From assembly GCA_002439755.1 (NCBI GenBank), contig DJPH01000014.1, positions 18,577-82,576 of the forward strand: a stretch of DNA of 64,000 nt, given 5' to 3'. Source of the stretch: Prevotellaceae bacterium UBA6417. GTDB lineage: Bacteria; Bacteroidota; Bacteroidia; Bacteroidales; Bacteroidaceae. A program made the position numbers and the translations under genes. This document shows, piece after piece, positions 1 to 64,000 of this stretch (positions are counted from its first letter, which is position 1; every line of letters starts with the position of its first letter). The notes beneath the pieces are model-generated. The model made no database searches. It was not told the origin of the DNA and worked only from the letters and a program-made list of their open reading frames with translations.

Positions 1-65
1 GGCCGCTCCCGCGATGCAGAAACACAAAAGATAGAATGTGAGGGTTTTATCAGCCGATTGTATAG

Positions 66-908
66 ATGACGAATATAATCAGTGACATAAAAGAAGAGCT
101 TCTGCCGGTTTATGATTCACGCGAAGCTTCGGCAATAGCCCGTGCCATAGCCGAAGAGTGCTTCGGAATCACTCTTGCCCAGGCTTATGCCGGTTTGCAT
201 CGGCCATTGAATCAAAGCGAAAAAGAATTGCTGAAGCAGGTTTTGTATCGTCTCAAACGGCATGAACCCTTGCAGTATGTCCTGTCGCGTGCCTGCTTCA
301 TGGGGCATTTGTTTTGTGTTGCTCCCGGTGTGCTCATTCCGCGCCCCGAAACAGAAGACCTGGTGGAGCAGGTGATTCGTGAATACGATAAGGCCGACGC
401 ACCCTGTCTGCTGGATATGGGTACGGGCAGTGGCTGCATAGTTGTTTCGTTGAAGTTGGCATTGCCTCGGGCTCAAGCCTTCGGGATGGATATTTCATGT
501 GAGGCTCTTCGTCAGGCACGTGCCAATGCAGAGCAGCTCGGTGCCAAAGTAAAGTTTTTCCAAGCCGACATGCTGAAGCCTGCAACTTTGCCGCCTCTCT
601 GTGTCGATGCCTTTGTGAGCAACCCTCCCTATGTCAGAATGTCGGAGGCGAAAGATATGGATCTTCGTGTCAAAGAATACGAACCGCGCGAAGCATTGTT
701 TGTTCCCGACGACGAACCTTTGGTATATTATGAGGCATTGGCCCGGTGTGGCAAACAGCTGTTGAAGCCGGGTGGACGTATATTTGTGGAAATAAACAGT
801 GCTTTTGGTGCCGAAACGGCGGCACTCTTCAAGTCGTATGGGTATTCGGATGTAGTTGTCTGCCGTGACCGGTTTGGCAAGGAAAGGATAGTGACATGTC
901 GCAAATGA
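66..908 (+). CDS. prmC: peptide chain release factor N5-glutamine methyltransferase (PrmC/HemK)
   Basis: 280-aa ORF with SAM-binding LLDMGTGSGCI and catalytic NPPY (FVSNPPYV) motifs. Confidence 0.85.
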   Translation: MTNIISDIKEELLPVYDSREASAIARAIAEECFGITLAQAYAGLHRPLNQSEKELLKQVLYRLKRHEPLQYVLSRACFMGHLFCVAPGVLIPRPETEDLVEQVIREYDKADAPCLLDMGTGSGCIVVSLKLALPRAQAFGMDISCEALRQARANAEQLGAKVKFFQADMLKPATLPPLCVDAFVSNPPYVRMSEAKDMDLRVKEYEPREALFVPDDEPLVYYEALARCGKQLLKPGGRIFVEINSAFGAETAALFKSYGYSDVVVCRDRFGKERIVTCRK

Positions 909-1384
909 AGAAGACGTTATCAGTAGATGAGGCCTTTCAGAGGCTGTCTGCCAGATGTGCTGTGGCCGAATGCGCCCCTTTAGATTTGTTGCGGAAGATG
1001 GAGGGCTGGGGACTTGACGAGGAATCCCGCCTGGCTGTATTGCAACGCCTCAAGGAACAGGGCTATGTGAATGAACAGCGTTATGCCTCGGCTTATGTAC
1101 GCGACAAGTTCAACTATGCCGGATGGGGCAGAATGAAGATAATGCAAGGACTGCGAGGAAAAGGGTTTTCTCCATCCGAATGCGACAGAGCGTGGCAGGA
1201 GATCAATGAAGAGGATTACCGTAAGTCGCTGATTCGGTTGTTGATATCCAAGTCGAAGAGCATCAAGGCCCGAAGTGCCTTTGAGCGCAAAGCCAAGCTG
1301 GCGAGGTTTGCTTTTGGCCGGGGCTTTGAGCAATGGCTGGTGATGGAGAGTCTTGAAGAACTGTTGCAAGACGATTCCATCTGA
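896..1384 (+). CDS. recX: RecX family regulatory protein
   Basis: 162-aa helical-repeat protein of typical RecX size, with the YVNEQRYASAYVRDK pattern. It overlaps the prmC end by 13 nt, which suggests an operon. Confidence 0.65.
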   Translation: MSQMKKTLSVDEAFQRLSARCAVAECAPLDLLRKMEGWGLDEESRLAVLQRLKEQGYVNEQRYASAYVRDKFNYAGWGRMKIMQGLRGKGFSPSECDRAWQEINEEDYRKSLIRLLISKSKSIKARSAFERKAKLARFAFGRGFEQWLVMESLEELLQDDSI

Positions 1385-2151
1385 TGCATTCCAAGCCGAA
1401 ATCTTTGTTATCGCTGTTGTCGGGCCTTGTCTGCGATATCGACGAACTGCTTTTTCCCAGGGTGTGTGTTGTATGTGGCAAGAAGCTTGCTGCCGCTGAG
1501 CCGTCTGTTTGTGCCGGCTGTTTGTCGAGGCTGCCTTATACATGTTATCGGGGCACGCCAGACAATGCTACGGAACGTCTCTTTTATGGTGTGGCTCCTT
1601 TGGTCAGGGCCAATTCCTTCTTTTATTACTATCCCGGATCTGATTCCCACCGTGTTTTGATGGCTTTGAAGTACGAGCGTCATCCCGAACTCGGCCGTTT
1701 TCTGGGTTCCATGATGGCAGCAGAACTGCTCGAAACCGGCTTTTTCAATGATATAGATGCGCTGGTTCCTGTTCCGTTGGCCTCGGGGCGCGAGCACCGG
1801 CGTGGCTACAATCAAAGTTACATGCTGTCAAGGGGCGTTGCCGATGTGACGGGAATTCCTATCATGGATAGGGTGGTGAAGCGTGTTGTTGAGCGACCTT
1901 CACAAACACGTCTGAGTCACAGCGAAAGGAGAAGCAACGTAGAGGATGTGTTTTCTTGCATATGTCCGCAGCTCATCAGTAACCAACATGTTTTGCTGAT
2001 GGACGATGTTGTCACCACGGGTGCGACGCTCAGCTCATGCATGAGAGCCATGGATGTCTCTTGCGAAATACGTTTTTCGGTGCTTACGCTGGCTTTGACT
2101 GTGAACAATTTTTCTGCACCGTGCGGTCTTGTCCCTCCTTTTGATATATAG
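1384..2151 (+). CDS. ComF family protein (phosphoribosyltransferase-like)
   Basis: N-terminal CxxC...CxxC zinc finger (CVVCGKK...CAGC) and a C-terminal PRTase motif (VLLMDDVVTTGATL). The start overlaps the recX stop (TGATG). Confidence 0.75.
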   Translation: MHSKPKSLLSLLSGLVCDIDELLFPRVCVVCGKKLAAAEPSVCAGCLSRLPYTCYRGTPDNATERLFYGVAPLVRANSFFYYYPGSDSHRVLMALKYERHPELGRFLGSMMAAELLETGFFNDIDALVPVPLASGREHRRGYNQSYMLSRGVADVTGIPIMDRVVKRVVERPSQTRLSHSERRSNVEDVFSCICPQLISNQHVLLMDDVVTTGATLSSCMRAMDVSCEIRFSVLTLALTVNNFSAPCGLVPPFDI

Positions 2152-2184
2152 GGTGTGTCGTTAGGGCATGCACCTTCCATTGCC

Positions 2185-2661
2185 TTATTTGGCAATGGCT
2201 TTGGCTGTTGCGTGTACGGTCTTTATAATGGCTTTCGAGCTGAACGTGGCTCCGCTTACGGCATCCGGTGTATAGCTTTGTGCTTCCTTGAGCGTTTTGC
2301 CGTTCCATGCCTTCATCAGTGGCTTGGTCCATTGGAAGACGTCGGGCGATTCATGGTTGGGAGCTGCTGCCATTCCTATGATTTTCTGCCGTTGGTCAAC
2401 GGCAATGAAGAGCGGAGTTGGCCCGGAGAAGCCGTGGATGCCCTTGCCGTAGGGGTAAGAACTATATATATGGATGTTGCCGATGACCCATTCTGCATCA
2501 CCGGCCTTTACGGGGCTGACTTTCTTGAATCCCAGTTTGTTCAGGATGCCGGCAGTCAGTGCGGGTCCTGCATCCTTGGTTTTCTTTTGAGCTTCGCTGC
2601 ACGATGGCATAAGAGCCAGTGCAGCGAAGGTTATGGTTGCGGGGATAATCCTCAAATTCAT
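2185..2661 (-). CDS. FMN-binding domain lipoprotein
   Basis: Signal peptide with a lipobox (ALMPSC). The FMN_bind signature DAVSGATFSS lies near the C-terminus. Confidence 0.6.
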   Translation of the reverse strand: MNLRIIPATITFAALALMPSCSEAQKKTKDAGPALTAGILNKLGFKKVSPVKAGDAEWVIGNIHIYSSYPYGKGIHGFSGPTPLFIAVDQRQKIIGMAAAPNHESPDVFQWTKPLMKAWNGKTLKEAQSYTPDAVSGATFSSKAIIKTVHATAKAIAK

Positions 2662-2675
2662 TACCGCTTAGAGGC

Positions 2676-3380
2676 TTAGTTATCCTTTTGTCGGATGATG
2701 ATGTCGTTGCTTATGCCGTTCAATGTGCTTAGCTTGTAGACCGCGGTGCGTTCTTTTCCCGTATTGTTTGCCTCGAAGTTCAGCTTTACAGTATGCATGC
2801 CGCTCTCGAAGTGCTGTTCTTTCGGTGTAATCCAGTCGGCATCTGTCGACAGTGTGGCTTCCTTGTCGTAGATGGTGAACACGAGTTGTGCCGATGTCGA
2901 ATCCTTGGCAGTCTCCTTCAGGAAATAGGCTCCTTGGTAGCTGCTGCCTCCCGGTATGTAGTTCATTCTGGTAGAGCCGCTGAAAGCCACGGCGGGTTCT
3001 ACGATGTTGAGCCAGTAGGTCTGCACATAGCTGCGGGCAACGGTGTGCTTATTGTTGGCAACTTTCAGCAAGGAGTTTCTGAGGGAGTTGCTTGTGTTGG
3101 GCGTGAAGTAGATGGGCATGGTGTGTGCTTCCACTTTTGTTCCGCTTTGTGTCATGGATGATTTGAGCGGATCCAGGGATGCGCCTTGGCCGTCAACGGT
3201 GGCTTTCCACGACGATACAGAGACAATGGTGAACGAGTCTACGGTTTGGTCTGCATAGACAATGGCCGCTCCGCTTATGATGGGATAGATGCCCAGTTCG
3301 TCATATTCAACGTCCTTCTTGTTGTCACATGCGGCCATTCCCATTAGGATGGCGAGCATACATAATACAGTTTTTTTCAT
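2676..3380 (-). CDS. hypothetical lipoprotein, BACON-like all-beta repeats
   Basis: Lipobox (GMAAC). The C-terminal segment DADWITP...NNTGKERTAVYKL...IIIRQ resembles the BACON/Ig-like domain pattern. No catalytic motif was seen. Confidence 0.4.
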   Translation of the reverse strand: MKKTVLCMLAILMGMAACDNKKDVEYDELGIYPIISGAAIVYADQTVDSFTIVSVSSWKATVDGQGASLDPLKSSMTQSGTKVEAHTMPIYFTPNTSNSLRNSLLKVANNKHTVARSYVQTYWLNIVEPAVAFSGSTRMNYIPGGSSYQGAYFLKETAKDSTSAQLVFTIYDKEATLSTDADWITPKEQHFESGMHTVKLNFEANNTGKERTAVYKLSTLNGISNDIIIRQKDN

Positions 3381-3398
3381 GTGAATAGGTTTTACAGA

Positions 3399-4805
3399 TT
3401 AATAATAGCTTGTGCCGTCGAAGCAGTGTGTGCACACCTGTTCCTTGGGCAGTCCGATGGCGTTGATGAGGGTTTCAATCTTGTTGAATCGCAGTGAGGT
3501 GAGTCCCAGCTGCTTGCGTATCTCTTCTACCATGCGTTCGTACTGGGGCGAGCCTGTCTGTGAGTACAGTTCGAGGTTTTTGTTCTCGTCGCCTTCAAAG
3601 TCTTTTATGATACGTCGCGTTATCAGTTCCATAGACGAGCGCGACGAGGTGAAGCCGATGTATTCGCAGGGATAGACCAGGGGTGGGCAGCTGATGCGTA
3701 TGTGCACTTCCTTGGCTCCGTATTCGAAGAGCACTTTTACATTGTCTTTCAATTGTGTGCCGCGTACAATGCTGTCATCGCAAAACATCAGTCTTTTGCC
3801 TTCGAGCATGGTCCTGTTGGGTATCAACTTCATTTTTGCTACCAACGAACGCCTCATCTGTGTGGCCGGCATGAAGCTTCTCGGCCATGTCGGTGTATAT
3901 TTGGTGATGGCCCGGTGATAGGGCACCCCTTTGCTTTCTGCGTAACCCAGTGCTACGCCTATTCCCGAGTCGGGAATGCCGCAGATGCAGTCTACATCCG
4001 AAGAATCGTCGTGTCCCATCTCAAGACCACAGTTATAGCGCACCTGTTCTACGTTGCGTCCTTCGTAGCATGAGTTGGGGAAACCGTAGTAGACCCACAG
4101 GAATGAACATATCTGCATCTTTTTTTGCGGGGCAATCAGTTGCTCTATGCCGTCTGCGGTGATGCGCACTGCTTCGCCCGGTCCTATGTCGCGCAGGCAT
4201 TCATAGTCGAGGTTGGGCAGCGAGCTCGACTCACTGGTGACGGCATAGGCTCCTTCCTTGTGTGCCAGGATGATGGGCGTGCGTCCTCTGAAGTCGCGGG
4301 CTGCGATGAGCCCGTCCTCGGTAAGCAGCAGCATGCTGCACGAACCTTTGATGTGCTTGTAGACATTCCGGATGCCTTCGGCATAGGTTTTTCCGCGACT
4401 TATCAGCAGGGCCACAACCTCTGTCGGGTTGGTTCCCGACGAGCTTTGCTCCGAAAAGTGTTCGCCTTCGTCTAAGAGTTCTTGTTCCAACTCTTCTAGA
4501 TTGTTGATTTTGGCCACAGTGACAAGGGCAAACCGTCCCAGATGTGTATAGACGATAATCGGCTGGGAATCGTTGTCGCTGATTACACCGATGCCGCTTG
4601 TCCCCTTGAACTCGTCCAGCTCGTTCTCGAACTTGTTGCGGAAATAACTGCTTTCTATGTTGTGAATGGCCCTTACAAAGCCTTGTTCTTTACTGTAGGT
4701 TGCCATGCCGGCGCGTTTAGTGCCGAGATGCGAATTATAATCAGTTCCGTAGAACAAATCACTGATGCATGGTGCCTTTGATATGACACCGAAAAATCCA
4801 CCCAT
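3399..4805 (-). CDS. amidophosphoribosyltransferase-like protein (PurF family, Ntn cysteine replaced)
   Basis: PRPP-binding loop FCDDSIVRGTQL and an N-terminal GGFFGV...FYGTDYNSHLGT that aligns to CGVFGI...YYGLHSLQHRGQ of PurF. I chose the start at MGGFFG (4805) because an exact TAnnTTTG box (4830-4837, minus strand) lies inside the longer ORF that extends to 4862. Confidence 0.7.
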   Translation of the reverse strand: MGGFFGVISKAPCISDLFYGTDYNSHLGTKRAGMATYSKEQGFVRAIHNIESSYFRNKFENELDEFKGTSGIGVISDNDSQPIIVYTHLGRFALVTVAKINNLEELEQELLDEGEHFSEQSSSGTNPTEVVALLISRGKTYAEGIRNVYKHIKGSCSMLLLTEDGLIAARDFRGRTPIILAHKEGAYAVTSESSSLPNLDYECLRDIGPGEAVRITADGIEQLIAPQKKMQICSFLWVYYGFPNSCYEGRNVEQVRYNCGLEMGHDDSSDVDCICGIPDSGIGVALGYAESKGVPYHRAITKYTPTWPRSFMPATQMRRSLVAKMKLIPNRTMLEGKRLMFCDDSIVRGTQLKDNVKVLFEYGAKEVHIRISCPPLVYPCEYIGFTSSRSSMELITRRIIKDFEGDENKNLELYSQTGSPQYERMVEEIRKQLGLTSLRFNKIETLINAIGLPKEQVCTHCFDGTSYY

Positions 4806-4829
4806 ATAATATCTGTCTGTTAAGAGCCA

Positions 4830-4837
4830 CAAAAGTA
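4830..4837 (-). promoter_or_regulatory. Bacteroidetes sigma-A -7 box (TACTTTTG) for the PurF-like gene
   Basis: Exact TAnnTTTG match on the minus strand, 24 nt upstream of the ATG at 4805. Confidence 0.55.
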
Positions 4838-4994
4838 CGAAGAAATAACGGTCTGCATCCATTCTTAAAAGGAAAAGTTATGCATGCCGTCGCTACTTTT
4901 GTATGGCGAAGATGCTGTTTCCGGGCTGCAATCAAGGCAAGAGCTTCAAGAGCTGCAAGGGCCGGAAAAGTGGCTGCCTGAGCCTCTCATTTCA

Positions 4995-5002
4995 TACCTT
5001 TG
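4995..5002 (+). promoter_or_regulatory. orphan -7 box (TACCTTTG) pointing into repeat array A
   Basis: Exact TAnnTTTG on the plus strand, about 14 nt before the array starts. There is no -33 TTTG at the expected spacing and no plus-strand gene downstream. Confidence 0.3.
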
Positions 5003-5015
5003 TAGATTGTGCGTG

Positions 5016-5190
5016 CGGTCTGTACACATCGAAAGTGTTTCATGTACATGAAACAGGTTGTTTCCTATAGGGGGAAGAGGTTGTTTCATGTACAGAGAAC
5101 AGGGTGTTTCACCTATAGGAAACACTCTGCAATCAGCCACATCGCAACCTGCGATATGTACACATCGCACGCTGCAATCGGCCACATCTG
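5016..5190. repeat. intergenic array A of about eight 22-23 bp units (TGTACA/palindrome family), inverted copy of array B
   Basis: Contains GTTTCATGTACATGAAAC (5037-5054) and GCGATATGTACACATCGC (5151-5168). The reverse complement of 5016-5168 aligns to 45566-45718 with 9 mismatches in 153 nt by hand alignment. Confidence 0.85.
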
Positions 5191-5221
5191 TTTTTGGGCT
5201 TTGAGATATGTGCTTTTGAAA

Positions 5222-5255
5222 CACAAAAAAACCTGTAGGCTGTGCCCGCAGGTTT
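5222..5255 (-). terminator. rho-independent terminator of the small lipoprotein gene
   Basis: Plus-strand AAACCTG...CAGGTTT hairpin (5229-5255), extended by partial inner pairing. On the minus strand it is followed by a T-run (plus-strand A-run 5225-5231). Confidence 0.55.
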
Positions 5256-5280
5256 CAATCTCTCTAAAGTTTGTTGTTGA

Positions 5281-5472
5281 TTACTCAGCAGCAGGAGCTT
5301 CAGCGGCAACGCTGTCAGAATCATTGGCAAGTGAATCACCAGCAGCCAAAGAATCGTCAACAGCAGCGATAGAATCAGAGTCTGCTGCAGGAGCGGGCTG
5401 AGCTGTTTTGTTACCACATGATGCAAATGACATAGCTGCAACAGCAACAAGTACTAAAACTAACTTTTTCAT
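5281..5472 (-). CDS. small acidic lipoprotein (63 aa), low-complexity D/S/A-rich
   Basis: MKKLVLVLVAVAAMSFASC lipobox, then DS(I/L/V)AA-type repeats. It has its own -7 box and terminator. Confidence 0.55.
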   Translation of the reverse strand: MKKLVLVLVAVAAMSFASCGNKTAQPAPAADSDSIAAVDDSLAAGDSLANDSDSVAAEAPAAE

Positions 5473-5522
5473 TTTTCCTACTTTTAATTAGTAAAACAAT
5501 CAATTGCTTATTAAACCGACTG

Positions 5523-5530
5523 CAAAGGTA
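5523..5530 (-). promoter_or_regulatory. -7 box (TACCTTTG) for the small lipoprotein gene
   Basis: Exact TAnnTTTG on the minus strand, about 50 nt upstream of the ATG at 5472. Confidence 0.5.
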
Positions 5531-5762
5531 CGCACTTTTCCAAATGTAGAACAAGAAAACTCGCATTTTTTTTGCCCCGATTTTGTAACTTTTTGTAGCT
5601 GCTTGATTATTAAGCCTCTATAGATGCATATTTTTTAGTCTCAAAAGAGCGTCCTTGCCTGTTTGCCATATTTGATTGCCATTTCGTCGGGTTAACTCGT
5701 CCATAAACAAAGGGCCGGGGCTCTGTAGGCCGCGACCCTTTGTCTGCAATCAGGCTTTGAGG

Positions 5763-6461
5763 CTATTGCTTGTTGGGGATAATCAGCTTGTAGCCCTTTC
5801 CATGCACGTTGAGGATTTCCACGTCTTCATCACCTTTCAGATGCTTGCGAAGCTTTGTGATATAGACGTCCATGCTGCGGGCGTTAAAGTAGTTATCGTC
5901 TATCCATATGGTTTTCAGGGCGAAATCGCGCTGCAACACTTCGTTGGCATGTTGGTAAAGCAGTGTGAGAAGTTCGCTTTCCTTGGTGGTAAGCTTGGTC
6001 TTCTCGTCTCCGTGTGTCAGTATCTGCTTCTGCGTGTCAAAGGTGAAGCTGCCCAGGGTCAGTATGGTTTCCTCGGTCGGTTTCTTGCCTTGTACGCGGC
6101 GCAGTATGGCTTCGATGCGGAAGGTCAGTTCTTCCATGGAGAACGGTTTGGTGATATAGTCGTCGGCTCCCACTTTGAAACCTTCAAATACATCGTCCTT
6201 TAATGTCTTGGCTGTCAAAAAGACGATAGGCATTTCTGCATTGGCCTGCTTGATTTCCTTGGCCAGGGTGAAACCGTCTTTCTTTGGCATCATTACGTCG
6301 AGTACGCAGATATCATACTTGTTTTTCAGAAAGGCTTTGTATCCGGCATCGCCATCTGCACAGAGTTCTGTGTCGTAGCCCTTTGCCAGCAAATACTCTC
6401 TCAGCAGCATGCCGAGGTTCTCGTCGTCTTCGCACAACAGAATTTTCATTTTCTCATTCAT
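5763..6461 (-). CDS. OmpR-family response regulator (RprY-like)
   Basis: Receiver domain (ILLCEDDENL...VLDVMMPKKDG) plus a winged-helix Trans_reg_C domain (LTTKESELL...VYITKLRKHL). An alternative start is MKILL at 6449. Confidence 0.85.
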   Translation of the reverse strand: MNEKMKILLCEDDENLGMLLREYLLAKGYDTELCADGDAGYKAFLKNKYDICVLDVMMPKKDGFTLAKEIKQANAEMPIVFLTAKTLKDDVFEGFKVGADDYITKPFSMEELTFRIEAILRRVQGKKPTEETILTLGSFTFDTQKQILTHGDEKTKLTTKESELLTLLYQHANEVLQRDFALKTIWIDDNYFNARSMDVYITKLRKHLKGDEDVEILNVHGKGYKLIIPNKQ

Positions 6462-6497
6462 TGTCTTGTACTTTAGGTGATTAATATATGTTTGTTG

Positions 6498-8054
6498 CTA
6501 TTTCTTGATGATGGGGAGCGAAATGATAAACTTCGTTCCTTTGCCAAATTCGCTTTCCACGTGTATTTTCCCGTGCATGGATTCCACAATGTCTTTGACG
6601 TAGGCCAAACCGAGGCCGAACCCTTTCACATCGTGACGGTTGCCCGTGTGCACGCGGTAGAACTTTTCGAAGATTTTTGTCAGGTTTTCTTTCTTGATGC
6701 CAATGCCGTTGTCTTCTATGGAGATGAGTATCTCGTTGTGCTCGTTCCAGGTGGCTACGCTCAGATGAAACGGCACTTGCTCGTTGCGATACTTCACTGC
6801 GTTTTCCATCAGGTTGAACAGCACGTTGGTGAAGTGCATGGGGTCGGCATAGATGTCTGTTTCCGTGGCACGGATGTCTGTGTCGAGTGTGCCTCCGATC
6901 TGTTTCACCTTCAGTTCAAAGGTGTTGACCACTTCGTTGACAAGCTTGTTGGCATCGAGTTCTTTGTTCTTGTAGGATACTTTCTGTCCTTCAAATACGG
7001 ATGTCTGCAATACCTTGTCTATGAGCATGTGAAGCCGCTTGGTCTCGTCTTTGACAATCTTGGCCGCACTCGCTGCCATGGCCGGAGTCTGCTTGATCGA
7101 CGGGTCGGTAAGCATTTCTACGGCCAGTGATATCGATGCGGCGGGTGTCTTCAGCTCATGGGTCATGTTGTTGATGAAGTCGTTCTTAATCTCATTGATG
7201 CGCTTCTGCCTGAATATCACGTAGATGGTGAAGATGAATGTGACAAGCAGAATCAGGGTGAAGATGATGCTCGGTATGAGGAACTTGACCGACTTGAAGA
7301 TGTAATTCGGCATGTCCGGGAAGTGCAGATACAGAATCCCGACATTCTGCGGCGGGTTGTTGGGCATCAGCACTTGCCTGTAACTGTATTCCTCACCTTC
7401 GGCCTTGTAGTCCGGACAGCGGTAAATCTCTTCGCCCGACCGCTTCTTTACACAGAAGTGGTAGGGAAGATTAATGCCGTTGCTGATGAACTCGGCTTTC
7501 AGGTTAAGGTCAAGCATCTTGAAGTTGATGTTATCTTCAAGGGGCTTTTCGCTCGCATTATATAATATGGTATAGATAACCTTGTCAAGAAGCACTCGCT
7601 GGTGCAGGTAGCGCGCTTTGATTTCGTTGCGCATCTGCTCGGAAATGCTGTTGTACGAATTTGACTGGTTGTGCAGTATAAGCCCTTTCGGCAGTTGCGA
7701 AGGATGCATCAGCCGCGACTTGAGGCGTGTGGGTATGCTGTCCTGCCGGCCAAACGGGTTTCTTCTCTTGCTGCGCAGAATGTCGAAATCGTTGTTCAGG
7801 CCTTTGTCTTCTTCAAGATGTGACCGGCTGCTGCTTCCTTTATTGGTTGCTTCCAGCTCTTCTTTCAGCCCTTTCATGGTTTCTTCCATTTCCATCTTTT
7901 GCGCGACCTGCGACAGACTTCTGCTCACGGAACTGTCGAACTGGTGCTTGCGCAGGGTAATCACCTGCTCGAAATAGCGTACCTGCAAGTATAGCAGGGC
8001 GGCAAAGCAGATGCCCATGACGGTGGAAATAATCCAAATGGTCCTTTTCTTCAT
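6498..8054 (-). CDS. sensor histidine kinase (RprX-like)
   Basis: Two transmembrane segments, the HisKA H-box FINNMTHELKTP, and HATPase N/G boxes (NLMENAVKY, DNGIGI, GFGLGLAYV). It lies directly upstream of the response regulator. Confidence 0.85.
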   Translation of the reverse strand: MKKRTIWIISTVMGICFAALLYLQVRYFEQVITLRKHQFDSSVSRSLSQVAQKMEMEETMKGLKEELEATNKGSSSRSHLEEDKGLNNDFDILRSKRRNPFGRQDSIPTRLKSRLMHPSQLPKGLILHNQSNSYNSISEQMRNEIKARYLHQRVLLDKVIYTILYNASEKPLEDNINFKMLDLNLKAEFISNGINLPYHFCVKKRSGEEIYRCPDYKAEGEEYSYRQVLMPNNPPQNVGILYLHFPDMPNYIFKSVKFLIPSIIFTLILLVTFIFTIYVIFRQKRINEIKNDFINNMTHELKTPAASISLAVEMLTDPSIKQTPAMAASAAKIVKDETKRLHMLIDKVLQTSVFEGQKVSYKNKELDANKLVNEVVNTFELKVKQIGGTLDTDIRATETDIYADPMHFTNVLFNLMENAVKYRNEQVPFHLSVATWNEHNEILISIEDNGIGIKKENLTKIFEKFYRVHTGNRHDVKGFGLGLAYVKDIVESMHGKIHVESEFGKGTKFIISLPIIKK

Positions 8055-8318
8055 GCCACAAAAATAGAAATACTTATTTTTAGCCTTGAAATATTAAACC
8101 CGAAAATTGTGCGCTTGTCCTATTAATTAACACGTCAGATACGTGTAGTTGTTGTTTTGTCAATCTTATTTTGTCTGAATGCTGATATTCATGGCGGCTT
8201 TAGCTTTTGTTGCGTTAACGATTAAGTTTTTCTTCGTTTTTTATGGCCGTCCCAAACTTAAAAGAATGATAAACCTCGCTTTTTCTGTGACAATATGCCA
8301 GAAGCACCCGGAATTGTG

Positions 8319-8326
8319 TACTTTTG
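8319..8326 (+). promoter_or_regulatory. -7 box (TACTTTTG) for the radical SAM gene
   Basis: Exact TAnnTTTG, 8 nt before the ATG at 8334. It lies inside the longer ORF that begins at 8295. Confidence 0.5.
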
Positions 8327-8333
8327 CACAACG

Positions 8334-9293
8334 ATGAAGATGACAGACAATGCAGTGCCGCACGGCATGCGCTACAGGGATTATGCCGCTTTCCTACGTG
8401 AGCATTTTGACGGAAAAGTACAGAAGCTTTCAGTCGATGCCGGCCTTGGATGTCCTAACCGTGACGGAACAATCGGGTGGGGCGGTTGTTGTTATTGCAA
8501 CAACCTGAGTTTTGTGCCCTCTTATTGCAGTGCGTCCGATTCGGTTGCCGTGCAGCTCGAGAAAGGCAGACGCTTTTTCGGGCGCAAGTACCCTGAGATG
8601 CGATACCTGGCCTATTTTCAGGCGCATACCAATACGTATGCCCCTTTGCCTGTGCTGCAAAGACTTTATGAGGAGGCTCTCGGAGTCGAGGGCGTCGATG
8701 GCCTTGTGATTGGCACACGCCCTGATTGTGTGTCTGATGAGCTGCTCGACTATTTGGCTTCTCTTGCGCGTTATAGCCATATCATGATGGAGTATGGTGT
8801 TGAAAGCGTTGACGACGGGCAGCTGCGCTTTCTGAACAGAGGACATACCTTTGCCGAGGCTTGTTCGGCCATACGGCGTACGGCGGAGCGCGGCATCTTC
8901 ACTACAGCGCATCTCATCCTCGGGCTGCCCGGTGATACAATTCCTTCGATGTTGAGCCAGCCTTCATTGCTGTCCGGCCTTCCGTTGGATGTCTTGAAGC
9001 TGCATCAATTGCAGATTGTCAGAAATACGCCTCTGGCCTTGCTCTATGACAAGCAGCCGCCGATGTTTTCTTCATTGTTTCATACACCCGAAGCCTATGC
9101 ATCGTTGCTTTGCGAATATTTGCGGCGCCTGCGTCCCGACATGGCAGTTGCACGCTTTACGGCACAGTCTCCGCCCGAAATGCTCGTTGCTCCCATGTGG
9201 GGAATGAAGAACTACGAGTTTGTCGATTTGCTGAAACGAAAGCTGCGGGAAGCCGGTGCGCGACAGGGCGATTTGTATGTCGGCAGGCCTTAG
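8334..9293 (+). CDS. TIGR01212-family radical SAM protein
   Basis: The CPNRDGTIGWGGCCYC cluster motif, and a size and layout like the YhcC/TIGR01212 group. The start was moved to MKMTDN because of the internal promoter box. Confidence 0.7.
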   Translation: MKMTDNAVPHGMRYRDYAAFLREHFDGKVQKLSVDAGLGCPNRDGTIGWGGCCYCNNLSFVPSYCSASDSVAVQLEKGRRFFGRKYPEMRYLAYFQAHTNTYAPLPVLQRLYEEALGVEGVDGLVIGTRPDCVSDELLDYLASLARYSHIMMEYGVESVDDGQLRFLNRGHTFAEACSAIRRTAERGIFTTAHLILGLPGDTIPSMLSQPSLLSGLPLDVLKLHQLQIVRNTPLALLYDKQPPMFSSLFHTPEAYASLLCEYLRRLRPDMAVARFTAQSPPEMLVAPMWGMKNYEFVDLLKRKLREAGARQGDLYVGRP

Positions 9294-9418
9294 CCCTGCA
9301 TGGCTTTGCCTTTCTTTTACTTGAAAGATGTGACGAAAAGCCGGTATTTACTTAATCTTTGGGATGTCCTTGGCAGGTATTTTCGCAAGTAACCTTTTTG
9401 GGGCTTATGGGAAAGTCG

Positions 9419-9426
9419 TAACTTTG
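9419..9426 (+). promoter_or_regulatory. -7 box (TAACTTTG)
   Basis: Exact TAnnTTTG, 18 nt upstream of the ATG at 9444. Confidence 0.55.
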
Positions 9427-9443
9427 CACTAAAAAGAAAATCC

Positions 9444-10508
9444 ATGAATTATATATCACTGCTCGTTTCCACAAAGCCCGAAGGCTTGTTTCATGAAAGA
9501 CTGGACGACTTGTTCTTGAGAGTCAAGGCTGAAATGTCAAGGCTTGGCCTGCAGCCTGCCAATCTTGCCTGGTCGCGCGTATTCCTAAGTGATTCTGCCA
9601 ATCAGCTGGAGCTTTTGGAAAATCACCCCATATTTGTGTCCTTGCTCTCTCGCACCGCATTTTCTTATGTGGAGCAGCCGCCCTTGGACGGCGGCAAGAT
9701 TCAGCTGCTGCTGAATCTGGTGCCTGAAGGCGTTGTGAGTTCGGGCACGCACGATAAATGCGTGTTGCAAGTGGGCGGAAAACGGCATTTGTGGCAAAGC
9801 ATCCGCTTTAAGCCGGCCGAGACAAAGGGAAAGACGGCCTACGAACTGACCCGCGAGGCTTTCAGACGGCATAAGGAATGGCTGGCCGGGCAGGGACTGG
9901 CTCTGAAAGATAATTGTGTGCGCACATGGTTCTTTGTTCGTGACATTGATCATAATTATCATGACGTTGTTGTGGCACGCAACGATGTCTTCGACGAAGA
10001 AGGCCTGACTTCGGAAACACATTTTATCGCTTCAACAGGAATTGGCGGGTGCAGTGAAAACCCCGATGCCTTAGTGAGCGTTGATTTTTGGTCGGTCGAT
10101 GATGCCGGCATGGTGCAGAAATATCTACAGGCACTCGACTACCTGAATCCCACGCATGAATATGGCGTGGCTTTCGAACGGGGCGTGATGCTTTCTCAAG
10201 GAAACGCACGCAACATACTGATTTCCGGTACGGCCAGCATTGACAAGCAGGGCAATTGCCTCTATGTCGGAGATGTATATAAACAAACAGAACGCCTTTT
10301 CTTGAATATCGGGAAGCTGCTGGCCGATGGCGGAATGGATTTTTCCAATGTCAGGAATATGATTGTGTACCTGCGCGATGTTTCAGATTACAACCTTGTC
10401 AAAGAATATCTGGATACCCGCTTTCCCGATTTGCCGAAAGCCATCCTGCTGGCTCCGGTGTGCCGGCCTCACTGGCTGATAGAAGTGGAGTGCGTGGCGT
10501 CCTGTTGA
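9444..10508 (+). CDS. double RidA/YjgF-fold protein, candidate FkbO/Hyg5/XanB2-type chorismatase
   Basis: 354 aa. The C-terminal half is clearly RidA-like (ILISGTASIDKQGN...VYLRDVSDY...IEVECVA). The size and the SGTASI motif fit the chorismatase family as I recall it. Confidence 0.45.
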   Translation: MNYISLLVSTKPEGLFHERLDDLFLRVKAEMSRLGLQPANLAWSRVFLSDSANQLELLENHPIFVSLLSRTAFSYVEQPPLDGGKIQLLLNLVPEGVVSSGTHDKCVLQVGGKRHLWQSIRFKPAETKGKTAYELTREAFRRHKEWLAGQGLALKDNCVRTWFFVRDIDHNYHDVVVARNDVFDEEGLTSETHFIASTGIGGCSENPDALVSVDFWSVDDAGMVQKYLQALDYLNPTHEYGVAFERGVMLSQGNARNILISGTASIDKQGNCLYVGDVYKQTERLFLNIGKLLADGGMDFSNVRNMIVYLRDVSDYNLVKEYLDTRFPDLPKAILLAPVCRPHWLIEVECVASC

Positions 10509-10527
10509 ACACTGACTTTTCGCTTTT

Positions 10528-10568
10528 AAAACGGCAGGCTTTCTTTTCAAAAGGGAGCCTGCCGTTTT
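10528..10568 (+). terminator. rho-independent terminator
   Basis: Perfect 13-bp stem AAAACGGCAGGCT / AGCCTGCCGTTTT with a 15-nt loop, 20 nt after the stop at 10508. Confidence 0.7.
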
Positions 10569-10773
10569 AGCATGCAGACGCTTTCTTTTTGTTGTGGGCG
10601 TGAGCCTTTGCGTTAAAGCCGGCAGTTTCTGCTTTTGGGCATTGACGCACGATCAATCGAAGATATGGAAAGCCTCAGAATTATCGTTCTCGTGCCTTGA
10701 GTGAACGAAAATGAGCCTTGTATAGCCTATTTTGTATAGCAGGCTTGAAAATCGGATGTATTTTCGAGCTTTT

Positions 10774-10807
10774 TTTGAGGTGGTATATCCGAAAAAATGT
10801 ATCTTTG
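10774..10807 (+). promoter_or_regulatory. promoter for the GH2 gene: -33 TTTG (10774-10777) and -7 TATCTTTG (10800-10807)
   Basis: Both Bacteroidetes consensus elements are present with a 22-nt spacer. The leader to the ATG at 10968 is about 150 nt. Confidence 0.55.
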
Positions 10808-10946
10808 CAAGGAAAAGATTCAATAAACCTGTATTGAGCTTGAAACAATGACCTTGAATATTGGCGTAGCAAGTGGAACTTGACGCAATATTGGTTCTTT
10901 TTTGCTTCTTGGTTGATTGGGCGATTGAATGTACAACTCGTGATAG

Positions 10947-14132
<3,186 letters not shown>

Positions 14133-14137
14133 CAGGA

Positions 14138-14158
14138 AGGAGTCTGTTATAGACTCCT
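14138..14158 (+). terminator. possible weak terminator hairpin after the GH2 gene
   Basis: 8-bp stem AGGAGTCT/AGACTCCT with a 5-nt loop, 6 nt after the stop. The T-tract is poor. Confidence 0.3.
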
Positions 14159-14561
14159 CTGCTTGCGTTGGGAAATGGCTCTTTTGAATTGCTGAGAAGC
14201 CGTAGTTCTTGATAAAAATATAAGAGAAATGATTCCGATGGCATTCTCAGAGCCTGAAAACGTTAGCAAAACGGTGTTAAGTCCTTGTGTAAGAGCAAAG
14301 AGAAGCGCGAATAATTGTGTGAGAATTTTTGAAGGAAATGTCTCTTTGACGGCAAATCGGATTCCATGCTGAATATTTCAGCGCAAGGTGAACAATAAAG
14401 ATGTAATATGTTTGATAAACAATAGTAGATTTGAAGGATATATATAAATGATAAATAAGCGAGGAAACAAGCAGTCTTTTCTAAGGCAACAGATGTTCAT
14501 AATAAAAGTTAATCAACTGCACTTTCTCTTTGCAAGGCGCGGTAGAGAGAGGAAGAATCGC

Positions 14562-14569
14562 TAATTTTG
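14562..14569 (+). promoter_or_regulatory. candidate -7 box (TAATTTTG) for the first SusC/D module
   Basis: Exact TAnnTTTG, 65 nt upstream of 14634. The nearest upstream TTTG (14529-14532) is at a non-canonical 29-nt spacing. Confidence 0.35.
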
Positions 14570-14633
14570 TGTCAAACAGAGAAGACTCAATCAAGAAGAA
14601 ATTAAATTAGAAATCATATAAAACTAAAATTTA

Positions 14634-17588
14634 ATGTGTATGAAAGACCGTTTATTCAGAATGCGCAGGCAGCTCACAGGGGCTTTTGCACTGCTGTTGA
14701 TTGGCGGGTTGATGTACTCTTGTTCAGATGATTACGACTTACCGGATAAGACTCCCGGTTGGTTGGGATCGAGTATCTATGCATACTTGAAGGATAAAGG
14801 GAACTACACCAATACTGTCAAGTTAATTGAGGATTTGGATTATACGGAGGTTTTAGCAAAGACTGGTAGTAAGACGTTGTTCGTCGCTGACGATGACGCC
14901 TATGCCCGTTTCTTTCAAAGCAATCCGTGGGGCGTCCGAAGCTACGAAGAATTGACACAATCGCAAAAACGATTGCTGTTGAATTCCTCTATGTTCGACA
15001 ATGCTTATTTGTTGGAAATGATGCCGAACCTGTCTTCTTCTTCCATGGGTTCAGATGGAACATATCTTGACAGAAACCGTTGCTTGCGTCAGCCTACTTC
15101 TGTCGCTGTCAGCGATTATATAGGATTCGTTAAGTGGGATAGCTTGTATAATGGTCAGACGGTCCTTCCTAAGACTGAAAATCTGGGTCGTAATAATGCC
15201 GGTGGCAGAGCTGATAAGGATTATTGGGCACGTTTTCGTGAACAATCTAAAGGCGGAATCTACATGGTATCCGATGGTACGGCTCCTTTGATGGTGCATT
15301 GGATTGCAGGACAGTTGGGTGAACAAAAAATCACTAATGATGACTTTGCAAAAATAGTAGGAAAAGAACGCCAGCCGAATGATGCTTATGTATTTGGCAG
15401 CAAGGTGATTGAACAGGATATAACTTGCCAGAATGGCTATATTGATGTCTTGGACAATGTGTTCATTACGCCTGAAAATATGGCTGAGATGATTCGTACA
15501 AACGGCAGAACTACATTGTTCAGCCACATGTTGGATCGTTTCAGTGCTCCTTATTATAACGGTTCATTGACAAGACAATACCAGCAATTGAATCCGGCTG
15601 TAGACTCTGTATTTGAAAAACGTTACCTTTCGGCACGTTCGCAGGGTGGAAGCGCATTGGAGAGAGACCCGAGCAACAACAGAGTTTCTTATTATTTGAC
15701 TTACGACCCGGGGTGGACTACTTATTATAACGCCAGCCATGGTGTACAAGTGGATATGGGAGCCATGTTCGTTCCTTCAGATGATGCTATCCGTAAGTAC
15801 TTCTTAGACGGAGGTGGCGGTCAGTTCTTGATGGACGCATATGCGACAGAAAAGCCCGTAACTGCAGAAAACCTGATGTTCAATTTGGATCAGGTGCCAT
15901 TGGAAGTTATTCAGGCATTGATTAATAACTTGATGAAGGCCTCCTTTATTGAGACGGTGCCAAGCAAGTATCTGACCATCATGAATGATGCACGTGACCC
16001 GATGTTCTCAAATGCTGCTACAGTAGAAGAATATAAAGCGAAGATTGACACTTGCTTGATTGCAAACAATGGTGTCGTTTATGTGATGAACGAAGTTTAT
16101 ACACCCGCAAAATATGCTTCTGTATCTGCACCTGCATTGGTTGGTGACAGCTTGCGAATCTTCAACTGGGCAATTACTGCGGATGATAAGTATATTACCA
16201 ATCCTAATTCGGCTCCGTTGAACTCGTTTATTTCTACTTATTTGTTGGCGATGAGTACGAACTTCAGTTTCTTCATTCCGACGGATAATGCTTTGCAGAC
16301 TTATTATGACCCTGTGTACATGTCGCATACTCAGCCTTATGTGCTGGCATTCAGATATGACTCGCGAAGTACATCTAATCCTGTTACTGCAAGAGCTAAG
16401 AAGTATGATCCTCTGACCGGAGAAATTGATTCGGTATATGCATCTGTCACCATATCGTCTACGATAGTAAATAACCGTTTGAAAGATATGCTGGATGCTC
16501 ATATCATTGTCGACTCGACTGCTGCCAAGTTGGGTGTTTATGATGGTAATGAATATTATATCTCCAAAGGCGGGGCACCGGTTAAAGTGTCACGTCCCAA
16601 CGATGGTATAAATGGTATGACAGTATATGGTGGTTGGCAATTGAATCATCCCGGACAAGAATGTCATGTTAAGGAAATCTTTGATAAGTCTGAGAAAACC
16701 AACGGTTACGGTAATGGTATGACTTATGTTATTGATCGTCCTATACAGTCGACGGTTAAGTCTGTATATTCAATTATGAATGATGATGAAAACGAGGACT
16801 CTCCTTACCGCGAGTTCTTTGAACTATGCAATGTTGATGCGGATGTGATTGATAATTCCGGATTCTTGGATGAGTATACTAATATTAAGGAGAAAGATAA
16901 TGCACGTAACCGTTATATGGTCTTTGTTAGTGGTAAGTGCATGGATCAGAATGTCCGTTTCTTCAATACCTATCGTTATACAGTGTATATTCCTACAAAT
17001 GAAAGCGTACGTGAGGCAATAAATAACGGTTTGCCTACCTGGACAAAGATTTCGGAATATATTGCTGGCAAACAGGAAGTCCTAAAAGCTCATGAAAATG
17101 AGTGGTCTGATGAAGAAGTTGCCGCATTTACTGATGACTACAAGCAGAAAGCTCAGGCAATGGTAACTTGTCTCTTGAATTTTGTGAAGTATCATTTCCA
17201 GGATAACTCAGTATTTGTAGACAATAATCCTATTGAAACTACTGCTTATGAAACGGCTTGTATCAATAATGTGACTAACCGTTATATTACATTGGAAGTG
17301 TCTTCTGCCAATGGCAAATCGCTCGATGTAAAAGACAAGGATGGCAATACTCGACATGTCATTACTGAAGAAGGGCAGGAGCGCAACTACAATATGTTGA
17401 CGAGAGATATGGAATTTGATGCTGCCAAAGATAATTCGAAGACCATTTCCACGTCGTCTTTTGCAGTATTGCACCGTATTGATGGCGTTTTGAATTTCAT
17501 GGAACTTAATGGCAGTCGCTATGATACGGAATGGCAGGATGCAGCCGGTGCCAAGAAATTTGTAGCTAAGTATCGTATTAGAAAATAA
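14634..17588 (+). CDS. multi-FAS1 (fasciclin) domain lipoprotein
   Basis: Lipobox (LMYSC). The FAS1 signatures recur at least 4 times (TLFVADDDAYARFF...NGYIDVLDNVFITP; AMFVPSDDAIRKYF...NNGVVYVMNEVYTP; FSFFIPTDNALQTYY; YTVYIPTNESVREAI...AVLHRIDGVLNF). The start may be one of three nearby Met codons. Confidence 0.6.
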   Translation: MCMKDRLFRMRRQLTGAFALLLIGGLMYSCSDDYDLPDKTPGWLGSSIYAYLKDKGNYTNTVKLIEDLDYTEVLAKTGSKTLFVADDDAYARFFQSNPWGVRSYEELTQSQKRLLLNSSMFDNAYLLEMMPNLSSSSMGSDGTYLDRNRCLRQPTSVAVSDYIGFVKWDSLYNGQTVLPKTENLGRNNAGGRADKDYWARFREQSKGGIYMVSDGTAPLMVHWIAGQLGEQKITNDDFAKIVGKERQPNDAYVFGSKVIEQDITCQNGYIDVLDNVFITPENMAEMIRTNGRTTLFSHMLDRFSAPYYNGSLTRQYQQLNPAVDSVFEKRYLSARSQGGSALERDPSNNRVSYYLTYDPGWTTYYNASHGVQVDMGAMFVPSDDAIRKYFLDGGGGQFLMDAYATEKPVTAENLMFNLDQVPLEVIQALINNLMKASFIETVPSKYLTIMNDARDPMFSNAATVEEYKAKIDTCLIANNGVVYVMNEVYTPAKYASVSAPALVGDSLRIFNWAITADDKYITNPNSAPLNSFISTYLLAMSTNFSFFIPTDNALQTYYDPVYMSHTQPYVLAFRYDSRSTSNPVTARAKKYDPLTGEIDSVYASVTISSTIVNNRLKDMLDAHIIVDSTAAKLGVYDGNEYYISKGGAPVKVSRPNDGINGMTVYGGWQLNHPGQECHVKEIFDKSEKTNGYGNGMTYVIDRPIQSTVKSVYSIMNDDENEDSPYREFFELCNVDADVIDNSGFLDEYTNIKEKDNARNRYMVFVSGKCMDQNVRFFNTYRYTVYIPTNESVREAINNGLPTWTKISEYIAGKQEVLKAHENEWSDEEVAAFTDDYKQKAQAMVTCLLNFVKYHFQDNSVFVDNNPIETTAYETACINNVTNRYITLEVSSANGKSLDVKDKDGNTRHVITEEGQERNYNMLTRDMEFDAAKDNSKTISTSSFAVLHRIDGVLNFMELNGSRYDTEWQDAAGAKKFVAKYRIRK

Positions 17589-17599
17589 AATAACGTACT

Positions 17600-20500
17600 A
17601 TGAATAAGATAAAGTATCTTCTGTTGCTTATGCTATGTTGCAGCTTTACTGTGACATATGCACAGAAAAGAATTTCGGGCCGGGTTTGGAACCCACAAGA
17701 CGGTCCGGCAATGATGGCAAACGTAGTTGAAGTCGATGCCAATAATCGTATCCAGTCAGCTACTCAGACCGATATGAATGGTAACTTTACAATGATTATT
17801 AAGAATCCTAACAACATTCTGAAAGTTAATTATATTGGTTATCGTCCATGGCAAAGTAAGATTGGTTCAACAACCATGTTCAAGATTCAATTGGAGAAGA
17901 ACACACGAAACTTGAAGGACGTCAAAATCCGGGCGGCCAAGAGAGTGAAGAGCAATGGTCTTTCTATCCCGCAGCGTGAGGTTTCAGTTGCATCTCAAAC
18001 CTTGGATATGGACGAAATGAAGGGACTTTCGTTTGAATCTGCCGACCAGGCACTTCAAGGTCAAATTGCAGGTCTTGATATTGTGGCCAATTCCGGTAAC
18101 TTGGGCTCAGGTATGAGTATGCGTCTTCGTGGTGTGACTACCATTAGTGGAAACCAAGAGCCGTTGATTGTTGTAGATAATCACATTTTGGAAAACTATT
18201 CTTCGACAGATGTCGATCTTCAAGATATGGACAATACAGAGCAGTTCGCAAATCTGTTGAATGTAAATGTTGAGGATATCAAGAGCATCGAAGTAAAGAA
18301 AGATGCCGGTGCCTGTGCCATGTGGGGTGCAAGAGGTGCAAACGGTGTTATTGAGATTACAACACGTCGTGGTGTGAAGGGCAAAACCCGCGTATCCGGC
18401 AACTACTATTTCACAGGCAGCTGGCAACCGGCCGGTATGAAAATGTTGAATGGAGACGGTTATACCATGATGTTGAAAGAAGCCTACTTCAATCCTCGTC
18501 AGAGTGACCTTACATCTAATATGGTTGAGCTTTCTTATAAGCGTGATAGAACTGCTTATTATGGAAACTACAACAAAAATACAGATTGGATTGATGAAGT
18601 AACACAGTTTGGCCAATCACATAAGTATTATGTAAGTATCACCGGTGGTGGTGAGCAGGCTCGCTTCCGTGTGTCCGGCGGTTATGACCATGAAACAGGT
18701 ACTATCATCAAGCAGATGTTGGATCGTTTCAGCACTCGTATGACTTTGGATTATGATGTGTCTGACCGTATAAAGTTTAGCTCCAATTTCTCTTTGACTT
18801 ATACCAAGAATAACCAAAATTATACGGATATATTGAAGAGAGCATATCAGGCGATGCCTAATATGAGTGTGACACGATGGGCTTACGATACTTCCACTGA
18901 TTCTTATTATGATACCGGCGAATATTTTAAGATGTTCCCGCGTTATGGTGTTGCCGGTATGGTGCCTGATGGATACACTTCATATTATTTGAATGACATG
19001 ATAGGTAATGGCAACCCTGTTGCGATAGCAAATTTGTCATGGAAGAAGCTGAGCAGTTATACTATCAGTCCTCAATTCGAGCTTGAATATAAACTTTTGG
19101 GTAAAACTGCCGAAAAGACACAGCTGAACTACCGTGGTGAGGTTTACATGAATGCAACATCAAATGTAACTGATGCATACTATCCCGGCGCTTTGTCTAC
19201 AGGTTCATGGTCAGATGATATTAATTTGAGTGCCAAAACAACGAACCGCGGCTTGACATTTACTACGACACATTACCTGACGTTTATACCAAAACTTCCT
19301 GAAGATCATTCTGTTCAGGCAATGGTGCGTGGTGAAATGTCAACCTATAATGGCAATGAGCAAAAGATAAGTTCTCGTGGTTTGGTTGGTGGCATTACTG
19401 ACCCGACTGTGAATGCTTACTTGACCGGTGCAAGTACAAGTACGTCAAAATCTCACAGTTTGAACTTCTATGCTACGGTGCACTATGCCTATAAGTCTAA
19501 ATATGTGCTTGATGCTGCAGTCAGAGCAGACGGAAGCACAATGTTCGGTAAGGAAAAACGCTGGGGTTATTTCCCGAGTATTTCTGGACGTTGGAATATA
19601 AGCGATGAATTGTTCTTCCGTCCGTTGAAGGGTGTTATCAATATGTTCTCATTTGCTCCCGGATGGGGTATCAACGGTAATTTGCCTAATCCGAATGTTG
19701 CAAAAACGACGACAATTCAATTCAATGAGTACAATAATAAAGGAACATATGGTTACAATGGTACCTATATGTCTGCTATTGCTCCGGCAAACCTTCGTTT
19801 GACAACCTTGCAGTGGGAAAAGACTCAATCTTGGAACTTAGGCTTCAACTTGAATTTCTGGGAAGATTTGTTGTGCTTCAATTTAAACTTGTATAGAAAG
19901 AATACCTCTGAACTTCTTCAGGCCAATGTGAAAATACCTTCGTCTGTAGGTTATTCTAAATTGGACTGGGCAAACGTCGGACGTCTTAAGAATACAGGTT
20001 GGGAGTTGAATGCTTCTACAAAAGATATCTTTAAGATTGGCAAGTTCTCTATGAAAGTGAAGTTCAATGCGTCTCAAAACCGTAACCGTATTATGGAAAT
20101 GGATGCGAGTGTATTGTCAACTATAAATGGAGATTTCAACTATCAGAATGAAAACTATCTGAGCCGTGTTCAAATAGGAAATGCATTGTATTCGATTTAC
20201 GGTTTCCGCTACAAGGGTGTTTATCGCTATAATTACGATCATTCAGGCTATTTTGCAGATGAATCAAAGAATGCTTTGTATGGTGAGAACACTGCTGCCG
20301 CAGCTGCTGCCCGTGGTGAGAATGCAACCTGCCCGATTGCGCGCGATGCCAATGGCAATATTATATTCGATGCTGACGGTAATCCGCTGCGCATGTATTA
20401 TAATTATGGTAATACAAACTATCAGTTTGCCGGTGGTGATGCCATCTACGAGGATATTAACCACGACGGTCAAATCAATGAACTTGATATCGTTTACTTG

Positions 20501-21016
20501 GGTAACTCGAATCCTTCTTTCAATGGTGGTTTCGGCTTCGATTTCAAGTATGGTCGTTGGACATTGAAGACAAGTTTCAATGTGCGCCTTGGTGCTGATA
20601 TCGTTAACTTGGCACGCATGTATGCCGAGGATATGCGTACCAATAAGAATCAAAGTGCCGCAGTAAGTTGGCGTTGGCGCAAGAATGGTGACATTACGGA
20701 AATTCCGCGTGCGATGAATGTTAACGCCGGTTCTTCTTATAATGCTTTAGCCAGTGACCGCTACGTTGAAAACAGTGATTTTATACGTCTACAGTATATG
20801 CAGCTGAGCTATACTTTCGACAAATCTTTCTTGAAACGTTTAGGTTTGGGACTGAGTGCTCTTTCGTTCTCTTGTTCAGCAAACAACTTGTTCTTCCTGA
20901 CCAAGTATAAGGGCGTTGACCCCGAACACGCAGCAAGTGGTTATTCTCCTGCGTTTGATGATTCTCAGACCCCGAGATCTCGTTCGATTACATTTAGTTT
21001 GAATTTCTCGTTCTAA
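17600..21016 (+). CDS. SusC/RagA-family TonB-dependent outer-membrane transporter (module 1)
   Basis: 1,138 aa with a signal peptide, a carboxypeptidase-regulatory-like N-domain, a plug (GANGVIEITTRRG) and a C-terminal beta-barrel ending in F. It is followed by SusD after a 12-nt gap. Confidence 0.9.
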   Translation: MNKIKYLLLLMLCCSFTVTYAQKRISGRVWNPQDGPAMMANVVEVDANNRIQSATQTDMNGNFTMIIKNPNNILKVNYIGYRPWQSKIGSTTMFKIQLEKNTRNLKDVKIRAAKRVKSNGLSIPQREVSVASQTLDMDEMKGLSFESADQALQGQIAGLDIVANSGNLGSGMSMRLRGVTTISGNQEPLIVVDNHILENYSSTDVDLQDMDNTEQFANLLNVNVEDIKSIEVKKDAGACAMWGARGANGVIEITTRRGVKGKTRVSGNYYFTGSWQPAGMKMLNGDGYTMMLKEAYFNPRQSDLTSNMVELSYKRDRTAYYGNYNKNTDWIDEVTQFGQSHKYYVSITGGGEQARFRVSGGYDHETGTIIKQMLDRFSTRMTLDYDVSDRIKFSSNFSLTYTKNNQNYTDILKRAYQAMPNMSVTRWAYDTSTDSYYDTGEYFKMFPRYGVAGMVPDGYTSYYLNDMIGNGNPVAIANLSWKKLSSYTISPQFELEYKLLGKTAEKTQLNYRGEVYMNATSNVTDAYYPGALSTGSWSDDINLSAKTTNRGLTFTTTHYLTFIPKLPEDHSVQAMVRGEMSTYNGNEQKISSRGLVGGITDPTVNAYLTGASTSTSKSHSLNFYATVHYAYKSKYVLDAAVRADGSTMFGKEKRWGYFPSISGRWNISDELFFRPLKGVINMFSFAPGWGINGNLPNPNVAKTTTIQFNEYNNKGTYGYNGTYMSAIAPANLRLTTLQWEKTQSWNLGFNLNFWEDLLCFNLNLYRKNTSELLQANVKIPSSVGYSKLDWANVGRLKNTGWELNASTKDIFKIGKFSMKVKFNASQNRNRIMEMDASVLSTINGDFNYQNENYLSRVQIGNALYSIYGFRYKGVYRYNYDHSGYFADESKNALYGENTAAAAAARGENATCPIARDANGNIIFDADGNPLRMYYNYGNTNYQFAGGDAIYEDINHDGQINELDIVYLGNSNPSFNGGFGFDFKYGRWTLKTSFNVRLGADIVNLARMYAEDMRTNKNQSAAVSWRWRKNGDITEIPRAMNVNAGSSYNALASDRYVENSDFIRLQYMQLSYTFDKSFLKRLGLGLSALSFSCSANNLFFLTKYKGVDPEHAASGYSPAFDDSQTPRSRSITFSLNFSF

Positions 21017-21028
21017 TGATTGTGGATT

Positions 21029-22813
21029 ATGGAAAAAAATGGAACATATAAAAAACTGATACTTCCCTGCTGCATTGCTTTGACGGGGCTCTTTTCCTCA
21101 TGCAGCATGTTTGACGATTTCTTGACGGTTTATCCGACCAATCAAATCACAGGCGAGCAGTTTTGGGAAGATAAAAATGACTTGACCAGTGTGCTGGCAT
21201 CTTGCTATAAGCAGTTTACCGAAACGGATGTCACACGCAGATTGTTTGTATGGGGTGAATTGCGCTCGGATAATTTTATCCTGAAGAAGGAGGATAATGA
21301 AGATATCAAAAACATAGTGAATGCCAACCTGCTTCCAACCAATGGCTGGTATGATTGGTCTACTTTCTATTCCGGTATAGGTTATTGCAATTTGGTACTG
21401 TCCAAGGGTGAAGAGGTTATTGCCCGTGACCCGAGTTTTACTGAAAGCGATTGGAAACCTATAGCAGCCGAGTGCAAAGCGCTGCGTGCATTGTATTACT
21501 TCTACTTGGTACGTGCTTTCCGTGATGTGCCGTTCAATGTGAAGTCTACTGACGTCAGTGAGGGAGCTCGTGATCCGATGCCTCAGGTACATTCTCAGGA
21601 AATCCTAACCTACTTAATCAATGATTTGGAAGGTTGTAAGGATGACGGTATGTTGGATTATGGTTCGGACGTTTTCAATACCAGCCGCATTACAAAGAAT
21701 GCCATCTATACAATTTTAGCTGATTTGTATTTGTGGAGAGCATGTAAGAATGCCAGTCCTGATTCTGCCGCCGTTTATCCCGGCCAGTCTCAGTCAGACT
21801 ATGCAAAAGTGGTGGAGTATTGCGATTATGTGTTGAAAGACAAGTTGCATGAATTCCAAAAGGAACGTGTAAGTTATTATGGTTCGCGAGATGCAACCAA
21901 GATGCCATTGCCGTTGTATGTTCCTCAAACAACGGGGCGAGTTTCCGACATTCCTTATCGAAATCTCTTTGGCAACAAAGGCTCTCTTGAGAGTATCTTT
22001 GAGATAGCATTTGACGGAACTTCAACTAAAAACGAGCTGGTCACTTATTTTTATGGTGGTGTTAAGGATGGAAATGTTGAAGTAGGCTATGTCGGTGGCT
22101 CTAACATAACACAGACATTAGACCTTAAGCCCGATGGTGGTAAGAACATCTATTGCCAAACAGATATGCGTGCTGTTGAAAACCTGATGTATGACGGCGG
22201 TTCTACAAGTGCTCAAACATTCCAGGTCATCAAATATATTGCCAGTGATGTGGAGGTTGTTGATGGAACCAATGTTCGCAAGTCTGCTGATAACTCTTCT
22301 AATAATGTAAGTTACTCAGGACGTAGATCGATTAACTCCATGGATGCTAACTGGATTCTCTATAGAGTTTCAGATGTTATCTTAATGAAAGCTGAAGCGA
22401 TGGCTTGCCTCGCTGAAGAAGGATCTCCCGAATTGGAAGAAGCATTTAACTTAGCATATGCGGTATTGGATCGTTCAAATCCCATGATTGAAACAAAGAA
22501 CAAGTTGAAATATTCCTCTTATGGTTCAGCAAGCTTAGTATTGGACTTTATTATGAGGGAGCGTCAACGTGAATTTTTTGCTGAAGGTAAGCGTTGGTTC
22601 GATTTGGTTCGCATGGCATTGCGTGACAATTCAACGCAAAAGATGTTGAATTTGTTAACTGCCAAGTATGCAACCAACGCAAGTGCCATTAAGGCAAAGC
22701 TGGCAACTCTTAATTCGCTCTTCAGTCCTGTGCTGAAGGATGAAATCAAGGTCAATCCTGCTTTGGTTCAAAATCCTGCTTGGGTAGTTGATGAAACGAT
22801 AGAGAGACACTAA
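21029..22813 (+). CDS. SusD/RagB-family nutrient-binding lipoprotein (module 1)
   Basis: Lipobox (LFSSC), a TPR-like helical SusD pattern (ALRALYYFYLVRAFRDVPF; RERQREFFAEGKRWFDLVR) and a position immediately after SusC. Confidence 0.85.
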   Translation: MEKNGTYKKLILPCCIALTGLFSSCSMFDDFLTVYPTNQITGEQFWEDKNDLTSVLASCYKQFTETDVTRRLFVWGELRSDNFILKKEDNEDIKNIVNANLLPTNGWYDWSTFYSGIGYCNLVLSKGEEVIARDPSFTESDWKPIAAECKALRALYYFYLVRAFRDVPFNVKSTDVSEGARDPMPQVHSQEILTYLINDLEGCKDDGMLDYGSDVFNTSRITKNAIYTILADLYLWRACKNASPDSAAVYPGQSQSDYAKVVEYCDYVLKDKLHEFQKERVSYYGSRDATKMPLPLYVPQTTGRVSDIPYRNLFGNKGSLESIFEIAFDGTSTKNELVTYFYGGVKDGNVEVGYVGGSNITQTLDLKPDGGKNIYCQTDMRAVENLMYDGGSTSAQTFQVIKYIASDVEVVDGTNVRKSADNSSNNVSYSGRRSINSMDANWILYRVSDVILMKAEAMACLAEEGSPELEEAFNLAYAVLDRSNPMIETKNKLKYSSYGSASLVLDFIMRERQREFFAEGKRWFDLVRMALRDNSTQKMLNLLTAKYATNASAIKAKLATLNSLFSPVLKDEIKVNPALVQNPAWVVDETIERH

Positions 22814-22822
22814 AATGAAACG

Positions 22823-22881
22823 TTCGGAATCAATGTCTATATTTTGTCGCATCCTGACCAATGGTGGATGTTGATTCCGAA
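22823..22881 (+). promoter_or_regulatory. inter-module stem-loop (perfect 11-bp stem, 37-nt loop)
   Basis: TTCGGAATCAA (22823-22833) pairs with TTGATTCCGAA (22871-22881). It lies in the 106-nt gap between SusD-1 and the second FAS1 gene. Confidence 0.35.
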
Positions 22882-22919
22882 TACATTTTGCCATAACGGA
22901 AAATTAAAATTAAAGATAT

Positions 22920-24656
22920 ATGAAAAGAATATATAACAAATGGCTCAAAGGTGGATTGCTGGGCTTGCTTGCCGTTTTTGCCTTCGCTTCTTGTTCTGAT
23001 GACCATTTTGATTTGAATACAAGCAATGCTTCCGGAACCTTGTGGGAGAATCTCGTGGCTACGCCAGGAACTGCGAACTTTGCTAAGATATTGGAAAAAA
23101 CCATTGTTAATAAGAAGTCGTATGGCGTTCCCGCTACGATATCTTATAAGGACTTGCTTAACTCATCGCGTGTTTTTACCGTTTGGGCTCCAAAAGATGG
23201 GACTTATGATGAGGAAAAGTGGTTAAAACTTTTGGAAGAGGGTAAGAATGAGCTTGTGGAGAAGCAATTCGTGCGTAACCACATAGCATGTTTTAACTAT
23301 AACGGTGCTTATGCTACATCTGAGAAATTGCAGCTATACAACCAAAAATATGCTGTGTATGATGCAGCAAACAACAAATTCATGGGAGTAGACATCTCTG
23401 ATGGCGAGTATAAAAACATAGCCTCAGTCAATGGTACGCTACATCTGTTGGAAGGTGAAGCTCCTTATTCGCCCAGTTTGCGTGAACTGATTGAGATTAC
23501 TCCCGAAACATCTGATTTGTGTCAGTACATATTGGACAAGGATACACTTGAGTTCAGAGAAAGTTGGAGTACTCCGGGCTCTACAGTTAATGGTCAAATT
23601 CAGTATGTGGATTCCTATTTTGTTGAAAGCAACAAGATTCTTCCATATGTTGCAATGAATGAAGACTCCCTTTCTGCCGCTATTATTCCTTCGAATACAG
23701 CGTGGCAGGAAGCAATTGACAAGATTTCGCCATTTTATAACTACAAGGAAACGTATGTTTACTATGATGACGATGCTGCAAAATACGTGACTGATACTAT
23801 CAAGGCCGACTCATTGCAGGAGCTTTATACGAAAGAAGTAATCTTTGATAACATGTTCTACAGCCTCCGTGAACAGAGAGGGTTTGATTACACGACTGCA
23901 GATGTGAATACTGTAAAGAATTTCTTTGAGACAGCCGACTCGTTGGTTTCTACTGCTTACTACTATAGTTCCAGAACCGGCCATCAGCATGCGCCTGACT
24001 GCCGTGTCTTGACAGAAGGAAAGACTCCACTTAAGGGTAGTAACGGTTATGCGTTCATAACAGATCATTTCAATTTCAAAGCCAACAAGGCTTGGCAGTA
24101 TGATATAATAGTCGAGGCCGAGTACACCAGCTATTATAACCAACGCCTGAGTAAATATTATTTGCCCGAAGGTGGATTGGTATATCACAGCGTTACTGAT
24201 GGCAATCGTAATGATTCAGTAAAGGGACGTGTACGAAACAATGCTTACATTGAGTATGTTCCTGTCAATGCATCTTCCAAGCAGACAGTTGCATACGATT
24301 TGCCATCGGTATTGTCAGGTACATATGATATTTATGTAGTGATAGTCCCCGAAAATATGACGGATCCTTCCAATAAGAATCCAAAATGCAATCAGTTTAA
24401 TGCAACATTGCAGTATGACTTGGATTCAAAGGGAAAGGCATCGACCATCAAGTCGGATAAGACGTTCAAGTCGGATCCATCTAAGGTTGATACGATTCTC
24501 CTCTTTGAGAATTTCAAGTTCCCTTATTGCTATGACCATATCCGCAATTCTTACCCGGTATTGTCTTTGCAGGTAGTTCGCTCTGTTGCTGAGTTCAAGA
24601 CAGTGACAACAACCATGTATATTGACTGTTTCATCCTTAAAGGTAAGGACGAGTAG
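22920..24656 (+). CDS. FAS1 (fasciclin) domain lipoprotein (module 2)
   Basis: Lipobox (AFASC) and FAS1 signatures (RVFTVWAPKDGTY...VNGTLHLLEG; AAIIPSNTAWQEAI). Confidence 0.55.
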   Translation: MKRIYNKWLKGGLLGLLAVFAFASCSDDHFDLNTSNASGTLWENLVATPGTANFAKILEKTIVNKKSYGVPATISYKDLLNSSRVFTVWAPKDGTYDEEKWLKLLEEGKNELVEKQFVRNHIACFNYNGAYATSEKLQLYNQKYAVYDAANNKFMGVDISDGEYKNIASVNGTLHLLEGEAPYSPSLRELIEITPETSDLCQYILDKDTLEFRESWSTPGSTVNGQIQYVDSYFVESNKILPYVAMNEDSLSAAIIPSNTAWQEAIDKISPFYNYKETYVYYDDDAAKYVTDTIKADSLQELYTKEVIFDNMFYSLREQRGFDYTTADVNTVKNFFETADSLVSTAYYYSSRTGHQHAPDCRVLTEGKTPLKGSNGYAFITDHFNFKANKAWQYDIIVEAEYTSYYNQRLSKYYLPEGGLVYHSVTDGNRNDSVKGRVRNNAYIEYVPVNASSKQTVAYDLPSVLSGTYDIYVVIVPENMTDPSNKNPKCNQFNATLQYDLDSKGKASTIKSDKTFKSDPSKVDTILLFENFKFPYCYDHIRNSYPVLSLQVVRSVAEFKTVTTTMYIDCFILKGKDE

Positions 24657-24682
24657 TACGTGTTAATTTAAAATATACGACA

Positions 24683-27600
24683 ATGAAAGATATAAGAAGA
24701 AATTATTATTTGAGAAGGGCCTTCGGTATTGGTTTCGGCCTCATCTTCTTGACCGGAATTTCTCCTATGTATGCTCAAGACATCGAAGATGGTGATGAGG
24801 CAGAGGAGGAAGTAACGGAGCAAGTTGCCAAAAAACGCCCTTTGCCTGCCGGTCCTACTTATCAGATGAAAGAGATTTCCGGACAAATTTTTGATGCCGC
24901 TACTCGCAAGCCGCTTGCCGGTGTCCAGGTTCAGGCATTGAATGATATCCGTTATACAGCGATGACGGAAGAGGATGGGCGCTATAAGATATCTGTGCCT
25001 GTATTTGTTACTGCCTTGTATGTTGCTACACCCGAATACAATCCTGTTCAAGTGGCAATAAAGGATGGTCCGATTAATGTGAATTTATACAGTTCTGTTT
25101 TCAAATCGTTCTTCAAGAATGGTACGGAAGTCTTTAGGTCACAATCTGCAGCAACTGAAAATTCGTCAGCCTTAACTGTGGAGCAAGACATCGAAGGCCA
25201 GCTGAATGGAACAGTACGGACCATGTCGCGCGGTGGCCTGCCGGCACAAGGTGCTGCCATGTTCATCAATGGTTTCAATTCGCTCAATGCAACCGCTCAG
25301 CCTTTGGTCGTAGTCGACGGTGTCATATGGGACATGCAGTATGACCGCAGTGCTATTCATGCAGGTTTCATCAATAATGTCTTTGCATCTTTGGACCCTG
25401 AAGATGTGGAAAGTGTTCGTGTTCTTGATACGGGAACAGCTCTCTACGGTGCCAAGGGCGCAAATGGTGTCATTGAAATAACCACAAAGCGTGGCCGTAA
25501 CCGTGCAACAAGAATCGGTGTTCGCATTTATGGTGGAGTTGAAACTACGCCCAAGACATTGGATGTAATGAGCGGTAATCAGTATAGAAGCTATCTTACT
25601 GAGATTTTAGGCACATATGTTCCTTCCAATCCCAGTGATCGCTTGACATACTTGCAGCTGATTTCCAGCCGTCCTTTCATGAACGAAGATCCTAATTATA
25701 CGTTCTATGACATCTATCATAACAATGAAAACTGGCAGAAAGATCTTTATCACACTGCCGTAACTCAGAATTACCGAGTTAATGTGCAAGGTGGTGATGA
25801 GATAGCCATGTATGCGTTGTCATTAGGTTACACAAGTTCTGATGCAACAGCAAAGGATAACGATTTCAACCGTTTGAATATCCGTTTCAATACTGACATC
25901 AATATGACGGATCGTCTGTCAACAGCCTTTGACATCTCTTATTCGCGGTCGGCTTATAATATGCGTGACAATGGTTGGGCTGAGGATTATTCGAAGTCAA
26001 ACATCGCATCTCCTAATGTGTTAGGACTTATTAATGCTCCGATGATAAGCAAGTATGCATACTATGTGTATTGGGATGAAGCTCAGCAGAGAAACCTCTT
26101 GACTCCTGCCAGCAATATTTATGCCGGTAAGAATTATACCGATAGCAACAACCCGTTCCGTTTCGGTGAAGATTATGGTACTGCAGCTTTGGCCAATCCG
26201 TATTGGATACTTGAGAACGGTCAGGGTGACAATAAGAACTATGAAGAGCAGACACAGTTCACTTTGAACTTCAATCCCAAGTTCCAGTTGAACTCTTGGC
26301 TGACGATAGGAGATCGTTTCAGTTATGTCATGAACCGTACTTCTGAGCTCTATTATATGCCTAACAATGGTACCCCGCAGAAATTTGTTGATGGCTTAGG
26401 CGCTGTAACAAGTGCTGTAAGGTCTCAATTCGCTGATGAAAGTGCCATTGCAAATAACTTCTATTTGCATGCTGACAAGCATATGGGTGAGCATACGTTG
26501 TCTGCAACTGCAGGATTCCGTTTCAACACGTTTAACTTCTCGAACAGTTACACCAACGGTTACAATAACTCTAATGACAAGATGCCTAATTTGTCCTATT
26601 CTTTGCAGTATCTTACATATGGAGGTACCAATGACACTTGGACCAATCTTGCCTACTACCTGGATGCTCACTACAATTATCTGAACCGCTACTTCCTCGA
26701 TGCAACTGTAACTGCTGAGGCATCATCCCGTTTCGGCAAGAATACCAAGGAAGGAGTCAAATTGTTCGGTGTGAAGTGGGCTACATTCCCGTCGATACGT
26801 GCAGCGTGGCTGATATCATCTGAGCCATGGTTCAACTTCAAGCCGGTAAATTATCTGAAGTTATCTGCCGGTTATGAAGAGTCAGGTAACGACAATATCG
26901 ATTACTACGCAAGTCGTACATATTTCTCGAATGAAAAATTCCTGAATACTTCGACAGCTTTGACTCTTGCCAATATTGCCAATTCCGAAATACAGTGGGA
27001 GACGACCCGCCGCCTCAATGCAGGTTTGGAAACGAGCTTGTTGGACAATCGCTTGAACTTGGGAGTCAACTTCTTTTGGAGCAAGACATCCAATTTGTTG
27101 ACCTTGCAGAATCTGAACTATCTGACCGGTCTTCCTTCCATGTGGTCTAACAATGGTGCATTGAAGAATACCGGAGCCAGTGTAAACATCAGTGGAATAG
27201 TTGTCAATTCGAAGAATTTCACTTGGGAACTTGGTTTCAGTGTAGGCCACTATAAGAATGAAATCACCGAGCTTCCCGACAATGACCTTATGAAGCTGTA
27301 CAATCTGAATGAAGATGGCAGCAAGGGTGACATCTATAAGACATTCCAGGGTTATACGTCTTCCATTTATGGAACAAACAATATCCTGACCAGTGTCGGC
27401 AATGCCGCAGGTGTTTTCTACGGATATCAGACCAAGGGCGTTTTTGCTGACGAAGCAGAAGCATCAACAGCCGGTAAGTTCGGATATTTGAGATATCCAA
27501 CCGGTTACGTAGGAGACTCCTATCGTAATTTCAAGGCCGGTGATGTTCATTTTGTAGATCAGAATGGCGATGGTTGGATTTCAGAAGCCGATATGGTCAA

Positions 27601-28117
27601 GATAGGCGATCCTAATCCTGATGTATATGGCAATATATTCACGAGCTTTGGCTTCTTGAAGAATTTCAAGCTTGATGTCATTTTCAAATATTCTTTGGGT
27701 AATGACATCTATAACTACCAGGCTTCCCAACTGGAGCAATCCAGCAATCTGTGGAATCAGACAACGGCTGTTCTCAACCGTTGGACACACAATGGGCAAG
27801 TAACCGACATGCCTCGTGCTGTGCTTACGTCAAGTACTGAGTGGGTCAACAACGAACGGTTCTCAGACCGTTGGATTGAAGATGGCTCTTTCCTTAAGTT
27901 GAAGAAAGTACGTTTGACATACAAATTACCTCTATCACTCTCTTGGTTGCAAGGATTTACTGTTTGGGGTGAAGCAAACAACCTGTTCACCCTCACCAAA
28001 TACAGAGGTCTGGATCCCGAGGTTTCTTGTGGTAACGGTGTATTATATCAGGGTATAGATTCAGGAATGTTGCCTCAGTCCCGTTCTTTCAACTTTGGTG
28101 TAACTATTAACTTGTAA
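24683..28117 (+). CDS. SusC/RagA-family TonB-dependent transporter (module 2)
   Basis: 1,144 aa with a carboxypeptidase-regulatory-like domain, a plug (GANGVIEITTKRG) and a barrel with a C-terminal L. SusD follows after a 12-nt gap. Confidence 0.9.
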   Translation: MKDIRRNYYLRRAFGIGFGLIFLTGISPMYAQDIEDGDEAEEEVTEQVAKKRPLPAGPTYQMKEISGQIFDAATRKPLAGVQVQALNDIRYTAMTEEDGRYKISVPVFVTALYVATPEYNPVQVAIKDGPINVNLYSSVFKSFFKNGTEVFRSQSAATENSSALTVEQDIEGQLNGTVRTMSRGGLPAQGAAMFINGFNSLNATAQPLVVVDGVIWDMQYDRSAIHAGFINNVFASLDPEDVESVRVLDTGTALYGAKGANGVIEITTKRGRNRATRIGVRIYGGVETTPKTLDVMSGNQYRSYLTEILGTYVPSNPSDRLTYLQLISSRPFMNEDPNYTFYDIYHNNENWQKDLYHTAVTQNYRVNVQGGDEIAMYALSLGYTSSDATAKDNDFNRLNIRFNTDINMTDRLSTAFDISYSRSAYNMRDNGWAEDYSKSNIASPNVLGLINAPMISKYAYYVYWDEAQQRNLLTPASNIYAGKNYTDSNNPFRFGEDYGTAALANPYWILENGQGDNKNYEEQTQFTLNFNPKFQLNSWLTIGDRFSYVMNRTSELYYMPNNGTPQKFVDGLGAVTSAVRSQFADESAIANNFYLHADKHMGEHTLSATAGFRFNTFNFSNSYTNGYNNSNDKMPNLSYSLQYLTYGGTNDTWTNLAYYLDAHYNYLNRYFLDATVTAEASSRFGKNTKEGVKLFGVKWATFPSIRAAWLISSEPWFNFKPVNYLKLSAGYEESGNDNIDYYASRTYFSNEKFLNTSTALTLANIANSEIQWETTRRLNAGLETSLLDNRLNLGVNFFWSKTSNLLTLQNLNYLTGLPSMWSNNGALKNTGASVNISGIVVNSKNFTWELGFSVGHYKNEITELPDNDLMKLYNLNEDGSKGDIYKTFQGYTSSIYGTNNILTSVGNAAGVFYGYQTKGVFADEAEASTAGKFGYLRYPTGYVGDSYRNFKAGDVHFVDQNGDGWISEADMVKIGDPNPDVYGNIFTSFGFLKNFKLDVIFKYSLGNDIYNYQASQLEQSSNLWNQTTAVLNRWTHNGQVTDMPRAVLTSSTEWVNNERFSDRWIEDGSFLKLKKVRLTYKLPLSLSWLQGFTVWGEANNLFTLTKYRGLDPEVSCGNGVLYQGIDSGMLPQSRSFNFGVTINL

Positions 28118-28129
28118 AAATGCGAAACA

Positions 28130-30388
28130 ATGAAAAATAGATCGTTTATATCAATATTCGCCATTCTGTTTGCGGTCACTTTCACGGCTTCATCTTGCGA
28201 TGACATGCTGACGCCTGAACTGAAACGTTATAGTGAAAACTATGCTCAAGACTCGGTTTATTCTGCTTTCGGTATATTGAAGAGTCTTCAGAATGTTGGT
28301 TCACGTTCAGTCTTGCTTGATGCAGCGCGCAGCGACCTTTCCACGACGGGCATCTATACCTCTGATTCCATCAAGAGTATAGCTGATTTTGAGAATCCCG
28401 AAGATGGTGACAATAAGTTGCTCAATGCTGCCGATTATTACCATATTATCAACTCCTGCAACTTCTATATGGCGCGCGTCGACACTTTGCTTGAAAAGAA
28501 CGGTGTGCCTGAGATGAAGCGAGAGTATGCACAGATTCAGGCCATCCGTGCCTGGACATATTTGCAGCTTGTGCGTTTCTATGGAAGCGTACCGTTCATC
28601 ACCGAACCAGTAGCCACTACCGAGCAGGCCACTTATTTGGAAAAGAATGCACCTCGTGTCAACAAGACCAATCTTGCAGATATGCTTCTTGAGGCCGGTC
28701 TGTACCGTGCATACGAGTTGCAGAAGCAGTATGGCATGCCCAATTATGGTGAAATAAACAATGGTTACAGCCGTTATACTACTTTGCGCATGTTCGTGCC
28801 TATCCAGTTGGTGCTGGGCGATGCCTACCTGATGCAGAATCAGTATCAGAAGGCTGCAGAGACTTATTATGATTATCTGACTGATACCAAGATTGGTTCT
28901 CCAAATGACAGGAATGAAGTATTCAAGGTGGGTTATGAGACGAATTATCGTGACGGACAAATCGCCGGTTATACTTTGAGATCCAATGATTGGGCAGAAT
29001 GCATGAAATTCAATACGGATGAGCAGCTTTTCGTAACAATTGGCGCTGCCAATTCCACCATGGGTAAGATGCTGACTGACGTAGCTCAGACGTTCGGCTT
29101 CAAGACTTCTTCAACTGTGAGCGGCTCTTCGGGTTCTGTATCAGTAGAGCCCAACGAGAGCTACCAGCAGATACTTCCGTCGAAGAATTACTTGTCGTTG
29201 AACGAGCAGCAACATTATTGCAAATGGGAGTCGCAGAACGGTGTAGAAACAATCATTTATTTCGATGATTTGGCAGATGGCCGCTTGTATGGCACTGCAC
29301 CCGAATATGAGTTCACACGTGGTGAGAAATCACGCATCATCGACAAGTATGCGATTGGTTCGATGCTTTATTCCTCTACGTCTTGGGGTGCTTCGTCCAA
29401 TTTCTTCAGCATGCAGTATCATATCACGTTGTATCGTAAGGCCTTGCTTTATTTGCGATTCGCAGAAGCCATCAACCGTATGGGCTTCCCGCAGATAGCT
29501 TTCGGTGTATTGAAAGACGGCCTTTGGCGTCAGACTTTCCCGACATTGGACTATAAGACCATCGATGGTAACAAGTATTATATCAACAAGAAAGACACTT
29601 TGGGCATATTCCTGCCCAAGAAGGATGAGGCCGGCAATGTCATCGTAGACTCCTTAGGTGTGGCTGTTCTCGATACATGTCTGTTTGCCGACGGTTATGC
29701 TGCCGACACAACTTTGATACAGAGGAATGTTCCCTATCTTTCTTCAGAGCCTAAGGCTTATGCCGGCGGTATGTATTACGTGACACTCGATGAGATGGTG
29801 CGTGCCGAGAAGTACAAGTTCCTCTCTGAGTTCTGGACCAAGGACCTGTGGAATAATCAGGAGTTGGAGAGTGGTAATTTCCGTGCCGGTATTCATTCGC
29901 GCGGCTGTGGCAACACGGGTGGTCATCAGGATACGGTTTACACTTATGCCAAGATGGTTGCCAAGAAAGTTGCTGCCAACCGTGCCCGTCTGAACGGCCT
30001 GCCTTATCAGTCGCAGGTTGAGTTGGAAAACAGATTGCATATAGGCGACATGCTGTTGACTGAATCGGCTGTGCTGCCCGACTCAGTTGCCGCTCAGTAT
30101 GCTGATGTCACAAGAATCACAGATGATGAGATTATCAATGCTGTAGAAGACCTTATTATTGACGAGTGCGCCCTTGAAACAGCGTTTGAAGGTCACCGTT
30201 TCACTGACTTGCTGCGTTTTGCCGACCACAAGACCGATGCGGGCATGAATGGTAACGACTGGTTTGCATGGAAAATGGCTCGCCGCAACAATTCTGCAAC
30301 AGACGATGCCTCTATGTACGATGCAGGCATTTATGCCAAGATGCAGGACGACACCTATAAGTTCTTCCAATTACCGAAGAAAAAATAA
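28130..30388 (+). CDS. SusD/RagB-family lipoprotein (module 2, long form, 752 aa)
   Basis: Lipobox (TASSC) and SusD-like helices (QAIRAWTYLQLVRFYGSVPF; ECALETAFEGHRFTDLLRFA). It is adjacent to SusC-2. Confidence 0.8.
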   Translation: MKNRSFISIFAILFAVTFTASSCDDMLTPELKRYSENYAQDSVYSAFGILKSLQNVGSRSVLLDAARSDLSTTGIYTSDSIKSIADFENPEDGDNKLLNAADYYHIINSCNFYMARVDTLLEKNGVPEMKREYAQIQAIRAWTYLQLVRFYGSVPFITEPVATTEQATYLEKNAPRVNKTNLADMLLEAGLYRAYELQKQYGMPNYGEINNGYSRYTTLRMFVPIQLVLGDAYLMQNQYQKAAETYYDYLTDTKIGSPNDRNEVFKVGYETNYRDGQIAGYTLRSNDWAECMKFNTDEQLFVTIGAANSTMGKMLTDVAQTFGFKTSSTVSGSSGSVSVEPNESYQQILPSKNYLSLNEQQHYCKWESQNGVETIIYFDDLADGRLYGTAPEYEFTRGEKSRIIDKYAIGSMLYSSTSWGASSNFFSMQYHITLYRKALLYLRFAEAINRMGFPQIAFGVLKDGLWRQTFPTLDYKTIDGNKYYINKKDTLGIFLPKKDEAGNVIVDSLGVAVLDTCLFADGYAADTTLIQRNVPYLSSEPKAYAGGMYYVTLDEMVRAEKYKFLSEFWTKDLWNNQELESGNFRAGIHSRGCGNTGGHQDTVYTYAKMVAKKVAANRARLNGLPYQSQVELENRLHIGDMLLTESAVLPDSVAAQYADVTRITDDEIINAVEDLIIDECALETAFEGHRFTDLLRFADHKTDAGMNGNDWFAWKMARRNNSATDDASMYDAGIYAKMQDDTYKFFQLPKKK

Positions 30389-30413
30389 GAAAGTTCTTTT
30401 TCATATCATTTGA

Positions 30414-30445
30414 CCCGGGCAAAACTTGCCCGGGTTTTTATTTGG
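30414..30445 (+). terminator. rho-independent terminator closing the SusC/D operon
   Basis: 9-bp stem CCCGGGCAA/TTGCCCGGG with a 3-nt loop, followed by TTTTTATTT. Confidence 0.8.
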
Positions 30446-30519
30446 TTTGTAAGTAAGCAGTTACCGGTTCAATGTGATTCTTTCATTTAGCATACTTGCA
30501 GAGTATACGGTTCGTGCTT

Positions 30520-30667
30520 GCGATGTGTACAGATCGCAGGGTGCGATGTGCCGCATTGCAGGGTGCGATGTGTACAGATCGTTGTATGCGATGTGTATAG
30601 ATCGCAGGGTGCAATGTGCCGCATTGTAGGGTGCGATGTGTACAGATCGCACGGTCTGATGTGCCAT
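30520..30667. repeat. intergenic array C: 6.5 tandem 22-23 bp units (68-bp higher-order duplication)
   Basis: The units begin GCGATGTGTACAGATCGCAGGGT / GCGATGTGCCGCATTGCAGGGT. Block 30520-30587 is nearly repeated by 30588-30655. Confidence 0.9.
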
Positions 30668-30903
30668 TCCTTGATTTAGGTTGACTCGGATTTGAGCCGG
30701 GTCCAGGCAAATGTTGACTCCGGCTTGACGTTATTACCGATTGAGGTTGCTTTCATCCTTGTCCCTGTTTGGGGTCGCTTCACCGGATATTATCCCGTTC
30801 TGGGACTGACTTGATGGCGTAACGTGAAAGGGAGAACGACAGGACAAACAGCCTTTTCTTTCAGAAAAAGGCCTTGCTCGGCTTTTGTGTAAGCAAGAAT
30901 TAT

Positions 30904-30911
30904 TATATTTG
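30904..30911 (+). promoter_or_regulatory. -7 box (TATATTTG) upstream of the ATG at 30969
   Basis: Exact TAnnTTTG, 58 nt upstream of the ATG that opens a signal-peptide-like ORF. Confidence 0.5.
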
Positions 30912-30968
30912 CAGCTGAAAGATTACAGGGAGCTTTCATTCACTCAGATTTCATTATTAATTCATAAT

Positions 30969-31022
30969 ATGAGAAGATACATTTATTTATTGACACTCCT
31001 GCTATTGTGCCCCCCCTTTTGA
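30969..31022 (+). other. 17-codon ORF encoding the N-terminal part of a signal peptide (MRRYIYLLTLLLLCPPF*), out of frame with the downstream 1,499-codon ORF
   Basis: Direct translation. The frame breaks at the C7 tract, and one extra C would fuse it to the long ORF. Confidence 0.6.
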
Positions 31023-34000
31023 GTGCGGCTAAGGCAGATGACAATGTACCCAAGGCGGATATATTGGACGTCGTATTTAACAGTGACGGAACTGCAGTCG
31101 ACATTTCGCCGATGCAGAACGAAGTGCAGGTAATCGGCCAGTCGGCCATTGAGGTCTACTTCAACGAGACTTACAAAATGAACATTCCACGGTTTACCAA
31201 TCCGTGGAGCGGTACTGCAACACACTATTACAAGGTGGATTATGAAAACAACGAGGCATTCAAGTCGGCTTTGGCCGATGGCCATACCTTAGAAACCCTG
31301 GTCAAGGCAGACTATAGTGGTTCTCTTCCCAACAAAGAATGCAAACCTTTCAGTTCGCACCAGACTGGTGGTACAGGCCTGATGCTTTGTAAAACGGGCA
31401 AGAGTGTTAATGGTGGAAACGAATTTACGTTCCTTCCTTATATTGGCGAGTCTTATCGTTATACAGTTAGCGGTGTAACGCCTCAACCTAAGATATTCTA
31501 TCATGTTGTAGGCGTGTGGAACAAAGAAGAAGGCAAAACCTATATATACGTAGATGGTGAATTAAAAGGAACTACCGAAGTAGAAGGCGAGTTCAAATTT
31601 CCTACTGCCAAAAGCGGCTGGTTTGGCATCGGCTGCGACCCATCCGGCAATAAAGGTAATACTTCTTGGACAGGTGAGGTAGCTATTGCGCGCATCTATA
31701 ACGACCCTCTTACGGCAGACCAGGTGGCTGCCCTATACAAGCAAGTAGATGTCGGTGTTGATTATTCGCAGATGCTCCAGAATACGATAGACAGCATTGT
31801 TTCCATCGATCAGAAATATGCCATTGGCAATGACCCCGGCTGCTATACGCAAGAAGTGTTTGATAAGTACAATGCAGCTTATCTTGATGTTTTCCAAAAG
31901 GCACAGAATGCGGCCTACAATGGAGTTAACAAGGAAGAATACGAGATGTTGCGTTCACAGTTGCTCAATGCCTACAATGAGCTTCAGACGCAATATAATC
32001 CGTTGGCCGAAGGCTATTATTATATCGTAAGCAAGCAAGCCGCGTTTGCATCTCTTCAACCTGACGTGCAGAAGGCAATGTATGCCAAGGCCGACAGCAG
32101 GCTGTATTGGGGAAATCTAGACATGCAGAAGGCAATGTATGCCTTCCATCTTCGTAAGACCGACGATGGCAACTTTACCATCCAGAATGTTGCCACGAAA
32201 GAATATATCCGCTGTGTGACTGACGAAACGGGACACCATACCGACGCCTCCAGCTTTCAGGTTGAGCTTTCCAAAGAGCCGGATGCCAGCTACGAACAAT
32301 TCGTCAGATTCCTTGGCGTAGGTCAGTTCAACATCGGCAACACGGGCAATTCCCGCCCCTACAACGCTGACGGCAATCAGAGCGGCTATGGAATAAGCGG
32401 ACGCGTGACCACATGGAACGGAGCTCTCAATAGCGAGTCTGCCTGGGCTTTCAGCCGCATCACCGACGATGCACTAATCAAAGAATTTGAAGAAAACGGA
32501 GCAAAGCAGGTAATGGCCGACAGACTGCAGGATGCCATCACTGCAGCTCGTACATCAAGTGCCAAGGCCTATGACTATACCAAGCTCATCACTGATGCGG
32601 GGCAGATATCCTCAAATGCACAAAGTACAACCAACGGATCTACATATGCGGGGTTGATAGATGGACAAAGCGTAACCATCTTCCATTCTGTTTGGGACGG
32701 AACTTTCGCCACACCTCAGGTCGAAGGCCTTGGATGGCATAACCTGCAATTCAATATAGGTCGCCCTGTAAGCAAGATTAAATTCCATTTTGATGGCCGC
32801 GACAACTCAGACGGCTATCACGACAATCCCACCCACATCACCCTATATGCTACCAACGATGACAATCTTGGTGCCAGCACCGCTGCAGCCGATTCGGCCA
32901 TGTGGACTGAAATCGTAGATATGGGGCAGAAAGAATACGGTTTCCCCGGAGACCAAAACCTTGTGTCGTATGACTCTCCCGAGATAGACCTCAAGGGCTC
33001 TTACAAGTATCTTCGCTTTGTGGTGAAGCATGTGTCTACGCAGGAAACAAAGCGTGTCAACAAGTTTGCCACACCGAGCGTTACCGGTGTCACATTCAAC
33101 TTGAGCGAATTCCAAATCTATGATGCCGTACCGGCCGCTACTTCCGAATACTACAAAGTGCCTGGCATGAAAGAAGCTTGCGATGCGCTCGATGCTCTTA
33201 TCTCAGCTGCACAAGAAAAGATGACAAACCTTACTGTGACAGAGGAAGACATCCGTGCCATAGAAGAACAAGCCGTCAAGATAGAGGCACTCTATGTAGA
33301 CCGCGAATTCTTTGGCAATCAACTTGCAACGTTGCTTCAACGTGCCGATGGACTTTATAATGAAGTGCGTGGAACGAGTGTTCCGCTTGTGCTCAACGCA
33401 TCACAGCTGAGCACCAACAGCGTCAGTTCGTCCGATTATGGAAGTCTCGAACATCTGATAGATGGCCAGATAGACCAAAAACACAATTTCCACTCGGTAT
33501 GGATTACTGACCCGATGAAGAATGCCAACATCACTCCCGAAGAGTGGGAGGCTGCCATGGCTTCTGCCGGAAAGACCTTCGTAGGTCATGGCTATCATAA
33601 CCTGCAAGTAAAATTGAACGAACCGCAGTCCAAGTTCTGGTTTGAATATTACAGCCGCACGGGCGATTCCTATATCGACAATCCGAACGACATAGAGATT
33701 TATGTCACAAACGACGATGAGCTGGGTGCCACCCCTGACCAGGCCGATATAGACAAGTGGACCCGCATTACCGAGCTGACCGAAGGCTTCCCCGGTGTGG
33801 TGGCAGGTGTCCGTTATGTCTCTCCCGAAATAGACCTTGGAGACAGTTATAAGTATATTCGCTTTGTCATCAAGAACACGGCCATGGTCGGCACTGTATC
33901 CAATCGCACATTCGCAAATCCCGAAGTAACCGGCATTACCTGGAGCATCGGTGAAATGCAGCTGTATTCAGGCCTTAGTCCGGAACGTTGCCAATACAAC

Positions 34001-35506
34001 TATATAGCGGGAATGAAAGAGGCTTGCGATGCCATGAAAGCCCTCTACGATGAAGGCAGCAAGATGGAAAAACTGCAGATGGTCAATAGTGAGTTCAACG
34101 ACAAGTTTAGTGCCGCCATTGAGGCTGTTGTTGCCCTGTATGCCGATACTACCGAGTTGGTTCAGCTCTATAAGGAAAAGAAACTCTATGGAGCCAATAC
34201 TATAGTTGATGCAACCGAGATAGGTTGCCTTAACAGCGAGGAAAACCTTGTTGCATACAACGAAGCCATTGATGCCGCAAGAGCCTCCGTCGATAGCAAA
34301 AAGCCCGAGAAGGCCTCAATTGCCAAAGCCGTAGAAGATATAAAAGTCGCCTATACTACATTGATGGGTAATATAAACAAAGTAGAGACCGGCAAGTGGT
34401 ACTATATCGTTAGCAAGTCCAATTTGGCCTATTGTGCCGATAAAGCCATCTATATGAAAACGGCCAATAATGGCTCGACTATCAGCTTCGGCCTTTATAC
34501 GGCAGACGACGGTGCCACCTATACTGAGAATCCTTATGCCATGTGGCGCATCGTTCCCATAGAGGGCACAAGCTACTATAGCATCCAGAACCTGGGTACG
34601 GCTCACAATTTTGGTCCGTCATTGGGCAAAGGAACTGACTATAAAGTTCTCGTACAGAACGAGCCTTCTCCCTATCGCATCGATTACATAGGAAAAGGCC
34701 AGATACAGATGGTGTCCATCAACGATGACAACAAAGAGGGACATCAGATACATGCACAGGAAGATGGTAGCGTAATCGTTCCTTGGTCTACAGGTCTTGA
34801 TGGTGCTTCTTGCTGGACATTCAAAGAAGTAGATGCCGGTAGCATTGCCGCAGCTTTCCCTGTAAAGGAAAACAGCATCCGCATCCAGACACTGCCTTAT
34901 GACGTGCCTGCCGGTGTTACGTCCATCATGAATCTAAACGACGGCATCCAGACTTATGCTGTGAAGAACCTGACAATCGACGAAGCTACCAATACTACTA
35001 CACTTGAACTCACCTTGCAGGAAGAGGTCAAGGCTGGTGTGCCCTTTATATTGCAGTGTGGCGATTATAAGGCTTACAGTGCTGACGCTATAGATCGGTA
35101 CTTCCTCACTCCGCTGCCCGAAGAGGTAAGTTCTGCGGCTTCCGAAGCCAACGGCCTTATAGGAACGCTTGACGGTCTGACATTGAATAAGTCAGGTTTC
35201 GGCTATATCGACAATGACGGTCTGAAGGCTACCACATCGGCAGCATTCAGCATTGCAGGCCAACGTGGTTACATCGATCCTTCCAAGGTGAAAGCCGCTG
35301 AAGGCACCACCGACTTGGTTCTGACACTTGAAGGCGGCCTTATCAATGGTATCCAGACTGCTCAAGTAGCCAAGGCCACAGACAAAGTGAATGTCTACTC
35401 TGTGGATGGTAAGCTGATAAAGCGCAATGTGAAAGCTACAGAAGCATGCAAAGGCTTGAAGAAGGGCGTTTATATCATCGGCAAGCACAAAGTTGCCGTG
35501 AAGTAA
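31007..35506 (+). CDS. large T9SS-sorted lectin-like surface protein (LamG-like, 2x discoidin/F5-8C-like and 2x YYIVSK modules, C-terminal T9SS sorting domain); frameshifted relative to its signal peptide
   Basis: LamG-type segment (YHVVGVWNKEEGKTYIYVDGELKG...EVAIARIYNDPLTADQV). Two paralogous modules run about 32585-33225 and 33390-34070 (LIDGQ...FHSVW...HNLQ...YKY(L/I)RFV(V/I)K...(V/I)TG(V/I)T...E(F/M)Q(I/L)Y). The C-terminal VNVYSVDGKLIKRNV...LKKGVYIIGKHKVAVK matches the T9SS CTD pattern. The ORF as sequenced starts at GTG 31007 and has no signal peptide. Confidence 0.7.
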   Translation: MPPLLSAAKADDNVPKADILDVVFNSDGTAVDISPMQNEVQVIGQSAIEVYFNETYKMNIPRFTNPWSGTATHYYKVDYENNEAFKSALADGHTLETLVKADYSGSLPNKECKPFSSHQTGGTGLMLCKTGKSVNGGNEFTFLPYIGESYRYTVSGVTPQPKIFYHVVGVWNKEEGKTYIYVDGELKGTTEVEGEFKFPTAKSGWFGIGCDPSGNKGNTSWTGEVAIARIYNDPLTADQVAALYKQVDVGVDYSQMLQNTIDSIVSIDQKYAIGNDPGCYTQEVFDKYNAAYLDVFQKAQNAAYNGVNKEEYEMLRSQLLNAYNELQTQYNPLAEGYYYIVSKQAAFASLQPDVQKAMYAKADSRLYWGNLDMQKAMYAFHLRKTDDGNFTIQNVATKEYIRCVTDETGHHTDASSFQVELSKEPDASYEQFVRFLGVGQFNIGNTGNSRPYNADGNQSGYGISGRVTTWNGALNSESAWAFSRITDDALIKEFEENGAKQVMADRLQDAITAARTSSAKAYDYTKLITDAGQISSNAQSTTNGSTYAGLIDGQSVTIFHSVWDGTFATPQVEGLGWHNLQFNIGRPVSKIKFHFDGRDNSDGYHDNPTHITLYATNDDNLGASTAAADSAMWTEIVDMGQKEYGFPGDQNLVSYDSPEIDLKGSYKYLRFVVKHVSTQETKRVNKFATPSVTGVTFNLSEFQIYDAVPAATSEYYKVPGMKEACDALDALISAAQEKMTNLTVTEEDIRAIEEQAVKIEALYVDREFFGNQLATLLQRADGLYNEVRGTSVPLVLNASQLSTNSVSSSDYGSLEHLIDGQIDQKHNFHSVWITDPMKNANITPEEWEAAMASAGKTFVGHGYHNLQVKLNEPQSKFWFEYYSRTGDSYIDNPNDIEIYVTNDDELGATPDQADIDKWTRITELTEGFPGVVAGVRYVSPEIDLGDSYKYIRFVIKNTAMVGTVSNRTFANPEVTGITWSIGEMQLYSGLSPERCQYNYIAGMKEACDAMKALYDEGSKMEKLQMVNSEFNDKFSAAIEAVVALYADTTELVQLYKEKKLYGANTIVDATEIGCLNSEENLVAYNEAIDAARASVDSKKPEKASIAKAVEDIKVAYTTLMGNINKVETGKWYYIVSKSNLAYCADKAIYMKTANNGSTISFGLYTADDGATYTENPYAMWRIVPIEGTSYYSIQNLGTAHNFGPSLGKGTDYKVLVQNEPSPYRIDYIGKGQIQMVSINDDNKEGHQIHAQEDGSVIVPWSTGLDGASCWTFKEVDAGSIAAAFPVKENSIRIQTLPYDVPAGVTSIMNLNDGIQTYAVKNLTIDEATNTTTLELTLQEEVKAGVPFILQCGDYKAYSADAIDRYFLTPLPEEVSSAASEANGLIGTLDGLTLNKSGFGYIDNDGLKATTSAAFSIAGQRGYIDPSKVKAAEGTTDLVLTLEGGLINGIQTAQVAKATDKVNVYSVDGKLIKRNVKATEACKGLKKGVYIIGKHKVAVK
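31010..31016 (+). repeat. C7 homopolymer at the frame junction
   Basis: Seven consecutive C (31010-31016) followed by T4. Confidence 0.95.
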
Positions 35507-35520
35507 GCCAACTTGATTAT

Positions 35521-35560
35521 ACAAAGAAGAGCGTGTCATTTCTGACACGCTCTTCTTTGT
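35521..35560. terminator. perfect 18-bp-stem hairpin terminator
   Basis: ACAAAGAAGAGCGTGTCA - TTTC - TGACACGCTCTTCTTTGT, 15 nt after the stop at 35506. It lies between convergent genes. Confidence 0.75.
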
Positions 35561-35676
35561 ATTTGTACTTGCCATGATTACCGAACCGCTTGTCCGGCCT
35601 TATATTTTTCAGCCTTTCTCTTCCGATTGCCGGCCTTACGTTTGTAAAAGGCTTTGTTCGAGTTGCTGCCAGGTGG

Positions 35677-36576
35677 TTACACCAAAGTCTCGATAGCCGT
35701 CTCGCGGTCACCCGGCAGGTAGTCTACGACAGGTATTTCTATCATGGTGTAGCATCCGGGCTGCTGCCGCATGGAAGCTCTTGCAACATTTACCAATACT
35801 TGCCCTGTCAATGCAGGGTTGTTGATGCTCATGTTAAACTCCATGCGTTGGTTTTGTGTCTTTCCGCTTACTCCTTTCCTCACAAGGTGCACACCGTGTC
35901 CCATGTCGCGGACATCATCCACCGAAGAGACCTGAAATACATGTGTTTCATCGTTGGCAAAATACGGGTCGGCCTTGATGTCTTTGGCAACATCGTCAAG
36001 TTTTGCACCTTCTTCTAATTCCACATAAACCATGCGGCGGTGTATGCCTTCGCCTTTCGGGATAGTCATTGACAGAGCTTCTTTTACGCCGTTTTTGCTC
36101 CTTACACATACAGAATGCCCCATACTCATTCCCGGCCCGAAGTTGGTATAGCTTAATCCTTTAGGGGCAAGACTCTGCATGAGTGCTCTGACAATGCTGT
36201 CGGAACCCGGATCCCATCCGGCAGCTATGACGGCAACCGCGTCATATTGTTTGCATATCGGCATCAGGCTGTTGCGGTAGCCGAGTATCTGTGTGTGGAT
36301 GTCGAAGCTGTCGACTGTGTTGATGCCCATGGCCAGTATCTTTTTTGCCTGCTCCTCACACGAGCGGGTCGGTGTGGCCAGAATAGCCACGTCGACATCT
36401 TTCAATTCACGGATGTCGCTAACGACTTCGTATGTTGCCAGCTCCGCAGGCTTGTCTTGTGCTCCCTGACGGCGCACAATGCCAGCAATTTCAAAATCGG
36501 GTGCGGCCTCCAGTGCCTGGATGGCAAAGCGTCCGATGTTGCCGTAACCGATTACGGCTGCTCTTGTCTTCTTCAT
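35677..36576 (-). CDS. ddh: meso-diaminopimelate D-dehydrogenase
   Basis: 299 aa with the N-terminal Rossmann motif AVIGYGNIGR. The overall pattern is typical of Bacteroidales Ddh. Confidence 0.8.
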   Translation of the reverse strand: MKKTRAAVIGYGNIGRFAIQALEAAPDFEIAGIVRRQGAQDKPAELATYEVVSDIRELKDVDVAILATPTRSCEEQAKKILAMGINTVDSFDIHTQILGYRNSLMPICKQYDAVAVIAAGWDPGSDSIVRALMQSLAPKGLSYTNFGPGMSMGHSVCVRSKNGVKEALSMTIPKGEGIHRRMVYVELEEGAKLDDVAKDIKADPYFANDETHVFQVSSVDDVRDMGHGVHLVRKGVSGKTQNQRMEFNMSINNPALTGQVLVNVARASMRQQPGCYTMIEIPVVDYLPGDRETAIETLV

Positions 36577-36761
36577 GGGTTGCTAGGTTATTGTTGTTTG
36601 TGGCAGCAGTTTTCGGCATGATGCTTCATGCTTAGCCACATGATGATATTACAGGCTGCAAATTTCGGCATTTTCAAAGTAGCTGATAGGCCGCAGGCCT
36701 TAAAAACGCTTAACTTCATATGGCTTTTGCCCTGCTGTTTCCACGAATGATAGAATTGCTG

Positions 36762-36769
36762 TACCTTTG
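36762..36769 (+). promoter_or_regulatory. -7 box (TACCTTTG) for the EamA gene
   Basis: Exact TAnnTTTG. It overlaps the TTG start of the longer ORF, which argues for the ATG at 36791. Confidence 0.5.
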
Positions 36770-36790
36770 CACTCTAAAAGTATTAATAAG

Positions 36791-37711
36791 ATGATGTGGG
36801 TTGCTTTAGCTTTTCTTTCTGCGGCCTTATTAGGCTTCTATGATGTTTTCAAGAAGCATTCATTACGCGATAATGCCGTGATACCGGTATTATTGCTGAA
36901 CACCTTTTTCTGTTCTTTGATATTTGTGCCGTTCATTGTCGCTTCGTCTGCCGGCTTTTTGTCGCCACACTCATTCTTTTTCGTTGAAAGTGGTGGTTGG
37001 GCAATGCACAAGTACATTCTTTTAAAGGCTGTGATTGTGTTAAGCTCTTGGGCGTTGGGTTATATGGGCATCAAGAATCTTCCCATTACCATCGTTGGCC
37101 CCATCAACGCCACACGGCCGGTAATGGTGCTGTTGGGCGCATTGCTTGTCTTTGGCGAGCGGCTTAACCTAATGCAGTGGGTGGGCGTGTGTTTTGCCAT
37201 CTTTTCCTTTTTCCTGTTGAGCCGCAGTGGAAAGCGTGAGGGCATTCGCTTTTCTCATAATCGCTGGATACTTTGTGTGGTCCTTGCAGCCGTTTTAGGT
37301 GCTGTGAGCGGACTTTACGACAAGTACCTGCTGTCACCGGTAGAGCAGGGCGGCATAGGACTTGACAAAATGGCCGTGCAGGGATGGTATAACCTGTATC
37401 AGTGCGGAATGATGCTGATAGTGTTTTTCACGGTGTGGTTTCCTTTTCGTAAGAAGGCAGTGCCTTTTCGTTGGGATTGGTGCATTGTCTTGATTTCCTT
37501 GTTCCTTTCGTTGGCCGATTTTGTATATTTCTATGCCTTGAGCCTGCCTGATGCCATGATATCCATAGTGTCAATGATAAGGAGGGGCAGTGTGGTTGTA
37601 TCGTTCCTTTTTGGTGCGATGTGGTTCAAGGAAAAGAATCTTCGTGCCAAATCCATAGATTTGTTGCTGGTGCTTGTCAGCATGTTGTTCCTTTGGTTAG
37701 GCACGAGGTAG
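36791..37711 (+). CDS. EamA/DMT-family transporter
   Basis: About 10 predicted transmembrane helices and two EamA-like halves. Confidence 0.7.
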   Translation: MMWVALAFLSAALLGFYDVFKKHSLRDNAVIPVLLLNTFFCSLIFVPFIVASSAGFLSPHSFFFVESGGWAMHKYILLKAVIVLSSWALGYMGIKNLPITIVGPINATRPVMVLLGALLVFGERLNLMQWVGVCFAIFSFFLLSRSGKREGIRFSHNRWILCVVLAAVLGAVSGLYDKYLLSPVEQGGIGLDKMAVQGWYNLYQCGMMLIVFFTVWFPFRKKAVPFRWDWCIVLISLFLSLADFVYFYALSLPDAMISIVSMIRRGSVVVSFLFGAMWFKEKNLRAKSIDLLLVLVSMLFLWLGTR

Positions 37712-38471
37712 GTGCTTCGGATGTAAGGAAAATGCTGTCGGGATATTCAATGTTTTCGAGGAACAAACCGCAGGCAGGCATGCTTTCTCCCGAAGCCCGA
37801 CGGTCTCCGGCAAGAATGATTTGTTCAAAGTCTTCGAGTGTCAGTTTGTGCTTGCCTACATCGATGAGTGTTCCTACAACGGCTCGTACCATATTGCGTA
37901 GGAAGCGGTCGGCAGTGATTTCAAAGTACCAGGATTGCCGGCCGTTTTGAAACCAACGAGCCTGTGTGAGATGGCAAATGTTGGTTTTGTTGTCAGAACC
38001 CGTCTTGCAGAAACTTCCGAAATCAGTGTGCTTCATAAGCAGCGTGCCGGCTTGATTCATTATATCAAAGTCAAGCGGATAGTAGAACCGGCACGAAAAA
38101 GGTCTGTTGAAAGGGTCTTTTGTGAGTGAAAGGTAGTAGTGGTATGTTCTGGCCGTTGCGCTGAACCGTGCATGTGCGTCGTTTGTAACAGGGCATACCG
38201 AATAGATCGAAATGTCTTGAGGCAGCAGACAATTCAGCTTGAAGCAGAGCCATTGGCAGTCTATCTGAGACTCACTATCAAAATGAGCTGCCATGAAGCG
38301 GGCATGGACACCTGTGTCAGTGCGGCCGGCACCTATTATGGAAACCTTATGCCCCAATGGCACTTGCAGGGCATCTTCAATCTTCTCCTGTACGCTGACG
38401 GCATTGGGCTGTCGCTGCCAGCCGTGGTAGAGTGTGCCATCGTAAGAGAGCAATATGAAATAGCGATACAT
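37677..38471 (-). CDS. truA: tRNA pseudouridine(38-40) synthase
   Basis: YDGTLYHGWQRQ and the catalytic GAGRTDTGVHA motif. Its 3' end overlaps the convergent EamA gene by 35 nt. Confidence 0.9.
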   Translation of the reverse strand: MYRYFILLSYDGTLYHGWQRQPNAVSVQEKIEDALQVPLGHKVSIIGAGRTDTGVHARFMAAHFDSESQIDCQWLCFKLNCLLPQDISIYSVCPVTNDAHARFSATARTYHYYLSLTKDPFNRPFSCRFYYPLDFDIMNQAGTLLMKHTDFGSFCKTGSDNKTNICHLTQARWFQNGRQSWYFEITADRFLRNMVRAVVGTLIDVGKHKLTLEDFEQIILAGDRRASGESMPACGLFLENIEYPDSIFLTSEAPTSCLTKGTTC

Positions 38472-38485
38472 GAAAACTGTTGTAT

Positions 38486-39310
38486 TTATCTTACGGTGAT
38501 GTGGTAGCAGCCCTGTTTGACTTCGTATTTGACGTAGCAGAGCCCTTGTTTTCTCAGGTCGTTGAGCACTTCCGAGAGAATGAACTTCAAGGTGTCGTTG
38601 CGTGTTTGGTATACGGGAGGTTGGTCGGGGTCTTGTACGGCGTGGTACTTGTTGTAGCTAATGTCAAAAGTGGTTCCGTGGCAGTGGCAGCTGTTTTCTG
38701 AGGCATTGCCATTGAAGCGGCGCAGGTCGGCCACATCCTTTTTGGTGCGTGTGATGGAAGTTACCATGATAAGGCTGGGGCGCACGTGCTTCACCAATTG
38801 TGAATCCAAGAAGTTTCGTCCAATCTTTGTAAGGAGCAATTGGGCGCGTGGAACAAGGTATGGAATTGAATTGTAAAGTTTCTTGACGAAATAGTACGGG
38901 CTGTTGCCGATATAGACAAGGCTGTCCTTGCAGTGCTCGGCGGCGTTACGGTCGGCTACGGGAGCCACACCCAGCCGTTTGGCTGTGGCCAGTTGGATGT
39001 CGTTGATGTCGGGAAAGCATTTTGCATAGTCGGACACGCTGTATATCTTGTGCTTGTTTCCCTTGCCCGACAAAGTCAGGTCGGGATGCAGCCGGTGGGG
39101 GGCTTTCAGTAACGAATCGGTGAAAAGCCCGTGGCGGGTGATGGAATCTGTGACCGTCGTTTCTTTTTTTGTTTCTTCAGTATTTGCCGTCAAAGGGATG
39201 ACAGGGCGCATAACAGACGGGAATATGATCCTGACAAGGAACAATACGAATACTATTCCGAAAAAGAGATATGTATAATGCTTTTTGCGAATGCGAAAAG
39301 GAAAGTTCAT
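38486..39310 (-). CDS. membrane-anchored protein with a VanY/M15 (LAS)-like metallopeptidase motif
   Basis: N-terminal transmembrane segment. SCHCHGTTFD fits the S-x-H-x-x-G-x-x-x-D zinc site of VanY-type peptidases. The start is set at MNFPF because an exact -7 box lies inside the longer ORF. Confidence 0.4.
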   Translation of the reverse strand: MNFPFRIRKKHYTYLFFGIVFVLFLVRIIFPSVMRPVIPLTANTEETKKETTVTDSITRHGLFTDSLLKAPHRLHPDLTLSGKGNKHKIYSVSDYAKCFPDINDIQLATAKRLGVAPVADRNAAEHCKDSLVYIGNSPYYFVKKLYNSIPYLVPRAQLLLTKIGRNFLDSQLVKHVRPSLIMVTSITRTKKDVADLRRFNGNASENSCHCHGTTFDISYNKYHAVQDPDQPPVYQTRNDTLKFILSEVLNDLRKQGLCYVKYEVKQGCYHITVR

Positions 39311-39324
39311 GGATTGCAGTGAAA

Positions 39325-39332
39325 CTTTGAAA
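39325..39332 (-). promoter_or_regulatory. -7 box (TACTTTTG) for the M15-like gene
   Basis: Exact TAnnTTTG on the minus strand, 14 nt upstream of the ATG at 39310. Confidence 0.45.
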
Positions 39333-39376
39333 GGCAAAAGTACACAAAAATATGGTTTGTTCTAAAAGGATTTCCG

Positions 39377-39384
39377 TATTTTTG
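39377..39384 (+). promoter_or_regulatory. -7 box (TATTTTTG) for phoH
   Basis: Exact TAnnTTTG, 15 nt upstream of the ATG at 39400. It is divergent from the previous box. Confidence 0.5.
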
Positions 39385-39399
39385 CAGAAAATAGGCTGA

Positions 39400-40353
39400 A
39401 TGATAGAAAAGCATTTGATATTGGAGGACATTGATCCTGCGGTATTCTATGGCGTAAGGAATTCTAATTTGCGCATGGTGAAGTCGCTGTATCCCAAGCT
39501 GCGCATCATGGCGCGCGACAATGTGGTGAAGGCTATAGGCGATGAGGATGATCTGGTGCGCTTTGAAGCCAAGATGGGAGAGCTGATATCCCATTGTGCC
39601 AAGTATAACTCGTTGTCTGAGGAAGCGATATTGGATATTCTGCGCGGCCAGAAGACAAAAGACGAAAGTGCCGAGGAGGTGATCGTCTACAGCACATCCG
39701 GAAAGCCAATCCGTGCCCGAAGCGAAAACCAATTGAGATTGGTGAGAGCCTATGAACACAATGATTTGATTTTTGCCATCGGCCCTGCAGGAACGGGCAA
39801 GACTTATACGAGCATTGCTTTGGCCGTAAGGGCGTTGAAGCGAAAGGAGATCAGAAAAATCATATTGAGTCGTCCGGCCGTTGAAGCCGGCGAAAAGCTG
39901 GGCTTTCTGCCCGGTGACATGAAGGAAAAGATAGACCCTTATCTGCAACCTTTGTACGATGCGCTTGAGGAGATGATACCGGTAGCCAAGCTCACTGAGT
40001 ATATGGATACGAATGTAATACAGATAGCTCCGTTGGCTTTTATGCGCGGTCGCACGTTGAATGATGCTGTTGTCATCCTGGATGAGGCACAGAACACAAC
40101 GTCAAGCCAGATAAAGATGTTTCTTACGCGTATGGGTACCAATACAAAGATGATAGTTACGGGTGACCGAACCCAGATAGACTTGCCTGCCTCCCAGAAG
40201 TCCGGTCTTGTTGAAGCCTTGCGTATATTGCACGGCGTTCCTGATATCGGGTTTGTGGAGTTGGACAAGAGAGACATTGTGCGCCACAAATTGGTCACAC
40301 GTATCGTAGAGGCCTATGAAAGGGATGAGAAGAAGGATAAGAACAATTGCTAA
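39400..40353 (+). CDS. phoH: PhoH-family ATPase
   Basis: Walker A GPAGTGKTY and Walker B VVILDEAQN, with PhoH-like length. Confidence 0.85.
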   Translation: MIEKHLILEDIDPAVFYGVRNSNLRMVKSLYPKLRIMARDNVVKAIGDEDDLVRFEAKMGELISHCAKYNSLSEEAILDILRGQKTKDESAEEVIVYSTSGKPIRARSENQLRLVRAYEHNDLIFAIGPAGTGKTYTSIALAVRALKRKEIRKIILSRPAVEAGEKLGFLPGDMKEKIDPYLQPLYDALEEMIPVAKLTEYMDTNVIQIAPLAFMRGRTLNDAVVILDEAQNTTSSQIKMFLTRMGTNTKMIVTGDRTQIDLPASQKSGLVEALRILHGVPDIGFVELDKRDIVRHKLVTRIVEAYERDEKKDKNNC

Positions 40354-40365
40354 ATATAAGTAAGT

Positions 40366-41313
40366 ATGAACAAGGCATTAGTAAAAACAGATTTCAAGTT
40401 TAAGGGCCTGACAAGCGTGTATCATGGCAAAGTCCGTGATGTGTACAATATCAATAACAAGGAACTTATCATGGTAGCCACCGACCGCATATCGGCTTTT
40501 GACGTGGTTTTGCCTGAGGGTATTCCTTTTAAGGGACAGGTGCTTAACCAGATTGCTGCCAAATTCCTGGATGCCACGGCCGACATTTGCCCCAATTGGA
40601 AGCTGGCAACTCCCGACCCCATGGTCACTGCCGGCGTGCTTTGCAAGGGTTTTCCCATAGAGATGATAGTACGCGGCTATTTGTGTGGCAGTGCCTGGCG
40701 TGCCTATAAGAGCGGCGTTCGTGAGATATGTGGAGTGAAGCTGCCTGATGGCATGAGGGAAAACCAGAAGTTTCCTGAACCTATCATCACGCCTACCACC
40801 AAGGCCGAGATTGGGGAGCATGATGCCGATATTTCCAAAGAAGAGATTCTGGCCCAAGGCCTTGCTACTCCCGAAGAGTATGCCGTGTTGGAGAAATATA
40901 CCCGTGCGCTGTTTCAGCGTGGTACAGAGATAGCTGCCAAGCGCGGCTTGATATTGGTTGATACCAAATATGAGTTTGGCCTGCATGATGGTGTAATCTA
41001 CCTGATGGATGAGATACACACGCCTGATTCGAGCCGTTATTTCTATAGCGATGGCTATGAGGAGAAGTTTGCCAAAGGCGAACCGCAGCGTCAGCTGTCC
41101 AAGGAATTTGTGCGCGAATGGCTGATGTCTTGCGGCTTCCAAGGCAAGGAAGGGCAGAAAGTGCCTGAAATGACTCCCGAGATTATAGAGAATATCAGTA
41201 ACCGCTATATAGAGCTCTACGAGCACATAACCGGTGAAACCTTCCATGGAGAAGAGGACGGCAATGTGGCAGCGCGCATAGAAAGGAACATCGAAGCCTA
41301 TTTAAACAAGTAA
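40366..41313 (+). CDS. purC: phosphoribosylaminoimidazole-succinocarboxamide synthase
   Basis: The long (about 315 aa) SAICAR synthetase form, with [18 protein letters not shown] and LVDTKYEFG motifs. Confidence 0.9.
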
Positions 41314-41322
41314 TACAAAGCC

Positions 41323-42060
41323 ATGGGCTACGCGCAGGAAAACATCATGCCATATGGCGATAATGCTCCGAAGGGAAAGCAGGTGGAGCGAATGTTCGAC
41401 AACATCGCCCGCACTTACGACTTCTTGAACCATTGCCTTTCGTTCGGCATAGACAGCAAGTGGCGTAAGGCAACGATAGATTCGATCAAGCCTTTCAGAC
41501 ATGATGACATCCTGGATGTGGCTACCGGAACCGGCGACTTTGCCATTTTGGCTTACCGTCGGCTGCTTCCGAAGAAGATTGTTGCCGCAGATCTTTCAGA
41601 GGGCATGATGGATGTGGGTCGCAAAAAGGCGGAGAAAGCCGGGCTGGGCCATGCCATCGAGTTTAGGAAAGAGGACTGCATGCATTTGGGGTTTGCCGAC
41701 AACAGCTTTGATGTCGTCACAGTGGCCTATGGAGTGCGCAATTTTCAGGACTTGGATCGCGGTCTTCGTGAGATGCGACGTGTACTGCGCCCGGGTGGCC
41801 ATGTGTGCATATTGGAACTTTGCACTCCGGTGAGCTTTCCCATGAAGCAGCTTTTCTGGGTCTATTCCCATGTGGTAATGCCGTTGCTGGGACGTCTTGT
41901 CTCGAAAGACGGCAAGGCCTATGCCTATCTGCCTGCCACGATGGAAGCTTTTCCGCAAGGCGAGGTGATGCAGCAAATCCTGAGGAAGGCCGGTTACAAA
42001 GAAGTGTCGTTCCGTCGTTTCACCTTTGGATTGAGTACGATGTATATAGCATGTAAATAA
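41323..42060 (+). CDS. ubiE: demethylmenaquinone/ubiquinone methyltransferase
   Basis: [16 protein letters not shown] motif LDVATGTGD and VAYGVRNF. Confidence 0.85.
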
Positions 42061-42062
42061 TC

Positions 42063-42809
42063 ATGAAGCTGTTTGGCTTGATAGGATATCCGTTGATGCA
42101 TTCGTTCAGCAGGGCTTTCTTTTCAAAGAAGTTCCTTGACGAAGGCATTGACGCTGAGTATCAAAACTTCGAGATACCTTCGATAGAAGAGTTTCCGAAG
42201 ATAATTTCCCGGCATGCCGATCTGTATGGGTTGAACGTGACGTTGCCTTATAAGCAGGCCGTCATTCCCTATTTGGATGAGTTGAGCAATGAGGCGCGTG
42301 AGATAGGAGCCGTTAATGTTGTGAGGGTGGCCCATGCCGGCACTTCGGTCAGGCTGAAGGGCTTCAATGCCGACGTTATAGGTTTTGTGCGCTCGCTCCA
42401 ACCCTTGTTGAAGCCTTCTCACCGCAAGGCTTTGGTCTTGGGTACCGGTGGAGCTTCGAAGGCTATTGTATACGGGCTTCACAGCTTGTCGATAGATACG
42501 TTGCAGGTGAGCCGCCATCCCGAAGCCGGCATGATAGGCTACGATGGTATCACTGCCGCGGTGCTGGACGAATATACCGTGATAGTCAACTGTACGCCCT
42601 GCGGCATGTATCCCCACGTTGCCGAGTGTCCTGACATTCCGTATCATAGATTAGACAGTCGTCATCTACTGTATGATTTGGTCTATAACCCGGAAGAAAC
42701 ACTGTTTCTCCGGCAGGGTCGCAGGCAGGGATGTATAGTGAAAAACGGTTTGGAGATGTTACACTTGCAGGCTTTGGCCAGCTGGGACTATTGGAACGGA
42801 AAGGAATAA
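42063..42809 (+). CDS. aroE: shikimate dehydrogenase
   Basis: GYPLMHSFS, NVTLPYK and GFNADVIGF, with NADP site LGTGGASKA. Confidence 0.85.
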   Translation: MKLFGLIGYPLMHSFSRAFFSKKFLDEGIDAEYQNFEIPSIEEFPKIISRHADLYGLNVTLPYKQAVIPYLDELSNEAREIGAVNVVRVAHAGTSVRLKGFNADVIGFVRSLQPLLKPSHRKALVLGTGGASKAIVYGLHSLSIDTLQVSRHPEAGMIGYDGITAAVLDEYTVIVNCTPCGMYPHVAECPDIPYHRLDSRHLLYDLVYNPEETLFLRQGRRQGCIVKNGLEMLHLQALASWDYWNGKE

Positions 42810-42819
42810 CGGAGGATAA

Positions 42820-43722
42820 GTGGTGCGTCTTGTCAACATAGTGATAGTGTCATTGGCCATGCTGTTTGCGCTCAACGCGAATGCACGGGTGTGGACAGTC
42901 AACGATTTGCCCATGGACTACTTGCAGGACGAACGCAGGCATGTGTGCAATCCCGACGGCGTGCTTTCACCTCAGATGACAGACAGCCTGGATGCCGTGC
43001 TCTACACGTTGGAAAAGTCAAAGGGTGTGCAGTGCATCGTCGTTGCCGTCAAGCAGTTGGAAGAAGGCGACACCTATACGTTTGGCATGGAGCTGGGACG
43101 TAAATACGGCATAGGAAGAAAAGACAAGAACACCGGCCTGGTGATAGTGCTGAGCACCGACGACAGAAGATACAGCATACTGACCGGCCTTGGACTGGAA
43201 GGCACATTGCCCGACGCCATCTGCAAGCGCATAGAGAACCGCATCATGGTTCCTTACTTCAAGAAAGGTGATTGGGACAATGGAATGATGCGGGCTGTTG
43301 CAGCCATCAACGGTTATATCAACGGTGACACAACGCTTGACGGCAGTGATGACAAGGAATCCTCGTGGTGGGGCTTCCCGTTGCTGTTTTTCTTTATAAT
43401 TGTGTTTGTGGTTGTCATAACCTATTCGAGTGCCCGGAAATGCCCGCAGTGCGGCAGGAAGTCCTTGGCAAAGTCGGCCGAGAAGTTCCTTTACACGCGT
43501 GATGGCTGGGATTATTTTCAGGTAATATCCTCGTGCCGTCGTTGTGGATATTCAGAGTCCTCCGTTGTGCGTCGCAGGCATGAGGACAACGATAATGGCG
43601 GATTGCTGGCCGGGGCCATTATAGGGTCGATGCTGAGCGGCCGCGGAGGCGGAGGAGGTTTCAGCGGAGGCAGCTTCGGAGGAGGCAGTTTCGGAGGAGG
43701 CGGAGCCAGCGGAGATTTTTAG
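42820..43722 (+). CDS. TPM-domain protein with a transmembrane segment, a CxxC...CxxC zinc ribbon and a Gly-rich tail
   Basis: GTG start and signal/anchor. TPM pattern (VVAVKQL...TGLVIVLSTDDRRYSILTGLGLEG). After the transmembrane helix come CPQCGRK...CRRCGY and then GGGGGFSGGSFGGGSFGGGG. Confidence 0.65.
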   Translation: MVRLVNIVIVSLAMLFALNANARVWTVNDLPMDYLQDERRHVCNPDGVLSPQMTDSLDAVLYTLEKSKGVQCIVVAVKQLEEGDTYTFGMELGRKYGIGRKDKNTGLVIVLSTDDRRYSILTGLGLEGTLPDAICKRIENRIMVPYFKKGDWDNGMMRAVAAINGYINGDTTLDGSDDKESSWWGFPLLFFFIIVFVVVITYSSARKCPQCGRKSLAKSAEKFLYTRDGWDYFQVISSCRRCGYSESSVVRRRHEDNDNGGLLAGAIIGSMLSGRGGGGGFSGGSFGGGSFGGGGASGDF

Positions 43723-43757
43723 ACAGAGACAGAATAATCAAAGACAAAACCAATATC

Positions 43758-44351
43758 ATGAAATCAAAAACATTAAAGGTCGTTATTGCCATCGTGGCTG
43801 TCATCGTGTTGATGGTAGGCTGTGGTGCATCGCAATACAACGGCCTTGTAAGTGCCGATGAGGCATTGACGACAAAGTGGAGCAACGTAGAAACGCAGTA
43901 TCAGCGGCGGGCCGACCTGATTCCCAACCTGGTAAACACGGTCAAGGGCTATGCCAAGCATGAGCAGAACACCTTGAGGGAAGTGGTCGAGGCACGCTCC
44001 AAGGCCACGCAGATAACAGTAGATGCCGATGGCCTTACGCCCGAGAAGATGAAGGAATATCAGGCTGCCCAGGGTCAGTTGAGTGCAGCTCTCGGCAAGC
44101 TGCTGGCCATTTCGGAGAATTATCCGCAGCTGAAGGCCAACGAAAACTTCATGGAGCTGCAGGCCCAGCTCGAAGGCACGGAGAACCGCATTGCCGTGAG
44201 CCGCAGGGACTATAACGAGGCTGTGCAAAGCTATAATCTGAAGGTGCGCCGTTTCCCCTCCAACATCTTTGCCGGAATCTTCGGATTTTCCGCCAAATCG
44301 AAGTTTGAAGCTGACGAAGCTTCCAAGAATGCTCCAAAAGTAGAGTTCTGA
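43758..44351 (+). CDS. lemA: LemA family protein
   Basis: N-terminal anchor and the LemA pattern (QYQRRADLIPNLV...YPQLKANENF...RRDYNEAV..YN). Confidence 0.85.
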   Translation: MKSKTLKVVIAIVAVIVLMVGCGASQYNGLVSADEALTTKWSNVETQYQRRADLIPNLVNTVKGYAKHEQNTLREVVEARSKATQITVDADGLTPEKMKEYQAAQGQLSAALGKLLAISENYPQLKANENFMELQAQLEGTENRIAVSRRDYNEAVQSYNLKVRRFPSNIFAGIFGFSAKSKFEADEASKNAPKVEF

Positions 44352-44352
44352 C

Positions 44353-45525
44353 ATGATAGACAGCAAGCAAAGATACATGATGCGTGGTGTCAGTGCCATG
44401 AAAGAAGATGTCCACAATGCCATCAAGAACATTGACAAGGGTCTTTACCCGCAAGCCTTTTGTAAAATCATACCGGATATACTGGGCGGCGACCCTGATT
44501 ATTGTAATATAATGCACGCCGACGGTGCCGGCACCAAGTCGTCACTGGCCTATGTCTATTGGAAAGAGACAGGCGACCTTTCGGTGTGGAAGGGCATTGC
44601 CCAGGATGCTTTGGTCATGAACACCGACGACCTGCTTTGTGTGGGTGCTGTCGACAACATCCTGGTGAGCTCCACCATAGGCCGCAACAAGCTGTTAGTG
44701 CCGGGCGAGGTGATTTCGGCCATCATCAACGGCACCGATGAGCTGCTTGCGCAGATGCGCGAGATGGGAATAGGCATCTATTCCACCGGAGGCGAGACTG
44801 CCGACCTGGGCGACCTGGTACGTACCATTGTGGTAGATTCGACCGTCACCTGCCGCATGAAGCGCAGCGATGTCATAGACAATGCCAACATACGTCCCGG
44901 AGATGTGATAGTAGGTCTGGCTTCGTTCGGGCAGGCCACCTATGAAACCCAATACAACGGTGGCATGGGAAGCAACGGCCTCACCAGTGCGCGCCACGAT
45001 GTCTTTGCAAAATACATTGCGCAAAGCTATCCCGAGAGCTACGATAAGCAGGTTCCCGAAGAACTGGTATACAGCGGCAGCTACAGGCTGACCGATTCCG
45101 TGGAAGGCTCACCCCTCAATGCAGGGAAACTCGTGCTGAGCCCCACGCGCACCTATGCCCCAGTTGTCAGAAAGCTGCTCGACTTGATGCGTCACGCCAT
45201 CCATGGAATGGTCCACTGCACAGGCGGAGCACAGACCAAGGTGCTCCACTTTGTCGGTGACGACTGCCGGGTTGTAAAAGACAATATGTTTCCCGTGCCT
45301 CCCTTGTTCAAGGCCATCCAGCAGGAAAGCGGCACAGACTGGCAGGAAATGTACAAGGTGTTCAACATGGGTCATCGCATGGAAATCTATGTTTCCCCCG
45401 AGGATGCAGTGCGTGTCATCGAGGTGGCAAAGAGCTACGATATAGATGCCCGTGTCGTAGGCCATATAGAAAAAGGCCGGCGCAGCCTCACCATAAAGAG
45501 CGAATTCGGAGAGTTCAACTATTGA
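44353..45525 (+). CDS. purM: AIR synthase (PurM)-related protein, long Bacteroidetes form
   Basis: 390 aa with DGAGTKS and NTDDLLCVGA motifs of the PurM/AIRS family. Confidence 0.7.
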   Translation: MIDSKQRYMMRGVSAMKEDVHNAIKNIDKGLYPQAFCKIIPDILGGDPDYCNIMHADGAGTKSSLAYVYWKETGDLSVWKGIAQDALVMNTDDLLCVGAVDNILVSSTIGRNKLLVPGEVISAIINGTDELLAQMREMGIGIYSTGGETADLGDLVRTIVVDSTVTCRMKRSDVIDNANIRPGDVIVGLASFGQATYETQYNGGMGSNGLTSARHDVFAKYIAQSYPESYDKQVPEELVYSGSYRLTDSVEGSPLNAGKLVLSPTRTYAPVVRKLLDLMRHAIHGMVHCTGGAQTKVLHFVGDDCRVVKDNMFPVPPLFKAIQQESGTDWQEMYKVFNMGHRMEIYVSPEDAVRVIEVAKSYDIDARVVGHIEKGRRSLTIKSEFGEFNY

Positions 45526-45544
45526 TATCAGAGCCCTGGCTTGC

Positions 45545-45722
45545 GGTCTGTACACATTGCAGGGTGTGATGTGTACATATCGCAGGTTGCGATGTGGCTG
45601 ATTGCAGGGTGTTTCATGTACATGAAACACCTTCTTCTATGTACATGAAACAACCTCTTCCCCCTATAGGAAACAACCTGTTTCATGTACATGAAACACT
45701 TTCGATGTGTACAGACCGTAGG
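45545..45722. repeat. intergenic array B: eight 22-23 bp units, inverted copy of array A, between convergent purM and cca
   Basis: Unit starts are at 45545, 45566, 45589, 45611, 45634, 45657, 45680 and 45703. It contains two perfect 18-bp palindromes GTTTCATGTACATGAAAC (45611-45628 and 45680-45697). Confidence 0.9.
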
Positions 45723-45734
45723 CCAGGATGTGTA

Positions 45735-47168
45735 TTATACGGGCTTCAGCCCCATGGCAGCAGCCTTTTTCATCATATATTCGTAGGCCGCATCGTGTTC
45801 ATTGGGTATCTTGCCGTCAAGGATGGCGTCCTTGATGCTGCTTTTCAGTGTGCCAATCTCCCTGCATGGTGTGAGCCCGAAGACCTTCATGATTTCTTCG
45901 CCGCCGACGGGGGGCTGGAAGTTGCGTATGCGGTCTTTCTCTTCCAGGTCTTTCAGCTTTTGGCGCACAATGCGGAAATTGTTGAGAAACATTTTCTTGC
46001 GATCCTCGTTGCGGCTGGTGATGTCGCATTCGCAGAGTGTCATCAGGTCGTCTATGTCGTTGCCGGCATCAAAGAGCAGACGCCTCACGGCACTGTCGGT
46101 GACCTCGTCATCTGCTATGGCAATAGGCCGCATATGCAGGCCTACAAGCTTCTTGACATACTTCATGCGTTCGTCGGAGGGCAGCTTCAGACGTCTGAAC
46201 ATGCGGCCTGCAATCTTTTCGCCCACAATGTTATGGTTGTGGAAGGTCCACCCCAAAGTAGGGCTGAATGCCTTCGTGGCAGGCTTGCCCACGTCGTGCA
46301 GAAGTGCCGCCCAGCGCAGCCAAAGGTTGCTACTCTTGGCTGCCACATTGTCGAGAACCTGCAGCGTATGATAAAAGATGTCTTTGTGAGTGATGCCGTT
46401 GCGCGAGTCGCGGCCTTGCAGAGCTGCAATCTCGGGCAGTATGATATCAAGCAGCCCGCAGCGTTCCAAGTCGATGAACCCTTTCGAGGGAACGGGCGAA
46501 AGCATTATCTTGTTGAGCTCTGAGGTGATGCGCTCATAACTGATGATCTTTATACGTTCCTTGTTGCGACCCAGGGCATCGAAGGTGTCGTCATCAATGA
46601 GAAAATTGAGCTGTGTGGCAAATCTGATGCAGCGCATCATACGCAACGGATCGTCACTGAAGGTAATGTCGGGGTCGAGAGGTGTACGGATCAGACCTTC
46701 TTCTAAGTCGCAAAGCCCGTCGAAAGCATCCACAAGACGGCCAAAGCTGTCTGCATTAAGGCATATGCCAAGAGCGTTAATAGTGAAGTCGCGCCGGTTC
46801 AAATCATCTTGCAGGGTGCCGTCTTCCACAATGGGCTTTCTGGAACTCCGGTCATAGCTCTCGCGGCGCGCACCCACAAACTCAAACTCAATGCCGTGCC
46901 ATTTCACCTGTGCCGTGCCAAAGTTGCGGAACACGGCCGGCTCATGACCCCCACCCAGGCGCTGTGCAAAAGCCTTGGCCGTTTCGATGCCATTGCCTAC
47001 AACCATGACATCCACATCGTTGGTAGGCCTCTGAAGAAACAGGTCGCGCACATAGCCCCCTATAAGATAGCAGGGAAAGCCCAGACTATCGGCAGTGCGG
47101 CCAATGAGGTGAAAAACTTCTTGTTGGCTGATTTGCTCAACGACTCTCTCTAAGGACAATAGTTGCAT
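45735..47168 (-). CDS. cca: CCA-adding tRNA nucleotidyltransferase with HD domain
   Basis: PolA-head motif GGYVRD...DVDV, an RRDFTINA motif and a C-terminal HD (LLHDVGKP). Confidence 0.8.
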   Translation of the reverse strand: MQLLSLERVVEQISQQEVFHLIGRTADSLGFPCYLIGGYVRDLFLQRPTNDVDVMVVGNGIETAKAFAQRLGGGHEPAVFRNFGTAQVKWHGIEFEFVGARRESYDRSSRKPIVEDGTLQDDLNRRDFTINALGICLNADSFGRLVDAFDGLCDLEEGLIRTPLDPDITFSDDPLRMMRCIRFATQLNFLIDDDTFDALGRNKERIKIISYERITSELNKIMLSPVPSKGFIDLERCGLLDIILPEIAALQGRDSRNGITHKDIFYHTLQVLDNVAAKSSNLWLRWAALLHDVGKPATKAFSPTLGWTFHNHNIVGEKIAGRMFRRLKLPSDERMKYVKKLVGLHMRPIAIADDEVTDSAVRRLLFDAGNDIDDLMTLCECDITSRNEDRKKMFLNNFRIVRQKLKDLEEKDRIRNFQPPVGGEEIMKVFGLTPCREIGTLKSSIKDAILDGKIPNEHDAAYEYMMKKAAAMGLKPV

Positions 47169-47186
47169 ATGCGGTCATTTTGACTG

Positions 47187-47194
47187 CAAAAGTA
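47187..47194 (-). promoter_or_regulatory. -7 box (TACTTTTG) for cca
   Basis: Exact TAnnTTTG on the minus strand, 18 nt upstream of the ATG at 47168. Confidence 0.5.
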
Positions 47195-47336
47195 CGCAAA
47201 AACGCCTAAACTCACACCTTTTGAGCCTGCCAACCACCCCGAAACCGGTTCTTCATGAGCCGGAAAAGCACAAAAGACCGTTTAGGCATACAATGAATAA
47301 TAAAAATCATTATCTTTACACCCAAAAAGAAACATT

Positions 47337-47783
47337 ATGGAAGAAATACGCATCGTTGAGGTCAAGTCAGTGGTCCATGAATATGTGGCAGCCATCGACA
47401 GCCTACTGGAGCAGCTCACTCCCGGTTTGCCTCCCTTTACGGAAAGCGACCTGGTCAGCATCGTCTCATGTCCCAACAGCCATCTGTTCCTGCTCCTGTC
47501 CGGCTGGAAAATCATAGGGATGATGACGATTGCAGTCTACAACTCGCCGACAGGCAAGAAAGCATGGGTAGAGGATGTCGTGGTAGACAAGGCATACCGC
47601 GGCAAACTGTTGGGCAGAAAGCTCATAACACATGCCGTGAACTATGTGCGCGAAATGGGCGACTGCGTGCTGATGCTCACCTCGAACTCATCGAGAAAAG
47701 CCGCCAACCACCTGTATCAGTCAGCAGGATTCGAACAGAAACCCACCAATGTCTACCGCATGAAACTGTCCAAAGCCAAATGA
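47337..47783 (+). CDS. GNAT-family N-acetyltransferase
   Basis: 148 aa with the acetyl-CoA motif VVVDKAYRGKLLGRKL and the C-terminal YQSAGF. Confidence 0.8.
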   Translation: MEEIRIVEVKSVVHEYVAAIDSLLEQLTPGLPPFTESDLVSIVSCPNSHLFLLLSGWKIIGMMTIAVYNSPTGKKAWVEDVVVDKAYRGKLLGRKLITHAVNYVREMGDCVLMLTSNSSRKAANHLYQSAGFEQKPTNVYRMKLSKAK

Positions 47784-47830
47784 CGGCATCGCATAACAGA
47801 AATATAAACAACCCCAAAAACCATAGTCAC

Positions 47831-48451
47831 ATGAAAGCATTCATAGCAACAGTATTCTTCTTCTGTCTCTCTGCAGTGCTTCAGGCACGAGACATGAAAC
47901 AGTTATTCGTACAGATGCCCACAGAACTCTTGCCCGAACTCTCGGCCGACAACAAGTTGGACTGTATAGACTTCCTGGCCAGCGGTATGAAGGCAACGGT
48001 GCAAAACAAATTCGGGGAAAACAGCTCGTTGCTGGTAATCAACGACAAGTATGCCCTGATGAAAGTATCGTCGGCCATGCAGTGCGAAATGCGCCTCCTC
48101 ACAGACGGCAGCGACAGCCTTATATGCATCGTAAAGACCTACTATACACCCGGAGCCGAAAGCACCGTCGAATTTTATGACACAAAATGGCACAAGCAGC
48201 CCTCGTCGGCCTACTTGACGATGCCCTCACTCAAAGACTTCGAAACATCACCCCTCTGCAACACGCAGGCCCCGAAACCAGGCACCGTGCTGATACAGGC
48301 ACGGCTCTCAGACTCGGAAGATGCCATCACCTTCACCCTGGACTGCTGGGACTCCAACCCCGACCTCAGAAACCAGTTGGAACAATGCCTCAAAAAAGAA
48401 CTGCCCTACCGGTGGCAGAAAAACCGCTTCGAGCCGTCATCCACCCAATGA
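47831..48451 (+). CDS. secreted hypothetical protein (DUF3256-like)
   Basis: The signal peptide MKAFIATVFFFCLSAVLQA starts at the internal ATG 47831. The upstream part of the ORF overlaps the GNAT gene in another frame. Confidence 0.5.
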   Translation: MKAFIATVFFFCLSAVLQARDMKQLFVQMPTELLPELSADNKLDCIDFLASGMKATVQNKFGENSSLLVINDKYALMKVSSAMQCEMRLLTDGSDSLICIVKTYYTPGAESTVEFYDTKWHKQPSSAYLTMPSLKDFETSPLCNTQAPKPGTVLIQARLSDSEDAITFTLDCWDSNPDLRNQLEQCLKKELPYRWQKNRFEPSSTQ

Positions 48452-48518
48452 CAACCATGGATGCACCCAAAAAAACAGAAAAATAAGCCCTCAGCCGGCA
48501 AAAGCCACATTATGTTCG

Positions 48519-48526
48519 TATCTTTG
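48519..48526 (+). promoter_or_regulatory. -7 box (TATCTTTG) for tsaB
   Basis: Exact TAnnTTTG, 24 nt upstream of the ATG at 48551. Confidence 0.5.
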
Positions 48527-48550
48527 CATTTCATTGAATGATTAAGTAGA

Positions 48551-49243
48551 ATGTCTTGCATCGTACATATAGAAACAACGACAACAGTATGTTCGGTAGC
48601 CCTTAGTCAGGACGGACAATGTCTGATGTCGGAAGAAAAGTTCGACGGTCCCTCACACGGCACCGTCCTGGCTCCCTTTGTAGAGGAAGCCGTGTCGTTT
48701 GCCGACAGTCACGCCATCCCCATAGATGCAGTGGCCGTCAGCCGTGGCCCCGGCTCATACACCGGTCTGCGCATAGGAGCCTCTACGGCAAAAGGCCTTT
48801 GCTACGGCCGCAACCTGAAGCTCATAGCCGTATCAACGTTGGAACTGATGTGCGTACCGTTGCTCCTGTTCCACGACGAGCTGCCCTACGATGCCCTGTT
48901 CTGCCCCATGCTTGATGCCCGCCGGATGGAAGTATATTCGGCACTCTATACACGTAGCCTGAAAGAAGTGAAACCCGTCTCTGCCGAAATCATCGACGAG
49001 ACCTCTTATCAGGACCTCCTGCAACAACACAAGATAGTGTTCTTCGGCAACGGGGCCGAAAAGTGCAAACAGACAATAGTGCACCCCAATGCCCTATTCA
49101 TCGACGGCATCACTCCGCTGGCCAAATACATGTTTCCCCTCGCAGAAAAAGCATTGGCCCAAGGCATCACCGAAGACGTAGCCTATTTTGAACCCTTCTA
49201 CCTTAAAGAATTCGTGGCCACAAAGCCCAGGAAACTCATTTGA
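48551..49243 (+). CDS. tsaB: tRNA t6A biosynthesis protein TsaB
   Basis: IETTTTVCSVAL..., GPGSYTGLRIG motif, 230 aa. Confidence 0.85.
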   Translation: MSCIVHIETTTTVCSVALSQDGQCLMSEEKFDGPSHGTVLAPFVEEAVSFADSHAIPIDAVAVSRGPGSYTGLRIGASTAKGLCYGRNLKLIAVSTLELMCVPLLLFHDELPYDALFCPMLDARRMEVYSALYTRSLKEVKPVSAEIIDETSYQDLLQQHKIVFFGNGAEKCKQTIVHPNALFIDGITPLAKYMFPLAEKALAQGITEDVAYFEPFYLKEFVATKPRKLI

Positions 49244-49244
49244 C

Positions 49245-49766
49245 ATGGATTATAACACCGAAAGAGAAAGACTGATATTGCCCGAATACGGCCGCAACAT
49301 ACAGAACATGGTTGACTATGCCCTCACAATAGAAGACCGCAACCTGCGCCAGCGATGTGCAGTGACCATCATCCGGATAATGGGACAAATGTATCCCGCC
49401 ATCAAGGAAATGCCCGATGCAGATGAAGTGCTTTGGAACCATCTGGCCCGCATGTCGCGATATCAACTCGACATAGATTACCCCGTAGTCATAGACCAGG
49501 AAAAGGACGTAAACGCCAAACCTGCACCCATGCCTTACCCGATGACAAAGATACGCTACCGGCACTACGGCCATCTGATCGAGGCTTTGCTGAAAAAAAC
49601 AGAAGAAATGGAAAGCGGCAAAGAGCGTGACGCTCTCCTCGGACTCGTGGCAAGCCAGATGAAAAAAGACCTTTTCTATTGGAACAAGGACGCACTGAAC
49701 GACAAGAAAATCGCCAACGACATAGCCGGTTACACCGACGGCAAGATACGGATTGACGTAAAGTGA
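49245..49766 (+). CDS. DUF4290-like hypothetical protein
   Basis: Begins MDYNTERERLILPEYGRNIQNMV, one nt after the tsaB stop. This is a conserved Bacteroidetes small protein pattern. Confidence 0.5.
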   Translation: MDYNTERERLILPEYGRNIQNMVDYALTIEDRNLRQRCAVTIIRIMGQMYPAIKEMPDADEVLWNHLARMSRYQLDIDYPVVIDQEKDVNAKPAPMPYPMTKIRYRHYGHLIEALLKKTEEMESGKERDALLGLVASQMKKDLFYWNKDALNDKKIANDIAGYTDGKIRIDVK

Positions 49767-49790
49767 CAGCGGCAAAACAGCACACGGCGC

Positions 49791-51095
49791 ATGGCATCAT
49801 TTATCATTGAAGGCGGTCATCGGCTGGAAGGCGAGATTGTACCCCAAGGAGCGAAAAACGAAGCCTTGGAAGTCATTTGTGCAACTCTGCTGACTCCCGA
49901 GAAAGTCACTATAAAGAACATACCCGAAATTCTCGATGTTCACCATCTCATAACCCTGATGCGCAAGCTCGGGGTTAAAGTCAAAAAGACTTGCAATGGC
50001 GAATATACGTTTCAGGCAGATGGCATAGATTTAGACTACATCCATACACAGGAGTTCCTCAACAAATGCGCAGCGTTGCGTGGATCTGTAATGCTTGCAG
50101 GTCCCTTATTGGCTCGTTTCGGCCAAACAGTCCTGGCAAAACCGGGTGGTGATAAGATAGGTCGCAGGCGTATGGATACACACATCCAAGGCTTCGAAAA
50201 GCTGGGTGCAAAGTTTCAAGTCGACACAACCAACTCCTATTATATAATAGAAGCAGAGCAGCTCAAGGGAACCTACATGCTGCTTGACGAGGCATCCGTG
50301 ACCGGAACTGCAAACATCATAATGGCAGCTGTGCTGGCCCAAGGCACAACAACTATATACAACGCAGCTTGCGAACCCTACATACAGCAGCTTTGCCACC
50401 TGCTCAACGCCATGGGCGCTTGTATAAGTGGGGTGGCATCAAACCTGCTGACCATAACCGGCGTCAAGGCATTGCACGGTGCCGCACACAAGATATTGCC
50501 CGATATGATTGAAGTGGGAAGCTTCATCGGTATGTCGGCCATGTTGGGCGGAGGCCTTACCATCAAAGATACTTCCATAAACAACCTGGGCATCATACCC
50601 AGGGCCTTTCAGCGTCTGGGCATACAATTGGAGTTCCAGGGCGAAGACATTGTAGTGCCTCCTCAGGAACATTATCAGATAGAATCCTTCATTGACGGCT
50701 CTTTCATGACCATCGACGATGCTCCCTGGCCCGGACTCACGCCCGATTTGTTAAGCGTATTGATCGTTGTGGCAACGCAGGCAAAAGGTTCCGTGCTGTT
50801 TCATCAGAAGATGTTTGAAAGCAGGTTGTTCTTTGTAGACCGCCTAATTGACATGGGAGCCCAGATAATATTGTGCGATCCTCACCGTGCCGTTGTTGTC
50901 GGCCATGACCATGAAATGCGGCTTCGTGCCCGCAGGATGGCATCTCCCGACATACGTGCCGGCATTGCATTGCTCATAGCTGCATTGAGTGCAGATGGCA
51001 TAAGTCGCATTGACAATGTTGAACAGATAGACCGCGGTTACGAGAGTATCGACCGGCGACTCAACTTATTGGGAGCTAATATAGGGCGCGAATGA
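49791..51095 (+). CDS. murA: UDP-N-acetylglucosamine 1-carboxyvinyltransferase
   Basis: The GEIVPQGAKNEAL motif and an overall EPSP-synthase-fold pattern. 434 aa. Confidence 0.9.
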   Translation: MASFIIEGGHRLEGEIVPQGAKNEALEVICATLLTPEKVTIKNIPEILDVHHLITLMRKLGVKVKKTCNGEYTFQADGIDLDYIHTQEFLNKCAALRGSVMLAGPLLARFGQTVLAKPGGDKIGRRRMDTHIQGFEKLGAKFQVDTTNSYYIIEAEQLKGTYMLLDEASVTGTANIIMAAVLAQGTTTIYNAACEPYIQQLCHLLNAMGACISGVASNLLTITGVKALHGAAHKILPDMIEVGSFIGMSAMLGGGLTIKDTSINNLGIIPRAFQRLGIQLEFQGEDIVVPPQEHYQIESFIDGSFMTIDDAPWPGLTPDLLSVLIVVATQAKGSVLFHQKMFESRLFFVDRLIDMGAQIILCDPHRAVVVGHDHEMRLRARRMASPDIRAGIALLIAALSADGISRIDNVEQIDRGYESIDRRLNLLGANIGRE

Positions 51096-51619
51096 TAAAG
51101 GATAACGACGTTTTCAGGATTGGAACCATACAGCGTCCTCATGGCCTGCACGGTGAGGTGGAGATGCGATTCACCGATGATGTGTTTGACCGCTCCGATT
51201 GCGAATACCTGTTTCTTAGGATAGAAGGGCTGTATGTTCCCTTTTTCATGGAAGAGTATCGCTTCAAGAGCAACGAAGCTGTCATAATGAAGTTCGAACG
51301 TGTCGACGATGAAGCAGCCGCAAGGCGCATCAGTGGCACCGAAGTGTTCTTTCCTTTGAGCGAGACGGTAGGCCATTCCGAGGCTCCGCTCACGTGGAAC
51401 TTCCTGACGGGTTTCACTGTCTTTGACTCTGTTGCCGGCGAGATTGGCATTATACAGTCGGTCGATTCGTCCAATGCCAACATACTTCTTCATGTGCAGA
51501 GAATAGACGGCACGGAGGTATTGTTGCCATTGCACACCGATTTGGTCGTGGGCTGTGACGAAAAGAAACGCTGTCTGACACTCAGCCTTCCCGAAGGCCT
51601 GTTATCCTTAAACAACTGA
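51092..51619 (+). CDS. rimM: 16S rRNA processing protein RimM
   Basis: The N-terminal IGTIQRPHGLHGEV motif and a PRC-barrel C-terminus. ATGA overlap with murA. Confidence 0.85.
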   Translation: MIKDNDVFRIGTIQRPHGLHGEVEMRFTDDVFDRSDCEYLFLRIEGLYVPFFMEEYRFKSNEAVIMKFERVDDEAAARRISGTEVFFPLSETVGHSEAPLTWNFLTGFTVFDSVAGEIGIIQSVDSSNANILLHVQRIDGTEVLLPLHTDLVVGCDEKKRCLTLSLPEGLLSLNN

Positions 51620-51626
51620 CTCATCC

Positions 51627-52784
51627 ATGAAGAAACGCATAGCAATACTGGGTTCTACAGGCTCCATTGGCACTCAGGCCCTTCAAGTGATATCCGAACA
51701 TCCCGATTTGTTTGAAGCCGAAGTGCTCACTGCCAACAACCAGGCCGCTCTTCTCATAGAGCAGGCCCGCCGGTTCAGGCCCAATATGGTAGTGATTGCC
51801 AATGAAGACCTCTACGAAACGGTCTGCCGGGGCTTAGACGATTTGCCCGTCAAGGTCTATTGTGGCGAGGCTGCCCTTTGTGAGGTTGTCGAGAGCGATA
51901 CGGTAGATGTCGTGTTGACTGCTTTGGTGGGCTTTGCCGGTTTGCAGCCAACCATTCATGCCATTCGAGCCCGCAAGCAGATAGCATTGGCAAACAAGGA
52001 GACCCTCGTTGTTGCAGGTGAGCTGGTCACACGTCTGGCACAGCACTATAGGGTCCCTATATTGCCCGTCGACAGTGAGCATTCGGCCATTTTCCAATGC
52101 CTGGCAGGTGAGGGAGATAATGCCATAGACAAGATTTTGCTAACCGCTTCGGGTGGCCCTTTCCGATGCTTATCCAAGGAAGAGTTGTCGCGTGTCACTC
52201 CCTCGCAAGCCTTGTGTCATCCCAACTGGCATATGGGGGCCAAGATCACCATTGACTCGGCCACGATGATGAACAAAGGCTTTGAAGTGATAGAGGCGCG
52301 CTGGCTTTTTGGCATCGGTCCGCAACAAATTGAGGTGCTTATTCACCCACAATCGGTGATACATTCGGCAGTTCAGTTTGAAGATGGTGCGGTAAAGGCC
52401 CAGCTGGGTGTACCGGATATGCGTCTTCCCATCCAATATGCCTTGACCTATCCCGACAGACTGCCGCTTTCGGGCCCGCGTCTCAATCTGTTTGATTTGG
52501 GAAGTCTCACCTTCGAGCGTCCCGATACCGACAGGTTTCCGTGTCTCAGTCTGGCCTACGAGGCCTTGGAGCGAGGCGGCAATACTGCCTGTGTGGTCAA
52601 CACGGCCAACGAGGTGATGAACCGTGCCTTCCGTGACGGGCTCATCGGATTTGCCGACATTTACCGCAACATCAGGCGTGTCATGGACTTGATTCCTTAT
52701 GATGCGCACCCCACTTTTGATACATATATTGCCACCGATGCCGAAGCACGCAGGGTGGCAGCAAGCATAATCCAACAACAGTAA
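51627..52784 (+). CDS. dxr: 1-deoxy-D-xylulose-5-phosphate reductoisomerase
   Basis: ILGSTGSIGTQAL, LANKETLV, VDSEHSA and HPNWHMG motifs. Confidence 0.95.
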   Translation: MKKRIAILGSTGSIGTQALQVISEHPDLFEAEVLTANNQAALLIEQARRFRPNMVVIANEDLYETVCRGLDDLPVKVYCGEAALCEVVESDTVDVVLTALVGFAGLQPTIHAIRARKQIALANKETLVVAGELVTRLAQHYRVPILPVDSEHSAIFQCLAGEGDNAIDKILLTASGGPFRCLSKEELSRVTPSQALCHPNWHMGAKITIDSATMMNKGFEVIEARWLFGIGPQQIEVLIHPQSVIHSAVQFEDGAVKAQLGVPDMRLPIQYALTYPDRLPLSGPRLNLFDLGSLTFERPDTDRFPCLSLAYEALERGGNTACVVNTANEVMNRAFRDGLIGFADIYRNIRRVMDLIPYDAHPTFDTYIATDAEARRVAASIIQQQ

Positions 52785-52789
52785 TATTT

Positions 52790-54181
52790 ATGGAAGCATT
52801 CCTGATAAGAGCATTACAGCTCATTTTGTGTTTTTCGATACTCATTCTTCTGCATGAGGGCGGCCACTTTTTCTTTGCCAAGCTCTTCAAGGTGCGTGTA
52901 GAAAAGTTCTGCCTATTCTTTGATCCTTGGAAGACATTGTTGAAGTTTCGTCCCAAGAAGTCAGATACCGAATATTGTCTCGGCTGGCTTCCGTTGGGCG
53001 GATATGTAAAGATCTCGGGCATGATTGACGAATCCATGGACACGCAACAGATGAAACAGCCGCCCCAGCCCTGGGAGTTTCGCTCCCATCCTGCCTGGCA
53101 ACGCTTGTTGATTATGCTGGGGGGTGTGCTGGTCAACTTTATATTGGCGCTGTTCATCTATTCCATGATTCTCTTTTATTGGGGCGAGACCTACATCCCG
53201 CTTGACCGGATGTCGAAGGGCATGCAGTTCAATAATGAGGCCAAGGCTTTGGGTTTTAAGGATGGCGACGTGTTGCTCTCGACCGATAAGCGTGCTTTCA
53301 AACGTTTTGACAGCAGCGAGAGCATAGGTTCGGTCTACCGTGACATCTCGTCGGCCCAGTATGTAACGGTGCTGCGCAACGGCCATAAGGTCAACGTGGA
53401 TATACCGGCCGATGGGCTCAACATGCTCAATATGTTCCGTGCCGTGCCACCTTTTGTGTCCACCTATGTGCCGTCTGTGATAGATAGTGTTGTAGCGGGC
53501 ACTCCTGCCGCCAAGGCAGGCATCTGCAAGGGAGACCGCCTGATGGCTTTCAATCAGTCCAAGGTGGTTACGTGGAATGACTTTAATGTGGCCATCCAAC
53601 AACTCAGTGACCGCCTTGTGGGTGCACCTACCGACGACAGCCTTGCGGCACGTCACGTCAGCGTGGTGGTGAGCCGTGCCCGCACCCATAAGATAGATAC
53701 CTTGAAGCTCATGCTGATGCCTTCCCTGACCATGGGGGTTATCAAGGCGAGCCCTTACACCATGTACAAGCCCGTCACGGTCAAGTATGGTTTCTTCGAG
53801 TCTATTCCGGCAGGCATCAATCACGGCATTGACGTGCTGGCAGGCTATGTCGACGACTTGAAATACCTGTTTACCAAGGAAGGAGCCCGCAGTGTAGGCT
53901 CGTTTGGTGCAATAGGCAGCATGTTTCCTACGTCATGGGATTGGCAGCGCTTTTGGGAGTTGACGGCTTTCATCAGCATCATCCTGGCCTTCATGAACCT
54001 GTTGCCGATACCTGCTCTCGACGGTGGCCATGTGTTGTTCCTGCTGTGCGAAATCATCACGCGCCGCAAACCGAGCGAAAAGTTCATGGAGCGCGCCCAG
54101 ATGGTGGGCATGATCATCCTGCTGGTGCTGATGGTCTATGCCGTCGGCAACGATGTGTTGCGCTTCATTTTCCATATGTAA
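52790..54181 (+). CDS. rseP: RIP (site-2) zinc metalloprotease RseP
   Basis: HEGGHF (HExxH), PDZ region and the C-terminal NLLPIPALDGG motif. Confidence 0.9.
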   Translation: MEAFLIRALQLILCFSILILLHEGGHFFFAKLFKVRVEKFCLFFDPWKTLLKFRPKKSDTEYCLGWLPLGGYVKISGMIDESMDTQQMKQPPQPWEFRSHPAWQRLLIMLGGVLVNFILALFIYSMILFYWGETYIPLDRMSKGMQFNNEAKALGFKDGDVLLSTDKRAFKRFDSSESIGSVYRDISSAQYVTVLRNGHKVNVDIPADGLNMLNMFRAVPPFVSTYVPSVIDSVVAGTPAAKAGICKGDRLMAFNQSKVVTWNDFNVAIQQLSDRLVGAPTDDSLAARHVSVVVSRARTHKIDTLKLMLMPSLTMGVIKASPYTMYKPVTVKYGFFESIPAGINHGIDVLAGYVDDLKYLFTKEGARSVGSFGAIGSMFPTSWDWQRFWELTAFISIILAFMNLLPIPALDGGHVLFLLCEIITRRKPSEKFMERAQMVGMIILLVLMVYAVGNDVLRFIFHM

Positions 54182-54229
54182 GAGGGCTGCGGCCCATCGC
54201 TTGCTATAACCGTTCTTTAGTGTACTCTT

Positions 54230-55912
54230 GTGAAATACAGATTTTTGCAGCTCTTATTGTGCCTTGTCTGCATTCCATTGTGGGCAGGCATACGGGTCAA
54301 TGGCCTGAGGCCTGCCTATGATTCCCTATGGAACATGTACCTTTATGCCTTGCCCGAGGGGTGTTTCCATGGCGACAGCTGCCGTCTGACCATTACGATT
54401 GACAGTGTGCAGCCCAACACTGTTTATTTTGTAGATGCCGAAGTGATCAGGGGCGATTCGCTTACCTTGGACATTATCCCCGCGAAGGCAATGACAGGCT
54501 GCCGCATTCTTTCAGTGTCGGCCGATACATTGCTGATCGACAGACTGATGTTTACGTCGCTTCCGATAGTGCAGCTGGAGGGTGAGTTCGGCTATGACTA
54601 TATGCAGGGACGTTTCGGGTTGCAGGCTGCCGATTCGCTGACTGCCGGACGGCTGTTGGCCAAAATAAAGTGGCGGGGCGGCTCAACCAACGGTGAAGGC
54701 AGGCACAAACGCAACTATCATGTCAAGTTTCTTGCTGATACGCTTGGCGGGGAACAAGAGGTGAACTTCATGGGTTTCAGGTCGAGCGACAGCTGGATAT
54801 TGGATGCGGCCCAGGTCGATTTGAGCAGAATCCGCAACAGGACGTGCACCGATTTGTGGAACGATTTTGCCCGCCGTCCCTATTATGCTGCCAAGGAACC
54901 CGAGGCACGCAGCGGTGCAAGAGGCCGTTTTGTAGAGCTCTTCCTCAACCATCGCTACATGGGAGTCTATTCTTTGGGCGAAGCCATCGACAGAAAGCAG
55001 CTCAAGCTGAAGAAATATAAGAATGAGGAGATAAGAGGGCAGCTGTGGAAAACCAAGGCATGGACGACAGATGTGACCATGTACGGAGTGCCCGAATATG
55101 ATAATGAGCAGGAAAGCATGGGCGGATATGAAACCAAGTATCCGAAGCTCGACAAGGCTTTTCCCACCGACTATTCGGTCATTCACAACGCCATCAGGCT
55201 GGTGGCCGAAAGCAACGACAGTGTCTTTGAGGCATGTGTGGGCGACTGTTTCGACTTGCCTGTGCTGACCGACTACTATGTGTTTCTTCATACTGTCTAT
55301 GCCATCGACAACAATGGCAAGAACATGTATTGGGCATGCCATGACAAGACCGTCTCGCCCAAGCTGACCTTGGCCGTGTGGGACCTTGATGCCACAATCG
55401 GGGGCAACGTGGATTGCAATGAAATCAGGACAGAGCCTTTGGCTCCCTGCAACGACTTTATGGACAGGTTTGGCTACCTGAATCTCCTCCGCCGGCTGTA
55501 TCAAGGCAATCTGTGCGGCTTCCGCGATGCCGTAAATGAACGCTTCTGGCAGTTGCGTGAGGGATGTCTGCACACCGATTCCCTGGTGGCGCGCTTCATG
55601 GGCAATATAGAGAAATTGCAGCTTTGCGGCGCAGCCGAGCGTGAAGAACGGCGGTGGAGCGGTGATTCTGACTTATGTTACAGGGAGCTTTGTCTACACG
55701 ACGAGGCTGCCTATATGGCGGATTGGATAAGGCGGCATATGCAGTTTCTCGACGAAGAAGTCTTTAATCGGAGTGCTTCGGCTGTACATTCCGTGAAGCG
55801 CGATGCGGCTCATCGCGATGTGGTGTACGACCTTTTCGGACGTCCTGTTGATACAGCCAGGATGTCGCCGGGTCTATACATCAGGAACGGACGTCTTTAT
55901 CAGAAGAAGTAG
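54230..55912 (+). CDS. secreted CotH-family (atypical kinase fold) protein
   Basis: GTG start and signal peptide. CotH-like blocks are present: RNYHVKF..., RFVELFLNHRYMGVYSLGEAIDRKQL, and DNNGKNMYWACHD...AVWDLDATIG. Confidence 0.55.
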   Translation: MKYRFLQLLLCLVCIPLWAGIRVNGLRPAYDSLWNMYLYALPEGCFHGDSCRLTITIDSVQPNTVYFVDAEVIRGDSLTLDIIPAKAMTGCRILSVSADTLLIDRLMFTSLPIVQLEGEFGYDYMQGRFGLQAADSLTAGRLLAKIKWRGGSTNGEGRHKRNYHVKFLADTLGGEQEVNFMGFRSSDSWILDAAQVDLSRIRNRTCTDLWNDFARRPYYAAKEPEARSGARGRFVELFLNHRYMGVYSLGEAIDRKQLKLKKYKNEEIRGQLWKTKAWTTDVTMYGVPEYDNEQESMGGYETKYPKLDKAFPTDYSVIHNAIRLVAESNDSVFEACVGDCFDLPVLTDYYVFLHTVYAIDNNGKNMYWACHDKTVSPKLTLAVWDLDATIGGNVDCNEIRTEPLAPCNDFMDRFGYLNLLRRLYQGNLCGFRDAVNERFWQLREGCLHTDSLVARFMGNIEKLQLCGAAEREERRWSGDSDLCYRELCLHDEAAYMADWIRRHMQFLDEEVFNRSASAVHSVKRDAAHRDVVYDLFGRPVDTARMSPGLYIRNGRLYQKK

Positions 55913-56218
55913 CAGGGCTTGGCAATTTAAGTTAATATATTGACAACTTTAACTGCTTAATTGTTAATTTTAAGTGCTGGATTTGTGCGGAATTTTTGTG
56001 CAAAACAGCACATAAAACCGGCTTTTCCGACCTTTTTACAGGCTGAAAATGCCGTTTCAAGCCTTGCAAAATGGCTCATAAGCCCCCTCAATTAGGTAAA
56101 ACAGCTGTGAAAAATCCGTTTTTCGGGTCTCATAAGATACTTTTTGCAGCCGTCGATTGGTGGTAGCAAGGTGGGTTTTCTGCCCGTTTGTGGCATGCCG
56201 TCACGGAGCATTGGGTGA

Positions 56219-56413
56219 GCGATGTGTACATGTCGAGGCTGCGATGTGTACAGTTTGTGCGTGCGATATGTACATGTCTCAGGTAGTGATGTGTACATAT
56301 CAGTGGGTGCGATGTGTACAGTTTGTGCGAGCGATGTGTACATGTGTGAGTAGCGATATGTACATATCGCAGGGTGTAATGTGTAGGGATCGTGCGTGCG
56401 ATGTGTACAGACC
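56219..56413. repeat. intergenic array D: nine tandem 22-23 bp units with a conserved GCGATGTGTACA head
   Basis: Unit starts are at 56219, 56241, 56263, 56286, 56309, 56331, 56353, 56376 and 56398. There are eight TGTACA cores and one perfect palindrome GCGATATGTACATATCGC (56353-56370). Confidence 0.9.
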
Positions 56414-56752
56414 TAAATGCCTGAAATGCTGATATATTATTCATTTACAGAATGTTTCCCTGTTATATCCCGCGGGGCTGCTTTTCTTGCTACGGATGTT
56501 TCCGGAGCTTTCAGCCGGTTTTGAGGTTTGAACAGGGGAGAAAGTGTCGCCTTTTGTGCCTTTAAAGCCTCTGAGAAGCCCGTCGGTTGGTCGGAAAAAG
56601 CCCGTGAAGGCAATTGCAGGTGGTATGGGAGACTTATCGAATTGTTAAAATTATTAATGCAAAATCACCCTAAAACCTGTTGCCGTTGCGGCCTCCGAAA
56701 GCCCGGCATGAGCAAAATGAGGGTGATATTTGCCCAAGCAACTGAATTGTTG

Positions 56753-56760
56753 TACCTTTG
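56753..56760 (+). promoter_or_regulatory. prfA promoter: -7 TACCTTTG with -33 TTTG at 56729-56732
   Basis: Exact TAnnTTTG with a canonical 20-nt spacer to TTTG, 37 nt upstream of the ATG at 56798. Confidence 0.6.
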
Positions 56761-56797
56761 CAGTAAAATCAACAGCATACAGATTCCCGACAGATAT

Positions 56798-57910
56798 ATG
56801 GCAGAAGAAAACTCGTTGCTCGACAAGCTCGACGGCTTGAAATCAAGGTTTGAAGAAATCAGTACGCTTATTACAGACCCCTCTGTTATAGGCGATCAAG
56901 GTCGCTATGTCAAGCTTTCCAAGGAGTATAAAGACTTGGAACGGCTGATGAATGCACGCACCGAATATGCCGCCCTGCTGCGTAACCTGAGCGAAAGCAA
57001 GAGCCTGCTGCTTTCGGAAGACGACCCCGAAATGAAAGAAATGGCTCGCGAAGAGATAGCAACCTGCGAAGCGCGCAAGCCGCAGTTGGAGGAAGAAATC
57101 AAGCTTCTGCTCATTCCGCAGGACCCCGAAGACGGAAAGAATGCCATACTCGAAATACGTGGAGGCACAGGAGGCGATGAGGCAGCCCTGTTTGCCGGCG
57201 ACCTGTTGCGCATGTATACAAAGTATGCAGAGCGCAAAGGCTGGAAAATGGAGATATCGAGTGCCAGCGAAGGAGCCGTGGGAGGCTTCAAGGAAGTGAT
57301 ATGCTACGTATCCGGCCAGGATGTCTACGGCACCCTCAAGTATGAAAGCGGCGTGCATCGCGTGCAGCGTGTGCCGGCCACCGAGACACAGGGCCGCGTG
57401 CATACATCGGCAGCCACCGTGGCCGTGCTGCCCGAAGCCGACCAGTTTGAAGTGCAAATCAACGAAGGTGAAATCAAATGGGACACATTCCGCTCCAGCG
57501 GAGCCGGTGGACAGAACGTCAACAAAGTGGAGTCGGGCGTACGTCTGCGCTACAACTGGAAGAACCCCAACACGGGCGAGGTGGAAGAAATTCTCATAGA
57601 GTGTACCGAAACCCGCGACCAGCCCAAAAACAAGGAAAGGGCCCTGTCGCGCCTGCGTACCTTTATCTACGACAAGGAACACCAGAAATATGTGGACGAC
57701 ATAGCCAACCGTCGCAAAACCCTTGTAAGCACCGGAGACCGCAGTGCAAAGATACGCACCTACAACTATCCCCAAGGACGTGTGACCGACCACAGGATAG
57801 GGTATACCATGTATAATCTGCCCGCATTCATGGATGGCGACATACAGGACTGCATAGACCACCTCATAGTGGCCGAAAACGCAGAACGAATGAAAGAAGC
57901 CGAATTATAA
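56798..57910 (+). CDS. prfA: peptide chain release factor 1
   Basis: RF1-specific PAT tripeptide ([10 protein letters not shown]) and the GGQ motif ([13 protein letters not shown]). The start is at MAEENS, downstream of the promoter box. Confidence 0.95.
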
Positions 57911-57921
57911 ACAACAAAAAT

Positions 57922-58758
57922 ATGACCAGACAGCAACTCATAGAAAACATACGCACAAAAGAGTCCTTCCTGTGTGTAGGTCTCGACAGCGATAGAAAAA
58001 AGCTCCCCCATCACCTCTTGGGAGACGACGACCCCCAGTTCAGCTTCAACAAAGCCATTATAGACGCCACCGCACCCTACTGCGTGGCCTACAAACCCAA
58101 CGTAGCCTTCTACGAATGTGAAGGCATACAGGGATGGACATCCTTGGAGAAAACAGTGGAATACCTGCGGCGTTACTATCCCGACCATCTCATCATTGCC
58201 GATGCCAAACGCGGTGACATAGGCAACACCTCAGCCATGTATGCCCGTTGTTTCTTTGAGGAACTCGGTGTGGATGCCGTAACCATAGCACCCTATATGG
58301 GCGAAGACAGTGTTTCACCCTTCCTGGGCTATCCCGGCAAATGGGTCATACTGCTGGCACTGACCAGCAACAAAGGCTCGCACGACTTCCAGATGAGAGA
58401 GACCAAGGACAGCCATGAACGGCTCTTCGAAACCGTCATCAGAAAAAGCCAATCATGGGCAGACGAACAGCAGATGATGTATGTCGTGGGAGCCACTCAG
58501 GGACAACTCTTTGAAGATGTACGCCGCATAGCCCCCAACAACTTCCTGCTCGTGCCCGGCGTAGGGGCACAGGGAGGGTCGCTCGAAGAGGTATGCCGAT
58601 ACGGAATGACCGACGACTGCGGCCTGCTGGTCAACAGTTCGCGAGGCATCATCTTTGCCGACAGCACCGAACACTTTGCAGCAACGGCAGCCGAAAAGGC
58701 CAAGGAACTGCAACAGCAAATGCGCCAGCAACTGCAGCAACGCCACATCGTGTCGTGA
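57922..58758 (+). CDS. pyrF: orotidine-5'-phosphate decarboxylase (type 2)
   Basis: CVGLDSD..., the [10 protein letters not shown] motif and PGVGAQGG. Confidence 0.9.
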
Positions 58759-58767
58759 CCTGAGCCG

Positions 58768-60012
58768 ATGATCATCAACGACCCCGTCTTCGGGTTCATC
58801 GAAATACCCGAAGGCCTATTGGCACAACTCGCGAGACATCCCATCATGATAAGGCTGACCCGGCTCAAACAGCTGGGAGCCACCCACTACGTATATCCCG
58901 GAGCCGTGCATACACGCTTCGGACATTCTATCGGAGCCTACCATCTGGTCACCGAAGCCCTCGGCACATTGGAGAAAAAAGGGGTAGTAATAACCAAGGA
59001 CGAATGTCTGGGAACGCAAATCGCAATGCTGCTCCACGACATAGGACACGGGCCGATGTCGCATGCACTGGAAAACACATTGGTCAAAGACGTCGAACAC
59101 GAAACCATCTCGCTGCTGCTGATGCAGCGCCTCAACCAAGAGACCGGCGGACAACTGGAAACAGCCATCAGCATCTTCAAAGACCAACACCCCAAGCATT
59201 TCCTCCATGAACTGATATGCAGCCAACTCGATATGGACCGTCTGGACTACCTGTGCCGCGACAGCTTCTTCGCAGGAATCAGGGAAGGAACCATCGGAGT
59301 GGCACGCATCATCAAAATGCTCGATGTCAGAAACGACCGCCTCGTCATAGACCACAAAGGCATCTATACCATAGAAAACTACCTGATGGCACGCCGCCTT
59401 ATGTATTGGCAAGTCTATCTGCACAAAACAGCAATGGCCGCACAAGAAGTGCTCAGAATGACCGTAGAGCGGGCAAAAGACCTGATGCGCAAAGGGCTGA
59501 AACTGCCCTGCACGCCACAGCTGGCCTACTTCCTGCAAAGCGACATCACAGCAAAAGCAATGGACAACCAACCGCAATGGGCAGACCGTTTCACAGCCAT
59601 TGACGACAGCGACATGGAAAATGCCATCAAGCAATGGACCACCTGCGAAGACAAAGTGCTGGCACTGCTCGCCTCAGACTACATCGACCGGCATCTCTTC
59701 AAGTCAAAAGAGTTGACAGGACCCATAACAGACCGGGCCTTGAACCAATTGCGCCGGCAAATGGCCTCACATCTCGGCATCAGCGAGCAAGAGGCCTCCT
59801 ATCTCGTACGCTACAAAGAAACCGACCAGATGCTCTATTCATCCGATGACGAGCACATATGCATCTCATTTAAAGACGGTACCACCCGTGACATCTCGGA
59901 ATGCTCCGAGTTATTGAAATCCAATCTGACCGACAAGAAAAGCAAACGCTACAATCTTTACTATCAGCGCAGCCCCTTACAAATACCGGCCGATTTTTGC
60001 CTGCCAGAGTGA
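58768..60012 (+). CDS. HD-domain phosphohydrolase (YdhJ/SAMHD1-like)
   Basis: RFGHSIGAYHL, LLHDIGHGPMSH and DMDRLDYLCRDS motifs. Confidence 0.75.
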   Translation: MIINDPVFGFIEIPEGLLAQLARHPIMIRLTRLKQLGATHYVYPGAVHTRFGHSIGAYHLVTEALGTLEKKGVVITKDECLGTQIAMLLHDIGHGPMSHALENTLVKDVEHETISLLLMQRLNQETGGQLETAISIFKDQHPKHFLHELICSQLDMDRLDYLCRDSFFAGIREGTIGVARIIKMLDVRNDRLVIDHKGIYTIENYLMARRLMYWQVYLHKTAMAAQEVLRMTVERAKDLMRKGLKLPCTPQLAYFLQSDITAKAMDNQPQWADRFTAIDDSDMENAIKQWTTCEDKVLALLASDYIDRHLFKSKELTGPITDRALNQLRRQMASHLGISEQEASYLVRYKETDQMLYSSDDEHICISFKDGTTRDISECSELLKSNLTDKKSKRYNLYYQRSPLQIPADFCLPE

Positions 60013-60084
60013 AAATGTTCATACTACGTATATAATATGTCTGCTTTTTTTGCGATATTTGCAGACTAAAGTGGATAAAAAACA

Positions 60085-61131
60085 ATGGAATTTACAGCAA
60101 AACAAATTGCATCCCATCTCCATGGAACTATAGAAGGCAATGAAAATGCAACAGTACATACATTCGCTAAAATAGAGGAAGCTCACGAAGGTTCAATATC
60201 CTTTCTGGCCAATCTCGCCTATGAGCACTACCTCTATGACACAAAGGCAAGCATTGTATTGGTGAACAAGGATTTCAAGCCTCAACAGCCCGTTGCCGCA
60301 ACACTCATACGCGTGGACAACGCCTATGAATGCATAGCAAGCCTGCTGGCACTCTATGAACAGAGCAAACCGCAGAAAAAAGGCATCAGTTCGCTGGCTT
60401 CGATAGCCGCAAGTGCCAAAATCGGAGACGACTGCTATATAGAGCCCTTCGTGTGTATCGGCGAGAATGTGGTGATAGGCAGCCACACACAGATCTATGC
60501 TCACTCGACAATCTGCGACAATGCCAAAGTGGGCGACAACAGCCTGTTGTATCCCAACGTGACAGTCTACCACGACTGCATCATAGGCAGCAATGTCATA
60601 CTCCATTCAGGTGTCGTGATAGGGGCCGACGGCTTCGGCTTCGCTCCCACGGCAGAGGGATATGAGAAGATACCGCAAATAGGCATCGTCACCATAGAAG
60701 ACAATGTTGAAATAGGCGCAAATGCCTGTGTGGACCGCTCAACCATGGGGTCTACATTTGTCAAAAAAGGAGTGAAGCTCGACAACCTGGTGCAGATAGC
60801 ACACAATGTGACTGTAGGCGAAAACACCGTAATGAGTGCCCAAGTGGGCGTAGCCGGCTCAACCAAGATAGGAAAATGGTGCATGTTTGGCGGACAAGTG
60901 GGAATTGCCGGCCATTCCACCATAGGAGACTTCACCAAAAGTGGGGCACAGGCAGGCATCGCAGGCAGCATACCAAAGGGCAACACCACAATCATCGGCT
61001 CCCCGGCCATCGAGGCTCGACGCTTCGCACGTTGCAACGCCGTGTTCCGCAACCTTCCACAGCTGTCGAAAGAAGTGCAGGACCTGAAAGCCGAAATAGA
61101 AGAATTAAAACAATCACTCAACCAAAAATAA
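60085..61131 (+). CDS. lpxD: UDP-3-O-acylglucosamine N-acyltransferase
   Basis: LpxD N-terminal domain, a left-handed beta-helix of hexapeptide repeats and a C-terminal coiled helix. It sits in the lpx cluster. Confidence 0.9.
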
Positions 61132-61137
61132 AGCAGC

Positions 61138-62523
61138 ATGCTAAAACAAAAGACCCTGAAAGGCAGTTTCTCCCTATATGGCAAGGGGCTTCATACCGGG
61201 TTACATATCACTGCAACGTTCAATCCGGCACCAGAGAACACAGGCTACAAAATCCAACGTATTGATCTGGAAGGCCAGCCAATCATCGATGCAATAGCCG
61301 AGAATGTGGTGGATATGACGCGAAGCACAGTCCTCGCCAAAGGCGAAGCACGATGCTCAACGGTAGAACATGCATTGGCCGCCCTCTATGGAATGGACAT
61401 CGACAACTGCCTCATCCAAGTGAACGGTCCCGAAATGCCTATCCTCGAAGGTAGCGCAGAAGCATACATCGAAAGCATAAAAAACGTAGGCATAGTAGAG
61501 CAAAACGCCAATAAGGATGTATACATCATCCGTAAAAAAATAGAAGTGCACGACGAAGCCACAGGGGCATCCATCGTGATACTCCCTGACGACAGCTTCA
61601 GCATTACGGCAATGATTTCCTATCAGTCAAAGTGGTTCTCAAGCCAGTTCGCTACATTAGAGAACGTCAAAGACTTTGACAAGGAGATAGCCCGTGCGCG
61701 TACGTTTGTCTTTGTGCGCGATGTCGAACCCCTGCTTCAGGCCGGCTACATCAAAGGAGGTGACTTGGACAATGCCATAGTCATTTATGAAGAAGAAATA
61801 CCTCAGGAACGTCTTGACAAGCTGGCCGACCATTTAGGCGTAGCACATGTGGATGCAAAGAAGCTGGGATTCCTCAATACGAAACCTCTGGTATGGGAGA
61901 ATGAACCCGCACGCCACAAGCTTCTGGACATCGTGGGCGACATGGCTCTGATAGGACGCCCTATTCGCGGACGCATCATTGCCACCAAGCCCGGCCATTC
62001 CATCAACAACAAGTTTGCACGGCAGATAAGGCGTGAAATACGTGCACACGAGGTGCAGGCACCCATATACGACTGCAACAACGCACCCCTGATGGACGTT
62101 AACCGCATACGTGAGCTTCTTCCGCACCGCTACCCCATGCAGCTGGTTGACAAAGTCATTGAAATAGGTTCCAACTTTATCGTGGCAGTGAAAAACGTAA
62201 CAAGCAATGAGCCCTTCTTTCAAGGCCACTTCCCCCAGGAGCCTGTCATGCCCGGCGTGCTTCAGATAGAGGCAATGGCACAGGCAGGAGGCTTGCTCGT
62301 GCTCAACTCTGTAGAGGAGCCCGAACGCTGGAGCACCTACTTCATGAAAATAGACGGCGTGAAATTCCGTCAGAAAGTAGTGCCTGGTGATACACTCATC
62401 TTCAGAGTGGAACTGCTGGCCCCTATCAGGCACGGCGTTTCCTCAATGAAAGGCTTTGTCTTTGTAGGCGACAAAGTGGTGAGCGAAGCCACCTTTACAG
62501 CCCAAATAGTAAAGAACAAGTAA
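61138..62523 (+). CDS. lpxC/fabZ: bifunctional UDP-3-O-acyl-GlcNAc deacetylase / 3-hydroxyacyl-ACP dehydratase
   Basis: LpxC motifs (GKGLHTG, TVEHALAAL, HKLLD.VGD) fused to a FabZ hot-dog domain (FFQGHFP..PVMPGVLQIEAMAQ). Confidence 0.95.
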   Translation: MLKQKTLKGSFSLYGKGLHTGLHITATFNPAPENTGYKIQRIDLEGQPIIDAIAENVVDMTRSTVLAKGEARCSTVEHALAALYGMDIDNCLIQVNGPEMPILEGSAEAYIESIKNVGIVEQNANKDVYIIRKKIEVHDEATGASIVILPDDSFSITAMISYQSKWFSSQFATLENVKDFDKEIARARTFVFVRDVEPLLQAGYIKGGDLDNAIVIYEEEIPQERLDKLADHLGVAHVDAKKLGFLNTKPLVWENEPARHKLLDIVGDMALIGRPIRGRIIATKPGHSINNKFARQIRREIRAHEVQAPIYDCNNAPLMDVNRIRELLPHRYPMQLVDKVIEIGSNFIVAVKNVTSNEPFFQGHFPQEPVMPGVLQIEAMAQAGGLLVLNSVEEPERWSTYFMKIDGVKFRQKVVPGDTLIFRVELLAPIRHGVSSMKGFVFVGDKVVSEATFTAQIVKNK

Positions 62524-62533
62524 TTCAAAACCA

Positions 62534-63313
62534 ATGAACAAAATCAGCCCGTTGGCTTATGTCAGCCCCGAAGCCATAATAGGAGACAATTGCGAGATAG
62601 GGCCTTTCTGCTATATAGACAGGAACGTGAAGATTGGAAACAACAATGTCCTGATGAACAGTGTCACTGTTCTATATGGCGCACGTATAGGAAACGACAA
62701 CCGATTCTTTCCGGGTGCAGTCATCAGTGCCATTCCTCAGGATTTGAAGTTCAAGGGAGAAGAAACAGTAGCCGAAATAGGTGATGGCAACACCATCCGT
62801 GAAAATGTGACCATTAACAGGGGAACGGCGGCAAAAGGCAAGACAGTCATAGGCAATGGTAACCTGCTGATGGAGGGCTCGCATGTGGCACACGATGCTA
62901 AAGTAGGGAACCGCTGCATCATAGGCAACACCACAAAAATAGCCGGAGAAGTCACAATAGACGATAACGCCGTAATCAGTGCATGCGTACTTATCCATCA
63001 GTTCTGCCACGTAGGCAGCTATATTATGCTTGGAGGTGGCACACGCACGGGGCAGGATATTCCGCCTTATGTGATGGTAGCCCGTGAACCTGCACAGTAT
63101 TGCGGCCTGAATTTGGTAGGATTGCGCCGCCATGGCTTTACACCCGAGCAGATCGGAATCATACATGATGCCTATCGCATCATCTATGACAGGGGAATCT
63201 CAATGGAAGAGCGCATTGCCAAAATACGCAAACAGTTTCCCGACAGCCCGGAAGCCCGCTATATTACAAGTTTTGTAGAATCGTCTCAACGAGGCATTGT
63301 TTATGATAAGTAG
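62534..63313 (+). CDS. lpxA: acyl-ACP--UDP-GlcNAc O-acyltransferase
   Basis: Hexapeptide-repeat beta-helix and a C-terminal helical domain (NLVGLRRHGF). Confidence 0.9.
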   Translation: MNKISPLAYVSPEAIIGDNCEIGPFCYIDRNVKIGNNNVLMNSVTVLYGARIGNDNRFFPGAVISAIPQDLKFKGEETVAEIGDGNTIRENVTINRGTAAKGKTVIGNGNLLMEGSHVAHDAKVGNRCIIGNTTKIAGEVTIDDNAVISACVLIHQFCHVGSYIMLGGGTRTGQDIPPYVMVAREPAQYCGLNLVGLRRHGFTPEQIGIIHDAYRIIYDRGISMEERIAKIRKQFPDSPEARYITSFVESSQRGIVYDK

Positions 63314-63315
63314 CT

Positions 63316-63855
63316 ATGTTGTTCAAGATTACTTTTATTTGTGACGAAGTAGAAGATTTTCTCCGCGAAATCACTATTGATGCCGATGCTTCTTTCCTTG
63401 ATTTGAACAAGGCAATATTGGATGCATGCGACTATTCGGATGACCAGATAACTGTTTTTTATATCTGCGATGACAAATGGGAAACCAAAGAACAAATCAC
63501 ACGCGAAGATATGGAAACAGGAAAGTCCGACCAGGATATCTATATCATGGAAAAGGCTGTGTTGCGGGATTTTATACACGATGAAGGACAAAAGCTCATC
63601 TATGTATTCGATTCCTTCTATGATCGCGTGCTTTATGCAAAGGTAACTGAGGTGATTACCGGCAAGAACTGCGAGAAACCTGTATGCAGTCGCTCTAAGG
63701 GCAAAGCTCCGGAGCAGATAGCTCTTGAAGATGAGAACCTGACAAAGTTGGCGCAGACCGATGATGACCTTATGGATAATGACGATTTCTATGGCAGCGA
63801 TGAATACGATCAGGACGACATAGATACCGATGGCTTTGAGATAGAAGAACGTTGA
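63316..63855 (+). CDS. hypothetical protein with a very acidic tail (possibly a PRiA4_ORF3/MM3350-like fold)
   Basis: 179 aa. The N-terminal pattern FKITFICDEVEDFLREITIDADASFLDLNKAILDA resembles that family, and the C-terminus is D/E-rich. Confidence 0.3.
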   Translation: MLFKITFICDEVEDFLREITIDADASFLDLNKAILDACDYSDDQITVFYICDDKWETKEQITREDMETGKSDQDIYIMEKAVLRDFIHDEGQKLIYVFDSFYDRVLYAKVTEVITGKNCEKPVCSRSKGKAPEQIALEDENLTKLAQTDDDLMDNDDFYGSDEYDQDDIDTDGFEIEER

Positions 63856-63858
63856 AGC

Positions 63859-64000
63859 ATGTCCGATGAAGACGGCAAAGAAGGTGTGAAGACGTTATTT
63901 GTATTACTCGGCCCGACCGGCGTTGGAAAAACAGAATTGAGTTTTTCCATCGCCGGTTTGCTTCATTCACCGGTCATCAGTGCAGATTCGCGACAGATAT
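63859..64000 (+). CDS. miaA: tRNA dimethylallyltransferase (5' partial, runs off the window)
   Basis: P-loop [13 protein letters not shown] followed by ISADSRQ. Confidence 0.8.

What the first reader, a model, noticed from the sequence alone, without database searches (positions are those of the whole stretch)
30969..31022. A C7 homopolymer splits the signal peptide from a 1,499-codon T9SS cargo gene: a slipped-strand phase-variation candidate or a sequencing indel
An exact TAnnTTTG box (30904-30911) precedes the ATG at 30969, which encodes MRRYIYLLTLLLLCPPF and then stops. The long ORF is in the +2 frame (31007 minus 30969 is 38 nt) and can start only at GTG 31007 (VPPLLSAAKADD), which gives no export signal. 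Adding one C (C8), or removing two, fuses the frames to give MRRYIYLLTLLLLCPPLLSAAKA/DDNVPK. That is a canonical Sec signal peptide with an AKA cleavage site, which a T9SS substrate requires. As sequenced the gene is therefore OFF. Phase variation in Bacteroidales is mainly described for invertible promoters, so a homopolymer switch on a surface lectin would be notable.
Basis: partly seen in the sequence, partly recalled or inferred. Interest (0 to 1): 0.6.

Follow-up and report, generated by a model that had tools for sequence, protein, structure and literature searches.

The report
Poly-C on/off switch, surface lectin gene
A run of seven C's in the export-signal codons of a large sugar-binding surface-protein gene of an uncultured gut Bacteroidales bacterium is a genuinely length-variable "slippery" switch caught in the OFF position, a kind of switch well known in pathogens but not found described for this bacterial order.

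Summary
The sequenced gene is OFF.

Instead, 17 other public assemblies of the same gene were recovered. Their tract runs from C6 to C11 and the adjacent T-run from T2 to T4. All three reading frames occur. Five of the 18 alleles are ON, including the exact predicted fusion MRRYIYLLTLLLLCPPLLSAAKA/DD (C8).

C7 and C8 alleles are identical over the other 4,485 nt, and so are C8 and C9 alleles on a second background. dN/dS is about 0.03-0.17, including between two OFF alleles from different species (dS 0.9). This rules out both an assembly error and a decaying pseudogene.

The genome holds 26 C/G runs of 7 nt or more, with a bimodal length distribution. They lie in promoters of at least six paralogues and inside fimbrillin and sugar-modification genes. 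One paralogue's promoter tract also varies (C6/7/8) on identical backgrounds. MutS and MutL are present.

The protein has a LamG domain and two CBM32-like modules. Its T9SS tail scores below threshold. The mechanism is classical, and the taxon and gene family are new for it.

The parts
30884..30911 (+). Putative Bacteroidetes-type promoter: TTTG (30884-30887) and -7 box TATATTTG (30904-30911)
   Evidence: sequence; conserved in all 17 other assemblies, TACATTTG in the sister species; the motif alone is only modestly enriched (58 vs 39.6); no inverted repeats flank it, so it is not an inverton.
30969..31022 (+). True start codon and the N-terminal part of the signal peptide; in this C7 allele it ends at TGA after 17 codons (OFF)
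   Evidence: Paralogue N-termini (MRKFIFTLSLALLATLIPRVSQA/DDNVPKADILDVVFNED and others) align with the fused reading. The ON proteins P0010 and P0011 start here.
31010..31020 (+). Hypermutable poly-C tract (C7, 31010-31016) plus the adjacent T4; ON when C+T is a multiple of 3
   Evidence: C6-C11 and T2-T4 across 18 alleles. C7 vs C8 occur on a background with 0 differences in 4,485 nt, and C8 vs C9 on a second background with 0 differences; 21 A/T runs of 5-7 nt in the same loci are invariant.
31007..35506 (+). Body of the gene (1,499 codons as sequenced; 1,512 aa when ON)
   Evidence: dN/dS 0.03-0.17 and no internal stops in any allele, including the sister-species orthologue (dS 0.905, dN 0.121).
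31406..31729 (+). Laminin_G_3 / ConA-like lectin domain (aa 134-241)
   Evidence: PF13385, 56.6 bits, cut-off 27.6. (weak pentraxin match in the PDB).
32591..33172 (+). CBM32/discoidin-like module 1 (aa 529-722)
   Evidence: AlphaFold2 pLDDT 85.9, pTM 0.85. (Foldseek probability 1.00 to CBM32 modules that bind Gal/GalNAc/LacNAc; TM on target 0.57-0.75).
33392..34018 (+). CBM32/discoidin-like module 2 (aa 796-1004), an internal duplicate of module 1
   Evidence: phmmer E 1e-39 to module 1; aligned in A1.
35363..35479 (+). T9SS type A sorting-domain-like C-terminal tail (sub-threshold)
   Evidence: TIGR04183 18.3-18.4 bits, cut-off 23. (PF18962 14.5 bits, cut-off 27). About 10 paralogues match the same model region at their extreme C-termini.
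24683..30388 (+). Upstream SusC-like (24683-28117) and SusD-like (28130-30388) pair; context, not part of the switch
   Evidence: Plug, CarboxypepD_reg; SusD_RagB, SusD-like_3. Same neighbours in the other assemblies.

Best explanation
The C7 run is a slipped-strand (contingency-locus) switch. It sits in codons 14-16 of the signal peptide of a 1,512-aa lectin-like surface protein. Replication slippage changes the run by one or more C's. On this T4 background, C8 (or C11) joins the ATG at 30969 to the long ORF. The result is a Sec signal peptide (n-region MRR, hydrophobic core YIYLLTLLLLCPPLL, cleavage site AKA/DD) followed by LamG and two CBM32-like modules. C7 stops translation at codon 18 and C9 at codon 22, so no exported protein is made. 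The window shows an OFF (C7) state. Shown here: the tract varies in length in nature on identical genetic backgrounds; both ON and OFF alleles exist; the ORF is kept by purifying selection; and the genome has a whole set of such tracts. Inferred: the changes are frequent and reversible within a lineage; the ON protein is exported by Sec and then displayed through the T9SS; and switching gives a benefit, such as escape from antibody or phage or tuning of glycan binding beside the SusC/D pair.
For: Tract polymorphism: 18 alleles carry C6, C7, C8, C9 or C11 with T2-T4. Protein N-termini in the 90% cluster show all three frames: MRRYIYLLTLLLLCPPLLSAAKADD (1,512 aa)...CPPLSAAKADD (1,511 aa), MPPLLSAAKA/MPPPLSAAKA (1,499 aa) and MSAAKADD (1,495 aa). 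Zero-divergence backgrounds: window and L014 (C7) vs L015 and L016 (C8) have 0 differences in 4,485 nt; L021, L022 and L024 (C8) vs L026 and L027 (C9) have 0; L020 (C11) has 1. Across all 17 conspecific alleles, 112 of 4,485 sites segregate. Homoplasy: C8 occurs on three backgrounds, C7 and C9 on two each. Most states recur in 2 or more assemblies made with different assemblers. Purifying selection: dN/dS 0.03-0.17; the window vs the sister species, both OFF, gives dS 0.905 and dN 0.121 with no stops. The sister species keeps the tract and an identical leader (C9). Genome context: 26 C/G runs of 7 nt or more against 40 of length 6, a bimodal distribution. They lie 65-187 nt upstream of the ATG of six paralogues and other secreted proteins, and inside fimbrillin and sugar-modification genes, two of which are split at the tract. 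Promoter tracts are kept at orthologous sites in the sister species with G8 vs G9 and C10 vs C9. One promoter tract varies C6/C7/C8 on identical backgrounds. Control: 21 A/T runs of 5-7 nt in the same loci never vary. There is no inverton.
Against: No reads could be examined, so heterogeneity within one population, reversibility and switching rate are not shown. The assemblies are consensus sequences of metagenomes, and some pairs (an ENA and a Logan assembly) may come from the same sample. Only 5 of 18 alleles are ON, about the one-third expected from random lengths, so selection for ON at any one time is not evident. The T9SS tail is below threshold and no signal-peptide predictor was run. 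Mismatch repair is intact, so any high rate must be intrinsic to the tract. No expression or protein data exist.
Confidence: 0.82

Rival explanations
1. The tract is hypermutable, but the slippage is only a mutational by-product. OFF alleles would be transient, mildly deleterious or neutral variants, not a selected bet-hedging switch.
For: Neither reversibility nor a benefit is shown. The ON fraction of 5/18 is close to random. Mismatch repair is present.
Against: A pure C run is kept at the same codons across species at dS 0.9, although Pro can be encoded without a run. Genome-wide, runs of 8-10 outnumber runs of 7. The runs concentrate at promoters and 5' ends of surface-protein and glycan genes, with a common spacing to TAnnTTTG. 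The tract sits in the length-tolerant hydrophobic core of the signal peptide.
Confidence: 0.08
2. Sequencing or assembly indel: the true sequence of this genome is C8 and the frameshift is an artefact.
For: Homopolymers are error-prone. Reads were not available. An otherwise identical C8 allele exists.
Against: An independent assembly of another sample (L014, ENA ERZ27300200) has the same C7T4. Lengths are reproducible across metaSPAdes-, MEGAHIT- and Logan-type assemblies. A/T runs in the same loci are invariant. The sister species has C9. Even if this one call were wrong, the locus is polymorphic in nature.
Confidence: 0.04
3. The OFF allele is still expressed. RNA-polymerase slippage on the C run, or +1 ribosomal frameshifting, would restore the frame in a fraction of products, so the tract would set the expression level and not act as an on/off switch.
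For: Long homopolymers can cause transcriptional slippage (established knowledge). The stop lies only 2-5 codons after the tract.
Against: Well-documented transcriptional slippage mostly involves A/T runs of 9 or more (own knowledge). DNA-level length variation is directly seen and is sufficient. No conserved stimulatory structure was sought or seen.
Confidence: 0.04
4. Fixed pseudogene: the gene is dead and decaying.
For: The window and the sister-species representative are both out of frame.
Against: The 1,494 compared codons are free of stops in every allele. dN/dS is 0.13 at dS 0.9. In-frame alleles occur in 5 assemblies.
Confidence: 0.02

Closest known systems
Neisseria pilC and opa (repeat tract in the signal-peptide coding region)
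   Same: A slippery repeat inside the signal-peptide codons of a surface adhesin. Length changes shift the frame and turn translation on or off. Several paralogues are switched independently. Mismatch repair is present in the host (own knowledge for Neisseria; here).
   Different: opa uses a CTCTT pentamer. The organism here is a gut Bacteroidales commensal. The cargo is a LamG/CBM32-like protein with a T9SS-like tail, unrelated to pilC or Opa. Switching has not been shown experimentally.
Campylobacter jejuni / Helicobacter poly-G/C 'phasome' (about 20-30 tracts in capsule, LOS, flagellar-glycan and surface genes; PMC8437040, PMC8355987, PMC2823697)
   Same: A similar number of tracts (26 of 7 nt or more), G/C homopolymers of 8-10 nt, both intragenic and intergenic, enriched in glycan-modifying and surface genes, several sequenced OFF.
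   Different: Those species lack MutS/MutL-type mismatch repair (own knowledge), while this genome has both. Many tracts here sit in a fixed position upstream of a Bacteroidetes -7 box.
Promoter-tract 'volume control' switches: N. meningitidis porA/opc, Bordetella fim poly-C (own knowledge)
   Same: The paralogues of this gene carry G/C8-10 tracts inside the promoter region, and one varies C6/C7/C8 between identical strains.
   Different: This applies to the paralogues, not to the tract in this finding, which is translational. The effect on transcription is untested.
Invertible-promoter (inverton) phase variation of Bacteroides capsules, SusC/D and fimbriae (PMC12632263, PMC11868660)
   Same: The same biological purpose in the same bacterial order: stochastic on/off control of surface structures.
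   Different: A different mechanism. There are no flanking inverted repeats and no orientation variants among 18 assemblies.

Membership tests
Simple-sequence-repeat contingency locus (slipped-strand phase variation) | Homopolymeric tract long enough to slip (about 7 nt or more) in the 5' coding region or promoter | tested here: met
   C7 at 31010-31016, codons 14-16
Simple-sequence-repeat contingency locus (slipped-strand phase variation) | Tract length differs between otherwise identical or near-identical alleles, far more often than point changes | tested here: met
   C7 vs C8 and C8 vs C9 with 0 differences in 4,485 nt; C6-C11 overall; 112/4,485 sites segregate across all alleles
Simple-sequence-repeat contingency locus (slipped-strand phase variation) | Length changes toggle the reading frame; both ON and OFF alleles exist | tested here: met
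   5 ON and 13 OFF alleles; proteins of 1,512/1,511 vs 1,499/1,495 aa
Simple-sequence-repeat contingency locus (slipped-strand phase variation) | The gene is maintained by selection despite OFF alleles | tested here: met
   dN/dS 0.03-0.17; no internal stops
Simple-sequence-repeat contingency locus (slipped-strand phase variation) | High-frequency, reversible switching within a clonal lineage | not testable with these tools
Only recurrence of the same lengths on different backgrounds speaks for it.
Simple-sequence-repeat contingency locus (slipped-strand phase variation) | Protein or phenotype present in ON cells and absent in OFF cells | not testable with these tools
   No expression data
T9SS type A cargo | C-terminal sorting domain (TIGR04183 / PF18962) above the curated cut-off | tested here: not met
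   18.3-18.4 bits vs 23; PF18962 14.5 vs 27. The match is at the extreme C-terminus and recurs in about 10 paralogues, so a divergent CTD is likely, but membership is not established.
T9SS type A cargo | N-terminal Sec signal peptide | tested here: met
   By inspection of the ON allele (MRR / hydrophobic core / AKA-DD) and alignment with paralogue leaders. No predictor was run.
T9SS type A cargo | T9SS machinery encoded in the genome | tested here: met
   SprA 2,674.9 bits; 9 other proteins with a CTD above the cut-off
Laminin_G_3 / ConA-like lectin domain | Pfam PF13385 above the gathering score | tested here: met
   56.6 bits vs 27.6
CBM32 / F5-8 type C (discoidin) carbohydrate-binding module | Discoidin beta-sandwich fold | tested here: met
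   Model pLDDT 85.9; Foldseek probability 1.00 to many CBM32 structures
CBM32 / F5-8 type C (discoidin) carbohydrate-binding module | Sequence-level family match and sugar-binding residues | tested here: not met
   No PF00754 hit at E<=1; only a 'faint' precomputed hit in a paralogue. Ligand residues were not examined.
Bacteroidales invertible promoter (inverton) | Inverted repeats flanking the promoter, and both orientations present in populations | tested here: not met
   No inverted repeats enclose 30884-30911. All 18 assemblies have the same orientation.

The most novel reading that the evidence does not exclude
This genus of uncultured gut Bacteroidales, and possibly other families of the order, runs a homopolymer 'phasome' as a second layer of phase variation beside invertons. 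About 26 poly-G/C tracts would independently switch or tune a family of roughly 12 giant lectin-like, T9SS-type surface proteins, plus fimbrillin, glycosidase and surface-sugar genes. Most would act through a conserved promoter module (AT-rich flank, G/C8-10, 20-28 nt, TAnnTTTG) and some, like this one, through frameshifts in the signal peptide. Together they would give combinatorial surface diversity within one strain despite intact mismatch repair.
Probability: 0.55. Interest if true: 0.75.

Novelty: new member of a known kind. Interest (0 to 1): 0.62.

Why it matters
Phase variation in gut Bacteroidales is taught and reviewed as invertase-driven (PMC12632263, PMC11868660). I found no report of homopolymer contingency loci in the order in six full-text searches. 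If the switch is real, three things follow.
1. Part of the surface repertoire of abundant, uncultured gut commensals is controlled by a mechanism that inverton finders cannot see.
2. Frameshifted 'pseudogenes' at G/C runs in Bacteroidales MAGs should not be discarded, and gene callers mis-start them, as seen here with starts at GTG or TTG.
3. Tract lengths in metagenomes become a readable record of selection by antibody, phage or diet on specific surface lectins next to SusC/D transporters.

The mechanism itself is classical, so the advance is in taxon, gene family and scale, not in principle.

Tried and rejected
2. A flank-anchored pattern scan of metagenome contigs found nothing. The genome-contig scan found only the sister-species MAG. 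The useful route was the exact-protein cluster and its contigs.
3. Whole-protein Pfam and NCBIfam searches gave only LamG and a sub-threshold TafC match. Segment-wise Pfam at E<=1 gave nothing reliable. The PDB sequence search gave only a weak pentraxin match. Fold prediction was needed to call the CBM32-like modules.
4. Counting CCCCCCCC across 40 relatives is noisy. Matches overlap, some genomes have contig-end poly-C artefacts, and GC content and completeness differ. It shows only that many genus members, and some other families, have tens of matches. I draw no quantitative conclusion from it.
5. Inverton: rejected.
6. Pseudogene: rejected.
7. Global mutator through loss of mismatch repair: rejected.
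8. For the C11 paralogue, the sister-species region I fetched (L030) showed no run of 6 nt or more. I did not resolve whether the tract is absent there or lies outside the fetched piece.

Full report
OBSERVATION. The sequence is as described.
- The ATG at 30969 reads MRRYIYLLTLLLLCPPF and stops at TGA 31020-22.
- A pure C7 occupies 31010-31016 and is followed by T4.
- GTG 31007 opens a 1,499-codon frame to 35506.
- TATATTTG lies at 30904-30911, with a TTTG at 30884-30887.
- One correction: TTG 31019 is also an in-frame start. Neither start gives an export signal.
- The -7 box motif alone is only modestly enriched in the window (58 against 39.6 expected). It is conserved in every other assembly of the locus and changes only at an N position in the sister species.

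IS IT AN ERROR, A DEAD GENE OR A SWITCH? I used independent public assemblies instead.

The window's protein belongs to a 90%-identity cluster of 22 members with lengths of 1,495, 1,499, 1,511 and 1,512 aa. Their N-termini show all three frames:
- MRRYIYLLTLLLLCPPLSAAKADD
- MPPLLSAAKA and MPPPLSAAKA
- MSAAKADD

I fetched the DNA for 16 conspecific contigs and the sister-species MAG and read the tract directly.

| Tract | State | Assemblies |
|---|---|---|
| C7T4 | OFF | window, ERZ27300200 |
| C8T4 | ON | ERZ26858442, SRR29834398 |
| C9T4 | OFF | ERZ26858219; sister species |
| C7T3 | OFF | GCA_002439945.1 |
| C8T3 | OFF | ERZ26858467 |
| C6T3 | ON | GCA_002477985.1, ERZ27300204, SRR1747028 |
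| C8T2 | OFF | four assemblies |
| C9T2 | OFF | two assemblies |
| C11T2 | OFF | ERZ26858485 |

The C7 and C8 alleles have 0 differences in the remaining 4,485 nt. The C8T2 and C9T2 alleles are also identical to each other, and C11T2 differs from them by 1 nt. Across all 17 conspecific alleles, 112 of 4,485 sites segregate. The tract therefore changes on backgrounds where nothing else has changed, and the same lengths recur on different backgrounds. As a control, 21 A/T runs of 5-7 nt in this locus and a paralogue locus never vary among the same assemblies.

The ORF has no internal stop in any allele. dN/dS is 0.03-0.17. Between the window and the sister-species orthologue, both out of frame, dS is 0.905 and dN 0.121, a ratio of 0.13. 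That excludes a decaying pseudogene. The leader and tract are retained in the sister species.

GENOME CONTEXT. The window is contig 28 of a 2.38-Mb, 70-contig genome. The sister species is a Hadza gut MAG labelled uncultured Bacteroidaceae.

C/G homopolymer lengths are bimodal. Length 5 occurs 657 times, length 6 occurs 40 times and length 7 occurs 3 times, but lengths 8, 9 and 10 occur 14, 7 and 2 times.

The 26 tracts of 7 nt or more are not randomly placed:
- **Paralogue promoters:** six tracts lie 65-139 nt upstream of the ATG of paralogues of this very gene (C11, C65, C23, C41, C48, C49).
- **Other promoters:** further tracts precede a GH27 alpha-galactosidase, a fasciclin lipoprotein and other secreted proteins.
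- **In-frame coding tract:** one sits in frame in an Mfa-like fimbrillin/BspA-LRR lipoprotein.
- **Sugar-modification genes:** five sit inside genes of two apparent surface-sugar loci: a PLP decarboxylase, an NAD epimerase, a PglD-like acetyltransferase, an NmrA-like protein and an Asp/Glu racemase. The epimerase and the racemase are split at the tract.

In 7 of the 11 promoter-type tracts, a TAnnTTTG box starts 20-28 nt downstream of the tract. The tracts are kept at orthologous positions in the sister species with G8 vs G9, C10 vs C9 and G8 vs G8. The tract before the C11 paralogue is C6, C7 or C8 among assemblies whose gene (4,383 nt) and upstream 480 nt are otherwise identical.

MutS1 (904 bits) and MutL (491 bits) are present. 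Hypermutability is therefore local to the tracts, not global.

WHAT THE GENE ENCODES.
- Laminin_G_3 at aa 134-241 (56.6 bits).
- Two internally duplicated modules of about 195 aa. With an alignment of 18 copies from this genome's paralogues, one folds confidently (pLDDT 85.9, pTM 0.85). It matches CBM32/discoidin carbohydrate-binding modules at Foldseek probability 1.00.
- A C-terminal tail matching the T9SS type A sorting domain below threshold: 18.3-18.4 bits against a cut-off of 23, and 14.5 bits for PF18962 against a cut-off of 27. About ten paralogues match at the same place.
- SprA is present.
- The gene follows a SusC-like/SusD-like pair but has its own promoter. There is no inverton.

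The 'lectin-like surface protein' reading is supported at fold level. 'T9SS cargo' is likely but not established.

MECHANISM. Shown: a length-variable C run in the hydrophobic core of the signal peptide sets the frame, ON and OFF alleles coexist in nature, and the gene is under selection. Inferred: replication slippage occurs at high, reversible rates; the ON form is exported through Sec and then the T9SS; and there is an adaptive benefit from stochastic display, one gene at a time, across a paralogue family.

COMPARISON AND NOVELTY. The closest analogues are Neisseria pilC and opa, which have a repeat in the signal-peptide codons, and the Campylobacter/Helicobacter poly-G/C phasome (PMC8437040, PMC8355987, PMC2823697). 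Two recent reviews describe Bacteroidales phase variation only as inversion-based (PMC11868660; PMC12632263). Six full-text searches found no homopolymer contingency loci reported for the order. A 2010 B. fragilis paper only speculates about a run of four C's.

Earlier notes of this scan report similar tracts in other uncultured Bacteroidales. They are unchecked leads and I do not count them as evidence.

VERDICT. This is a new member of a known kind of switch, in an order and gene family where it has not been described. Reversibility, rate and phenotype remain to be shown.

Noticed in passing
G000 contigs outside the window: C10:10215, C11:23895, C11:27799, C15:65958, C17:42044, C22:234, C23:75398, C27:10745, C31:19556, C36:5565, C41:10397, C44:1749, C48:3059, C49:20538, C51:20721, C53:34638, C55:27617, C57:20299, C58:4390, C58:15782, C62:13281, C62:14447, C62:15481, C63:35385, C65:26330: A genome-wide set of 26 C/G runs of 7-10 nt (including the one in the window) with a bimodal length distribution. 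Many share the flank TTAC(n)A / T(G)nTAA.
   Followed up: partly
G000 C65:26330, C48:3059, C49:20538, C36:5565, C55:27617, C44:1749, C27:10745: A recurrent promoter module: AT-rich flank, G/C8-10, then TAnnTTTG starting 20-28 nt downstream, then 40-160 nt to the ATG of a secreted or surface protein. The tract would lie at about the -33 region. Its effect on transcription is untested.
   Followed up: partly
G000 C11:27799-27806 and loci L040-L049: The promoter tract of the 1,460-aa LamG paralogue is C6, C7 or C8 in 10 other assemblies, several with 0 differences in the gene and the 480 nt upstream. This paralogue is on record in 79 blocks of the public collection, so the organism is common there.
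   Followed up: yes
G000 C62:12267-16146 and C58:3692-4636, C58:15418-16136: Five tracts lie inside sugar-modification-type genes (PLP decarboxylase, NAD epimerase, PglD-like acetyltransferase, NmrA-like, Asp/Glu racemase). The epimerase and the racemase are split into two ORFs exactly at the tract.
   Followed up: partly
G000 C11:23895-23902: An in-frame C8 (encoding T-P-P-T) just after the lipobox of a 586-aa Mfa-like fimbrillin / BspA-LRR lipoprotein. It is a likely ON-state translational switch.
   Followed up: no
G000 C10:10215-10222: A C8 run lies 26 nt upstream of a murC-like start, just after a murG-like gene. This housekeeping context does not fit the surface-gene pattern, and there is no TAnnTTTG downstream.
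   Followed up: no
window 30519-30694: A tandem array of about 22-nt units with GATC-bearing palindromes (a 68-nt higher-order repeat, 95% identical copies) lies between the SusD-like gene's terminator hairpin (30413-30435) and this gene's promoter. Its function is unknown.
   Followed up: no
window 31017-31020 and the same site in L013-L029: The T-run next to the C tract is T4, T3 or T2 in different haplotypes. C7T4, C8T3 and C9T2 all sum to 11, which suggests C/T substitutions at the boundary as well as indels.
   Followed up: partly
G001-G040: Many genus members, and some other Bacteroidales families (G029, G030, G036, G039), have tens of CCCCCCCC matches, while others have almost none. Some matches are long poly-C runs at contig ends (G009:C20, G009:C94, G010:C1) that look like sequencing artefacts.
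   Followed up: no
window 30790-30939 (- strand): A 49-aa ORF overlapping the promoter region is called as a gene in several public assemblies. It has no family hit and is probably a spurious call.
   Followed up: no

Follow-up and report, generated by a model that had tools for sequence, protein, structure and literature searches.

Tandem arrays of short extragenic palindromes located downstream of genes in an uncultured Prevotella-like gut bacterium

The 885-nt gap (55913-56797) between a CotH-family gene (cotH; 54230..55912, plus strand) and prfA, which encodes peptide chain release factor 1 (56798..57910, plus strand), contains a tandem array of short repeats (56219..56413, plus strand), which raises the question of what kind of element this is and what it may do between these genes. 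The array begins 306 nt after cotH, ends 384 nt before prfA, and the heads of its units are read on the same strand as cotH, its upstream neighbour. We analyzed it as part of the window, i.e. the whole 64-kb stretch of DNA (64,000 nt) in which it was found. A preliminary description had divided the array into nine units, each with an invariant head and a variable tail, had linked it to similar arrays at three other loci, and had put forward REP/BIME-like hairpins, iterons or an insulator as explanations.

When the letters were re-read and the units segmented, the nine unit starts given in that description were found to be right (successive spacings of 22, 22, 23, 23, 22, 22, 23 and 22 nt). The head/tail module had to be replaced: in each of the nine head-to-tail units an imperfect palindrome of 20 nt (consensus TGCGATGTGTACAGATCGCA) precedes a linker of 3 nt. 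The head is conserved rather than invariant, since GCGATATGTACA, GTGATGTGTACA and GTAATGTGTAGG occur too. The array is of type A (see below), and the 5′ half of its units, formerly called the head, is better kept than the 3′ half.

TRF placed the array at 56219-56409 (period 22, 8.5 copies) and detected super-periods of 45, 67 and 90 nt (71-82% match), which indicates that it was partly built by duplication of a three-unit block; the array corresponds to approx. 2.9 repeats of a block of about 67 nt. The units at 56241 and 56309 represent a "first-unit" variant (GCGATGTGTACAGTTTGTGCG), and the array closes with an "end" variant (GTGTACAGACC).

The gap was correctly judged to be gene-free. The ORFs found there are artefacts and no credible gene was identified; two of them, 56130-56444 (minus strand) and 56157-56432 (plus strand), run across the repeat and were rejected as coding sequences, as such frames arise over the array because its 22-23-nt period is not a multiple of three. 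A search of the 885-nt gap for tRNA genes and Rfam families found neither.

The hexamer TGTACA occurs 29 times in the window (13.5 ± 3.6 expected), a number reached in none of 100 shuffles, and 21 of these 29 copies lie inside four arrays, exactly as had been counted. Periodic two- and three-unit patterns, expected 0.00 times in the shuffles, gave 4-5 matches, all of which fell within the array at 56219.

TRF also recovered the sister arrays at all three further loci (5035-5124, 30519-30663 and 45542-45703). The gene contexts originally assigned to the four arrays proved accurate: after cotH, after the terminator of a SusD-like gene, in the gap between the convergent purM and cca genes, and, on the minus strand, after a 63-aa ORF and a hairpin. 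The six-unit array at 30519..30663 (plus strand), in which types A (TGCGATGTGTACAGATCGCA) and C (TGCRATGTGCCGCATTGYA) alternate with a 68-nt super-period (95% identity), lies 73 nt downstream of the strong intrinsic terminator of the SusD-like gene (30412..30446, plus strand; 11-bp stem followed by a T run).

The array at 45542..45722 (plus strand) is a composite of eight units of the types A-A-C-B-B′-D-B-A. It begins 17 nt past the purM stop codon and fills the gap between the convergent purM-like and cca genes. Its linkers are GGG/GGT up to mid-element and ACC/CCT from there on; its two ends are inverted repeats (CGGTCTGTACACAT).

A further composite array, in inverted orientation (5011..5190, minus strand), is located 3′ of a response-regulator gene, the 63-aa ORF and a terminator-like hairpin, and 5′ of a GATase_7 gene; the segment 5011-5178 is an inverted copy of 45556-45723 (168 nt, 93%). 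The hairpin, which is followed by T7 (5222..5255, minus strand) and lies just upstream of the array in the direction of transcription, was read from the sequence, as the terminator scanner missed it because of its 13-nt loop.

Segmentation of 104 units from the window and from related loci defined the module as a 20-nt imperfect palindrome that starts with TG and ends with CA (TG-arm-core-arm-CA), usually has the core TGTACA, and is followed by a 3-nt linker (GGG/GGT, or ACC/GCC/CCT). The modules abut head-to-tail without spacers, and palindrome plus linker account for the 22-23-nt period. The earlier remark that this period is close to two helical turns carries little weight, 22-23 bp being about 2.2 turns. 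At least four arm types were distinguished, among them A (TGCGAT-GTGTACAS-ATCGCA, consensus TGCGATGTGTACAGATCGCA), B (TGTTTC-ATGTACAT-GAAACA), C (TGCAATG-TGCCG-CATTGCA, TGCRATGTGCCGCATTGYA) and D (TGTTTCC-TATA-GGAAACA), and in each the two halves change together.

The suggestion that many units are short palindromes was borne out by 54 distinct units, in which 79% of stem cells pair (70% in shuffles). In these units 49 stem cells have changed on both sides (shuffles: 24 ± 3.7), and the arms covary with a score of 0.40 (shuffles: 0.26; slid registers: 0.03-0.23); none of 500 shuffles reached either value. These covariation figures rest mainly on a few differences between unit types, so that they establish a real and maintained symmetry rather than many independent compensations, and copy-to-copy covariation within the composite element was not above controls. 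A double-stranded palindromic protein site would be expected to have the same palindromic symmetry.

The arrays had been said to be intergenic and to lie at 3′ ends, and this was the case for all 13 independent loci available to us, each array being intergenic and placed after the 3′ end of a gene. Convergent genes flank four of these loci, and divergent genes flank none. At the co-directional loci the unit heads are on the coding strand in 6-8 of 8 cases, the range being due to two loci whose left neighbours are cut by contig ends; just 6-8 informative loci stand behind this statistic. The orientation of the arrays did not track local GC skew. The only recurrent neighbour family consists of paralogs of a Laminin_G_3 protein of about 1500 aa (3 of 13 loci), which is probably due to the abundance of this family in the genome.

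With respect to terminators, two situations were observed. At five loci (45542, L003, L004, L006 and L015) the array starts 17-64 nt past the stop codon with no terminator in between. At six others a clear intrinsic terminator precedes the array: 30519 (30412-30446), 5190 (hairpin plus T7), L002, L007, L008 and L013. Arrays located 3′ of a good intrinsic terminator would be transcribed only by read-through.

The two strands of the arrays differ in their predicted folding. For the array at 56219 the sense RNA folds with -89.4 kcal/mol (z = -6.2 relative to shuffles) and the antisense RNA with -44.1 kcal/mol (z = -2.9). The sense strand is predicted to be the more stable, by 14-62 kcal/mol, in all eight GCGATGTGTACA-type (A-type) arrays, and the more stably folding strand is the one that would be transcribed together with the upstream gene. 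G.T mismatches outnumber A.C mismatches in the predicted stems (91 vs 41 overall; 50 vs 12 in A-type units). The sense strand is rich in G+T, and the folding asymmetry is partly a by-product of this composition.

For the composite arrays, strong folding is predicted on either strand (-98 kcal/mol with z of -11, and -82 kcal/mol with z of -8), the inverted ends pairing with each other, and their B- and D-type units together with flanking T-rich linkers were flagged as intrinsic-terminator-like on both strands. No other sequence in the gap between the convergent purM and cca genes forms a hairpin, and the composite array there probably acts as a bidirectional terminator.

The explanation that we favour, with moderate confidence, is that the arrays act as RNA hairpins that are transcribed in the sense direction and form a barrier or insulator at the 3′ ends of genes, and that in the purM/cca gap they replace a conventional bidirectional terminator. 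According to this model, arrays situated in the 3′ untranslated or read-through zone, and oriented like the upstream gene, would give rise to transcripts that are rich in G and U and fold into very stable stem-loops. Such structures could block 3′-exonucleases as well as read-through transcription, thus providing a terminator backstop or an insulator between transcription units. Arrays gain and lose whole units by slippage or unequal recombination, and multi-unit blocks have been copied or homogenised between loci, as the sequence relationships described below show.

The modules might alternatively work at the DNA level, each 20-bp palindrome being an operator-like site for a dimeric protein such as a nucleoid-associated protein, gyrase or IHF (as at E. 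coli BIMEs), a regulator, or the element's own transposase; tandem sites would then load many dimers and thereby organise the DNA, block polymerases or titrate the protein. Several properties of the units suit such a role. Across three strains, variable positions in the array at 56219 number 6/108 in heads, 16/83 in tails and none in the TGTACA cores, so the head GCGATGTGTACA is far better conserved than the tail; the greater conservation of the 5′ half points to recognition of the sequence, e.g. by a protein, and not of structure alone. A G.G mismatch is fixed in the commonest unit (TGCGATGTGTACAGATCGTA), which alone forms only a weak hairpin but makes a good two-fold site (CGAT-N-TGTACA-N-ATCG). 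The spacing of 22-23 bp is strict, and arms that co-vary symmetrically suit a dimer site no less than a hairpin.

We nevertheless regard a DNA-level function as rather unlikely. At least four arm types (GCGAT, GTTTC, GCAAT, and GTTTCC with a TATA centre) are found in the same arrays, which would call for several specificities or for very loose recognition, and a symmetric double-stranded site is not expected to produce the excess of G.T over A.C, the strand asymmetry or the orientation relative to genes. No candidate binding protein was linked to the arrays among the neighbouring genes of the 13 loci. LexA does not fit as the binder, because the LexA boxes of Bacteroidetes differ from TGTACA; LexA/SOS boxes were accordingly rejected as an identity of the units, the motifs in this phylum being GGA-N5-TCC and CTAA-N5-TTAG.

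The long non-coding spacers that bracket the array at 56219, together with its very stable predicted sense-strand fold, could also be taken as signs of an independent non-coding RNA gene, or part of one, with a promoter of its own in the 306-nt spacer and an end at 56458-56487. The latter site (56458..56487, plus strand), 45 nt 3′ of the array, is tentatively identified as a weak terminator-like hairpin followed by a GCTGCTTTT(T) run; a short hairpin occurs at this place in all three strains compared, with differing stems (GCCC/GGGC, AGCTC/GAGCT). No Bacteroides-type -7 box (TAnnTTTG) is present between cotH and the array, though, and a near-match at 56143 (TACTTTTTG) is lost in a conspecific metagenome-assembled genome (MAG). 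Moreover, the array matches no Rfam family, its flanks are not repeated at the other arrays, and those arrays that start 17-64 nt past a stop codon leave no room for a promoter, which makes a separate RNA gene very improbable.

The only TAnnTTTG motif in the gap is TACCTTTG (56753..56760, plus strand), about 40 nt before the start of prfA. A sister species without the array has the same box ahead of prfA, and the motif is likely to be the prfA promoter. A terminator-like site and a promoter thus stand between the array and prfA and set the two apart.

The occurrence of the family beyond the window was examined by scanning a genome collection (one genome per species) with a strict pattern of two adjacent heads, which returned 22 loci. 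Eleven of the matches were in a single MAG, CAKRYD01 (an uncultured Bacteroidaceae bacterium from Hadza stool), and comprised 10 loci plus the ortholog of the array at 56219. This ortholog (L020) corresponds to positions 54000-61998 of the window with 95.5% DNA identity, and the DNA of the window can therefore be assigned to the same species. Nine of the 10 other CAKRYD01 loci were inspected, and arrays there contain 3 to 13 units. With at least nine further loci in the conspecific MAG and related copies in other contigs, the arrays constitute a genuine family that extends beyond the four loci first noticed.

As the strict pattern detects only one of the four arrays of the window, the number of arrays per genome is probably several-fold above the scan count. 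Four arrays per 64 kb and 11 matches in the MAG suggest tens of arrays and hundreds of units per genome.

The composite unit order A-A-C-B-B′-D-B(-A) was also found at two loci of a related MAG and in one metagenome contig, and a Mediterranea MAG (L012) carries four units with a similar head. Matches in Polyangiaceae, Treponema and other taxa appear unrelated or due to chance. A metagenome scan with a more general pattern (three TGTACA at 22-23 nt) gave one related locus (L077) among the matches listed, the others listed being unrelated tandem repeats. The nearest named relatives of PrfA and PurM (84-88%) belong to Prevotellamassilia, Alloprevotella and "Prevotellaceae" MAGs. The host is an uncultured gut Prevotella-like species of the GTDB family Bacteroidaceae, and the repeat family is lineage-specific. 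The species is widespread; the index of public assemblies lists one of the neighbouring genes in 146 blocks.

With their tandem direct repeats of about 22 bp the arrays look like plasmid iterons, and the B- and D-unit arms (TGTTTCA...TGAAACA) are reminiscent of those of the chromosomal parS consensus, so that iterons or centromere-like sites of a replicon or integrated element had to be considered. Copies occur scattered over many chromosomal 3′ intergenic sites, lie in a syntenic housekeeping context in every strain examined, and follow the direction of transcription. Their neighbours are housekeeping and PUL genes whose synteny is conserved in more than 10 strains, and neither rep nor par nor integrase genes were found nearby. 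Compared with parS, the B unit has a centre 4 bp longer, which would break the dimer geometry. Iterons and partition sites are therefore effectively excluded.

Comparison of strains revealed that the arrays are constrained. Nine units are present at the 56219 locus in all three strains, and the identity of the array in the three strain pairs (95.8, 89.5 and 90.6%) exceeds that of the upstream spacer in the same pairs (91, 80 and 81%) and of the first 140 nt downstream (66-82%). The array at 5011-5190 shows no differences in 10 sampled strains, and that at 45542-45722 is identical in nine out of 10. In the tenth strain an exact 69-nt (three-unit) deletion has occurred between two identical B units, which is the signature of slippage or unequal recombination.

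A sister species, whose purM and cca share about 90% DNA identity with those of the window, has eight TG...CA palindromic units in its 207-nt purM-cca gap. The purM-cca array is 74% identical to this ortholog and 81-89% identical to its paralogs within the species, which indicates that copies have spread or been homogenised between loci since the two species split. In a more distant relative, purM is followed by a strong terminator hairpin of the ordinary kind. The array is absent before prfA in a sister species with 95% PrfA identity, in which no empty site can be defined because synteny differs.

A-type arrays at different loci have common first-unit (GTGTACAGYTTGWGCG) and last-unit (GTGTACAGACCG) variants, and the first approx. 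64 nt of two of the arrays (L002 and L007) are nearly identical (61/64, manual count), which points to the copying of whole blocks rather than to independent origin. An alignment of five copies of the composite element showed neither target-site duplications nor sharp ends, IS-type terminal inverted repeats were found neither in the window nor at the array-bearing loci, and the flanks of the array at 56219 show no repetition at other arrays.

These observations bear on the view that the arrays are selfish or neutral DNA, i.e. a non-autonomous MITE/REPIN-like element with an internal minisatellite and no host function, which would spread by means of a transposase encoded elsewhere and by slippage, and would be tolerated only at harmless 3′ intergenic sites. 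The presence of multi-unit blocks at unlinked loci (81-93% identity), paralogs more alike than the sister-species ortholog, common first- and last-unit variants, and a unit number that slippage can alter are all in keeping with such an origin. The absence of arrays from divergent promoter regions would follow from purifying selection on harmful insertions, and RAYT subclass 2.6 of Bacteroidetes is flanked by "atypical" hairpins that have further copies in the genome (PMC6006769). Against this stand the better conservation of the arrays than of neighbouring non-coding DNA within the species, the stability of unit number in nearly all sampled strains at three loci, the age of the purM-cca array, which predates the split from the sister species, and the lack of IS-type terminal inverted repeats, target-site duplications and a Y1/HUH transposase in the window and array-bearing loci. 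Purely selfish or neutral DNA is, on balance, a rather unlikely explanation.

The proposal that the arrays act as RNA barriers at 3′ ends is compatible both with protein binding at the DNA level and with selfish spread. What the data demonstrate is a family of dispersed, modular, palindromic and extragenic repeats that are polar relative to transcription, constrained within the species, changed by whole units and exchanged between loci.

A bolder and tentative idea is that the arrays are the recognition substrate of a dedicated protein in gut Prevotella-like bacteria, and that the modules represent a distinct, actively maintained 3′-end insulator/terminator system rather than passive repeats. 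The partners to be considered in that case may be RAYT subclass 2.6, with the arrays as its cognate "atypical REP", or a new RNA- or DNA-binding factor that reads the TGTACA-centred head.

The family is of interest because short extragenic palindromic repeats have been well studied in Proteobacteria and hardly at all in Bacteroidales, the dominant gut order. It offers a clean, sequence-defined example in which transcription polarity, within-species constraint, slippage and inter-locus copying can be followed. If the arrays are indeed 3′-end barriers, they bear on how Bacteroidales, with their poorly defined intrinsic terminators, end and insulate transcripts. There are also practical aspects: gene callers place spurious ORFs on the arrays and extend prfA upstream to 400-471 aa, and variation in unit number could become a strain-typing marker.

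The impression that the family is not a described repeat was upheld by Rfam, by full-text sequence searches and by comparison with BrickBuilt. Rfam gave nothing at the gathering score in the 64-kb window and nothing at an E-value of up to 1, and within the gap the matches to mir-5014 (22.6 bits; gathering score 101) and snoZ105 were at chance level. Full-text literature searches with the unit sequences gave chance matches only (a paper on a plant virus and one on a mantis mitogenome), and keyword searches for REP or MITE repeats of Prevotella and Bacteroides found no description. The family is absent from Rfam and from the searchable literature, while elements of its kind, bacterial extragenic repeats, are well known. 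CRISPR arrays were rejected as an identity, as the units abut with 3-nt linkers and have no spacers.

The three explanations initially offered fared differently: REP/BIME-like behaviour and a role as insulator or at 3′ ends are the best fits, and iterons find no support. REPs are confined to extragenic DNA, where they sit in clusters, mostly 3′ of coding sequences, with neighbouring genes that are co-directional or convergent; their sub-families differ by complementary stem changes, and G.T pairs hint at a function at the RNA level (PMC3733652). The present arrays resemble the REP/BIME elements of Enterobacteria and Pseudomonas in being short palindromes (20 nt here, 20-40 nt in REPs) that are extragenic, clustered and divided into covarying sub-families.

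Strict membership of the REP family is not supported, because GTAG is rare, the units are head-to-tail and no RAYT was seen in the window or the fetched loci. REPs have a GTAG tag in more than 90% of members, or CGTC, and are rarely arranged head-to-tail (PMC3733652), whereas only 14 of the 104 units have GTAG within their last 8 nt, where it overlaps the stem, CGTC/GACG occurs in one of the 104, and the units are joined head-to-tail with only a 3-nt linker. The host, too, differs, being a member of Bacteroidales. Unlike BIMEs, whose palindromes alternate in orientation and are set apart by conserved linker motifs, A-type arrays keep all GTGTACAG cores in one orientation with linkers of no more than 3 nt, and only the composite arrays switch linker polarity, once, at mid-element. 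A motif scan of all ORFs of the window and of every fetched locus revealed no Y1/HUH transposase (RAYT) near the arrays, the sole match being in an unrelated contig (L081).

The only comparable element described in Bacteroidales is the BrickBuilt MITE of Porphyromonas gingivalis (Klein et al. 2015, PMC4596501), which belongs to the same order and likewise consists of tandem, spacerless 22-23-nt units in intergenic DNA. Its unit (AGACCATAGTATCCTCTCATATG), in contrast, is unrelated and non-palindromic, and it has leader and tail segments ending in IS5-like inverted repeats (PMC4596501), for which there is no counterpart here, the flanks of the arrays being unrepeated. The BrickBuilt unit had no match in the 64-kb window at up to 3 mismatches, and its terminal inverted repeat (GAGACCTTTGCA) gave 4 matches in the window at up to 2 mismatches (6.3 expected), none of them near any array. 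Because both the unit and the terminal inverted repeats mismatch, identity with BrickBuilt was rejected.

The pneumococcal BOX elements (boxA-boxB(n)-boxC) and the Correia/NEMIS elements of Neisseria are also dispersed, intergenic and modular, with variable internal modules and distinct end modules; they are transcribed together with adjacent genes, fold into stable stem-loops and influence termination or the stability of the mRNA. Their sequences, module sizes and hosts are unrelated to those of the present family, in which, unlike in these elements, each module is a palindrome.

The family is therefore REP/BIME-like and MITE-minisatellite-like in kind, and a member of neither REP/BIME nor BrickBuilt. 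The most interesting link, which may serve as a lead, is to the Bacteroidetes-specific RAYT subclass 2.6, whose genes are reported to be flanked by "atypical" hairpins that recur elsewhere in the genome (Quentin et al. 2018, PMC6006769). Compared by description, those hairpins and the arrays reported here have in common a host among the Bacteroidetes, non-canonical hairpin repeats without a GTAG foot, and copies that are scattered through the genome (PMC6006769).

In one strain, the ortholog of the composite eight-unit array that fills the gap between the convergent genes purM and cca (window positions 45526-45734, counterpart contig L160, 7631-7772) carries an exact loss of 69 nt, which corresponds to three units, and the endpoints of this deletion are two identical TGTTTCATGTACATGAAACAC units. 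The array is the same as that of the window in nine other strains, and the number of its units could be used as a strain marker. In a sister species (L162, 1947-2155) an eight-unit array is retained in the purM-cca gap at an identity of only ~74%. A more distant relative (L163) has a plain strong terminator hairpin at the position of the array (4170-4292), and downstream of it rpmE (L31) takes the place of cca.

The main array (56219-56413) is flanked by long spacers (55913-56218 and 56414-56720), in which we observed several loosely alike stretches of the form GAAAAnGCCGnTTTCnnGCC (e.g. AAAACCGGCTTTTCCGACC, GAAAATGCCGTTTCAAGCC and GAAAAAGCCCGTGAAGGC); the rest of the window has no further copies of them. 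Unusually high strain divergence (66-82% identity) was found at 56410-56549.

The prfA frame is open upstream and reaches into the cotH-prfA gap; in the studied species, the lengths given to PrfA by gene callers are 370, 400, 417, 422 or 471 aa (window 56528-57910; homologs P0001-P0008). Moreover, a spurious ORF of 104 aa covers the main array on the minus strand (56130-56444). The extended PrfA calls and this ORF are both artefacts of annotation, which arise from the gap with its repeats. A related species with 91% PrfA identity (L026-L029) lacks an array before prfA. Other short tandem repeats of 21 nt are present in intergenic gaps of these loci, namely ACAGACCAAATCGGATTAAGA and ACTAACTCCGTTTTCGTCACG (2.8 copies each; at about 2175-2330/3401-3460 and 13606-13664).

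At three of the 13 independent array loci, the arrays are adjoined by paralogs of a ~1500-aa protein with Laminin_G_3 as its sole Pfam match (window 31007-35506; L013, 594-5138; L077, 4596-8933), two of them immediately downstream and one immediately upstream of the array. This recurrence may simply reflect a large gene family located beside SusC/SusD pairs.

Across the window and all of the retrieved loci, only one Y1/HUH-transposase-like ORF (NHFH ... YILNNP) was identified, at about 13110-13461 on the minus strand of a human-gut contig (L081); a CCTGTACACC repeat, which is unrelated, lies approx. 4 kb away.

Short-period repeats were also observed in other bacterial genomes. The GC-rich, myxobacterial Polyangiaceae MAG ABC1.6 contains GGCGATGTGTACACA in doublets to quadruplets with a spacing of 21-22 nt at six loci (L005, L014, L016, L017, L018 and L021), in some cases within sequence that appears to be coding. 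These repeats constitute a short-repeat family of their own, which has the GATGTGTACA core in common with the studied one. The array of a Treponema MAG (L009, 2760-3312), in which 15 or more 22-nt units (CCACGGCGATGTGTACAAATAT) decay toward one end, is probably an unrelated minisatellite.

Several periodic repeats were recognized among the listed matches to metagenome contigs: (i) a 22-nt family, TTGTACAAAAGAATKMAWTCTTCTGTACAAAAC, mostly from JGI gut-type metagenomes (L065, L067, L073, L075, L076, L083, L088, L100, L106, L118, L123, L134 and L141), (ii) AGAGCG..GTGTACACGYGTGTATACAGTTGTGTACAC.., a recurring block in which three or four GTGTACAC/GTATAC motifs follow one another at ~22 nt (L034, L037, L043, L052, L071, L074, L082, L094, L097, L109 and L125), embedded in otherwise conserved non-coding sequence of many unrelated contigs, and (iii) a distinct repeat of gut contigs (L042, L044, L045, L049, L102, L126 and L127), in which 20-nt palindromes, ACAARAGTGTACACTYTTGT, form four units spaced by ~23 nt. 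Among these matches, the last repeat lies in AT-rich intergenic DNA, and a palindrome of the TTGATAATCAA type is always its neighbour. Its GTGTACAC core and its period are those of the studied family, but its arms differ.
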